DNA of 64,000 nt, from positions 25,422,001 through 25,486,000 of the forward strand of contig NC_087251.1 of assembly GCF_037042905.1 (NCBI RefSeq). The letters are read 5' to 3'. This DNA is from Lytechinus pictus. Its lineage: Eukaryota. Position 1 is the stretch's first letter. Every line of letters begins with the position of its first letter. This document shows positions 1 to 64,000 of this stretch, piece by piece. The position numbers and the translations under genes were made by a program. Below the pieces are notes generated by a model. The model was not told where the DNA came from. It saw only the letters and a list, made by a program, of their open reading frames with translations, and searched no databases.

Positions 1-160
1 GGAGTGTTTAATGAAAGGACTTGTCGGACGTTTTATCCGACAAATCCTGTTTTATCCGACAGTTACCATAGTAACAGTGCCTCTCAGCCAATCAGAATCA
101 AGGAAAGATGTCAGATCTGACATCTTGTCGGACAAAATTGTTGATGAAACGCTCCCCCGG
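1..160. mobile_element. Short palindromic MITE, clipped at window start
   Basis: GGAGTGTTTAATGAA...TTGATGAAACGCTCC inverted ends; core shared with 45154-45316. Confidence 0.55.
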
Positions 161-3100
161 ATGTGCATATAACTGTTTTGAAAAATTAAGCGAAACTTAA
201 AAAGTGTTATAACTTTCTTATTTTACATCCGATTTTGATGACATTTTCAGTGTTATGCTTGTTTGATTTTTCTCTTTCTATTCAAATCAGCTATTTGTTT
301 GGGTGGACTTGTCCTTTAATCGCTCACGACGGCGGTTTTCTGCATTCTTTTAAACTATGATATTTTCTTTCAAGTGAATGATGCATTTTGTTTAAAATTT
401 ATTTTTCATTGCTTAAATTATGACTATTGTATCATTTCTTTGTAAAATATTTATTACCTTTACTCATTCATCATGAATGCAGAAATATAATGAAATAAAA
501 TGAAATAAAAACATTTGATTTAAAAAGAAATGAAAATTTGTTTGATTTGAATAATATTTCGTTAAAAATAATTTGATGACTGCATTTTCTAGCACCTGCA
601 TCAATCATTCCATCCCCTTGGTCAGTTAGTAGGTAGGTAGGTAGGTCGGGATGATCGTTTAAATCAGCATGTAACCCCTAGATTTCTTTAAAGTATACAT
701 CCAAAGAATCAAAAGTATTTTATAATGACTTTATGTGGTCATCATTGTAAAGGGGAAGTATTACTAATCAGATATATAACTTCACTTTTCAAAATAGTGA
801 TCAGAGATTGCAGAAATCAGCTCTCAAAAATGATTTATTTTCATGCCATATTTCTGCCTTCCATCGGTCCTCTTGCGAGCTCCAGCTGAGTGACGTCACA
901 CAATGAGCAGTGAGCAGCTGAGCTGACAGCAGCCCATTGGAGACGATCTTTCCAATCAGCGTTTTTTGCTCTTAAATTGTTTATTCCTCTTAAGATTGGT
1001 CTTGTTATATAGATAAAAGTTTGAATTTACTGAACAGTGAAAAAAAGTGCACATTTAACGTATTTTAGTAACCGATATTTAGCTTAGAATTTTTTTTTTT
1101 CAAGAAATATATGTGAATAAACAAAGCATATTTTCACGTAGAAATCACACTTGCGTCACATTAATGTTATAGTCAATATAAAGCATAGACATTCTTCTTT
1201 ATGACTGAACAAAAATTATGAAATTTCATTAAGTAGCAAAGTCAGGAACCACAAAAAAAAACACGGCAATATCCATCGCGAAATGACTGAAATTGCAGTT
1301 GAATTGCCGAAGCATTATTAGGAAACAGCGGCGAGCGGACTTTCTTTCATATATCTTAAAAATGCCTCCTGTTAGGGCGATGATATATGGCCAAATGCGT
1401 TGGCCATTGTTTTGTCATGTGCGAGGACCCTGGTTCGAAACTCGGATTTTTTTTTTCTGGGTATTTTTTTTTTATTCCTTCCCCGTCCCTACCCATCTTT
1501 TTTTTCTCTTTTTATTTTCTTGTGAAATTCTATTCAGACCTGTATTTATCAAATCTTGCTTCTTAATTGCTGCTTTTGATTTTCAAGTTCTTGATTAGAT
1601 TATTTCTACTCTTATTTGGGATGGGAGGGGTAGAGTTAAAAGTCAAGTCCACATCAACTAAAAATTATTTGAATAGAGTATATTCCCTTGTTGTTTTTAC
1701 TCAAAACAGTCATATACACAAAACAATGATATGCAAATTAGAGTTGTCACTCACATCACATTCGTTTCTATTTTTTGTGGCATTTTGTTTTTTATTCTTT
1801 GCAGATTTGACGATAGGAAACTCTTCATCTGATCACAATAGGTTATATTTACGGAACTGTTAAAATAGTAAATTTGAATCAAAGTTTTTATGAAATTTCC
1901 TGCAATATCTTGTTATTTTTCTTTAAATTCAAATGAATTTTTGATTGCGTGGACTTCTCCTTTACTCTTAATGTAGGGAATGCATAGCAAAATTTATCCA
2001 GAAACAAAATTGTCTTAGAATATGCAAATCAGTAATTGGACACATGTTCACTTTTCTTTCATCCAGGCCACTTCCTCACATCCACCAGGCTTTCAGTCTT
2101 ATAACAAAAATGATGAACCATCACACAACATTCACAGTGCTTCACAATAAATATTTCACTTCTGTTCATACATGCAATAAATATTGTGGAAAACAAATAA
2201 AAGGCGTACCCATATTCAAATACCGTTTAAAAGGACAAATATATTATACCTTTCGAGAAAAATCAGCACGTTAAATATCTGATAACAAAACATAATTATG
2301 GGGCACTGCAAGAAACTTATGTTCAATTGCAAATCAAGCGTAAGTCTTAAATTCAAATTCAAGCGTAATAAGGTCGAGTTGCATCGCAATTCAACTACAT
2401 GTTTAATCAAAGGACTTACCCTTGATTTGGGACGTGTGATTGAGTATAACATTTCTCGCAAAATGCCCTAGTAACATTAAAATTGTTCTTTCGTTTAAAT
2501 TGTGTGTGCAGCTTGGAATTTTTCAATAGTTAGTAGAGCAACACAACGAAGACTGTCGAGTGGACAAAATCGATCTTTCCAGTTCACAATTCAATAAAAA
2601 ACGGGCAAAATAACACAGTTCTGGTTCCCTTATAGTCTGAAGTTGTCGAAAACAGAATTCGGATGTCACATTACATGAAGAAAACGGTAAATTCGGAAGA
2701 TATTGAAGAGGTCAGTAAGGTGATTCAGTGTATTATGCACAGAGGGATGATGAGCTCGATGATTGTGTGACGTCATTATTCTCGACTGTTTTCACTGCGT
2801 GTTCTGTCGGTCTGGGGACGGCTGGGGGCTTAGAATGGTCTCTAATAATTTCATTTCTTGCATTTCCACGACATCAATAAGACTTTTTAGTGACATATTT
2901 GTGTATAAAAAGACAAGACCTTTCCATTCATATATAATTTGTCTATAATCATCACTTTCGTGAATTTTCTTTGGATGTATACTTTAAGGTTCACCATTGT
3001 CACTCAATCATCCTCACCCTTATCATCTCCATCTTCATTAATACAATTATGAACAGATATCATCATTCTGCTTTATAAATGTATTAAAATAATATCACGA

Positions 3101-3492
3101 GGTTTAATCAGGGGTTGCTATTTTTTCAAGCAAGCTGCTTATAATGACAATCCTCTTACAAATGGTAAAAGTTAAAATTATTAGGTAGTAGATCGTAAAT
3201 GTTTAGAATGATATTTTATTTAGTCCAATTTATTTTCTCTATGATTCATGCCAATATTTTTTATGTAATGAAAAATGCATTATACGAGAAAACAATAAAT
3301 AAAATCATAAACTTAAAAGTGCAAGCAATGTTTCATTTTTTTTACGTTACACTTGAACGCCTCCCATCAACCACTACGGCTACCACATAAAAAAAATACA
3401 TCGATTTTTAATTCTGGATGTAAAAGTCAAGTCTTTAGATATTGTACCAGTTTTCCATTATTTTTAGATATGTCCCCACGTACATGCATATA

Positions 3493-3656
3493 CACTGTAA
3501 AAAAGAAGTGCTAATTTAGCACTTACAGTGCTTGTATAGTGACTGCACTACGAGTGCTGATTTTCTAGTTTAAATTTGAACTAGAAAATCAGCACTGGTA
3601 GTGCAGTCACTATACAAGCACTGGAAGTGCTAAATTAGCACTTCTTTTTTACAGTG
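3493..3656. mobile_element. 164-bp near-perfect palindromic MITE (CACT..AGTG, 2-bp TA flanks)
   Basis: The whole element folds back on itself (CACTGTAAAAAAGAAGTGCTAATTTAGCAC...GTGCTAAATTAGCACTTCTTTTTTACAGTG); homologous to 53711-54454. Confidence 0.85.
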
Positions 3657-4671
3657 TACAACCCTCCCATATAAAGCCCCCCATCCTTTTTTCTGATGAA
3701 ATTTCTGCTGCATAGGCTAGAGCCCAAAATAACTGTCTAATTATGACAATAAACAAATAATGCTGCAACAGTCCATCCAAACCCTGTACTTCATGCTGAT
3801 TGCTGTAGACTCCTTTGCATACTAAGGATGGCGCCATTTTCAGGGGCCCCAAACAGGCAAAGGTCAGGGGGAAATGAAATTGCCGATCCGCTGCTTCGCA
3901 AAAAACAGGAGGTTGTCGATAAATCGACACATCATCGCAGTTAAAAACTAGATTTATGCTAACAACTATTTTCAAATAACGCATTCCAGCAGGCAGCACT
4001 GTAGCAATATGTGTCGGTTGAAATTTCTGTTTTTGTATATATATATTTTTTTTACACCTGATATATATATGCAGCTTTAAGTTGGTACATGGGCCTCTCC
4101 ATTTTCACAAAATATAAATCTATACTTTTTAGTGTCAAACTTCTTTAGTTAAATATTATGCTATTTAGTTGTTTTAAGTGTAATGATCGGATGATATATA
4201 TATACTGCATTAACTTAATTATTTTGACCAAACTTTATTTTCCTGATTTGTATTTTGTTAGAAATAAGGAAATGAAATGAAATAACGGTTGTCTGTATAT
4301 AGGATACCCGTTTCTTTGGCATAGAGGGCGATCTGGGTATACCGTTATTTTTTGTATTAATCAAGCTTTGCACAGCACTATTCAAAGCGGATGTGAAGAA
4401 AAGAATAATCCGAATTAACGTTGTTAATCTAATGAGAGTTGGTCTATTAATCATTTTTGCAGAACCCCGATATATGTAAGAATAGCGGCACCGGGCCGGT
4501 TCCCCTTCAAAAATCATTCTGACAAACTAATCAACTAACCAACTAGAGTCGGATCACCACCATAGTTCACCGGGCCATTTCAAAATCCAAACATCCCCCC
4601 AAAATCTGACCAGCGGAATAAAAGAAAAGGGTCAATGATGAAGTTTTGATTTCCGACGATTGAGGATTTTT

Positions 4672-5790
4672 TTCAATTCAATTCAAATAAACATTTATTT
4701 TCTTCCATTTCAAAACATTTTTCATAAACATTAGTTCATACAAAAATCAAATTGTTATGAGGAATATAAATATGTACATGTTTGGTATAAAGAAGAAGGC
4801 GTATACCCTAAAAGCCGAGGCTTGTGACGGGATACGCCTATAGACAGAAATACAATACAAAATACAATACAAAAGAAAGGGCAGAGAAAAGAAGAGAAGG
4901 AAAGGGAACGAGAGAGGGAGACGTGAGCGGGAGGCGGGCATGAATTACTGTATAAAATAGAATGCTTAACAAATGTATCAGTGGGGGCAAAATATAAATG
5001 CCGCAACAACAATTGTCCATGGTTCATGTTAACTTAAAGTCAAAAGGAAACGTAAGTTGGAAAATATTCATATATAAAATGACAGAAGAAGTTTTTTCAT
5101 TTTATACTTAAAGCTAGTTGACGATAGAGATTGTTTTATGTAATCCGGTATTTCGTTCCATATTTTGGGGCCAGTATAACGAATGTTGTGTTGAAAGATT
5201 ATTTTTCTATGTTTGGGAATGAATATTTGATTATTTGAGCGGGTATCAAAATTATGTATGTTGGAAACATGCGTAAACAAATCACGAAATTTGTGTGGAA
5301 TTTGAGAATTTAAACACCTGTAGAGAAACTGACATTGTTGAAGTTTATTGATGTCGTCTAATTTCAACAATTTTAGGGAATGAAACAAATTTTTAGTATT
5401 TGCTAGTGGTATATTGTAATCTGGAGAAATAATACGCACAATTTTATTTTGAAGGGAACATAATTTCTTAAGATGGGTTTGGTATGTGTTCGCCCAGACC
5501 AAATTACAGAAATAAAAATATGGCAAGATTAAAGAGCAATATAATGTACGCAATACAGTTTTAGGCAAGTAAAAACTTAGGCGATGTATTATTCCAATAT
5601 TTTTTTGCAACTTTGTTCTCAATTTCATTTATGTGATGTATCCATGATAAATTACTATCAATAATAACGCCAAGAAATCTTGTATTTTCAACTCTGGGAA
5701 TAATTTGGTTGTTAAGTTTCACCACCGTTACATTATTAAAATCAATGCGCCTTGTGGAGTTACGGAATATAATGTAATTGCATTTTTTTA
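4672..5790 (-). mobile_element. 5'-truncated non-LTR retrotransposon (L2/Crack/CR1-group LINE): RT C-terminus, 3' UTR and (TTGAA)n tail
   Basis: ORF 5068-5628 has LYCSLILPYFYFCNLVW, LQNKIVRII, HNFDTRS and YTGPKIWNEIP. A frameshifted upstream part reads TRFLGVIIDSNLSW. The end at ~4672-4700 has AATAAA and TTGAA repeats on the - strand. Confidence 0.85.
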
Positions 5791-6119
5791 AGGCCCAAGG
5801 ATGAAGTTTTATGAGATGATTGTGGCCTTGTGTCCGAGGGTGTATCTTTAAAAATGATTTTGTTGCTTCTTTATTTCATGTTATTTTTTAATCTTTATCC
5901 AGTTAAAGACTAAAAGCAGGAAAATGTATATAATTATTCATCAAGTGATTTACAGGCCTGCCTAAATATAGGCTTTCTATACTCTATTTCACGGTATCAG
6001 CTGGAGACGTGTGAAGTTGTCAGTTCATGTATTATAATTTATCATGAATTGTTGCAACATTGATATGGAAGAAACAAATAAACGAAGATATTATAGGTCA
6101 ATACGGTTTATGATCACAA

Positions 6120-6327
6120 TTACCAGTTACGGTACCCTCCCCCGGGACGCTCGCCCCCGGGACCCTCCCCTCCCCTGCTCAGTTCTGCAGCCGCGGAGCA
6201 CATCACATATAATATGCACAGGCCATATAGACAAATATCAACAGGCGGTCTTGCCGGTCGGCCGGAGCGCGCGGCCCGCGGCCGCTCGATCATATCATGG
6301 ACCGATCCCATTCTTGACTACGGCGCA
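6120..6327 (+). promoter_or_regulatory. CpG/GC-rich promoter and 5' UTR region of the MULE/SWIM gene
   Basis: GC- and CpG-rich stretch (CCCCCGGGA twice, CCCTCCCC boxes, GCGCGCGGCCCGCGGCCG) in an AT-rich background, directly upstream of the ATG at 6328. Confidence 0.5.
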
Positions 6328-9300
6328 ATGGCTGCCGATGCCACCGAAAGCAGCATAAAATGTCAAGATGTTGAGGCTGTTTACAGGTGCATAGCTGATC
6401 ATGAAGAACGTTACAGGGTTAAATTCATCACTGCACATAAAGATAGAGATTTTGGGAAAATTCACGGTGAGTCCGAACTTATTTTTACCACCATAGTTAC
6501 TGCGGCAGCCCGAACACGTACAGTCGTGTCGAGGTTCCCGCACGGCTGTTTCACAGTGAAAATAAGCTTAGCGCCCCCTTGCGGCCCAAGTGCGCATATG
6601 CATGTAACTTTGTTGTGCCGTAATCTCTGCTGGGGCGATGAAAAAATCTTCGGTGAATGTTGTGGCATTTGGCGCTGACACGACCAACTCTCTCTGTCTA
6701 TCCCCAACAGTTTATTTATTTCGCAAGAATTCCGTGGAGGAAACATTTTTTTCCATGTTTGAAGTCGTAAGTATGGCAATGTGATAATACGTTTTCTGTT
6801 TTTCTCCATTTTGTCATGATGTTTGCGTTTGCATAATCCAATGTAAACTCGCGAATCTGGCCCTAATTATGGAACTTTTTAAAGTCCAAAATTTAAAAAG
6901 TCCGGTTTGTCAGCATTTCGTATTTATTGTAGTTTTGTTTTCAAAGTACTTAAGATTCATCTGGCGTAATTTTTCGTTGGACCCATCAGTAGAATTTATT
7001 TTAGGTTGATTTTTCGGTACAGCACATTCTGCTTGTGTAGGACGTGCGCGCCACTACCCCGGGTGAAGCCGGGCAGGGCCGGGTCGCGGGCCGCCTGGCT
7101 GTGTGGTCAGACACCGCTCATGTACACAGCAGCTCAGCTGCGCTTCGTGAGCTGAGGCTGAGCTAACCCAGGGAACTCCCGCCCGCGCAGCGGCCGGGCC
7201 GGAGCTCGCTGGGTTAAGGCTGAGCTAGCTGAGTGAGACCGAGTGCATTCGCTGTCCATCCATGACCATGTAATGATTTTGCTGCATGCTGCTGAGTGCT
7301 AACTTTGACTCGTGAAAAAGGGTTTTTCACGGTCTGTAGAGCTAGGTCTAGACTCTAATTTTCACAATCATGACAACACTTGCAATGTTTTTTTTTTTTT
7401 TTTGGGGGGGGGGGGGTTTGCATACAAATTTACAATGTTACTTGTATCTGTGATACTGATAGGGCTACATTGACTACACCGCTAGTGACTAGATTCAAGG
7501 TCAGCAGTGCTAGTAGTACTAGTACTAGTAGGCCCTATAGATTCTAGATTTTTTAATTAATTTTTTAGGGTGGGGTAGATTCTGCTTGAGGTTTTTTCAG
7601 ATACATGGGGGGGGGGATTGCATTAAAAATATGCTGTACTGCATAGAGTCTATATGGTGGGGCCAGGGGATCGGGATTGGGTCTGAAATGAAGGATTTTG
7701 TACGAGGAAGTTTATTTATTCCTTCTTTGGTTTTCTCAATCTTTTAATAATCAATACCACGCATTGCTACATTTATTCACAACAATTTACTGTATCGTAC
7801 TATGCACACAGAGGTCAGGTAAATTCTAATTTTCTATTATATCAGACCAAAATATACATTTATTATTATAGTTCATACAAAATTATATGATAGTTATCTC
7901 TGCACTCGCTTCTTTGGTGGCATTTCTTGATTACTAAATTTCATCATAAGATGACTTTCATCTTTCAAAGGTCCTTTCGTCTTTAATATAACATGTCTTC
8001 TGTGTGCACGTTTTTGTACAGGGAAGATTAGCATAAATTCTATTCGTCTTTTTTATCATCATGATAGTTGTTCTCTGGTGAAACAGGTAGTAAAATAATT
8101 GTGACTGGTACTGTAGCTTTTTCTTCTTTTGTTGATTTGAGTGGTGATAAGTCATATTTGACCAATGTCACCAACATAATCTAAAAAATCTCACTTCTCA
8201 CATAATGACATTATTACCAACTAGTCTCAAAAATTGAAGAAAAAATATGTATGTTACATCAGAGGTTAAATCTAAATCATGCCTATATTACATCAGATAA
8301 AAGAAACATCTTAAACAACTGCCAGCTATTTTACTTTTTATATATAAAATTATTAAAAAAAATTATATCACACAATTTTCAGTAATAATCTACACATCTG
8401 TGACGTTACAAAATAGAATAATTAGAAATTTATATCTCCAACATCCTGACTTCTACATTTAATCTTCTTCATTTGTCAGTTGCTTGGCGATGGGATGAGT
8501 CATTTTCTGAAGCAATGAGATGGAAGGAACCTTCAGAGCATCCAATAAACAAGGATTTCTGTGAGGCATTGTGTTTTCCACATTGCAGACCTCTGTATCA
8601 CCAACTTAAATGAGCCTCCACCTGTCCACCATGATCTCCCCCAAACTTAATCCACACCTCTTCTTCAGGAATTGCCCCATCGTGAGTTGTGAGAAATCCA
8701 TTCCTCTGGAAAGATGATGGAACATGAACATACATGTATTGGTAGGTTTTGATGATTTCTGCCAATTAATAGCTTTGGCTATTAAAAAAAAGGCTGGCCT
8801 CCCTCAACATTTTTCAAGATATTTCTATTACTCTTTTTCGTTTGAGTCTACTGGTAATGCAAAATTTAAGGCCACATTTGTGACAATTGGCACAGTTTAA
8901 AAAAAAATAATACAATTATGCAAGTGCATATCAGATCAAAATTTGTTCAAAAACTTGTTTTAGTACAAATCAAATGCTTTATTCTGTCTCCAGCAAAGAT
9001 TTATGATTGTATATATTATTCTCACTTTTGCTGAATTGAATCATGAATCTGGTGGCAGATTATAGTATCTATTGTCATTTAAAGGTTTGAATGATCATGA
9101 ATAATCCTTGGTGGCCATGTCCCTGAGATGAATTTATTGATTTCATGTTCTTTATGATCATTAAAACTATTCAAAATAAAGCAATATTCCGGTGCTAACT
9201 TTTCTTTCTATTTCTGTTGTCTAGCCACCTCCAGTCTGTGACTCTGCTATGGACCTAGCGAATCACTGTCGACTGTCCATGGTTCAAGTGAGGATTGGCA

Positions 9301-12300
9301 AACCTGGTCATTTCTTGATTACCTACAGAATGCAACTGCACCATGCAAAATCTTATGCAGTGATGGAGACACTACCTTTGACTGTGTGAAGATCAGACAA
9401 TGCAATTCCCATTGGTCAGCCCCCCACCCCAAGGAGCCATTCACTGCCAGAGATCTTGAGCCAGGTCTTCAGTGGTTATCCATGGATAAGAAGAACGGAG
9501 ACAATAAAGATAGTGAGGTCAGTATGACATTAATTCTCAGTGAAATTTACCTATTCATCTGTCTGTACTGTGACCAATTAAGGTGCCCATCATTCATCAT
9601 GGCCAACGTCTTTGCTGCATCTCGTTATGTAAATCTCTTTGAATGACTAACAAGAAGAAGCTTTCTTCACATGTATAAGCTGTAAAACATATATACATAA
9701 CAATTTTAATTTCATATTTTGATGGCCATTCACTAGAAGATTTTTCCCCCCGCAATTCAAATTTGGTGCATTTAAAATTCATCTGCCACTATACAGGTTG
9801 AAATAAAATACCCCCACTCACTTGCATGTACACATAGGGGTCATGGCTCGCCAAAATTTTCACCACAAAGAAAAGGGGATAAAAAAGGAAAGGAAAGTAA
9901 AAGGGGTGAAACATATTACTTTCTGAATATTGTGTCAATTGCTATCACAGTTACTATTATTTAAAATGTAAAAAATAGTCAATATGGAAGAAAATGTTTG
10001 AAGATGAGAAATCAAACTATCAAAGTGATTTGGATATCATAAGGAAGGGGATATATATTTTTCCAACTATAAGTAGATCAACATCTATACTTGTAAACCA
10101 TTCTTAAAAATAAAATTCATGTTTCATCAATATTTCAAAGAAATAAACGAGTAGTATATTGCATTTGTACAGGCGATGAGCTTTGAATTAAGATAATTCT
10201 CTCATTTAATTCGCAGTGCTAAGAATTTGCGTTACTTACTGTTCCAGGTATCTTGTTGATTTCCGCGTGACCATCTTCCTGACGCTTCTTCCAAACAATG
10301 AAACTGGAGGCTCTTTCCACGAATCTTGGAATATGTACAATTGAATGTATAGCTGCTTCAAGTGTGATTCCAGCTTTTTCAAGAGCTTCTTGACGTTCTA
10401 CTTCTACTGGCCTTTATTGTAGTTAACATGTCCTGTTAATATTTTTAGGAGGCCAGTTTTGCCACAAACACAGTAAACCTTAAGTTCACATATAGTTAAA
10501 AAACAGGGATTACTTGTAACATCATCTAGGAAAAAGTTCTTGCTACAAATTGGACATGGCGAAACTTTTCATTCATTATGTCTTCAGTATTTACTGAGGT
10601 ACTCACTACAAAAGGAAGTTGGGGTCAAAAGGTCAAGGTTTTGTTCAACTTGGTCACATTCCTTTATTTCTGCATCAATTATGTTCACACTTACTACATC
10701 TGATCCTTGGGTAATACTACATGTACTTTCATTAGGATAATGGGTCAAAGGCCTAATGTTAATAATCAACTGAAAATTACTTAGTCAGGAAAAGTGGCTT
10801 ATTGGATTCCCTATCTTTTGCTCATAATAATTTTTTTTTTCAAATTTAATATTTCTCCATCAAATCTGACAAATTCATTATTTTTTTTATCAATAATTAT
10901 TAAACGATGTCAGTAATAAGAGTTTTAATAAACATGTGCAGTATATGTACCAACATCCATGTGCAGAATATTTGCTGGAAGGGTACATGCTACAGAGAAA
11001 TTTTAAAGTGTGCAACCATAGGATACAGGAAAAAAAGTTATTGCAGTCTTTGATGTACTTTTAAAGATCAAGATAGAATTCACCCAAAACATCTATTAGG
11101 CGTTAGTAGCCGAAAATATCCTAGATTAGTTCAGCATTATTCATCTGGAAGAAGAGACGAGTCAAAGCATTTTAAACAATTTTAAAAGTTGCCTGCGCAA
11201 TAATTGTTTTAATTGTCAATTGATATGCAGTTAGAATTGATCAAATTCTGAATGCAAGCTGACAAATTATTTTAGAAGGAGGGTATTAACATGAATGTAT
11301 TTCAATACAAGTAAGATGTCTCTGGCCGTCTTGCCTGCATTATTATGCAATCCAATATGATTGCATTTCAGAAGTTCGGTATGGAAATGGGTGGATAATG
11401 GAAAAAGTATTTGTAGAGTTAAATGGCACTAATTGAATAATATTAAATTCAATTATTAACCAAAAACAGACTTCTGGAATGTCTCTACAGTTATTATTCA
11501 TGACATGTCTAATCATACTAGACTAGTAGAAAAATGTCAGCCAATACAATATTCAAATTTTCAATTTTTTTTAGTTCCAATAATTTAGATATATTTCACT
11601 TCAAACTTTAATTCAAAGACTACAGGCATCACTTTTTATACGCCCGTCTTGACGGGTGTATTATGGTATCACGCTCGGTGTCCGTCCGTCCGTTAACTTT
11701 TCCTTGTAAACGCGATAACTTCAGTTTAACTTAAAGGGGAATCCAGCCTTGCCCATAAAATGTTGTGTTGGGAAGGAGAAAAATAAAAGAAACAGAATGG
11801 TTAAAGTTTGAAAGAAATCGGATAAGCAATAAGAAAGTTATAGCTCCTTTAAAATTGAGATTACTAATACTATGTAGATTTCAAATTGGCAACTGAGTAA
11901 GTAAATTATGACAAGGGGCAAGGACAACTTTCCCATAGGCCATGTACTTTATTATCAGGGATTAGTGGTTTTTCTCCTAAGTACCCATTCCCCTAGGGCA
12001 GTAATCTAAATATAACCCAGGTAGTAGTATATTGTTTTATGTCCTCATGAAAGAAAAATATAATTTGAAATAAAACTGTTTGGAAAAATGAAATTCTAGC
12101 CATAATATGTATTGGAGTACATGGAAGAGTAGTCCTTGCCTTACATCACTATGACATCCAATATGCGGCCAATTTGAAGTCTCCATGGGTATCGTGATTA
12201 CCAATATTTACAACTTTTAAAAATTCATAACTTTCTTGTTGTTTATCCAATATTGTTCAAACTTTCAGCTATCAACTTGTCTGATTTTTCTTTTCCTTAT

Positions 12301-15300
12301 AAAAACAAGTTTTTATCTGGGTTGGATTCCCCTTTAATCTAGGCTCATATAATTTGGTGCCCGATACTAGCATGGATCCCAGGAAGCCTATAGATTTTGA
12401 GGTCAGAAGGTCAAAGGTGAAGCCACCATCTTCCACTTCTCTTGCTTGACCAATAACTCCATTTTCCATGTTACAGACGGGCATATTATGTGCCCGCCTT
12501 AGCAACACTCTTGTTCAATTTGAAGTGTATTGATTAAGAAGTTATAGCATGTATGTTAAATAGTAGGTTAAAAACAACTAAAATATGTATTATAATGACA
12601 ATGTATTATATTGTGTCATGATATGAATTATGACTGTAAGGTTTACATTTCTAGTCAGTTAAAATTCAAAGAACAACGAGATGCAGATTATTTTTACAAA
12701 TTCAACCATTTTGAAAATATAAAGGAATGAGCTACATGTGCATGTCATACCCAATCTTATCAATTACCAGTAGTCACTTATCTGATTTGTAATTTATATT
12801 TATAGTATTTTTAAGTCTTGTATCATTGCATGAAAAAATTTTATCCACGGGGTACTGAATTTGCCGGGCATGTGAAGGTGAAAGTCATTTTTCATTTTTT
12901 TTTTATAACATTGTTAAAATTAAATGTACACTGTAATTGATATGTATACAACGATAGATAACCAATTTTTGTGACTGTTTGAGTGGTAGATCACATAAAA
13001 TTTGCAAATATTATATTTTAAAATGACTGATTATTTCATATTTATATTTATTCTTTTTTTGGAGGGGGTATATAATGCAGACCTGACAAGTGACCATGGT
13101 TTTCATTTAGGAGTTCAATCCCTTCTCCTTTCATCCATATTTTATAGCTTTTATAAAGTTACGAGGGTTTCATTGACCCTACAGACATGTAGAGTTTGAA
13201 TTTTACCTCCTGGAATCTAATCCAAACACATAAAATGAGGAGTATCCATATCAGGTAATGGTAAATGATTATGTCTTAAACACATTTTTTTCCAAACACA
13301 TATAAAGTATTCTAATCTTGGGCTATCATGAATTAAGTTTTAGGCTATTTATCCCATATTTCTCACATTAGTCCATAATTCATTTCCATATCGGTTGTTA
13401 TACATGCTTATTAAAACATTTTATTGGAAGGTTTCATTCAAGTAAAATTATTGTCTTAATGTTTATTTATATATATATCTTTGTGCATGTAATGTCACTG
13501 GAAGGCAAATTTTCAAATGTGGTTCAATAAATAGATGAATGTGAATGAATCTCTATCTTTATCTAAACTTCCTTAAATATGTAGTAATTCACTGCAACTT
13601 TATTGTAAATTTTGAATAAAATTCGTTTATACAATCTTACTCTTTTTTATAAGCAAGGGATGACCTGCAATGACTACTCGAGACATCTAACATTCTGTTG
13701 TATAATCAAGGATAAAGGCACAAGGGTGAGGCACATGTACTTGTATGCTGCCCTTCCACGCTATATTTTGAGAATGACTCCTTGATTAGGCATCTTTATC
13801 CAAATGAAAGACCATTGTCATTAGTACGCCACCCCCTTCCTCAATTTTGCCTTCTCCAGTGCCCCATTGCATAAAAGTTAGTATTATGGTAACCTTGTTA
13901 TCAAATGGTAACTACCATGTTAACACTAATCAAAGCTAATCAAGATCAAGGACTCCATACAAGTTGTATTTGCATGGTAAATCATAATGGTAACTCTTTA
14001 TGCAATGGGGCCCAGGTATATTAAATCCTTGATCACTGACAACAAACAATTAATGAAACGGGACAAAGGCAGTATTGATGAAACTGAAAAACCAGAGTCA
14101 AAGGCAGGGTTGGAAGGGACACATCCCTCCCCCCCCCTCATTTTGAAAAAAATCTCAATTGAACATGCTACTAATATAACTATAGGCCTGTTTTAAAAAT
14201 ACTGGACCTGCCTCTTTTAGGAAATTGCATAGAAAATTGTCATCTGCACCCACTCAATTTTCAGTTTTGCTCTTTGCACCCTCTTGATTTAAAAAATACT
14301 GGACCTGCCTCTGAGATATTGTGGGGTTGGATCGGCTTGGGTATTTATGACGGTGGGGGGGGGGGGGATAATATTTCACCTCCACAATTAGAAAAAACAT
14401 AGTTTCCATTAAAAAATTTAACAAGTAAAGTTATTTTAAATAATCAGTGACATTAATACTAAAGGGGGGGGGGAGCTGTGGGGCTTTCTAAAACCATGTA
14501 CAAAAACATAAAAATTACCATGTAAATATGATTATTGCATGGTCAGCCCCTGCTTTCATAACTATTCCGCGGCACCTAACACCACTTTCCAGAAGGGGGG
14601 GGGGGGACTCCTCAAAAGTAAGATGGCCCACCCACCCACCCCCCCCCCCACAATAAAAAAAAACACAAATTTTTTTTACATTTAAGTTATTGAAGTAAAT
14701 CATAACAATCACAATATTTACAAATGATTAGCATGATGGAAAAGCATAAAATCATGAAATATTACAAATAAAAAAGGCAGATATAAGATTATAATCATCT
14801 ATACGTTTTCAAGAGGGAAGCGCCGAGATAGAAAAAAAAAGACCGCTCTAACTAAATTTTTTTGAAAGACCCTTTTTTTTTTTTTTTTCATTTTTTTTTT
14901 TTTTGGGGGGGTTCATCAACATTTCATTCAGCTTGAACCCCCCCCCCTTAAATATTCCTACGTAAGCTTCTGTAACAAGTTGTGTATTTTTTTAATTTTT
15001 TAATGAGAAAGAGTTTGCCTATTTTTTTAGAGGACCGCCAACTTAAGCAACTTATGCAAATGAAAAAAATAGGCCAATATACTCTCGCACCTTATATGAT
15101 ATGACAGCTAGCTAGCTAGGGGCAACAATTATTTTCCATGATCGATCATGATCCGTGGTACTTGGTATCGTCGACTCGATCTCCCATTCTAAAATAGGCT
15201 CTCCCCATGATCAAGTCTGAAAAGGATCACAAAATGCTGTCTGACGAACGTGAATGTTTTAGTTGCAACATTTCTCTCAAATCTTAATTATGAGAAGAGA

Positions 15301-18300
15301 AATGGAATAATTCATGTAGAAATTTTCCTCTAAAACAAATACATTTGTCTACGTGGTCTCGCTGTGTTTGGTCCGGTCTTGGACCTAACGCTAGATCTAG
15401 ACCCATTTCCCCATTCAAAGTGTGATCGATGACGTCCAGATAGTTTTGTTTACAAATAAATCATAAATCGTATTTAGCGGTGAAAGATCGATTGCCAATT
15501 TGTATTTATAAATTTCAAGGATTCAAAACTATATAAACTAAATTCAACATATCATAATAATTTTTCCAACAAAACTTAACAAAAAATATCTAAAACTTCT
15601 AACAAACTTATTTTTATTTGAATTTGTTACTTTTTTAATGAAATATACACCTTACAAATCTTATAATGAAACAATGATCGTGTTATAAGTTTCCAGAAGA
15701 AATTTGGCAACGTCAAAGACCGAATATGGTATTTGACGTGCATTAGAAGTACTGGGTAGCAAAAGTCGAATTAAAAGAAAACTAGTGATGGGTTTGTGAT
15801 GCCAATTGGATATGTTATTAAACAAGACATTATATCTTTTGAGACGTTGAGAACACCAAAATCGGACGAGTGGTTTTCAAGATATTGAGCCTGAAATGGA
15901 CGCTCTCTGCAAGTCCCAGGGGCCAGGCTCATTCGAGATTGCACAGAAAATGTCTCTAATAAGAGTGGAACTCTCAGGATTTTTGTAAATATCTTCAAAA
16001 TGATAAGGATTTTCGAAATTTGGAATGTGATTTCTCGTGATATTTTGGAGATACCATATAACGATGGAAAGGAATAACCTTAAAAGGTAAGGCAAACCTC
16101 AAAAAATGTAGCTTTCTAACACATGTCGAATGAAAGTCTTACAGTTGATCGTCGAGTGGTGTAAAAGTTGAAATTGCATATCAGCTGGCTGGGCAGCGCG
16201 CGCGGATTTCGTGCGCGCGTACTTGAAAGGGCTTATTTTGTACATAGCCTATGGGAGTGAAACAGCCGTGCCCGGGGCAACCACCATAGATCATTAGATG
16301 ATTTGGTTAATCGTCATGATCGTAGACGACAATTAATAGTCCCATCTGCTGAAATACAAGTTGTCTCAGTTGTATCATCTCAGTTATTTATAAAGTAATA
16401 TTGCAGCACACAACATTCCATCCAATAAAGTGATAATGGGGGATTTCAAGTTTGGTGTTGATGTTGGTGTTTAGAGCTTGAAAAGGCTGCTGAACTGATC
16501 GTTAGAGTACGGTACATGGCAGTTGTCTGCTGCTTCGAGGACTTTTTAAACATTTAATTTTTTATATATTTTTTTATTTCTCGTACACAGAGTGAGACTG
16601 AGAGTGACAGACGGCTCAGCTCACGAACGTGACCCACCATTAGGGAATTTGCAATGCGAAATCCCCCCGATGGGGATCTATCTTTGATTTTTCACTTTGT
16701 TCTACATAAATTACGGTACATGAAAATAACTAGATCCTGGTAAAGTTAATTATTCTGTTTTTGCCTCAGAAGCACCAAAACGGGGAAAAATGAACTTATT
16801 AAAAGGAAAAAAAATCAGTGACTTTTAGTTCAGCTGTCATACAACTCCCAGTATATCAGAAGGTGTAATATAATAGTTAATACACAAACATATGGGTGTT
16901 GGAAAAACTTCCGGGTTGAAACCATTGGCCAATCAGATCATCCTTTCTAAATCGGGTTGGATTGCTTGTCGATCTTACGCAAGCGACAAATGTTCAACTC
17001 ATAGAAACATCCGGGCACCATAAATAACGTAAGGGTCAAGGGGTGATGTCTGTCGTCACTCTCATGAATATTCAGATCCAAGATTGTAGCTTACAGGTTC
17101 CAATAAATTAAGGAACAATTAGAATCTCATGTCATGATAAGAAATTGATGTTAACCATTGTCCAGGTGGGAATATAGGGAAAGAAATTAGTTCAAGGGTA
17201 TGATATAAATATGGCGGTCATAATAGGGTATGTACATGTACTTTGGTAATGATAATAAGATTAAACTTGTTTGTGGGGGTTCTTAGCTATATCTGCCATT
17301 GAGTCCCTGTACAGATCAAGTTAGAACTTCTGTAATTGGAGAGTGGAGCCAATGGAGTTCAGTGGAACAACCATTATAACAGAGACCTAAGCTTTTGGTC
17401 TAAACTGATCTGAGCTTTAACACCGAGCTGGGCCGGGTTCAGGAGACAGAAGAACGATGCCATTCGAGTTATCGATCATAAAAACTCTAAGAATATGGCT
17501 ATGCCATACTTGTTTGCCTCTGCACTGCGCTGCTGATCTAATCATCTCAACTTCATGTTAAAACTTCTCGACGATGAAAGTGGAATCGGGGAGAAATTTA
17601 CCATAAAAATCTCATAACACTACAGGCTAAAATTACTTCAAGAATCCAAAAGAGTATATATTAATGTCCATTAAAATGTATAGATCTAGGCCTAAATGTA
17701 CTGTAAGGCTCTAACGTCTAATGATTTGCACTCATCTTCTCTGTAAAAACCTAATTTTTGGGGGGGATTTTTCATCCTGTTCACCTGTTTGTGGGCTTCA
17801 AATCACCAACGCCAACACCAACTTGAAATCACAATTTTCCCCATCCCTGGGGGTTGGTGTTGGTCAATAGAGGAAATTACACGTAGATCGTCAACACCAG
17901 CACAAAGTTATGATATAACCTTGTTCTCTGTTACTACTCCTTGTGTGGTGAAATAAGGTTGCCAATGTTTGGCTTATTTTCTTTTGTTCTAGGGGACAAG
18001 TGCTTGATTTTTTGATACTGTCAGTTTCCATTACAGCTACATATACTTGGCTCTTAAGTATTTTGAATTCTTTAGATTATGTTTTATACGCTCGTCCTAG
18101 ACGGGACGTATTATGGTATCACGCTTGGAGTCCGTCCGTTAACTTTTCCTTGTAAACGCGATAACTTCAGTTTGAATTAACCTAGGCTCATAATTTGGTG
18201 TGTATGATACTAATATGGATCCCAGGAAGCCTACCAAAGTGAGGTCAAAAGGTCAAAGGTCAAGGTCACACTGACATGTTTTCATCTTACCCTTTTGAAG

Positions 18301-21300
18301 TCCTTGTAAACGCGATAACTTCAGTTTAACTTAACCTAGGCTCATATAATTTGGTGTGTATGATACTAGCATAGATCCTAGCAATTCTATTGATTTTGAG
18401 GTCAGAAGGTCAAAGGTGAAGTCACCACCTTCCACTTTTCTTGCTTGAACAATAACTCCATTTTCTGCATTACAGATGTGCTCGCCTTAGCGACACTCTT
18501 GTTCTCTGTTAATAAGGTTGGCAATGTTTGGCTTATTTTCTCTTGTTTTGGGGACAAATGCTTGATTTTTTTACGCTGTCAGTTTCCAGTACAATTATTC
18601 ATTATATAACTTGGCTCTGGAGTAAATTTAATTCTTTTGATTATTCTTTATAAATTAAAAATAGAGATCATTGAATGACAATATCCTTGCAATTTTACTT
18701 TCTACCAATAGAGGGCCTACACACAAAAAAATGCTCAAAATTACAGTTTTTGAGCACTCTTTTGATTGAAAAAAATATCCCCAAGTTACTAATGAAAACT
18801 AAGTCACAACTATGATATGGAAATAAGTATTTTTGGTTAAGTAACATTTTAAAGAATTTTAAAATGTGTGTTGTGTACTGCATAGATCTACATGTAGATT
18901 CCCCATAGACAGGCTGGTTGCAGTGAACAAGTGGACTGTATCTGTGACTGTGAGGACACTGAGTACTCATCCAACATTGTTATGGCAATGAGCCTGAGTT
19001 AGGTGCTCTAGATCATCACATAAGTCTGTTTTATTAAAAGATATAATTTTAGGAAATGAATGTAGGCCTATATCTAGTCATGTAAATGCTTGATTTTTCA
19101 ATAGAGTATCACTACAAGGGATTGCTGAGTCACATATTTGTAGTTAGAGTCTGCATGGAGTGCAATTGTTGCATGGCATATTTGTAATTCATGGAGATAG
19201 AAAAGCTACAGCTGGCATACATCATTTGAAGTGATATCACTGTCACGCTGGGCAACCCTATGGCAGCCTTAGGTTTTTGACAAGCACCATGGTTTTTTAT
19301 AAGCACCATGGTTTGACAAGCACCGTGTAAATACATCATCTATCTCTGTTTTGTTGCAGAAAGTATCCCTGACCCTGGCAAGTCCTTTCTAAGATTTCGA
19401 CTTGACTATGGTGGTCAGTCTCCAAAGATAGAATGTGATGGGGTTCCATTCTTCTACATGCATCGTCATGTCCTGATATGTCATCAAGGAAGGGACAGGA
19501 ATGAGAAAACCAAAGCAAGGAGAAAGGTAGAGCAATTCATCTTAAAATAGAAAAGTCATGTACATCTGAGAAGTTACACAGAATTTTGTATAATATTCCA
19601 AATTTATGGTGGTTGAATTACACTAGACTTATATTAGAGAACTCTCCATTAGGTATATGCCTGTAGGTACTTTGCATATTTTTTTTTTAAATATCATACC
19701 ATGAAAAAATATAAATGCATAAAATTTTCTGTGACTTTCAAGAATGACCACAATAACTTGTCATATTAGGCAGAACCACACACTATTAAATTATCCAGTT
19801 ACTTTGAAAATCTTGGGATCACCTCATATTTGTCTTGTTTTTAGAGAATTCTGCATCATTTAGGTCAGATACATTTTTATTTCACATTTATGATAGTCAG
19901 TTGTGGATAATTCAATTTTCCGTTTAAATAAAAAGTTATGTTTTAATGTACCAAAGGTAGATTGTTGCTGAACCAAAATATAATTTGATGTCTGGTCTTT
20001 CTTATTTGAGAGTGGCCTGCTATTGATTTAATGTAATTTATAATCTATTTATGATATGTCTGGGTTGCATATTCAGGCTTTGGTACAGTTTAGCAATGCA
20101 ACGAATCAAGAACACACTCAAAGGAAGAAGAGGAAGCTAGTTCAGGATACTAAAAAAGTTGATTGTCCAGCCAGTGTGTATGTTGTACAGATTCTCAGAT
20201 TCATAGACTACAAACTACAGGTAATGATACCATCACCATATTGCATATATCTTGCCATTAACCATCTATTGCAAGTACCATAACAACCTTGCTCAATAGC
20301 TAGTCCAAATCAAGTTCAATGGAAGTTTATAATCAAAGACCAATCAAAGATAAACATTTTTTCTTGAAAGTGAATTAATTATGTACCTCTTGTAATAACT
20401 GCAGCTTTTTAAAAGTGTTTTGAATGATACAATATTACTGTGTACAATTTTTGATAACTTTTTGACATTTTCAAATTCTTTTTGGGGTGTTCTTATTGTT
20501 ATAATATTCTTTTTGGGGTGGTCTTTTGTTTATCCACTGAACTATATCTAGTTGACAATAAGTTTCATGTGCATTTTCTGTAATTGTTTTCTAATGTATT
20601 TTTGTTATTGTATTCCAGGGCCTCTAAGTATATCAGTGTTTGAACCACTGACAGAGTCACCCTGGTTAAAGACGTAATAATAAATAAAATAAATAAATAA
20701 GCAACTTTGAATGATTTTAACACAGTACCAAGGATTAGAACCAACTGGTCACTCCAAGGTCCTTGCCAAAAGACAACTGAAAGAACGATACCAGACTGAT
20801 TCCAGCTCCATCCATACTGAGACCCTGTTCTATGTCAGTCTACCACCACTGTCTTCACATAGAGGCCATCCAGTCAATAACATTGTAAGCAAAACTACTC
20901 AGACAGCCTTGATTCTATTCAATTATCTAAAAATCCCCTTCGGGAATTTTCTAGTTCACTAATTCATATTTTGAGCAAATATTTTCCATTGGTGAGAGTA
21001 ATTGGACAAACTTTAATTTCCAAGGCAAATTTGGATGTAGCAGCGGGGTGCTACATAAGCACTTGCCCGATTGCCCGGGGCAAGTAAAAGTTATAGTCGG
21101 GCAAGTGTTTTGAAGTAAAGACCAAAACTACTTGCCCGAATTGGGCAAGCAAAATTCTCACAGTAGAATTACCTAAATTAGGGTCGGTATATCATATCGA
21201 CCCTAATTTTGGTCATGGCGGGCAAGATAAAATCACTTTGTAGAAAGAAATGCAAGAACAAGGTACATCAGTTCATGTCAAAAAAGAGGAAAAAAAAGGT

Positions 21301-24300
21301 CAATGGTTTCTAAAACCATAATATTTTCTTTTGAAGAAGTAAAACTTTTTTTCAAGGATTTTTTCGGGCAAGTGAAATAGATTTTCGGGCAAGTATATTC
21401 CAACTATTTAAAAATTCACTTGCCCAACAGGGCAAGTGCATCTAAAAAATTATGAAGCACCCTGTAGCAGTCTTTCCAAAGCACTGCTAAGGAAGGATAG
21501 GCTCTGCACTGTGCATTCATATTCCTTGGGAAGTCATAGTTTAACTGGAACCAAAAGATGTTTATTTGCAGTTTATCCTACAACAGAGATGATCTAATTA
21601 TAGAAAAAAAGAGTATCTCTCCAAGAAATAATACCTAAAATAAAATAAATGGCTAAAAGTAACTCTAAAGCAAAGCTAAAAAAAGTAATCTCCTTGTTGC
21701 GTGCCTCTGTATGCTTTTAGTGTGCTCATGTGTTTGCTTTAATTGCTAATTACAGGTAATATGTGCTTGTAGTTGTTTAAGTTTAATTAATTGCGATATG
21801 GATAAGATAACAGGGTAACAATCTTTTATTAAAGGTGATACACAGCAATACACTTTCATTTTATCCTTACTCTAGAATCCAAATAATGATATCATAGCTA
21901 TCTAGCTGACAGATCAGTGAAAAGTTCAACACTCGTTTGTGTTTAATGGATAAATGTACAATTAATCACATTTTTCTTATCACCATAGGACATCAACACT
22001 CTAGGTGTGTTGGAATATAAGATAAATTATGTAATTTATTTATTGTAGCATAATATACTAGTATACCACTTAAGAGGATTTGTTTATGATCTGTTTGTCT
22101 CAGGCTGCAGGGCTACGAGAAGCATTAGATCCCCAGATACTTCACAAAATATCAGAATTGACAGCAAAGGGCATCTACAAAGTTCCAGAAATCAGAAAAC
22201 ATCTTGATGAGTATGTACAGAGCGCCCTCTTCCATTCGTCTGAGCAACCGGAAAGGACAAGAAGACGCTACTACCCAACAGATATTGATATCCGCAATGC
22301 CGTACAAAGAGCTAAGAAAGAGGTCCATACCAAGGTTGACCAGAATAATGCTTCGATGTTGATTTCATTGTGGAAACAGGAAAGTCAGGATTTCTTTGAA
22401 TACAGACCACTGAAGCAAGGTATGTTGAACGGTCTGTGTAGCAAATTTGATTGCGACAAGGAATACAATGCACTAGCTGATTGTGCCATTTTAACTTCAT
22501 CACCACATTCATTTTCAAGTCAGAAAGTTTGTTGAATAAAGGAGTAAAAAATCAGAAAAAAAGGTAAAATAGTGAATTTACTACATTTCAAAGCTTGGCA
22601 TGATTTCATAAACAGTATGTACATCTTAGGTGAGTTATGCAATGAAAGAGCAGGTGATATTGTGCACACTCCCTTTGCCCTTTATGTTAATAGATTTGTG
22701 AAGCAACCTCCTGGTTGTCCTTTATTGAGCATATAGCATATTTGAAGAAAAAAATAGTAGTCAGTATATTTATTCTCAGAAATAGCTCAGTTGTAAATCC
22801 ATTACAGAGAACGGAAGTGCTGCTGTCGCAGTTATGTTGTAACTATCTTTCAAGCCACTGCATTTTCCAATGCCATATATGTTAAAAATGTGTGATCATT
22901 ATTTTGACCATTTACATTCTCTTTTTAAATGCTGATGTTGAAATGCAAAATCAAATACTTATAGAGTGCAGTGTCACACTTCTCAGGTATTCTACATTGT
23001 CTGTGAAATATGAGAAATGAAATGAATCTTGAAATATGAATATCAATTTACCCGCAGGATCTGAAGTGGACAAATTCCTCTTCTGTTGCCAAACACGCTG
23101 GCAGAGCCGACTCCTCAACAGGTATGGCAACTCCTTCACTGTCTTGGATGCTGTATACAGAAGTGCTGGATACTCCCTTCCACTCTTTCTTCTTTCTGTG
23201 AGGACCAACATGGGATATACCCCAGTTGGGATGTTTGTCTCACATAGCGACACAGCGGAGGACATTGCAGAGGCGCTGAGTGTATTTAGAAGATGGAATC
23301 CTGATTGGAATCCGGAGGGGTTCATGGTGGATTATTTTGACCCGGAGATTGAAGCTACAGAGGCGATTTTCCCAGGTTTGTTATTACATGCAATGGACAT
23401 GAAACACCAAGATTATTGATAAATGATGTAATACTATTTGATGTAGTACAACACCTACTCAACTAGTTGAACACAAGCTTGTTGGAGCTGAAATGTAAAA
23501 TATCGTACCATCCCACACATACCATCCACAATGTACCATTTCACAGCTGTGTGACATCAAACAAAAAGCCTTGCAGTAAGCTCTCAGGATTGAAAGACAT
23601 TTTTTTTCTTCTAAAGTTGCTTGAGAATCACTGTCTGTAATGGGGAATATCAAGTGTGGCAAGACAGGTGACCTGGGTACCCAAGTGATTGCCTTGGATG
23701 CTTACACCAGGGTTGTTGTTGTTGGGGCTGAAATTAAGAAAATAAAATTAATATCTGCTCCTGTAATATATAGTTCTTTTGATTCATCTGTGACATCACT
23801 TGTAGTTTGCAGGCATGGATTGCAAGTCACACAGTTATAAGATCAATCAATCACTATTCACCTCGTGCAACCTTTTTACATTCACACTTGTGTCTATTTG
23901 TTATTTGTGTAATTATTTTTTTATGTTCCATGTCCATTCTAACCTACACTTCTAAGATGAATTAACTTAGAGCTGACTCACATCTTCAATGTATTGAAGT
24001 GTCTGTTGGTCTGAAAAAAAAATTGGATATGTTATTCTGCAGTTTGAGAGCAGCAGTCATGACTAATCTTTTATAAAGTCAGGGAATCAGATTCTTATGA
24101 TAGCCAAGTTTAGACCAGTATGTAATGATGTAATTCTTAAAGGGAAATATAAAATACTAATAGCGAAGTTTGAACTATCTTTCAATTTGACAGGATGCAC
24201 TGCATTATTCTGCTACCACCGTTGTGAGACCTTATGGCAGGATTGGCTCAGAGACTCATCTGGGATATCTGATGGGTTAGTGAGAGCTCGTATGATCAAG

Positions 24301-27103
24301 ACACTGAGAAGGATTGCAATGGCAACCACAATGAGAGAACAGGAATGTGGTCTAAAGGGACTGAAGACAATTAATGTATGGAAAGAGAATGAGGCTGTTT
24401 CTACCTGGTTCAGCATGTTCTGGTTATCTTGTATGAAGGTAAGTATTCCTAGCTATTTTTTGATGTATTGTATGATATCAAAAGTAACTCTCAATAGATA
24501 CATATTCAGTTCATATAGCCAACTATCTAAACAATGCAGAAAAGTACTTACCGTACTAAGAATTGAACATGAGTACAAATACATAGGGTGAACAAACAGT
24601 TAACAAGAGATGATACTCTCATAATATCATGCCTTAATTGCATTCATTATGTATAAACAAGTAATGTATGGATAGAAAATAAACAAATTGGTGATATTGG
24701 ATATGCAGTAAGAAGTAGTAGTAGTAGTAGTTGTAGTTGTAGGATATATTAAAACCCAGGTGAGGTAAATGGGTACCGGTAGGAAGTAATTCCTTAAAAA
24801 GCTGTGTGCGCTATGAACGCCTAGCTTAGCCGGGTAATATAGGAGCGCCTTGAGCACCTAACAAGGTGGATATGTGCACAATATAAATACCCTATAGTAT
24901 TATTATTATTAAAAGAAAATCAACAAATTGGTGATATTGGATAAACGGTAGTAGTAATACTAGTAGGATATACACATATTTAGAAAGTATCTTTGAAGAT
25001 CAATCATGTGTGTGAAATGTATTGTTCTTCTTTACACCCAGAGATGGACAACCTTGTTTCAGAATGAAAGGGTCAGAGTAGCAATGTATGCTGTCAATGG
25101 CTGCAAGCAACAGAATGACATGTTCAACCATCCATATGTGAGCGGCAATAAAGACTGCAGCCTTAGTGAAATGATGACTATACTCTACACAAAATGCTTT
25201 CCAGGAGAATATCGAAAGTAAGTCTAGAGGTCAGAGATTATTGTTTTGAGGCATATTTCCATGATGATCCATCAAGAGATTTGAACCCACTTTATCTTCT
25301 TTTCCACTCCTTTTGTTTTCCATGTTTACATTAAATGTATTGAAATGTGACCTTTGTTGATAAGTGTTGAAAAATGAGTGTATCTTTCTTTATTATGAAC
25401 AAGAATCTCAGTTTCATGGTGAGAAGTTAAGTTAGACTTCTTTGGAACAGTCAGAGCCCATATTGACCCTGACCTTTGATAGAATACCTCTCAGCATCTT
25501 TACACTTCTACTCCTTCCCGTTTTTCATAAAGAAAGCAGCTAGAGATAGGGGAAGGCAATGGGGGGCCTTGGGTGTGGCAAAGCAGGGGAAATAATGATG
25601 GACATGAATTTTAATGGTATGCTATTCAATAAAACTTAATTATTTTTAATATCGTTCAATATAAAGTCTTCTTGAATTCTCTTGAGATCAAGTGCTTTAT
25701 AAACGATAAGAAATAACCCTTATATATTTTTTTCCTTCAAATTCTGGTTGATTGACAGGTATGTGGAGTTCAATGCACGCTATTCAAGCAGTTACCTCAA
25801 GTACAGTGCTGATATCCCCGCTTTCTTGCACAGTAAGCCTCGTTTTATTGTAGAGCATGTGGAGAAGTGCATGACTACAACCGTCATTTCAGAGAACATC
25901 CAGGCCGGCCAGGATGGCCACTTTGTTGTCAAAGGGGATAGGAATCAGGCTCATCAGGTGTTCTTCGGAAATGAGGAGAGGTATCCCTCATGTACTTGTT
26001 CATACTGGACCAAACTATATCTGCCTTGCAAACACTTTTGTGCTATCTTTCGGCATGTGCCTGGTTGGTCTTGGGACCAGCTTGGAGCAGCATATCGTGA
26101 TAATCCTCTGTTTCTCTTAGATGGGGATGTCCTAATGGTCAGTGATCCTAAAAAGCTTTCTCAAGAAGTCCAAAAGCTTGCCACGGAGGAGAGAAAACCA
26201 GCAGAGCCAGGAGGTTCTATAGAGGAATCAACAATAATGGCTTCGGCTGAGGAAGTGTCGAATGCTCAAGCAGAGGAAGCATCAAAGTCAAAGAGGCCAC
26301 AGCGAGCTGCAGTCACCTGTAAACGTCTTGTAAGAAAGAACATGGACCTTCTTGATAAGTTGGAGTCTCAGGTTCCTCATTTGAAGGACAAGATTGTCCT
26401 TGAGGACATGCTTAATACTCTCCAAAAGCTAGTACACAGAGTACAAAGAATCGGGACTCGAGGTAAGAAGAATACTGTAGCAGCTCACAGAATTTCTTTA
26501 AAAACTCAGAAGAGGAAACTTCAAAGTGACTTTGACTGGATGACTGAGAAAAATCAGAGCACTGTATCCAGTTCTGAACATGCAAAAGCCCCATCAGCTG
26601 TGGAAGATGATGGAAGTAGTATGGCCACACAACTCTGTCCAAATGTCTTTACTTGTGTGAACAGTGATATTCACCAAGCTGCTGCGGGAGGTAGTCAAGA
26701 AATTTCTGGAACTAGTCAGCAAAGTGCGAGTAGTGCTGCCTTTTCCCATGATAATGAAAATCGTAATATACAAAATACCACATTGGACAACAGTAATGAA
26801 ATCAGTAGTGACATGATAGAAGCTATTGTCCTCAACCAGAATCTGTTCACAGGTAACTACCTACCTTTAACCGTGGATGCTCAAGGATCTGAGGGAACAG
26901 TAGCTGAACATCACAATCTCCATGGCAACATCACCATTGTAACAGAGGCTCCTGTTGGCCAGGAGGTCATGTCTACTGAGGGTGTTATTATTCAGACAGT
27001 TGATCAGATTGACCATGAACATTTCATCATTGATTCCGTACACCAAGGTATAACAGTCACTGTTGCTGATGCTGAACTTGACAGAGTGTCATCTGTTACA
27101 TAA
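6328..27103 (+). CDS. MULE (Mutator) transposase-derived protein with CaRF-like N-terminal DNA-binding region and SWIM zinc finger, ~1002 aa, 9 coding exons
   Basis: Exons 6328-6466, 19360-19526, 20077-20220, 20726-20884, 22104-22419, 23058-23375, 24194-24438, 25042-25217, 25759-27103. All introns are GT-AG with matching phases; total 3009 nt, no internal stop. Motifs: DGVPF..LICHQGRDR, QDTKKVDCPA and LPPLSSHRGHP (CaRF/WRKY-GCM1-like); LDAVYRSAGYSLPLF..WNPDWNPEGFMVD (MULE core); CTCSYWTKLYLPCKH (SWIM, 25991-26035). Joining exon 1 across the 12.9-kb intron is the least certain part. Confidence 0.85.
8500..10769 (-). pseudogene. Decayed, intron-containing Chapaev/RAG1-like transposase
   Basis: Three - strand exon remnants in the expected domain order. 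10240-10769: FCSEYLSKY*RHNE*KVSPCPICSKNFFLDDVTSNPCFLTICELKVYCVCGKTGLLKILTGH (RING C-terminal half plus zinc finger). 9551-9679: AAKTLAMMNDGHLNWSQYRQMNR. ~8530-8705: HDGAIPEEEVWIKFGGDHG/GGSFKLVIQ/VCNVE. Contains stops and frameshifts. A possible C-terminal remnant at ~7894-8060 (NRIYANLP...EMPPKKRVQR*) is weaker. Confidence 0.7.
11633..12514 (+). mobile_element. DINE-1/HINE-like repeat interrupted by a TTAA MITE
   Basis: Homologous to 18082-18503 on both sides of the 11735-12333 insertion. Confidence 0.6.
11735..12333. mobile_element. TTAA-target MITE (Kolobok-like), copy 1
   Basis: TIR AGGGGAATCCA/TGGATTCCCCT with TTAA on both sides. The related host repeat at ~18331 has a single TTAA (empty site). 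Highly similar to 56885-57465. Confidence 0.85.
13858..14015. mobile_element. Short palindromic MITE
   Basis: GCCCCATTGCATAAAAGTTA / TAACTCTTTATGCAATGGGGC inverted ends. Confidence 0.6.
18082..18503 (+). mobile_element. DINE-1/HINE-like repeat
   Basis: Starts TTTTATACGCTCGTC, has a GTCC microsatellite and a 3' hairpin GTGCTCGCCTTAGCGACAC followed by TCTTGTT; sister copy at ~11633-12514. Confidence 0.6.
21044..21464. mobile_element. MITE with CAGGGTGCT-type TIRs and repeated CTTGCCCGA motif
   Basis: CGGGGTGCTACATAA / TTATGAAGCACCCTG; flanking direct repeat TAGCAG (21038-21043, 21465-21470); many GGGCAAG/CTTGCCC subterminal motifs. Confidence 0.7.
24754..24910 (+). mobile_element. SINE 3' portion with (TAT)n tail
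   Basis: ACCCAGGTGAGGTAAATGGGTACC core, GAGCGCCTTGAGCAC..GGATATGTGC..TATAAATA and a TATTATTATT tail; related fragment at ~47388-47520. Confidence 0.55.
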
Positions 27104-29029
27104 TGAAAATAACCCTCATCAGTGAAATTATTTATTTTTACAAATAAGAGTATTCTTTTTTTTGCTCCTGAATTATATAGTTATTCATAAACTTGCATGA
27201 AAATCTTATATTATTTTCTCTTCAATTCACACCCAGTAGATGATGTCAATGTTTAGGCCTGCATGCAGAGTAATCTTTGTCTACATTATGGATGTATCTA
27301 TTCCAAAGTTAATTGTGTACTATTTTAACATTCTTTAACCGAACAGCACTGCAAACTGCAAAGTACAAACAAAATCTGTCCCAATTTTTTGTGTCATCTT
27401 TACCTCCAAAATAGTGTTGCAAAAATTCATTGATGTTGTAAATCCAATGATGTAAGTAGAATAAGTTGTCCTCTTTTACTCCTTGATAAAGAAATAATTT
27501 GTTTACATGCTATAAGAATATTTTCCAGTAGAAGTATTTTGTATGCTTATAGTTTGTATATTTTCCATCATTGTTCTTACTTGCTGTATCCGATTCTGGA
27601 GCAAGAAATATATTAGTTATAAAGTTCAATACTATTAAATAACAACTGTGCATTGTTAATGCATACATTTCATAACATTTTATTTCAAAGAATATAATTG
27701 TAATATCATATGTGATGTATGGAATCATTGTGGTCTTTTCTCATAATGTCACCCATTTTATGCAAAGACTTGATGAGGGTGTTTGAGTCATTCTTTCACG
27801 ACAAATCTCTATAAATTGTCAAAAAAAACTTTTAAAAATTGCATTGGCATTATTTCCTTCTACAGACAACAGGTGTAATATAAGTTATTTAACTACAGCA
27901 AAGTTCAGTATATGTAATTGCTTCTCAAAATCATAGAAATTCACAAATTGAACGAATTGAAATATGTTTAATTGTAAGTGAATTCTTGTTTTAATAGCTC
28001 TATGATACCCATCACCTCAATCAGTTTTGTAACTGCAGTTGTCCTCATTCACAGAAGTGTGTTACCTTCAACACTTAGGTTGAATTTCCTAATAGGTTTT
28101 AAATTTGCATTTCCCCAAAGTGGGTCAAGTACTTCTATTAAATAAAGCACATTAGATTATATCAAGATGAGGCACTTTAACCCATGCGTGAACTTTAAAC
28201 CCACTTTTGTTAAACTTCCAAGTGTTGAATACATGTTTTGAACTCATAAATTTGAATGACGTCAGATGAACCGATTTAACCCATGTTAAAGAGGGTGGAT
28301 AGTTTTGATAAATTCCCCAAAATGTGCCTGTCACCATTCTAATTTATTTGTATATTTTATGAATCTGCATGCCCTAAAACAGTCATGATCTGGATGATGT
28401 GAAATAAAAAGGTGTTTTACGTGATAAATTTTGCAATTTTCCATGGAAATTTAATTTAATCGGGAGCCTGATTGAATTAGAGTTGTTGGTGTTTAAAACT
28501 TGTAATAAGTTCCCTCAAGGGACAACCCAAGCCTAAACTCAAAGCCTATTAAAGTCACACCCCTTCCTGATCGATTCATCACGTGAAGGAGAGGTAAGGG
28601 GAGTAGCAGCCTCTGATTATCAGGGCTTATTTAGTATGTCTTGAATACGCTTCTAGCAAAGGAGGGTTCCCCACAAAAGCAGGGCTCTTGGCAAAAAAGC
28701 AGGGAAAACATTGCTTAGTTGTTGCTCTATTGTTCTGTAGTTCCAACTACCTTTGGGAGTTCTGGCTAAAGATAATTATTATGGAGAAGTGAGTGCCTGT
28801 GATTGTGTTCCATTGCTTTTACCAGATGTTGCAAGTCGATAAGGCAACACAAAACTTGAAAATTCAGTAAATTTTCTTTACATTCAATGTGGAAAAAATT
28901 TGTACGAGTCCTTTTATTGACACTGAATTAAAATCAATTTTATATCAGGATTTACTTGTACATGTATGTCGGAATCAGCGGACAGTGAGGGTTTGAGTTG
29001 TAAATGTGTTTGCATCTAGGAGGAAATGA

Positions 29030-29350
29030 AAACAGATGAGATGGTTATATTGAATGAGGGAAGAGGAAGAGATAGGAAACTGCATAAAGGAGAGATGAAG
29101 TGAGAGAAAATAGATGTGAGGATAGGGAGGGAGGTACTGGTAGAGGGAGGAGGGATGAGAGGAGGGGGAGGAAGGGAGATGGTAGGGAGAGACAGGAAGA
29201 GGGAAGGGAGAGAGAGAGAGGGAGGAATAAGAGAGAGGGAGGAGAGTAAGAGAGCTAGATAATGAGGAGGGGAGAAAAGAAATGTGTCAGATAGAAGGTT
29301 GTATGAGTGAGAGATGAATTAGAATAAAGTAAGAGGAGACAAGAGGGTAT
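29030..29350. repeat. GA-rich polypurine low-complexity tract
   Basis: About 300 bp dominated by G/A on the + strand. Confidence 0.75.
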
Positions 29351-29726
29351 AAAAAGGTATTTTTGACCATCAAAATTACTTTACATTTTCTCAGGAATGT
29401 TAGTACACAAGATGAAGGCAGTGTTTCATAGAGCTGCTCGTATAATTATGACTGAAACATGGCAAGCCGAGCATGACTCTCGGATCACCTTAGCTCAATT
29501 TGAATTACATAATTAACATCAAAACTCTTATTCACCAAAATTTGAATGAGAACAACAGCAATAAACCTAATAAAAAAATTATAAAAAACCAGTAACCTTT
29601 GCGGATTATATTCACCTTTACTACACATATATATCCATGAGGCGAATTACAATGAGTTTGTAAAAAGCATTTTTTCATATTCATTATTTAACTATGACTG
29701 CATTTAATCTTGGTATAATTAGTGTC

Positions 29727-30001
29727 CTGGGGGTCTTAAAAAGAGTTGCGATTGATCCGATCAATCGCAAATATGGAAAGCCAGCACAGTCAACATATAA
29801 AATGCATGTTTGTTTAAAAAAAAATTATAGATATGATTGTATATCCGTGAATTAATTGATTTCTTGACAATTTGGTGTGTTCTCTTTTGTTTACAAAGGA
29901 CGTTTTGCAAATTTCCTGAAGAAAAAATAATTGCACTGATGGATTTCCATAGAGTTACGATTGATTGGATCAATCGTAACTTTTTGCAAGACGGGGCCCT
30001 G
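29727..30001. mobile_element. Short TIR MITE
   Basis: GTCTTAAAAAGAGTTGCGATTGATCC / GGATCAATCGTAACTTTTTGCAAGAC inverted ends. Confidence 0.6.
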
Positions 30002-32520
30002 GAGTGAACAGTACAATTATTAATGTTATGGTCACAAATGGCTTTACAAACAACGTACGTACAAACAAGTTTTAGATATAGCAATAAATGGTATATGGTG
30101 TTCGTAAAGGTATTTGTGACCATAGCATTCCTCTCTCATTTCTTTCTTTCCCTCCTCTCTTACTTTTTCACTCTCCCCCTCTCTCTAATCATCTCACTTC
30201 ATTGCTCTCCCTCCCTCTTATTCTGATTCTTCCACCTCCCCCTCTCAACTTAATAAAGAAAACCTTTCACACCACTCCCATAAAAATATCAGATGAGAGG
30301 AACACAAAAATAACATTAAAAAATTAATGAATCCTGGCAAGATGTTTTAATATGTAACCATGAAAGTGTTGCAAACAACAAATACCCTGACACGGGGTCA
30401 AACAAAATTGCAAAACAGATGCAGATTGGTGAGACAGAATATCACTTTTTTTTTTCTCTTCAAGATTTCTGGTAAAACTGAATGTTAGGTGCTTTCAAGG
30501 TAGATCACCAACCCACGCTTTACAGTCTGAAAATTAGGAATTTTTGGAAAATCAAGTTCTTCGAAGTTATTGAATATTTCATAAGGTCTATCATTCAATG
30601 ATATACAGTAATATTTGTGCAGATTTCATTGATAGTTAATTTCAAGCAAACTTTAAATACATGATGCAAATGTCAACAAAATACAAATTTAATTGTGAAT
30701 GTAACAATATGAAACAAAATTCCAGAACTACTATATCACCACATACGTAGCACGGTAGTAGTGAACATACATAAGTACATGTTATGCAAACACTTAAATC
30801 AATATAACTCAAAATAGCAAATAATACCGGAAAAATAATGAAAACTACACATTGTAAAGAGAAAGATAATTTAGACAAATAACTACAAGGGCATTCAACA
30901 AAAATAATGTTAAGTCTGGTTCAAAACAAATAAACCTCTTCCCTAATCTAGAGAAATGCAGTGCCGCAGTTATAACATAAACCAAGTTGGTTTTGATTGC
31001 TCGTTGTACCTGTAATTCATACACACCACACTAAAAAAGAAAACAGAGTGAAAATACTCCACCCATTTTGTTCTCAAGTGAGATATCTTGAGTTTTTTTC
31101 TTTCTTAAATAAGAATTTTTCTCCAGGATTATTAAAAAAAAATCCTTTCAAACTGTCATACATTTAAGGTTTAATTAAATTAATTTTGTTTCTTTACATT
31201 GCCATTTTTCTGTACTACAGGTGCATAGACAGGTAATACCCCTCCAATATCTCGCTGACTGAACAGCTTAATACCATGCAAAACCATATAGCACGCCCCC
31301 ATAAACCTTTTAAATCACACAAACAAGAATATCTTTATATCATAGAAATGTAAACATATCATTAACCCTACATGGGCACTTCTTGATCTATCATTTATGC
31401 TGATGATATACATTTCTACACCTATGAATGTTTTGAACAGAAATATGGCGCAATATCCATGCTGTGGATCATCATCATTATCATCATAATATATACCCTG
31501 GAATAATTCAATTATGCTACTTGGAGAACATGTATTTTATCCTATGAATAAGAAAATGATATATCTGCAGTAGTTTCATACATATTCAGTTCTAAAGGGG
31601 CTTCATAAAATGTGATTATCATTGGATAACATTCTTTTAGATTTCCAATATATGGGTTTTCGAAACTAATGGGAAAGCTTTCTAATGACGTTAATCAAAT
31701 GAATTTAATTTAATATGTTAGTGCCAGTTTTGTTCAAAATATGACATATGGACAGCCTTTTGTCTTACATGAAATTACATGTCAATATTCAAACAAACTA
31801 TTTCAGTGGTATCATAAATAACAATGATGATAGTTTGAAATACATTCTCAATGTTTGCAACTATAATGCAGACTATTTCTACTTCACTAGCTGGCTAGCT
31901 AGCTGCAGCTGGGCTATGAAAGTATTCAATGAAATACCTGCCTACTCCTGGGTGGAGTGGGGCAAACACATATAAATGCCTTGGTAACAAGAGGCAATGT
32001 ACAGGATGCCATGGAAATCTGTGTATGCAACAAGTCTTCTAGTCTTGTCACCTCAATCTTTTTCTAATGTTTATGTGTTGTAAGAATGATAATTCTACAC
32101 CTATCTAGAAAGCTTCCTGAGAATAATATCATGCATGCAAGATTCAACCATGTGGGGCAAGATAGTTCTACACAATTGTGGTTATACTGATAAAGTACAT
32201 AATATTCCTCTACAATAATTAAACCTATAAAGCCTTAATGGTGGGAAGGGGGGGGGTCAAATTTACCTGCCTTGGACGAATTTCGTGACTATGCCGCCGT
32301 GTGAAATTATTTTATCATGCTGCTTGGAGACTTTTTACTATCACGTTTGCACATTTTTTAAGACCAAATTTGTGACGTCCAGGTACACCGTTATAAAATT
32401 ATGCAACATTTCAAGGGCATATGTCAGACATCAAATAGCTCATAGCTCAAAAAAGTGATTTCATGTACAAAGTCAACCCAAAATCAGAAATGTATAATTT
32501 TTTTACTCTTGCTGGTTTAA

Positions 32521-33457
32521 GGACGTTCCACAGTTAAAGTGAAATCCATGTCATTTTCACCAAACTTTGCACATAGATACTTTAGAATCTTAATATTCGA
32601 AATATGCAAAAATTAATATAGGTCCATGTGCTTGATTTTTTGCTATAGAGCTTCAAAGTTCACCCAAATTGATGTTCTTAAGAATTGCGCATTCAAAAGA
32701 ATTTGGCATTTTTAGACCGCCCAAGATTACTACAAGGAGTTTAAACCTCTATTACTCAGTCAAAATACATGAAAAAGTCATCAAATTTCGCAAGAGAGTT
32801 GATAATTATATCGTTGAAATGGAGAATCTATTTATTGTGCTATTTGTTTGCAATTTTAAGTTTAACAGCACTGTCAGTTCTTAAAAATGGCGTAAAAGAT
32901 AACAAAATCCCAATCTAAAAAATGTAAAATTTCAGTAACAAACTACAAACGTACAATAAATGCTGCACTTTATTCAAAATCCATGTCATTTTCACCAAAA
33001 TTTGCAGGATTGTAAAGGAAGGTATACCTAAGACGTACAAACATTAAAAAATAGGGGTTCATGTGCTTGTTTTTAAACTATCAGCATATTTATTAGAGCA
33101 AATGTGCTTTTTAAAACACAAAAAATGCGCCAAAAGCTTAGTATCTATGTGAAGAAAAAATCAAAACCACTCTACCATTTATTCAAACTCGGGGTAATAT
33201 TCGTGATTCTTGGCAGCACTGCAAAGTAAAGTATTTTGACATTGTAGAGAATATTTTTTTTGAATGGTCCATGGAATAATTCAATTTTTTAGCTTCATGA
33301 AATAATGCATCGGATCTGCAGTTAAAGTGCAGAAGATGAGAAAAATCATCTCATACCCGCAGCTAATTAATCACCTATTCATCCATTGTGACGTCAGCGC
33401 GCAGAGTGTAAACTATGCGCAGATCATAATGCGCACAAACATAACTGTGGAACGTCC
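32521..33457. mobile_element. TTAA-target non-autonomous DNA transposon (Kolobok-like)
   Basis: Perfect 16-bp TIR GGACGTTCCACAGTTA/TAACTGTGGAACGTCC; TTAA at 32517-32520 and 33458-33461. Confidence 0.85.
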
Positions 33458-34479
33458 TTAAATGGATATATTTCATGATATATACGATCACCGAACAGGT
33501 TGAAAAAAAGAAACAGATACATAAGAATTCACAAAACAATAAAATACATAGGAAATTAAAAGGCTTTCTGAAAAATTTGTCAAACGGAATGGAAAAGATA
33601 CTGATGCAGTTCCTTCTTAAGTAACCTCACAGAATTACCCAATTTGAGGATCTAACAATTATAGCCAGTTCTGGTAACAATCACAAAATTATTTCTAGGA
33701 AATTACCAGTAAGTGCAAGATTTAAAATAAATACTATGAGTTTAATGATGGGTACATCTATTTGCAAGCTATCATTTATGACAATGCCCATGACTGTATA
33801 TCTGTGATTTTCAGTATGCTCTGTTTACAGTTAGTTTACATTATTTAAGTTTGGTTAAATCAGTAATTTTACTAGCTCTTCATCAATGATTATATAGAAA
33901 TTATTCACCTTAATTCTAAAAATTTTCTCTCCTTATTATTACTCACTGTGGCTTCAAGTAAGATGTTTAAATATTTTCTTTTTAATTTCACCTCCCATCT
34001 AAGTCATATTTGTTTGAAGTCAAAGCTTTTTTCTCAAGTCCAAATTCCTTTGACTTGAGGCTAGTTTTGTGGCAGTTCATAATACTTATACTAAGTGTGT
34101 ATCTGGTATTATGGGTAGGATGCGCTATAAAATACATTAAAGGATGTTAACAGAAAAGATCCACAACAACCAAAACATTAACATTATAGGCACATAGCCG
34201 TTTGAATTACATCAATGAAAAATTCAAACATTAATACCTCTCTTTTAATCAAACAATGTTTAGTGAAATCACTATGCAGCACCCAATGTATGTGTACAAT
34301 ATTCAATATATATTGAAATTCTGCAGCTTATAACAGATAAAAAAAAAAAAGAAAAAAAAAAATATATATATATATTTGTGAGATGATTAGCATTCTTCTA
34401 CTTGGGCAGCGTTCAATACTTTCTTTTTGTGATGTTTGGTCAGACTTTTGGACATCAAATTTCAATTATTATGATTGTG

Positions 34480-34640
34480 TATTGGTGGTGGTGACTTGCT
34501 TGTAGGCAAGCAACCAGAGGACCGACGGCTTAAGGTTCTCTCTCCAAGGGGCCTGGTTATGAGGATAAATGCCTGACCAAAAGGCCATAGCGCACAAAGT
34601 TGGAATCGAACCTGGTCACCGGAATCAGACCCCCCCGCCC
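34480..34640 (-). mobile_element. tRNA-derived SINE fragment
   Basis: B-box GGTTCGATTCC on the - strand (~34602-34612) followed by a SINE-like core (GGCATTTATCCTCA...TTAAGCCGTCGGTCC). Confidence 0.45.
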
Positions 34641-34832
34641 AAGCTATTGCGCCTTCTTAATTGCTAGGAGCATAAACCTATATCATTATTCTTTCTGCTT
34701 TTTAAACTTTTATTCAAGAATATAATGATGTAATTTAATCAATCAAGGAATATGGTAGGCAAGGATTCAGGAAAAGAAAGAATAGGTGTCAGGCGTCTTC
34801 CCTGCCCCTTGGGCCAATAGTGGTATGTGAAT

Positions 34833-34908
34833 TGTACCCTGCTTTGATAAGTGCCTCACCCCCCATGTACCCTGCTTTGATAAGTGCCTCACCCCCCATG
34901 TATCCTGC
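34833..34908. repeat. 33-bp tandem repeat (~2.3 copies)
   Basis: TGTACCCTGCTTTGATAAGTGCCTCACCCCCCA repeated. Confidence 0.85.
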
Positions 34909-37900
34909 CCTTTTTTAAATGAGTAAGACCCTTTTTGTTGTCGGAAATTTTAGGAAGAATTCAAATTAGGCTCTTTTTGGCAGCGTGTGGCCCCCTTTTC
35001 TTGTCATAATTTTACCAAACTATGATATATCAACATTCAGTGCCTCCAGACTATAAAATCCTGTATCCGCTTAAATGGTTTTAGTGAATTCTGCTCATGT
35101 TAGGAGGCCAAAAATCTCCATATGACATGGGGACATAATTCATGTATGCAAGAAAGGTCAAGGAAATATGATCTTATGCCAAATAGTTTCTTCAAGCAAA
35201 GCATTACATTGGGTCAGATGCGTAAAAGTTGCAATTGTTTTTCTAGGCTTTTGCTTAATTCCATATTCTTAAAATTGAGCAAGCAAATGCTTTTGCTAGT
35301 TAGTTCAAGCAATCGTTAACTGACTGCTAGCACTTCCTTGACAATTAAGCTATTGCTAAAAAGCGTGTGCATAAAGGGAACAATTTGCTTGTGCGTTTAA
35401 GCACTTGCTTGAGTTTTTTTCAAGCTCCATCAGAGCAGCTTGAGCGTTTGCTTGATCAGGGTGTTCACGATTTTTAATTGTGTTTATGCACCTGAGAGAG
35501 AACCCAAAAGTGTACAGTAGCCTACATGTACTTGTTTTCTTCCTAGTAAGAGCAAGCTAATTGCCAATTATATATAAATTTATTGAAAAGAAACAAGTTA
35601 GTTTGACACCACGTCTAAGGAAAAGATTATGTCAAGAGCATAAGATCAAGCACAGTCACATATATAAACCCTGCGCCCCCCCAAAAAAAAAAAAATTATT
35701 AAAAAAAAAACATAGACTTCAATGGCTTTATAACAATCTTTCATCTTCATCCTGGATATGGGCTGGTAATCTCAGAATACTAACCAAAAAGTATAAGGGT
35801 ATTTGGAACAAAAATAAACTTCATTACGATTCATGCATGCTAAGCACAAGCATCTGACCAAATAAGAAAACCTGGAAATACCTTTACTCAACTTGTTCCA
35901 CACTTTACTGAAGTGACTATAACAAACTAATTTACTTCATACAAATGATTTACTCCATCATTGGACAGTAAAAAAAATTGTGATGAGTGAGAAGAATTGA
36001 TAATATGAGCATTAATTAAAGTGATTTTTTTAATGAAGATTGAATAATGAAGATAAAAACATATCTTTCCGTAAAAGCATGGACTGAGACTCTTCTGTGG
36101 TCTTACCTCATGAAAGTACCACCAATATCTTTAATAATGATGCCCATGGGTGTCAACCTGTTACTATAGCAAGGCAATTCATCCCACAGTGTGCATATAT
36201 ATATATATATATAACAATTTTCATTATGAAATATAGCATCAATATCATCAATGTAAAAGTTATCCATATTCTTTAAGACAAAGAGTCAGTAACACACAAG
36301 AAACAATCGATGTTAAGGTAATCTAAGATTACCCTTACAATTTTACAATATATATTTTTCTTTCATTATATATTTTGATTTTATATATTTCTCTTTTCAA
36401 TACATTAAATCACTTTGTCATTCCGGTAAGCATGCAACACTCATTCTATAATGTCATTTGTTAGATCAACCAAGGAATGCAACTATGAATATACAACATA
36501 CCTTGAATATTACAGCTACTTATCTATCCACAGACATCATTGGGTAATAATCAAATACTTAGTTTGGATTAGTTGACATGATGCTGGACAGCTACTTGTA
36601 TATGTCTTAGGACATGTACACAAACATACCAAGTACTGCAAGCGTTTGCCACAACCTTGCACTGTAACTGTTATAGAATGACTGTCATCAGCCAAGGACT
36701 AACAGGTAACTGCTATCTTTTCAAATTTTTTAACAAATCAACAATTTAAAAAGGCAAAAAAAAAAATGAAGCTCACACCATGTCAGCAAACATATAAATA
36801 GAACAGCCCATTCCAAAGGCCATTTATCTACACTGAGAATCGGTAAAAACTATCCAGTCAAAGTATAAAGATGTCAAACTAGCAATGCCTTCCTCCTGAA
36901 TTCACAGCAATAAACAATGGTTAACAGAAAACAAAAAGGCAACACAATTTCTTTTTATTCATGTTTTCCATATTTTCACCCTGTATGGTAAACTGCACAC
37001 TTTACCCTCTTGTATGTAATCAATCTATCTTTCCTTACTATCTCACCGATTAATATACTCTGTTGAATAGTAAGTAGATTCTAATAATATGCGACAAAGA
37101 TAATAATATGATCATTCTGTCATTTAGCAATACTTCCGGTATTGAGGGTTATAGATGTATGTATAAAAGTAATTCATAAATCTTGCAAATTTGTCTTCAT
37201 TTGCTATTCAATAGATAATGTTGGCTACCACCCAAGTCACTGCTGTTGTTTTGATATATTTGATGAAAATGATGTTCTTCCAACAACTTTCAAATAAACA
37301 GATTCTTTATATACCCATGTTTAATAAATTCAATAATCACCTTTTAGGTTAAAAGTACAGTCATTTTTATCAAAACACCCATGAAAGTTTAATCATGTTC
37401 TGACTGACAAATTTGGTTAAACCTTGTTGGTTATGAATGATACCCACATGTTCACCAGGGGTCGGTCTGCTTCATAGAGAACATTAATACTGGTAACTTA
37501 TTTCTCTATTCAAAAGCAAAACAAAATCAAGGTTTCCATGTTTTACATGCAGATACCATACAATCAACGTTACCATGATCGTTAGTTCTTCATGAAAGAA
37601 GCCCCTGATTTTACATGTAGGCAACCTGCCTGCAAATATTAAAGAGTCTAAGATTATACATGATATTGCAGCCAGACTCAAAGTGAGGCAAAAAGGCAAG
37701 AATTCTTTGTATATTTCATTAATATCTGGTAAATATAAAAGATACACAGTTGCTCATGCCCTTCCTTTATAGAGTGCGGTATCCAAAAGCCTGTCAATAC
37801 AACTATGCCTCTCATAACAGTCCATACTTTGATATTACACAAAAAAGTGACCCACTACAAAATGCCATGGCTTATATGATATACATTGGCTCATCTATAT

Positions 37901-38179
37901 TAAGAGACACTGTATGCTCTATACACAATCAAGTCACTTTCACAAGGTTATAACAAACTGAGCATATTAACCGTAAGAAGAACTAAAGATTGTTTAATTC
38001 CTACCTTGCATCGGTAAACCATTTTGTTTCCATAAAAGTATGGATTTTCCTTGTGGTTTGATAGAGCTAAATGTATGACTTTAAATGCAGACGAAGCAAC
38101 TCAATATGAAACGAATTGCATACACATCACAGTATATAAGCAGCACAAGTGTGGGTGCACATTCAAGCGATTGCTTGGT

Positions 38180-41100
38180 TCAGCCTTGTTGCGTTGCTTC
38201 ATATGGCAGTGGAGTTATATCACTGTTTGATGTCATGGCATTGATTTCCCACCTAGTTCAACAAAAAAAGCATATTTTTAAAAAAATAATCAATGATTGT
38301 GCATTTCAATAACAAAACTCCAACAAATACACTACCACCTTTTACAGAAATAATGCAGGCATGATATTCCCCTCTGAAAAAAAATCTGAAAAGTAGCCAA
38401 GGGTGGCTAAGTCCCCGCCGAAGTCTGAGACGCCCCGGTCGGGGTTCCAAGCTCTCGCATAGTAAAGAAATCAAAAGTGATTTTTCAAGGTGAGTCTGCA
38501 TGATAGCTTTATCATTAAAAAAAAGCAGTAAAAAACAGCATGAGAATGTTATTGGGCAAAAGATTTCACGTTTAAAAAAATCTGAAAAAAAAATTATAAA
38601 AAAAATCAGAATTCTGATTTAAGTCGGGAGAATATCATGCCTGATAATGTCTAGAATTTGAAATAATAGTAATGATATCAATCTGCAGTTAAAATGATAT
38701 ATAACCTTCAGCAACATATTTCCTAATAATCAGTATTCTAGCAATCATTTACAAATAGAGTACTAGTATTCAAGAAGGCATGGCCTTAATATGATTCACC
38801 AAGCATGCAATGGACTAAGGGATGAGAAGTATGAAGAAATGACGAACAATGTAAGACTTTGCAAGAAATAAAACTCAGACGTATTAGGTTTATTGATATT
38901 TAAACGAAGGGAATTATTGTGAATGAGGTGTTACCTTAGTGTCTTGGGAAGACATGTAGTATCAATTCTCTCATCAATGATGGACATCTGACACATTGTT
39001 TTCAATGAAGGATCTATGTGAAATAAAGATAGATATAGAAAAAGAGAGCAGAGAGAGGGAAACAAAATAGATTCGTACAATAACCTAAATTTAACCACAT
39101 TCTGGATTTTCATATTTAATACATGTCGAGTGACCCTTGAAGCACTTGAATGTAACAAGTGGAGCGCCTCTGGCAGTCTGGCCTGCATTACGCGATTCAA
39201 TATAGCAGCAGTGCTGACTTTGAAAACTACTATTGAATAATAATTCACAATAGAAAACATTCATATGATAATACTAAACTATGTTCATTGACCCAAAATG
39301 ACCTTTGATCTGATCATGTGACCTAAGACTTGTGCAAAACAATCAGTGATACTTGATGTTTATGTTTCATGAACTAGATCCATATGATGGCAATTCAACA
39401 AATACCCCCAATATGGCCCAATTTGATTGGCCTTAACCCTAAAAGAGCCGGGTTATTTGGACCCCTCTAGCAGCCGGGGTGGGGCAGATCCCCCCCCCCC
39501 GAGATCTCGGCCTTCGATCGCGCGAGCGCCTCAAAAATTTGCACAGTGGTAGTCTGCAATCAAATCTACAAGGCTGTATGGTTTATTTTTTTGAAATAAT
39601 AAGATTTTTTATTTAGTGAATTAATTATGCTAATTTATGCATGAAATAAAACATTTGCTCTAATCAACTATCATACAGCCCCAAAACTGGTAATTTTTCA
39701 TTCCGTGCCTTTTAGGGTTAAATGACCTTTTATCTTGGTCATGTGACCTGAAACTCGCACAGGATGTTCAAGGATACATGGTTGCTCTTACAGTATATAC
39801 AGGAATTATTTGTACACTGCACATTAAAAACACGCTGTTGACGATGCCACCGCCGTTGCCGCTGCCGTCGGAAAAGCGGCGCCTATAGTCTCATTCTGCA
39901 ATGCAGGTGAGACAAAAATCACCTAAAACATTATTGGAATATTCATTTATTGGACAAGTATTAATTCTCTATCGAAACACTAAACAGGCATTTAGCGAAA
40001 TGCCTATGTGGCACTGCACAAAAGGTTATTGTTTAATCAGAAAATAGCAAGATTTCAATAGCTTAATAAAAATAGTAGCTGATATCTTGATTGATGGACA
40101 AGTATTAATTCTCTATCGAAACACTAAACAGGCATTTAGCGAAATGTCTATATGGCACTGCACAGAAGGTTCTTGTTTAATCAGAAAATAGCAAGATTTC
40201 AATGGCTCAATAAAAATAGTAGCTGATATCTTGATTGATTATAACTTCATAGAATAAGGGCCATATGGTTAAACCATTTATTACTGAATCCAGTAATTCC
40301 CTTATAACAACCATCCAGCTCAAAGATTCAAAATGTAAATTCACCATACCAACCACAAAAAAGTATACAGTATAGAACAATGTAGAAATGCTGGTACTAC
40401 ATCTTGCATCAAGATACAAAGATGACGTCATTCAAATTGAATTAATAGATAGGTACTCACCAAAATCTAAAATATGAAGATCAGCAAGATCAATAAGGTT
40501 CTCTCCAATACTACCACCAGGATTTGCTTTCTCTCTTGGACTGTGAAAGCAAACAAATCATATCATATGAACATTGTAATGATTGTTGAAAAAAAAGGCA
40601 GGATGACAGGAAATAATAGATTGCATTTACATGACTGAATTTTAACAACAGTAATCTTGTTGAGTGATTTTATGTTAAACCAGAAAATGAACTGTCTCTT
40701 TTTTTTTTATTCCTCTTCTTCTTTTTATTTCCTGTTCTTGTGGAATAATGATGTGTTTAAGTTGCACATAGGTAATTAATGGAGAAAATAAAAGCTACTT
40801 GAGATGGCTGCCATAAACATGAAATTTGAAACCAGACATATTTTTAAAATCAGAGTTGTTAATTGTTAATTTTCTTTTCTAAGGGAGAAGGGGGGGGGGG
40901 TTAGTGGGGACAGCAGAGTTACGTTCATTTTAAATTACTTTCAAACACCTACGCTGTTATAACCTTAGATTGCTTATAAGGCATCGCATTCTGATCATAC
41001 ACAAAGCTGCATTTAAAAATTTTGTCCTAATTGAATGGTGAAAATAGGAAACACATTCACAAGTTATTATATCGAGTGAACATCTCATGTGACTATTTAA

Positions 41101-44100
41101 AATGGTTCATTAAGACATGCATAGCTTTGTGAAACAACCCCTTGGTATAGCATAAAACAAAGGAGTACCTAGTTCCACCAAACATGATCATTCTATCTCC
41201 ATGCATAACACAGCACTGACGTCTTCTCTTACAAGGAACCTTTCCTCTACAGTGGACCTTCTTCCATTCAAATGATGACAGGTCTAGCTTGTGAACATCG
41301 TTGAAGTGTGTGTCAATGGTGTGGTTGAAGCCAGCAAACACGCATAAATGATTGTCATGTAATACTGTCATATGAGAAAGGAAATAAAGGGCGAGAATAT
41401 TGATTAGTTTCCCAGTTGGAAGACTACCACACTTTTGTGACATTTTTTAAATGCACATTCACATAGACTTTATTGCAAACAGTTACAAACCGATGCAATT
41501 TGAAAAACTGTCAATGCAACAAATATTGATGTTATATATTTCAATTTTTCCCTGAAGTTTGCATCATTCACATAACAATTACATGCTTACATCAACACTG
41601 CTGTCTGTTACTTACCGGTTGAATGGCTCCTCCTACCGATGGGCGGTGTACCGGTTGCTTTGGGTGAGGTCCAATCACAGTTCTTGATGTCAAATACTTT
41701 GAGCTCATTGCAGTAGAATTCTTGTCCAGTATACCAAGGACCTGATCGATCTGAACGACCTCCAAACACAAAGATCTGATCATTAACTGGGGTGGCAGTG
41801 TGAAAGTCCCTCCAGTGTGGTACATATCTCTGTAACAGGGACAGCAATGTATGAAATGATGCTAGTTACGTCTACTATGATGACCCAAAACTTCCTGTGT
41901 AATATGCATTATTTTTATCACTTGTCCTTACATTCAACTATTTGAAAATATTTAACAATTTGTAGTGAATATATGGAAAATTGGAAGGAAAATACCAAGT
42001 TAACATCTGAACTTTATAGGCTAGTTTTAGCTTCATTCATCTTGGGATCTATATTGTTACAACATGATGCATGCATTTAATAAGATTAAACTGTATGCTA
42101 CACGTAGGAATCATGAAAGATCTGAACTGGAATAAGATATGATAAACATACTCTTGGTTGTAACAACGTCCATTTCATATCCCTGAAATCCAGAGCATAT
42201 GTGAGGTTGGAGTAACTCTGAAGCTGTAGAAACAAATATAAAGATAAAATTTAAACATGATATTATGTTACATGACAAGATAGAATCATACTCTATGTAT
42301 AATGAAACAAGTGGAGCGCCCGCATTTTTTTGAATTCCGCGATTCAATACAGCAGCAGTGCTGACTTTGAAATCTTTTATAAAATAGTTATTCACAAAAA
42401 ACACCATTCATATATGATATAATTGACTTCATTGATCCTAAATGACATTTGACCTTGATCATGTAACCTGAGACTTGTCAGTGATACTTGATTATCCATA
42501 AAGTATCAGTTATGATGACAATTCAACAATAACCCCAAACATGGCCAAAGTTCATTGACCTTAAATGACTTTGACTTTGGTCATGTGACCTGAAAGTTGC
42601 AAGGGATGCTTAATGATACTTGATTACACTTATCTCCAAGTTATATTAATTTGATCCGTAAACTTTCAGAGTTATGATGGTGATTCAACAAATACCCCCA
42701 ACATGGCCAAAGTTCATTGATCTTTAATGACCTTTGACCTTGGTCATGAAATCTGAAACTCACACGGAATGTTCAGTGATACTAGATTATTCTTATCTTA
42801 AAGTTTTATGAACTAGACCAATAAACGTTCTAAAGTATAACATTTCAAAAACTTAACCTAAAAGATTTCAATGTTGATTCCCCCAAGTTCTAAATGACCT
42901 TTGACCTTGGTCATGTGACCTGAAACTCAGGCAGGATGTTCAGTAATACTTTATTGACCTTATATCCACATTTCATGAACTAGGTCCAAATACCTAGTTA
43001 TGGTATCATTTCAAAAACTTAACCTTTGGTCAAGATTTCAATATTGACGCTGCCGTCGGAAAAGCAGGGCCTATAGTCTCGCTCTGCTATGCAGGCAAGA
43101 CAAAAACCGAAAAAGCAAAACTACCAGTACAACCAGTAAATGATACATGACCAGTTAAGGTCATATGTTTAATAATCTTATACAATACAAATATCAGACA
43201 CAAAGATTATACAGTATTCAGCACTTTAACCATAAAATTACCAGTTTGTCAGTATCATTCTCTCAAATGAATTTCCAAACATGAAATCACTATTTTGGAA
43301 TTCACTATCTATATCAAAATATAAATGCAAAAATGTCAAAAATTAATACTGGGTGACTATTACATTTAAATTGGTAGTACCATAGAACACAGAGGGCCAG
43401 AGAACATGTGGGCGTGTCGTATATCATATAAGATATCAATTTCAAAATCAATATCGAAGTCTACATAAAAAATACCATTTGATACAATTAATCATAAGAT
43501 CAAATAGATAGTTTTATGTTAAAAAGCACTGAAATACTTTGGTTAGTTATCAAATCTACAATCAATGGCGGAGTGTCACCCCCCTTCCATAGGAAATTTT
43601 TTTATAACATTTATAACTACAAAATTAGAAACCTACAGTATATCTGCCTAAGTCAAATCTGTATGGAGCACAGAAATCTGTTCCATATTCAATAATACAT
43701 GTATGATATTCTTGTCAAAAAAATGTTATGACTTTGGCAATTATTCAACTTAATCAAAGCTAAACTTATGCAGACTCTGCTCTTGATTTTAAAAAATATG
43801 AAATAAAAAGAATAAACTAATTATAACCAAAAATAAAAATAAATGCAAAATATGTTGACAGCAGTTCATGTTTACATACCAAGTCTATGAAACCACCAAA
43901 GACATACATCCTGTGTCCAATAATACATGCAGAATGGCCGTCAGTAGCATCAGGCAGTTGACCTGTAGGTGTCTCAAGGGTCCATCGACTGGTTTCTGTA
44001 AAAAATGATTAAATAAAATGAGTAACTATAGGATTTAATTTGACAATCACCTTCACACAGTAGAAAATTAGAAGTTTTTTTTTTCATGCACATATATGTA

Positions 44101-45793
44101 CAGTAACTCTCACCATGAAATATCAAAGATGGTAGGCTACTGCAGCGTATGTCACCTCACCTGTGTGTAAGCTAATAACCCAGAGGTTCTCAATTAGTTT
44201 GTTAAAGGTAAAAGATAGTAGCTGCAGCAAACAATTATTTCATGAGAAAGTCTTTAAAATCAAGGTTAATTGTCACCATATTATCATATATCTAGATATG
44301 GTATATTAATGAAAACTTATCTTTGGGAAATCATAAAATCTTAGCTCAAAACCGATAATTCTGATGATCACTAACACAGAAAAGCATATGTGGGACACTG
44401 TATTAATATTGCTTGGAAAAATACCCGACATTTAATGGAATTCCGTGTTTATTTTGCTCATTTCTCAACAATTGCACATTTTCTTCCAAAGCTACTTGGC
44501 ACATATTTTAAATACAAACACTTGGGTGGTAATTTCATTGGATTCTGTTCAAACTCATTTTGAGATCGTTACCACAACAGGCATTTATCGTTAAATGCCA
44601 CATTTGTTATCTGAAATCTTCACTGTGCAACTGGTGGTGGTGATAATGATGATGGTGATAGTGATGATGATGATGATGGTAATGCTGATGATGAGGATGA
44701 TGACGATAACGATGCAATGACAACGACAATCTTGAAAAAATTTAGAGTCACATATTAGAATCGCTTCAAACATTCAACTTACTGGTGTCAAAGCTGTAGA
44801 GTTTATTATCTGCTCCCGATGTATCATTACGACCACCCCAGAGGTATACCTTATCATTGTAAACCACCACTGAATGCCCATACCTCTGAAACGGGATGTG
44901 TCTAGGACATTCATTGGGACCATTGGAGTGTGGTAGTTTGGACCATTTTAATCTTCCTGTGGAAACAAGAAGAAATGAATAGGGGTTGATAGAATATTCA
45001 TGATTCCAATATTTCTGAAACACACAGATAAAATGTTTCCATGAAAGTAAAGGAATCTAAAACAAATCAAATTGAATCACTTACTAATACCACACTAATA
45101 CCATAACATGTCAAAGTATCATAGGATATTCAGTTTGCAAAATAAATTTACACCTGAGGCCCGTTTCATAGAGGATTTGCAACTGTTGTAACTTTGCCAT
45201 AATGGCAACTACCATAGTAACGGGGCTCAGCAGCCAATCAGAATCAAGCTTTCCATGGTAGTTGCCATAATGGCAAAGCTACAACAGTTGCAAGTCCTTT
45301 ATGAAACGGGCCCCAGGTCTCCTATATTTACATAAAAATCACAGAGAGAATATTGATTCATTTGTCAAAGATACCATGGGCGGATCCAGGATTTTCCAAA
45401 AGGGGGGGGGGAGGGGGGGGAAATATTCCCAAGGAAAATTTGGCAAGCAAGAAAAAAAATTAAGGACATTTCATCCACAAAAAATATGACAAACACAACA
45501 ACAACAAAAAATCCTGGATCTGCCAGTGAAAGATACATTGATAAAATCTTATGCAAATGCACTTTGAAAATGCATGTGTACACAGAGTTTTTATGTTACA
45601 ACAATATGAAAATAAGTAAGATACTGGTTGTTGACTTACCAATACTGAATACAAATGCATCAATTGGATTCCTGTGCTCATAGTCACCTCCTGTACAATA
45701 ACCTCCAAAAGAGTAGATGAGATCACCTACACTAACTGCTGCATGGTTAACCCTTCTTGGTCCACCGTCAGTATGCACAATCCAATGTGCCAT
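38180..45793 (-). CDS. KLHDC3: Kelch domain-containing protein 3 (CRL2 C-degron substrate receptor), 385 aa, 9 coding exons
   Basis: Exons 45793-45640, 44956-44783, 43995-43880, 42223-42152, 41829-41616, 41364-41169, 40540-40461, 39013-38935, 38252-38180; GT-AG, phases match, 1158 nt. Recognisable KLHDC3 stretches: GGPRRVNHAAV, RYGHS..LWGGRND, WRDFHTAT, GRRSHS, PCKRRRQCC, DLHILDFDPSLKTMC (BC box), LRWEINAMTSNS. Confidence 0.95.
39152..39918 (-). mobile_element. Interspersed repeat, probably Helentron-associated (HINE/DINE-1-like), in a KLHDC3 intron
   Basis: Homologous to 42306-43106; T-rich insertion site, subterminal inverted motif (GTCTCGCCTGCA-like), internal TGACCTTTGACC repeats. Confidence 0.6.
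39437..39717. mobile_element. piggyBac-like MITE
   Basis: TTAA|CCCTAAAAG...CTTTTAGGG|TTAA; nested in the 39152-39918 repeat, whose sister copy has a single TTAA (~42561). Confidence 0.75.
39951..40238. repeat. 144-bp tandem duplication in a KLHDC3 intron
   Basis: 39951-40094 is repeated at 40095-40238 with few mismatches. Confidence 0.9.
42306..43106 (-). mobile_element. Second copy of the HINE-like repeat with internal ~165-bp tandem units
   Basis: Begins AACAAGTGGAGCGCC and ends GCAGGCAAGACAAAAA like 39152-39918; repeated CCCCAACATGGCCAAAGTTCATTGA units. Confidence 0.6.
44206..44590. mobile_element. Degenerate TTAA-flanked MITE
   Basis: TTAA|AGGTAAA...TTTATCG|TTAA with eroded TIRs. Confidence 0.4.
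44632..44727. repeat. Imperfect (GAT)n microsatellite
   Basis: GATGATGAT runs in a KLHDC3 intron. Confidence 0.85.
45154..45316. mobile_element. Short palindromic MITE (PIF/Harbinger-like, CWG flanks)
   Basis: GGCCCGTTTCATAGAGGA...TCCTTTATGAAACGGGCC; shares the core ACCATAGTAAC..CTCAGCAGCCAATCAGAATCAAG with 1-160 and resembles 13858-14015. Confidence 0.7.
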
Positions 45794-46398
45794 CACATGA
45801 GAAAGGATTACCAGTCTTGCAAGGTTTGTTTCTTGTTATTGGATTCTATGATTAAAAAAACAGAGAAATATTACATTAAATTGCGTTATGAGTGTCAACT
45901 TGAAGATTCAAGAAACATTTGCTTGTTGACAGCATGTACATGTAGCAAGAAAACAAAAATTAAACAATCCGCTTGAAAGTACATTGAGCACATGTATGTA
46001 GACTACAGCAAAGAGAAGATTTGAAACAAGTGGTTATGAATTCAAATGAATAACCTATTGTTTTATATTGTCTACTTCAGGCTATCCCTGCCAAGGCTAA
46101 AACTCTGATGCAAACTGACTCAGACACTGTTGATTTGTCAACACTCACAGTGCAAACATTAATAAGGTCAGGGATTTCAATCATGATAAACATGGTTGAT
46201 GGATGGTCAATCAAGAAGTCACTTCGTCAAAGGTATACAACAGAAATAATCATAATCTAATTTTTAAGCCCTTAAACTAATTTTTTTCAGTCATTTATAG
46301 CATAACTTTTTACATTTCAGACAATGAAATAAAATGTGAATTTTTCTGTTCTAGATACTAGTAACCAATCTATGCTGTTACTATAATTTGTATTATTT

Positions 46399-46550
46399 CA
46401 GACAGACATACGGAAGGATGGATGGATATTGGATAGATTTATAGATAGATAGATGGATAGAATAGATAGATTTATAGATAGACCAGGGAAGTGGGAGCTA
46501 GACCCACTTCCCTGGATAGACAGATAGATAGATACTTTTAGACAGACAGA
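46399..46550. repeat. Imperfect (GATA/GACA)n microsatellite
   Basis: TAGA/CAGA/GGAT tetranucleotide runs. Confidence 0.75.
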
Positions 46551-48551
46551 AGGTAGTAAATGGCAAATAGGCACAAGTGCAAATTTAAGAGATTTTGTAT
46601 GAGGCAAAAGAAAGATGATCTATTCAAGGAGGCATGGTGAAGATGAATTGAGTGTCACCTTAGCTATGCCTCATTGAATAGAGCATCTCTCTTTTACCAA
46701 ATATGAACATATGAACTGGCACGAAGAGGAATTTTGCCAAAGTTAGCAAAAATACAAATAATCAATTTTTTTCCTAAGTTCATCAATGAAAATGAGGAAA
46801 GAAGTACTGAAAGCAAACAAGCTAAATCTCTGAGCAGTATGCCTAGCTTGAATCATATCTGCAGTAATGGTGCCTATTTTAATAGCCAGTAGGCCCTACA
46901 TGTAATGCCCCTGCATACTTTAATAGTTCAAAGAATATATGTTGGATAACCATGCAATAGTATATTATTACAAATGTTGTACATGTACATTAAGCCTTCA
47001 ATTTGCTTGCATGCATACAAAAAGCTATGAAGTCAGCGATACTGTATAGTGTATACATGTACATGTGTAAAAGCTGAAACCTTACAAAAATCCTGTCTGG
47101 TTCATTAAGGATCTCCATCGCCAATTGGCCATACTGCCCCTTCAACGCCTACATTGTACATGAAACAGTCAAGGACATGATTACATAAACACATGTATGC
47201 ATTAAAGGGGAAGTTCACCTATAGAACTACATTGTATTGTACTTTCTAAGTGGCATAATTCAAGATTGAAAATTCAAAATCTCTTTGCCATGCATGACAT
47301 CAGAACTGCAAAATTCAAACCCTAAAAACACAAAAGTTTTAATAGATTTTCTTTCAATGAGAAATTTATCCACATTGTGCTGCACTCACCCAGGTGAGGG
47401 AAATTGGAAAGATTAATGCTTGCTGATCAAGCAGCAGCTCGAGCTAAAGCTGGGATAATACAGTCATGCTTTGTAATTTGTAGAAAAACACTACATAGAT
47501 ATAATTCAGATATTATCTTCATTCTATATGTATTCATTGTTACAGTACATGTATGTTTCTCTAATAGTCTCTGTTACATCCTTTATATAAAAAAAACTTG
47601 ATGACTTCATCTTCAAACATAAAACTAAAAAAATACATATATCAATGATTTTTTATAGAAAATCCATTCAAGAAAAAAAAAGAATATTAATGTTGTGGCA
47701 TCACATAAAAGCAGCTACCTCATGTCATATCACATTTTCAGCTGCATTTGTTCACCCACAAAAGATGGAAAAAGTTTCCTAAAATACATGAATAGATCTA
47801 CATGTATATAAAACCCATTAAAGCTACATTTTTCCATGCAAGACCAGAATACTATATTTCTTCTTTAATTCTAACTGCATATCTCATCAAATTTTGTATG
47901 ACAAACATGTGGGGGAAAAAATGAATAAAAGTTGAAGATGGGTCATAGAAACTTCATGACAAGATAAAATTGAATTGAGTGCAATAAAACTCAAAGGACA
48001 TGGCACTAGCATTGTAGATTTCATGTTTGTAAATTAATTTGCATTCAATTTCATGAAACAATACATGAACACTTTGATGGAATGACATGTGATAAATCAC
48101 ACAGGTACCAAGAAACTTCCTTGCATGTACTCTACATTTGAATTTTAAATTTAGGGCCCTGTATTGTAAAGATTGCAATCAATGATAACTATCCTTTGTG
48201 CCTTCTTGCCGCACACTAATTGTGGGAGTTTGATAAACAAAGCCTTAAATACCACTGACAACCCATGCCTCACAATGCATTTTTTTTTAGTTATAGATTT
48301 TGTGCATTTTAATGTATGGGTTTGGATCACTATTCCAATGTACAAGATTATGATAAGTTTGTTCCTAGTAACCCATGTGTGGTTGGCAAAGTTTGGAAAA
48401 TGTTTTGCTTATTTTCTCTTGATCAAGTGGAAAAATGCTTGATATGTTGGCATAGCATCTACTCAGTTAAAGATGGCTGCCTCCAGTTGTATGTGATTTG
48501 GTCAGTATACTGACAAAGACTTGAATGATTTTATTATTTCAGTGGACATAC

Positions 48552-48630
48552 TCAGTGTGCATATCCTCTGATGTGCAAAAAGAACAAGATGGCCACGTAA
48601 ACATCGCGGCAAGTTTTCCGTCTTTTCTCG
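48552..48630 (-). promoter_or_regulatory. Candidate non-coding first exon/TSS region of KLHDC3
   Basis: CpG-containing patch with a YY1-like CAAGATGGCC motif (~48582-48591) and a - strand donor GTATGT at 48551. The ATG-bearing exon has an acceptor at ~45846, which implies an upstream non-coding exon. Confidence 0.35.
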
Positions 48631-48770
48631 TTCTTTTTTAAAGAATTCTTGTTTAAAAATGAAATCAGTATCGTATAAATGTCAGAAATGAAGTTGTATC
48701 CTATTTCTGATTTAGGGCTAAATATTTTAGAGGTAGAAATCTCGGGGGCAAATTTTTTTTCACGGTACAC

Positions 48771-49850
48771 TAGTACTGTTGTCGGGAACAAAAATCCATG
48801 TCGACATGTCGCTTAAAAATTAATCCCGACATCGACAATGTCGACATGAAAAAGGGACCGTGATTTAGCCTAGGCTCCCTAACATAAAAAAAAAATCATT
48901 CGATCCTGGAACATAACACTCTCAATCAAATGTATTCACCTTTACACGAGTGATATCCCCACACTAGATCTATATGATACAGGCTCAGTTCGGGAAAACA
49001 TATTTTCAATAAGCTAGAGTGAATTCACTTCCAAAATCACTGATTTAATCCACATTTTTTTCTGGAGAATCAAGTTTTTGTACCACGATCCGGTGACCGG
49101 TCTCGAAGGCATTGCGCAATAACACTCGGAGCCAATTTGAGAATCATCAATTACAACAGTGATCATTGCGTATTGTACGCTGGTACACATGTGCTGCAAA
49201 TGCAAACTCCTCAAATTGACAATAAAAAATAATTAAAATCGACTGATAATTTCAGTATCACTTCCGCGGCGATCCGTGCAACGATCTCCAAACGAAGGAA
49301 GGGAAGTTTACTGTGACTTCGTGATATGAAGTAAGCGCTCAATTGCGGCGGTCACAACTTTGACAAAAACACGTGTTCGCTGCTGCTCACGTTTATGTGA
49401 AAAGTAATGCATTGAGGAGCAACGTATTATCAAGCACGGTGAATAGCGATGGGTACATATTTCCGTGGATGGGTACGGTGAATGCTACTACGCTACGCTC
49501 GCTATAGCGCTAGATATAGATCTAGAGCGATCATCGGGATCGACAAGGGCGGCTTGATCGGGCAGGCCGGCCCCGCACGGACGCATTTCTGCAGCCGCGC
49601 AGCTCGCAGGTATTCATTTTTCATTTAATGCGCTGCTAAGCTGAATAAACCTTTTAATCGCGCCAATTACTGTGGATAAATGCTTCTAACTTTTCAGCTA
49701 AGCTTTACCCTCGTGACTTTAGGCTAGACCCCTTTTTATTTTATGTTTACATGTCGATGTGGGTGCGTGCATGTCGACATGTCGGAAACATTGAAAATCC
49801 TTTGTATGTCGACATCAATGTCGATATGAGGCCTATCGACAACAGCACTA
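48771..49850. mobile_element. Non-autonomous hAT-type DNA transposon, 1080 bp
   Basis: TIR TAGTACTGTTGTCG / CGACAACAGCACTA (1 mismatch in 14); perfect 8-bp TSD CGGTACAC at 48763-48770 and 49851-49858; subterminal TGTCGACA/TCGACA repeats at both ends. Confidence 0.85.
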
Positions 49851-52306
49851 CGGTACACACACATGAATGGGATGCAATCCTGGCTACGTGGAGAGTAATA
49901 AGCACATGTTAGTGAATGATTTTTACTCTCAAGGAGCCTCCTGGCTAGGCGCATGACACCTATTGTTCCCATGGGTGCAATGGATATATTTCCACAATCC
50001 TTCATTTGCTGGGCATATGTCCCCAGGGGAAATCAATGTTTTTCACCTTGATTCGATGTGCCTCACGCCCCGACCTTGATATTTTCACCAAATAGGCTAA
50101 TAAAGTGGGGACATCAAGTGCAAGTATAATAAGAGAGACAAGCTATATAGCTCTCAAGGTTACATTAGCATTCAAGATTACATGTACATTAGCTATCAAT
50201 GTTAATTTTGGTTACAAGACTAAGGTTAATATTGTTGTAATATATGGGGACATCATTAGAGAGAGATACTCTCTAGCTATCATGAGATTAATTTATCCAA
50301 CGATGTTAAGTATTACAAGAGAGACAAGCTTTACTTTACTTGCTATCGAGGTTATTTACTTTAAGTATTTTCATATTTTATAGGGACAAATTAAGTGCAT
50401 GTTTAATTAATAGATAGTTGACTAGTTGAGGATGGATGAAGACGTGGGTGCACGCATAGAGAGAGACAGAGGTGTGTGAAGAGAAGCTTCATCTTTTTTA
50501 TTTGGCACCTAGCTACATGTATTTCAATTCAAAACAAATCAAGCAATAAGCACACTGACAAATAAAACTAACGTGAATTCATATCAATGACAATGGATTT
50601 ATTGCAATCCGAACGAGGTGCCATGGAATGTAACGATCAGGAAATATTGGTACATTCAGGTAGTGAAGGATGTTAATTCTTTAAGAAGCAGATGAACTTA
50701 ATTAATCAGTAAGCAGAACAAAAACTTGGACCAACTTGTAACAATTTTTTATAGATCTATTCTAGGCTACAAAGTCAAACAAAGTCCAAGACCAAGTCCA
50801 AGAAAAAAGTGGATCCGATAAAATTTTAACGTTGTCAACCAAGCTGGTAATTTAATTTAGGCAGTTCAGAAAGGTAAACAGGTAAAAAACAATTAGGGTC
50901 TAGACCAATGCTTTATCATTATTCCCATGGCATACTAGTAGTTCCAATCTGTTAACGCGAATAAATTCTTCGTGATTTGAACAGGTGACAATTGCAGATC
51001 ATTCTGCGGTACGCGGTGCAAAATAATCAATACGTGGGACACGTAACAAAGCAGTCAGCATCACTATCGCGGAGCTGAGCCTGGATGGATTTCCATTTGA
51101 TAGTATTCTTCTTTTTATGAACCAAGAGCCAAAACTTAATTTAATAAACGGCTGGAAATTACTAGTAATATTGAATTACTTAATGTCACAAATAATTATG
51201 GAAATACTTACACTGCAGATATCACTTTTAAAGTTTATTCTGCTTTCAGTCGAGGAACTTCGTTATTAGCTTGTTGCTGTCACGCACGGTAAACAAGAGT
51301 ACCGGCCGTATCGTCCGTGATTTCATCCGTGTGCTATTCGAATACTGCTATCAAGGAAAAGTTATAACCCCCATTTATTTGTGTGTATCAGATCTCGTAC
51401 ACACCAATCATACTAGGAATTACCAGCTAGCCAAGTGTAAGTGTTGATATATCCGCAGCACAAATGACTCACGAATGACGCAACAAATTCAACATGCAGT
51501 AATGGCACGCAGGGGCAGAATTCGTCCAATATAAAACCCGGAAAATACAAAATAAAATAAAAACAGAATTAAATTATAAGAAATGATATAAAAAAAAGAT
51601 AAATAAAACAGAATAAACTGTAATGGATTTGCATTTCAGTTTAAGTCTATGAGAGAAACAATTAAGCAAAAAGAAGTTCCGGATGTTTGGTCACACTTTA
51701 CTTTAATTTCAGCTTAATTCCAACACGGTTTATTACCAGTTATTGTCTAGACTAAGCACAAACCTGATCGATTAACCCCAAATCACATCGAGACCCGGGT
51801 AACAAATGTTTTAAATCCAAGCTGCATGTTCCACAATCGCAACAACGTGTTTTATATTATTATTCTAAAACATTTTCAACAGCCTTCTGTGTAAATCGAC
51901 GACAACGGCTGATGAATACGGAAGTTGAAGCTTACCAGGAGAAAAAAATTAAGAGAATAGTAAAGGATCGACCCATGACCACTTCTATCACCAGCAAAAA
52001 AATACACATATTTGTCTTTTTGTTTTTCTTCAAATGTTTTTTAACCGATATCTCTTCAGACAAATGAATGCAATTAGCTTAGGCCCCCTTAGGCCTAAAT
52101 AAATTGAATGTAGGCCTAGACAGCAAATTTCAATATAGCATTTCTGTTTCCTAATGGCATATGCCCCTTTTTAATACTGACTAATATGATCAAGAGTTCA
52201 TTGGCTTTGTTTACTTCACGAAGTTTATTCTTATTCGATGTGACTAATTGGTCTACGAAAACCCACATTAGAAAGTGTCCATCTCCATCTGGACCCTAAT
52301 AAAGCA

Positions 52307-52459
52307 TGGGGCCGTTTCATAAAGCTGTTAAGAGCCGGGTTAAGAGTGACTTTAAGAACGACTTGGGATCATTTCTTGTGGTAAATGATATAATTGGTGA
52401 TTATTTAGCGCGCTTAAAGTCGCTCTTAACTTACGAACAGCTTAATGAAACGGCCCCAG
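52307..52459. mobile_element. Short palindromic MITE
   Basis: TGGGGCCGTTTCATAAAGCTGTT / AACAGCTTAATGAAACGGCCCCA. Confidence 0.65.
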
Positions 52460-52462
52460 CAT

Positions 52463-53465
52463 AGTAGGCGGATTCAGGGGGCCCGAGATGCCTCCCCCTA
52501 TTAGCGGAGCCAAAAAAAAGAAAAATGGGGGAAATAAAGAAAAAAGAAGGGAAAAGGGAGGAGAAAAAAGAAGGGGAAACATAAGAGGAGGAAGACGAGT
52601 GAATAAAATAAGATGAGGGAAAGACTTGGAAAATAATTTTAAAAATCTTTCATGTCAGTATATAAATTTTTTGCTTGCGATTCGCGCTCGCATTGCCTTA
52701 GGTGATTCACATTTCTTGCTCAATGTGGAGCTTAAAATATAAAATTTTAAAGTCAATATACAAGACATAGTACATCTCGGAAATCGAACTATTATTATTT
52801 CGTTTGATTTACAAATTGATTTTTAAAAAGTGCTCTGTAAAAATTATGTTTTATGGTCTGAATATTAAAATTTTCTGCTCGCGCTGCGCGGTCGCAAACT
52901 TTGATTTGCCAGGTATCTATTATTTTCCTGTATTCCATTAAGTTCTCAAAAATATCCCTATTAAGGTCAGACCCCGTATCACAAAGGTTAGCGATAAATC
53001 GCTAATTTGAAAGAGCCAGTCTACTGGGCAAAATGCGCATATGCAATTACGATGATCTTGATAGGCCATACGGTGATTAATCGCTAATCTTTGAGTTACG
53101 GGGCCCAGATTGTCAAAACGTATCAGCTAGCACTGCACGCTCGCATTTTGATTGGTGTTTTATTTTTATCTCAATATTAATTCTAATACAAACTACTTAA
53201 GATATCCATTTCATGACAGCTAGTTTATCAAAAATTTCGTCTTGGGATTTGCGCTCGCATTTATTGTTGAACATATTAACTCATGCATCTTATTCATTAC
53301 AAAAGTGCTTTAAATGTCCAGTTTTCAAGCCATATAATATTGATAGATTTCGCGCTTATTATATTAATAAATAAGATAAACTGTCCCTTTATTTTCAAAA
53401 TGGAATATCGACAAGTTCCATCTCGCACTTAGGAAGAGAAATAGGAAGATAGTCATAATTTTCTT
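52463..53465. mobile_element. Truncated sister copy of the 53549-56485 element
   Basis: Colinear with 53549-55150 once nested insertions are removed; carries its own small MITE at ~52970-53108. Confidence 0.7.
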
Positions 53466-53710
53466 CAGCACATAGAGACATATTTGTTATGTGTTATGCG
53501 CTATATAAAAACTGTCTATTATTATTACTATTATTATTATTATTATGGCATAGGCGGATCCAGGGGGGCCCGGCCCCCCCCCCCTCCTATTGGTGGAGCA
53601 AAAAAAAGAAATAAAAGGAAAGAAAGAAAAAAAGAGGGAAAGGAGGAAAAGAGAGGAGAAAAAAGAAGAGGAGGAAGACGAGTGAATACAATAAGATGAG
53701 GGGAAGACTT

Positions 53711-54454
53711 CACTCTAAAAATGAAGTGCTAATTCAGCTCTTAAAGAGCGTGTATAGTGACTGCACTTCGGAGTGCTGATTTTTTAGTTCAAATTTGAAC
53801 GAGAAAATCAGCACTCCGAAGTGCAGTCACTATACACGCTCCTTAAAGGAGAATGAAACCCTTGAAAACAGCTGAATCCATATTAAAGAGAAAAATCAAA
53901 GAAACATATTGTTGAAAGTTTGAGGAAGATTGAATGAATAATAAGAAAGTTATGAGCATTTGAATATTGAGATCACTAATGCCATGTAGTTCCTCCCATT
54001 GGCAATGCGACCAAGATCTGTGATGTCACACACGTACAACTCCCTACTACTTATTTCACTTATATTCTCACTTTTATAGAGTCTATCACAAGATGAGGTG
54101 TTCTATTTATGAGAGGACAAGTACAGAGGTTTCACAACATTATATCATTGATGAATCGTTTGTCATATGATTAGAATGAGCAAAAAGAGATGTTTTGGGG
54201 TATATTTTCAGTGTCCAAAAGGGGAGAGTTGTTCATCTGTGACATCATAGATCTTGGTCGCGTTGCCAATGGGAGGATCCATAGCATTAGTGATCTCGAC
54301 ATTCAAATGCTCATAACTCTTCTATTGCTAGTCCTATTTTACTCAAACTTTTGTTGATCTTATTCTTTGATTTTTCTGCTTTCACAAAAGCTAACTTGCT
54401 CCAAGTGTTTCATTCTCCTTTAAGAGCTAAATTAGCACTCCAGTTTTTAGAGTG
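53711..54454. mobile_element. Palindromic CACT..AGTG MITE, interrupted by the 53847-54419 element
   Basis: Termini CACTCTAAAAA/TTTTTAGAGTG. A 2-bp TT duplication is shown by the empty site at ~52621 (AAGACTTGGAAAATAA). Same family as 3493-3656. Confidence 0.8.
53847..54419. mobile_element. TTAA-target MITE (Kolobok-like) with long imperfect inverted arms
   Basis: TIR AGGAGAATGAAAC/GTTTCATTCTCCT, TTAA flanks, internal inverted repeats (CCCATTGGCAA..CGACCAAGATC). Confidence 0.85.
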
Positions 54455-56884
54455 TTGGAAAATAAAAAGAATCTTTCATGTCACTGTATAAAATTTTCGC
54501 TCGCGCTTCGCGCTCGCATTGCCTGTTAGGTAATTTTCATATCTTGTTCAATATGGAGTTCAAATATCAAGTTTGGAAGTCAATATACAAAACATATTTC
54601 ACCTCGGAAATCGAACTTTCATTATTTTGTGTGATTTACAATTTTTTTTTAAAAAGTGCTCTGTAAAAATGTCAGTTTTATGGTCTGAATATTAACATTT
54701 TTTGCTCGTGCTGCGCGCTCGCAAATGCTCATTTATCAGGTACCTATCATTTGTGTGTATTCCATAAAGTTTTCAAAATATCCCTTTTCAGGTCTGGTTG
54801 TCAACACATATCAGCTAGCGCTGCACGCTCGCATTTTGATTGGCAAGTTATGGATGTCTCAATATTGATGATACAACAAACTACTTGAACTCCACTTTTC
54901 ATGACAGTTTTTTTTCAAAAAATTTGGCTCGCGATTTTCGCTTGCACTAATGGTTAAAATATATTAACTTGATGCATCCTATTTATAATTACAAAAGTGC
55001 TTGAAATTTCCAGTTTTCAGGCCATAATATCATCATATTTTGCGCCCTCATTAGGCATTAATGAATAAGATATTAATTTAATAATTAAATTGTCCTTTGT
55101 TTCATCGCGCACTTAGCAAGAGGAATAGGAAGATAGTCATCATTTTCATATGCATGTCTTCAGGATGTCCCGGTCCTATGTTAAAACTCAAAGTAACAAT
55201 AATGATTAAAAATATCAGCTCTCTATTGAGTGCGATCCATATCCACCTCACAATTTTCCTACAAAGTGCTTGAAATATAGAGCTGAAATTGACTCTTTTT
55301 CAGATCGGAATATCAAATAGTTTAATCTCACTTCGCGCTCGCTTTGATTTTCATGATAAAAGATGTATTTAGAATGCCTAGATTCTAGGTCTAAATATGA
55401 AACACGCGCGCGCATGTTACTTTATTCAGATAGTCAACTTGTTCTCTATTTAAATCATTATCCAGTTTCAGATCACAATATCATAGATTTTCTGCTCGCG
55501 CTTTGTGCTCGCATTATTAATGTAGAAAGATCCCCTATTACTCATTCTTTTCATGATTTACAAAACATGAATAGAGTGTCCCGTTCTTAGGTCTAAATCT
55601 CGATTTTTGTTTCGCTCACGCTTCGCGCTCGCATCAATTGTTTAGTTATATACCTATTCTGTTCACGATTACAAAAATTGATTAAAATTTTACATTCTTT
55701 ATGTAGAAATGTCATGTTTTTCAGCTCACGCTTGCATTATTTGATTGTTGAAATATGTAACGTCTTCATGGATAAGTGCAAGCAGTCTTTAACAGGTACA
55801 TTTTCGATCAGTTCAAAACGTAAATAATTTTTTTTTTCTCGCGCTCTGCGCTCGCATCATTGATGTAAGGAAGATCCCCAATTACTCATCCTTTTTATGA
55901 TTTACAAAACTTGTATAGAGTGTCTCGTTTAGCAGGTCTAAATCTCGAAATTTCCCGCTCGCATCAATTGTTTAGTTATATACCTATTCTGTTTAACTTT
56001 GAAAAAGTGCTTAGAATTTCCATTCTTTAGGTAAAAATGTCGAAAAAATTTCAGCTCGCGCTTCGCGCTCGCATTATTTGATTTTTGAAATATGTAACGT
56101 CTTCATGGCTAACTGCAAGCAGTCTTTTACAGTACCTTTTCCATCAGTTCGTTTCTGCTCGCGCTTCACGTTCGTAGTAATTATTTAGTTGCATACACAT
56201 CTTTTTCAGGATAACAAACATTGCCCAGAATGTTCAAAATTTTAGAAAAAAATACATAAGATTTCCAAAAAAATTTAGCTCGCGCTTCGCGCTCGCATTA
56301 CGTGTATATATAGGATTATGGTATTATATATTTATGTTTATTCATAAGAATATAAAGCTAAGAAGTGACTTTTAGGACTACCCCTTCAAAGAAACCAAAA
56401 ATCATCTTCGAGCGGCCGATCGGGGAAAATATGGCTGAAAAAAAATTCCGGACCCCCCTATTGGCGAAGGCTGGATCCGCCCCTGTAATTATTATTTTCA
56501 TTATTATTATTGTTGTTGTTGTCTTAAAATGTGTGCCATCTTCATTCCGCTTTAATTAAGCTCTCTATATACTCCTCTCACCCTTGCCTTGTTTCCTAGG
56601 TACTTAATGGTTACACCAGCTTGGCGTTTACCAGCAAAAAACTGTTCAGTCGAGTTACTACGGGAGTTACCATAAACGGAAACAGAACAGAAATAAAATA
56701 ATAAAAACATCCTCTCTCACCCCCTCTCTCCCTCTCCCACACACACACACACCCTCGCACACACACATACTCTCTCTCTCCCTCTATCTCCCTTTCTTGC
56801 TCTCCACTCAACCCCCCCTCTCTCTCTCTCCATACATGCCATATAGCTCGGGTATTCATGGTATTGAGAAGGTAGGCCTATTAA

Positions 56885-57465
56885 AGGGGAATCCAGCCTT
56901 GGCCATAAAATGTTGTGTTGGGAAGGAGAAAAATAAATTAAACAGAATGGTGAAAGTTTGAAAGAAATCGGACAAGCAATAAGTAAGTTATTGCTGCTTT
57001 AAAATTGAGATCACTAGTACTATGTAGATTTCAAATTGGCAACTGGGTAAGTAAATTATGACAAGGGGCAAGGACAACTTTCCCATAGGCCATGTACTTT
57101 ATTATCAGGGATTTGTGGTTTTCTCTTGAGTACACATTCCCCTGGGGCAGTAATCTAAATATAACCCAGGTAGTATATTGTTTTATGTCCTCATGAAAGA
57201 AATATATAATTTGAAATAAAACTTTTGGGGAAAATGACATTTTAGCCATAATATGTATTGGAGTACATGAAAGAGTAGTCCTTGCCTTACATCACTATGA
57301 CATCCCATATGCGACCAATTTGAATTCTCCATGGGTATAGTGATTACCAATATTTATAACTTTTAAAAATTCATAACTTTCTTGTTTTTTGTCCAATATT
57401 GTTCAAACTTTCACCTATCAACTTTTCCTTATAAAAACAGGTTTTTATTTGGGTTGGATTCCCCT
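56885..57465. mobile_element. TTAA-target MITE (Kolobok-like), copy 2
   Basis: Same TIRs and TTAA flanks; highly similar to 11735-12333. Confidence 0.85.
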
Positions 57466-58150
57466 TTAAGACGGATATAGTATTTTTGTGCCTATATATC
57501 TTAACTTGCAAAACTGGAATCTGCGATTCACACTGACCGCATGTTGTTTTGGAGAAACAATCCATTGCGTAAACATATATTGTAATTTTGGCATAATTAC
57601 CAGAATGAAATATGAACGATTTTATATAAAACTCAACGTAGCAAAAATCAATCTTGTCGCCAAATCAGTAGTTTAATGAGCCAAACATTTTGATAAATTT
57701 TGACATAATACTAAGAAAATAGTATCACAATAATCCACCGTGTTTTCATTCGCTTTTATATTTTTTTCTCATTACTTATGTACAATATCAGTAATACATA
57801 CAACCTTTTTCAAATATTTCACATTTCAGGCATTTTGATTATTGGAGTAAATTAAGGAGTTGACCCAATACATCACAGTATCGTGTCTAATGCTGTCAAT
57901 TTGATATCCCCGTGATATCATGGATATGGTGATTTTAACTTTTTACAACTTAAAAAAATCATAGCTTTCTTTTACAACGGGTTCAAGGCCATTATTTTTT
58001 CAACTCCTGTAACAATTTTTTTAATGGTGACATATGCTAAAAAGTGATCTCTTCAAATCACACAGACATAAAACAAATTTTGTTAGAATAGGGCAGAAAA
58101 TGATCATGCAAAAAAAAAAAAATTTTGCTCCTTATTTTTGGCAGATTTAA

Positions 58151-58721
58151 ATGGGGAATCGAGCCTTGGCCATGAAATGTTGTGTTAGAAAGGAGACAAA
58201 TAAATGAAACAGAATTGCTATGGCTGCTTTGAGATCCCTAATAAGACCAAGTAGATTTCGAATTGGCAACTGGTTAAGTAAATTATGACAAAGGAAGGAC
58301 AACTTTCCCATATAGGCCATGATCTTATCATTTTCAGGAATTCGTGGTTTTCTCCTAAAAGTACCCATTCCCAAATATAATCCAGGTAGTATATGTCCTC
58401 AAGAAAGAAAAATATAAGAAGTTTGAAGTAAAACTTTTGGGGAAAAAATTGTTTTTAGCCGTTTTATGTATTGGAGTAAATGGAAGAGTTGTCCTCGTCT
58501 TCCACATAGAGATATACTATTATTATAGTTTACATCCCTGTGGTCTTCCATCACTATGCCGTCATATGCGGCCAATTTGAAGTCTCCATATATTGTGATT
58601 ACCAAAATTACAACTTTTGAAAATTCATAACTTCCTTATTTTTTGTCCGATATTGTTCAAACTTTCACCTATCAACTTGTTTTCTTTTCCTCTAAACACA
58701 AGCTTTTATTTGGGTTGGATT
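58151..58721. mobile_element. TTAA-target MITE (Kolobok-like), diverged copy 3
   Basis: Colinear but more diverged match to 56885-57465; right TIR eroded. Confidence 0.7.
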
Positions 58722-59849
58722 TTGTACTGCTCCACTTCTTCATGTTCGTCCAGTCTAAATGTCAGGTAAACACCATTGATAATCCACAATTATAACTAAA
58801 ACTTTAATGAAATTGTTTTTTATACATTGTACAAAATCAACACACAACTCAAACGAATCACAGTTATATAATGTAAACATCACTGCATTTGATTGGAAGT
58901 ACTACCCTCTTTAATTTTAGTGCAAGCCATTTTTTACATCCTGAACTTAAAAAAGGGGGAGGGGTTGGAAAGGGTTGCTGTTCGTTAAATCTGTCCTTTT
59001 TGTGTCATCTCATAAAAGAGATATTCAACATATCAATATCAATCTTTAGTTATATTAAGCACTGGCAATGGGGGCTCTAATTGCCTCTCCACAAAAAAAT
59101 TCTACGACCAAGAAAAAAAAAGAGAAAAGGAAAGAAAAGGGAAGGGATAAGGGTAAAATATGATATTATTTTCTGAATATTATGTAAAAATCTATCACAA
59201 ACTTGGATTTTTGTAATTAAAATGTCGAAATTTGTGCTCGCTCGCGAATTTTATCAATTTTGCGCGATACGCCATATCGAGCCCCCTCAAATTTTCGGCT
59301 CATTGCGCCACATGATCTTTACAGATTTTCAAATAATATATATAACAGAATTGAAACAAAATTATCAACACTTGCTATAGCAATAAATCGGTACATATTC
59401 CCTTCCACTCTGAATTAGCATCTAAAGTAGTACAATAATTCACTATTTTCACCCTGTATATGGTTATTTTTCCTCAATATTGAATATTAGGGGTATAATA
59501 GACGACCCAAACCTTTCCCTTTTCGGTCCTTTTTTCTTATTTTCTTCTCCCTTTTTCCTTTCCTCCTTTTCACCACTTGCAAAATCATTAGGGTGGTTGC
59601 CCCTGCCACTTGTGGCGCCGCCCCTGCCCCTAACCCCCCTCCCGGGAAACCCCCTAAATAGATCTAAAAAGTAAAGACTGAATATCTAAATGACGTGGAA
59701 CTTAAACTTAATAATATAATCTAATCTCTTGTAGGTTTATTTTACAGTATCAGATGTTTAGACAAGAAGGTGTAAAAAATCAACATTGTTGTTTTCTTAT
59801 CATTTTTTGGAAGGGTAGTGAAATGATGATTGCTTTATCGAAGGTCAAT

Positions 59850-61558
59850 CTATAGCTGCCAGACGTTACTAAGAAGTCGGATGGCCATGGACAGGTTGGT
59901 GCTCAATCCGACCCCGTAACACAGAGCCCTGATAGGCTGGGGAAGGGGTAGAAGGTATGCTATGCAGTGTAAGAACCTGGAACCAACAAAGATGCGGTAA
60001 TGCCAGATGATGGTGGTAAGAGGGGCGCCCGAGTACACCGCGAAGAGTCCGCCAATGATCACGAAGGGCACGATGTTCTCAAGGTCATTCAAATTGCATC
60101 TGTTTAGGAGGTAAGGTGTAGAAAAAGGGTAGACGGAGCAAGGATTTTATAATGAGAGGTACTGAAAACGGATCGAATAGAAATGTTTGCAATTAAGAAA
60201 TAAAGAGAGAGAGAGAGATAGAGAGAAGGGTTCTCGTTGACATAATTTCCCGCCCCCACTTTAAAAGGGACCTATCACTAGTATATTTCAGTCCTAACTC
60301 TGAATCTAGGAGGGGTACTGAGGTGGCAGCAGGGGGTACTACTCATAATTTTTTGGTTTCCAATAATTTCTAGTCTTGTAAAGTATTTTTTACTTCTTAT
60401 TTTAAACACAAGCGGATAAAATGCGTATATCACTCTCTCTTGATATTTTTTTTAACAAACAATAAATACACAGTTAAAATACAAATCATTCCAACTACGA
60501 TCGTATCAAAATGTTCTTTAAAAAATGTTGTAGTTTATAATTATGAAAATACTCCTTTAGAAGATTATTTTCTCATCAAAACAAACAATTAAATGGATAA
60601 AAACGGCACTAACCTTCTAATTCGTTCAATACGAGGGTGATTGAAAACTGGTCGTCGATCTTTCTTGGTAGACAGAGCGTAATCTTCCTCGTTTGCAAAT
60701 GTCTGCATGTAAATATACAATGGGAAAATGAAACCGCATAAGGATAAATAAATAATGAATAGTCACTTTGTATATGTGGCTGTTTGGTATGTATACAGGA
60801 AAAGCAGCCTCACCCCTCGATCCGGGCAAGTACTAAAATATCAACCGTTTCATGACTGTGATATATCGCTGAAATTATGGGTTTTACGGTGCTTTACCCA
60901 GGGCGCCCTGGAAACGATATTTTTTTTTTACTGGGGGTGTTGAAGTAAATTTAAAAAGCATAAAACAAAACAGAAAAGGTTCACTACAAAATGGAAGTCA
61001 ACTTTGTCCCGAGAAATTTCACAAGCAAAGAAAAAAACTTTTAAATTACAGAATGGAGATCAAATTGGTCCCGAGGAATTTCGAAAGAAAAAAAATGAAG
61101 AAAAAAACACTCATTAATGACTTGTTGTTCATAGGTGTGGTTGTGATTATGGAAAAGGCAGCGAAATCATGAATCCATCAGAATATGGGCCTCCGGGATG
61201 GGCCTATATATGATCAGAATAAATACTTGTGATACTTGTGACAAAACAAACAAACCAAAAAACTCCAAAACCAAACACAAACGACGCTTCCAATTTTGGG
61301 CCTACATACACTTATCTCATGATTTGCCAATAAATGAATTGGTTTTTAGAGTCAGCAATATAATTAAGGTCACGGCTCTCTGGTAGCTGGCATGACCTAT
61401 AAGTGCTTGTCCACATCCATTTAAAATTGAAAATAAATCTCCCTTACCTCGTCTTTTAATCGATAGAATGCAGTCATTGGTCCAAGTATCACCATCTTAA
61501 CGGTAGCCAGCCCTGCATAGGTGGCAAAATATCTCAAGGTTTCTTCTGGGTTTGACAT
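59850..61558 (-). CDS. MGST1: Microsomal glutathione S-transferase 1-like (MAPEG family), 149 aa, 3 exons
   Basis: Exons 61558-61448 (MSNPEETLRYFATYAGLATVKMVILGPMTAFYRLKDE), 60702-60614 (TFANEED...HPRIERIR), 60099-59850 (RCNLNDLENIVPF...RFLHCIAYLLPLPQPIRAL...). GT-AG, phases match, 450 nt. Confidence 0.9.
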
Positions 61559-61613
61559 GATTACAACCAAAATCAGTCTTCGGAATAACAAACAAATGAG
61601 TTGAACTTGGAAG

Positions 61614-61620
61614 TTATATA
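61614..61620 (-). promoter_or_regulatory. Candidate TATA box of the MGST1-like gene
   Basis: TATATAA on the - strand about 55 bp upstream of the ATG at 61558. Confidence 0.3.
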
Positions 61621-62975
61621 TCCGGGTTCTTCATACACTACTGGTACAGCGAAACCAACCTGTCTGTGGTATACCTTTCTGCTCATACAGAGTTCTGTTC
61701 GACTGTTACTATACAACAAAGGAGAGGCACTCTTTCTGGGGAGAAAAAAAAAACCTGTTAAAAAATTATGAATGACCTTGGATCCGAGCGTTCAAACTCG
61801 GATTACAAATAAAGCTGTATTTGAGGTCGTATACGTGTCGGTTTTGTATAACACAAGCTGGAAAATTGAAAATTTTAACATATCATGCAGTATTCTGCCG
61901 ATATAATTTATGTAGATATTGTTTCAAAAATGTGTTAATCGTCTCTTTAGCTGAATAAGTTGCTCATCATAGTAATTCTTTTTGCAATTTTATTTTTTCT
62001 CAGAAATTCACATTAAAAACTCAATAAAAAAATAGATAAACCAAACACATGGAAATTTCATCAAAATTGGACAAGGAATAAGAAAGTTATGACATCATAA
62101 GTTTTGCATTATTTCGTTGAAATAATATGCATGTCTTCCTGAATGTACAATGATGATGTCATATCCTCACTTATTGTGTTGTATTTTATTAAATGAAATC
62201 ATATTTATTCGAATTTTTCTAACAAAGAATTAGAAATATTGGATTGACAACTGATTTAATGCATAAGATAGGCCTTACTAATTGGTGCATGAAACTTGTT
62301 CTTAGTGAAAATTCGATTTCTTTTATTTTTTCTTTTTTTAGAAGGCCATATACCTGACGGTTATGTTTTTACATTTTTTGCCCATTTATTGATGAAAAGT
62401 GATTTCATACCCGCTGCCTCCTCCTCTTTTTTTCCCCACTATACCAGTACAATGATGACCATTATCATGATTATGCACCGGAATGTCGACAGACACTTAG
62501 AGGATATACCGAAACTTAAGAGCGGCTTTAAGACATTTTATTAAGGGTGTAAGGGGTTGGGCTGGGAATCAGGGCAGTTGGCTGTTATGTCACAGTCACA
62601 TCCCCTCCAAATCAATGGTCATTCGAACGGTGTAATTTGATTGGCCTGAGATCGGTTGAAGTGGCTAAAAACAGAGGGACACCTCGTTCAGCCTGATGTG
62701 TTTATGTCTGACCTCGATTTATTATCCAACGAGCCCTGTTACTTGCTGAAGTAAATGTTAGCAATATTTCTGATGCGGAACGTAAAGAGGAGAATAATAC
62801 ACAAAGTGCACTCATCAGAAAGGAGTCAAAGGACTCACAAATTTCAAATTGGTTGCCATGATGACAATCGTGACAACAGGGCGTCGTCAAGATTAGAGAG
62901 AACAAAATTGAAGCTAATCGTAAATCATTTACTTTGTGACCATTACATAACTATCATTCCTTCCGTTAAGTCTAA

Positions 62976-63136
62976 TACCATGGATACATTTGTTCTACGG
63001 CGGCCGTATGGCGAGTCGAAAACAGCCGTTTTTACATTTTTTTTCCAACTACTTATAGGTGGTTTGAATCAAAATTAATAAAACGGCTGTTTTCGTCTCG
63101 CCGTACGGCCGCCGTAGAGCAAATGTGACCAAGGTA
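62976..63136. mobile_element. Palindromic MITE with ~55-bp arms
   Basis: TACCATGGATACATTTGTTCTACGGCGGCCGTATGGCGAGTCGAAAACAGCCGTTTT is mirrored at ~63080-63136; TAA/TTA flanks. Confidence 0.75.
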
Positions 63137-64000
63137 TTATATTTGCCTATAATGTATTCATTGATGTATTCTCCTTTATTGGTCTGTGTGCGCACTTTTC
63201 TTGCCACTTTCACTTATTTATTGTATGGCCCTCAAATATCACTAGTACTATAAATGAAAAAAAAGTAGATAAAGAAAAATGTTTATATTGATCAGATTTT
63301 ACAGAAATTTAGTTTCGGAATTCATATTATAATGAGGTTCTACGAGTAGACGGGTCAATATATGGTTTGATCCTGAACAAATTGCAACAAAAGGTTTTCC
63401 AACTGTTTCTGGTAGTATTTGACCTCAGGAATAACATACCGAAATCCAGGAAAGTGGTTATTTTCAAGATGGCGTACAATATGGCCGCCATATACACTGA
63501 AAATGGATATTAATCACTCATTATTCACCCTGATGTCTAAACGTTGGTTTCAAAAGTCAGAAAAATTAGTTACAACAGTGTACAAGGACAGTTAGTGGTA
63601 CAGTATGTCGAAAAATTCGAGATGGCTTCCAAAAATCGGAGTCTAAAATGACTGCCGTTACTTAAAATGGACATAGTTCATTTAAAATCCACCAAGCAGA
63701 TATGATTTTAGGTGACCACACACTGGCGTAAATCACGGGGGGGGGGGGGATGGGGGGATATATCCCCCCCACACTTTTCGAGGAGGAGGGGATGGCCTGT
63801 ACAAACATCCCCCCACTTTTTACGAAAGAAATGAAAAAAAATCACAAGAGATAATTGTTTTATTGGTGAAAATTTTTCCTAAAATACCGCTTAACAAATA
63901 AAACAATATTATTAAATCATAAAATGCAAATAAAGAGCCATTTCACCATTCCCAAACGAAATACTTATGTCCTTATTATAACATTGAAGAGAAACCCCTG

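Follow-up and report, generated by a model that had tools for sequence, protein, structure and literature searches.

Elements of the Chapaev (CMC) superfamily are recognised in part by their CAC/GTG termini, according to excerpts of PMC4079192, and the same excerpts, from 2014, call their biology largely uncharacterised; the lizard families treated in the excerpted parts of PMC4079192 and PMC3014272 are extinct. Chapaev3 families, as set out in sections of PMC4411706 and PMC4079192, generate 3-bp TWA duplications and have short non-autonomous forms, and Transib and ProtoRAG elements are described in excerpts of PMC8355894 as producing a 5-bp target-site duplication. The literature found on Chapaev in Lytechinus concerns RAG evolution.

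The window (the whole 64,000-nucleotide stretch of Lytechinus pictus DNA analysed here) harbors a 9,730-bp element whose family is a new member of the known Chapaev superfamily. It is very probable that the full account given below is correct: namely, that this is a non-autonomous Chapaev of the Chapa+RING subgroup, within the CMC/Transib lineage, that spread by a cut-and-paste process, the chemistry of which is presumed from knowledge of the family.

Ends, duplications and target site

The element and its surroundings comprise the following features.

6328-6466 (+): host gene exon 1 (CaRF(ALS2CR8)/MULE-RNaseH/SWIM), matching P0008 at 100% over residues 1-46
6467-19359: host gene intron 1, containing the Chapaev element
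6488-6496 and 16281-16289: left and right copies of the mini-element's 9-bp duplication
6497-6540 (+): left 44 bp of a dispersed mini-element of about 50 bp, the last 6 bp of which are 16275-16280
6537-6540: left 4-bp target-site duplication, CCCG
6541-16270 (-, following the orientation of the defunct transposase): non-autonomous Chapaev element, 9,730 bp
6541-6554 (+): left 14-bp terminal inverted repeat, starting CAC, perfect
6559-6567 (+): A-rich 9-bp subterminal motif, 4 nt inside the left repeat
16231-16239: second A-rich 9-bp subterminal motif, 17 nt inside the right repeat
16257-16270 (-): right 14-bp terminal inverted repeat, perfect
16271-16274: right target-site duplication, CCCG
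19360-27103 (+): exons 2-9 of the host gene, with an open frame that matches P0008, a protein of 1002 aa

The original prediction, a Chapaev-like transposon at 6537..16274, correctly identified the perfect 14-bp repeats with their CAC start, the perfect CCCG duplication on either side, and an insertion 74 bp past the exon-1 donor (the donor GT lies at 6467, 74 nt before the element); its span took in both duplications, and the element proper occupies 6541-16270. Across the 812-Mb genome the exact 14-mer end occurs 39 times, against 0 for a reversed control, and matching 4-bp flanks are found in 12 of the 12 long copies in which both ends are exact, the 4-mer differing each time, although one of these 12 lies in poly-C and is uninformative for duplication. 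The ends are therefore not a product of chance, and the other loci with paired termini and 4-bp duplications that had been anticipated do exist. The Chapaev assignment made at the outset is borne out by these CAC...GTG ends, by a duplication within the 3-4-bp range of the superfamily, and by N-terminal Chapa and then RING remnants that match the transposase P0005 (below). The varied 4-bp duplications differ from the 3-bp TWA of Chapaev3 and from the 5 bp of Transib and ProtoRAG (RAGL).

Compared with its position at the left end, the A-rich motif sits 13 nt deeper at the right, an offset of unproven significance, and a 420-bp MITE that has two like ends without the motif is flanked by a clean 4-bp duplication. 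A 12/23-like end rule was not supported by these observations or by the ends of the intact Chapaev element described below.

The insertion occurred inside the dispersed mini-element of about 50 bp, which is present at 23 other places among the matches listed; eight of eight fetched paralogs, representing about three independent sites, are uninterrupted and contain CCCG only once. The surrounding host gene displays ALS2CR8 and ZSWIM RNaseH-like domains, with weak matches to MULE and SWIM. It looks like a domesticated transposase gene, as had been proposed, derived from a MULE, in view of its single copy (the nearest paralogs are 38-45% identical), its open frame, and its conservation in a Diadema homolog (52% identical over 1,051 columns); no literature was found on a CaRF/MULE domesticated transposase of this kind. 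Among the read joints covered (four runs, 15 of 475 listed), none spans the element and none links host exons 1 and 2, with the sister-species run lacking coverage of the upstream flank. The insertion is probably tolerated through splicing out.

Remnants of the transposase and their relation to RAG1

Inside the element, pieces of a transposase gene are interspersed with rearrangements and a nested repeat.

8452-8714 (-): remnant of the first catalytic exon, P0005 aa 412-497, with GGDHGG and the first Asp kept, frameshifted
8453-8454: deletion junction, with about 9 kb of the parent missing, including all C-terminal transposase exons
9550-9676 (-): LA..L.WSQY..M.R remnant, aa 300-345
10243-10616 (-): remnant of the RING C-terminal half and zinc finger, aa 172-297, with 3 stops and 1 frameshift
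about 10773-11181: inversion around the Chapa exon
10959-11173 (+): inverted Chapa domain remnant, aa 1-70
11731-12337: nested high-copy repeat of about 600 bp, here only in the window copy, C21 and C14
13500-14000: recombination switch, C14-type to the left and C15-type to the right

A Pfam search with four decayed peptides returned no relevant family, so that identification required intact relatives, of which the closest is the Chapa+RING transposase LOC121427243 of Lytechinus variegatus (P0005). The remnants are 52-80% identical to this protein, depending on the segment, in agreement with the predicted CMC/RAG1-like match, and frameshift-aware scores were 344 for the RING and zinc finger, 149 for the W-motif piece and 188 for the GGDHGG exon, against 30-41 in a control of one shuffle. 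The predicted minus-strand remnants are present and in the predicted order, but the contiguous GGDHGGGSFK is not, since the frame shifts directly after GGDHGG. Nothing that corresponds to the reference transposase beyond residue ~497 is left in the element, the deletion junction having been placed by collinearity with G000:C3:2.150-2.176 Mb. The inverted Chapa exon, the recombinant make-up of this copy and the antisense RNA (both below) had gone unnoticed in the original prediction.

The parent-type transposase is related to RAG1, at 16% identity to its core. P0005 carries RAG1_imp_bd (PF12560, above cut-off) and DUF1280, and a 68-sequence alignment of the parent type conserves a DDE core with C(2)C, LH and H motifs (D508 in 64 of 64 sequences, E786 in 56 of 57), of which the element itself keeps the first Asp only. 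The corresponding profile matches RAG1 101-380 (E 2.7e-14), and the predicted model of P0005 aligns with RAG1 459-1007 (Z 26.6, rmsd 4.4, 466 aligned), with ProtoRAG (Z 24.6) and with HzTransib (Z 24.5). The LA..L.WSQY..M.R remnant is the start of the structurally aligned region; because the match begins at RAG1 residue 459, the nonamer-binding domain, which we take to be bounded accordingly, is unmatched. Searches of PDB with the single P0005 sequence returned RING proteins only, and a PDB-type search with the L055 exon bearing the W motif gave no match; inspection of ORF lists by eye, for the element and for the 3' region of its decayed parent, revealed none that resembled RAG2. In the L055 relative, the motifs given in PMC1131882 are preserved.

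Copies, age and proposed history

All 14 copies read lack residues beyond aa 506 and contain frameshifts, including a common one after GGDHGG, and none has an open transposase gene with all three catalytic residues; the equivalents of D508 and E786 are absent from all 14. With two of three catalytic residues missing throughout, the copies appear to have been moved in trans after the gene died, and the original reading of the element as non-autonomous is upheld by these shared lesions. (The interiors of six single-ended copies are known from 1.5-kb flanks and search matches.)

The copies read differ by up to 8%, and the window copy is among the youngest of the family, diverging by 0.3% from its nearest relative, C21 (0.0-0.8% in each of 13 bins over 9.7 kb); a second clade of five copies displays 0.3-0.8% divergence within itself. 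The window copy is a recombinant of two subfamilies: informative sites are C14-type rather than C15-type by 170 to 3 before 13500, and by 3 to 62 after it.

These observations suggest the following history. In an ancestral copy the transposase gene would have been truncated by loss of its 3' half, two internal segments would have dropped out, and the first exon would have been inverted, with both ends left in place. Acting in trans, a DDE transposase with the RAG1 fold, of the kind encoded by LOC121427243, would then have bound those ends, and copies would have been pasted by way of a 4-nt staggered cut in several waves. The recombinant window copy landed in the mini-element that lies within intron 1 of the conserved host gene. 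The family also yields a spliced RNA that comes from the left-end region and runs against the transposase gene.

A spliced antisense RNA

Joined reads define a transcript on the plus strand of the element.

6662-6766 (+): first seen exon, in X1 and X3 contigs, start undefined
6767-8479: intron 1, GTAAGT..TCAG
8480-8741 (+): exon 2, over the catalytic-exon remnant (X21, 4 reads; X1; X3)
8742-9234: intron 2
9235-9517 (+): exon 3, mostly an older dispersed repeat, 66-79% identical to other places
9518-10247: intron 3
10248-13628 (+): exon 4, start fixed by the joint and extent drawn from high-depth contig pieces rather than one record

The three introns are of the GT-AG type on the plus strand, with the same mate strand as the host exons. 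In the only run recorded as RNA, two of the joints are each backed by 4 reads, and the first joint has none (X1 is presumed to be RNA by guess, and X3 is a run of unrecorded kind). The joints do not correspond to DNA deletions in the 14 aligned copies; for the first joint this also holds in three left-only copies that reach past it, a fourth diverging at base 210. A promoter within the element, near its left end, probably drives this RNA, with a start predicted near 6660; a candidate acceptor at 6710 might also let host exon 1 splice into the element. The transcript is apparently non-coding: among Met-started ORFs of the joined exons the longest reaches 60 aa, a 134-aa plus-strand frame has no Pfam match, and the RNA has no Rfam match, so that a protein-coding role is rejected for now.

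It is doubtful, if worth weighing, that this RNA is functional, whether as a selected silencer or piRNA precursor directed against the partner transposase or as an aid to the persistence of the element. Its splice-site bases are invariant (30 of 30 across 14 copies up to 8% apart, with a local chance product of 0.008), yet that figure is unclean, as sites were chosen for use and mutated copies would not splice, and the copies are kin, so few changes are expected. Donor 1 is also found in the old parent locus, and exons 2 and 4 overlie transposase exons, but two acceptors overlap former codons, and parent-type DNA matches the remnants at no more than 70-78% identity, a weak basis for small-RNA targeting. 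Reads carrying alleles from more than one subfamily lie on the same strand, with almost no sense-strand signal, and the longest ORF is short; against this, long non-coding RNAs of transposon origin are common. Among the literature entries listed, including those on sea-urchin piRNAs, there is no case of antisense RNA from non-autonomous DNA transposons. Somewhat less likely again is the wider proposal that copies dead for transposase, yet still jumping, carry this conserved antisense unit as an RNA brake, possibly ancestral, on a RAG1-like partner.

Source of the transposase

While the predicted recent movement in trans is supported, among other things by the 0.3% divergence from C21, the active relative invoked for it was not found in the assembly. 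No intact transposase of the matching type was found in a search with P0005 (54 of 142 candidates scored), within which the sole full-length gene of that type is disrupted and lacks a left end, with DNA 70-87% identical. No autonomous partner appeared among 100 of 151 places listed in end searches (exact and one-mismatch), or in 25.8 kb of the parent-type locus. The trans-acting enzyme would presumably have been encoded on the other haplotype, in other individuals, within an assembly gap, or by a gene recently lost.

It is improbable that the family was instead cross-mobilised by an intact, very young Chapaev at G000:C7:22900540-22909665, rather than by a P0005-type enzyme. That element, the only one in the assembly with a verified intact Chapaev gene, encodes an open 936-aa Chapa+RING+DDE protein in 10 GT-AG exons, is flanked by a 4-bp duplication, and has two other copies at 100% and 99% over 1,448 bp; but DNA transposases normally require their own end sequences, its ends share just their first 4 bases with those of the family, and its protein matches P0005 at 26% identity. 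Most improbable is that the copies are old and immobile and owe their near-identity to gene conversion or segmental copying, since, for all that no partner was found and the mosaic shows exchange among copies, identity ends at the termini, every copy has its own 4-bp duplication, and the divergence from C21 stays at 0.0-0.8% in all 13 bins. Mobilisation in trans by a P0005-type enzyme remains the preferred reading.

Significance and comparison with known systems

This genome reveals very recent movement of RING-bearing Chapaev elements, in the form of non-autonomous copies 0.3% apart, and also of a separate intact family, two copies of which show no differences across the 1,448 bp compared. 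With defined ends and an intact enzyme, one can ask what the RAG1-type N-terminal zinc fingers and RING contribute to a transposase that has no RAG2. The antisense RNA would be important if regulation of the transposase by such RNA proved true.

Antisense or repressor derivatives of DNA transposons are exemplified by maize Mu killer, IS10 RNA-OUT and the P-element KP. As in those systems, a rearranged derivative here makes RNA against a transposase gene; in contrast to them, the RNA is multi-exon, spliced, and produced by a mobile multicopy family, and repression is putative.

The long hobo/hAT families of Anolis, as presented in excerpts of PMC3014272, are likewise long and non-autonomous, contain older repeats and display inter-element recombination, but they belong to another superfamily, and those excerpts do not mention antisense RNA. 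With RAG1, ProtoRAG (BbRAG1L) and Transib, in the portions of PMC1131882 and PMC8355894 available, the parent-type transposase shares an N-terminal Chapa/RING region and the core fold, while differing in its 4-bp rather than 5-bp duplication and in the unmatched nonamer-binding domain. The closest systems are the RING-bearing Chapaev subgroups outlined in parts of Kapitonov and Koonin 2015 (PMC4411706) and Zhang et al. 2014 (PMC4079192): these have CAC...GTG ends and a 4-bp duplication, as here, and a Chapa zinc finger followed by a RING and by a DDE core with C(2)C, LH and a later His, found here in intact relatives. Unlike the Chapaevs covered in those parts, the present family reaches 9-11 kb despite being non-autonomous, carries its Chapa exon inverted, and is very young.

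Termini, insertion site and host gene

The original prediction placed, 74 nucleotides past the donor of host exon 1, a transposon with a perfect 14-bp inverted repeat starting CAC and with CCCG on both sides, and all of these features are present in the sequence:

6328-6466, plus strand: host exon 1
6541-16270: Chapaev element (9,730 bp); its 14-bp inverted repeat opens with CAC and has no mismatch
6497-6540 and 16275-16280: mini-element of ~50 bp that has 9-bp duplications and practically lacks inverted ends, found in at least 23 other places

A search of the 812-Mb genome with the 200-bp ends returned 18 places for the left and 17 for the right. The exact 14-mer occurs 39 times (reversed control, 0): 12 pairs are long and one forms a 420-bp MITE, eight occurrences are single family ends, and five other singles show no family relation past the repeat. 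Every long pair has a 4-bp duplication (12/12) whose 4-mer differs each time; one sits in poly-C. The MITE (L058, at G000:C3:66052316-66052735 of the assembly) displays a 4-bp duplication and two long, similar arms that start with the first 24 bp of the family's right end, and further pairs carry a one-base variant of the 14-bp repeat. A 9-bp A-rich motif sits 13 nt deeper inside the element at the right end than at the left, a possible RSS-like asymmetry, but the MITE lacks the motif in both of its similar ends and still has a clean 4-bp duplication. Two left-only family copies (G000:C8:28646999 and C8:38173046) have a flank in common, pointing to either a segmental duplication or a repeat as the insertion target.

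The left-hand 44 bp next to the element are part of the mini-element, whose 9-bp duplication is suggestive of a MULE. CCCG is found once in all eight of the paralogs fetched (of 23 listed), six of which run on like the window's right flank; six of the eight have flanks in common, leaving about three independent sites. The duplication was thus created by the insertion. Neither an orthologous empty site nor a host exon 1-exon 2 joint was observed among the 15 of 475 joints listed for four sequencing runs mapped on 5900-20400.

The host protein (P0008, a 1002-aa Lytechinus pictus record) matches the window in nine exons at 95-100%. ALS2CR8 (CaRF) and ZSWIM RNaseH-like domains exceed the cut-off, and MULE and SWIM matches are weak; because the gene also is single copy (paralogs at 38-45%) and its product is 52% identical to a Diadema protein, 'domesticated', as it had been called, seems a fair label. 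Intron 1 spans 12,893 nt, or 3,159 nt minus the element and one duplication. A strong plus-strand acceptor at 6706-6710 (pyrimidine tract and CAG), 244 nt past the host donor and invariant in 14 copies, could divert host splicing. Elsewhere in the window lie Kelch-repeat exons recognized by eye (41000-45100, minus strand), a LINE-like RT tail (5068-5875) and a MAPEG-like exon (59850-60146).

Decay and ancestry of the transposase

Queries reading through the stops of the coding remnants turned up two more distant genomic loci, one of which led to P0005 (Lytechinus variegatus LOC121427243; 844 aa, with RAG1_imp_bd and DUF1280), against which the element retains:

Minus strand: remnants of P0005 residues 172-297, 300-345 and 412-497, scores 149-344 (shuffled control, 30-41)
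Plus strand: remnant of residues 1-70, scores in the same range (same control)

Nothing in the element exceeded the shuffled control for residues 87-171, 346-411 or 498-844; the family-invariant first Asp is retained, and the second Asp, C(2)C, His and Glu are lost. Relative to a broken full-length parent-type locus (G000:C3:2.150-2.176 Mb), with which it is collinear at 70-87%, the element has lost ~9 kb at 8453/8454 and is inverted near 10773-11181. Of 14 copies read, 13 showed the inverted piece, and the absence of the C-terminal half and a frameshift after GGDHGG are common to all 14, in agreement with the proposal of a non-autonomous element with decayed coding region and perfect ends. 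Such common lesions argue that the family multiplied after its transposase gene died, which would have required an enzyme in trans, as originally proposed.

The claimed RAG1 relationship was likewise supported. P0005 has 2,098 relatives at E<=0.001, and a 68-sequence profile matched mouse RAG1 residues 101-380 at E 2.7e-14, with core stretches collinear but weak. The best Foldseek match of its AlphaFold model (pLDDT 82) is RAG1 (E 1.9e-16), and VIA-align superimposed model residues 318-836 on RAG1 459-1007 (Z 26.6, rmsd 4.4, 466 aligned), with Z of 24.6 for ProtoRAG, 24.5 for HzTransib and 12.2 for the P element.

Recent movement and the source of transposase

The window copy diverges by 0.3% from its closest sister copy, C21, a distance that bears out recent movement, by 1.5% from copy C14 and by 7-8% from the oldest clade; a second clade comprises five copies with internal divergence of 0.3-0.8%. 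Both the window copy and C21 are of recombinant origin: for the C14 type, informative sites stand at 170:3 before 13500 and 3:62 after it. Template switching in gap repair would account for this. Most of the element is covered by DNA reads from a second organism; summed depths there of several hundred, versus about 48 on host exons, show that the family is present and are not a copy number.

Several copies are themselves interrupted. Nested insertions lie near the right end in copies C21 and C1; in C21 a 16.7-kb insertion (G000:C21:10068876-10085564), bounded by CAC...GTG and apparently flanked by a 2-bp TA duplication, sits some 20 bp from that end. In another copy ~32 kb (G000:C20:3311636-3344029), with CAC...GTG bounds, an apparent AAAA duplication and two poorly matching ends, splits the first ~22 bp of the left end from the remainder. 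A C20 copy (L052-L053) harbors a nested insertion of ~4.2 kb, whose open 514-aa ORF reads by eye as pogo/DDE-like with a terminal PHD-like finger.

Movement in trans by an active relative, as predicted, remains the favored reading. No intact P0005-type gene was found in the assembly among the 54 of 142 candidates scored, which yielded one full-length gene of that type, broken and lacking its left end, plus fragments. One compact fragment (G000:C20:15997530-15999298), a deleted or processed copy, matches P0005 residues 47-280, 430-472 and 579-712 at 42-72%, all inside 1.8 kb. The true partner most likely resides on another haplotype, in other individuals or in a gap, or was recently lost. Cross-mobilization is a minor alternative: the same genome contains an intact, very young and autonomous-looking 9,126-bp Chapaev (G000:C7:22900540-22909665; L055, L078) with a 4-bp duplication, short imperfect ends, a 10-exon gene for a 936-aa Chapa, RING and DDE protein, and two other copies on C15 and C6 (100% and 99% over 1,448 bp), but its ends match those of the family in four bases only and its protein shares 26% identity with P0005.

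Spliced antisense RNA

Mapping of the four runs revealed three plus-strand GT-AG joints within the element, with consensus splice sites: (i) the first in contigs of X1 (guessed RNA) and X3 (kind unclear) only; (ii) the second in both and, as four raw reads, in X21, a stranded RNA run; and (iii) the third in X1 and four X21 reads. The DNA run X19 contained none of them. Since the X21 reads share their mate strand with those of the host exons (other strand near zero, 0-0.16 in 8320-10255), the spliced RNA is plus-strand, opposite to the transposase. Antisense-exon depth in X1 and X3 is 200-240, versus 3-26 in host-exon bins, and in X21 the two are similar. None of four bases private to the window copy was seen in RNA, and the few X21 reads carry alleles from at least two subfamilies. 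Sister copies are thus the source of the RNA, which would favor an internal promoter over host read-through.

Antisense exons 2 and 4 overlie what is left of the catalytic and RING regions, exon 3 derives from an older repeat, and no Met-started ORF exceeds 60 aa. Splice-site bases are invariant (30/30) across 14 copies, with a local chance product of 0.008 that is biased, the used sites having been selected and two acceptors overlapping former codons; four of the six sites have an aligned counterpart in the old parent locus. A silencing role for this RNA is conceivable and rather improbable. Among DNA transposons, maize Mu killer, IS10 RNA-OUT and the P-element KP are examples of antisense or repressor forms.

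Relationship to known Chapaev elements

The original interpretation was correct in substance, and what adds interest is that RING-bearing Chapaevs have been active very recently and that a spliced antisense RNA is made. In PMC4411706 and PMC4079192, Chapaev is marked by Chapa and RING on a RAG1-type core, CAC...GTG ends and 3-4-bp duplications; RAG1, ProtoRAG and Transib are treated in PMC1131882 and PMC8355894 and long non-autonomous hobo/hAT families in PMC3014272, and further sources were PMC12730594 and bioRxiv 2021.09.26.461848. The present family fits that superfamily in its CAC...GTG ends, 4-bp duplications and Chapa-plus-RING parent, and the top PDB match of the intact C7 Chapaev's RING is RAG1. 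The RAG1 relationship is already known for the superfamily as a whole, and the family may already have a name in Repbase or Dfam; the element is a real, young, non-autonomous Chapaev that adds a member to a known superfamily.
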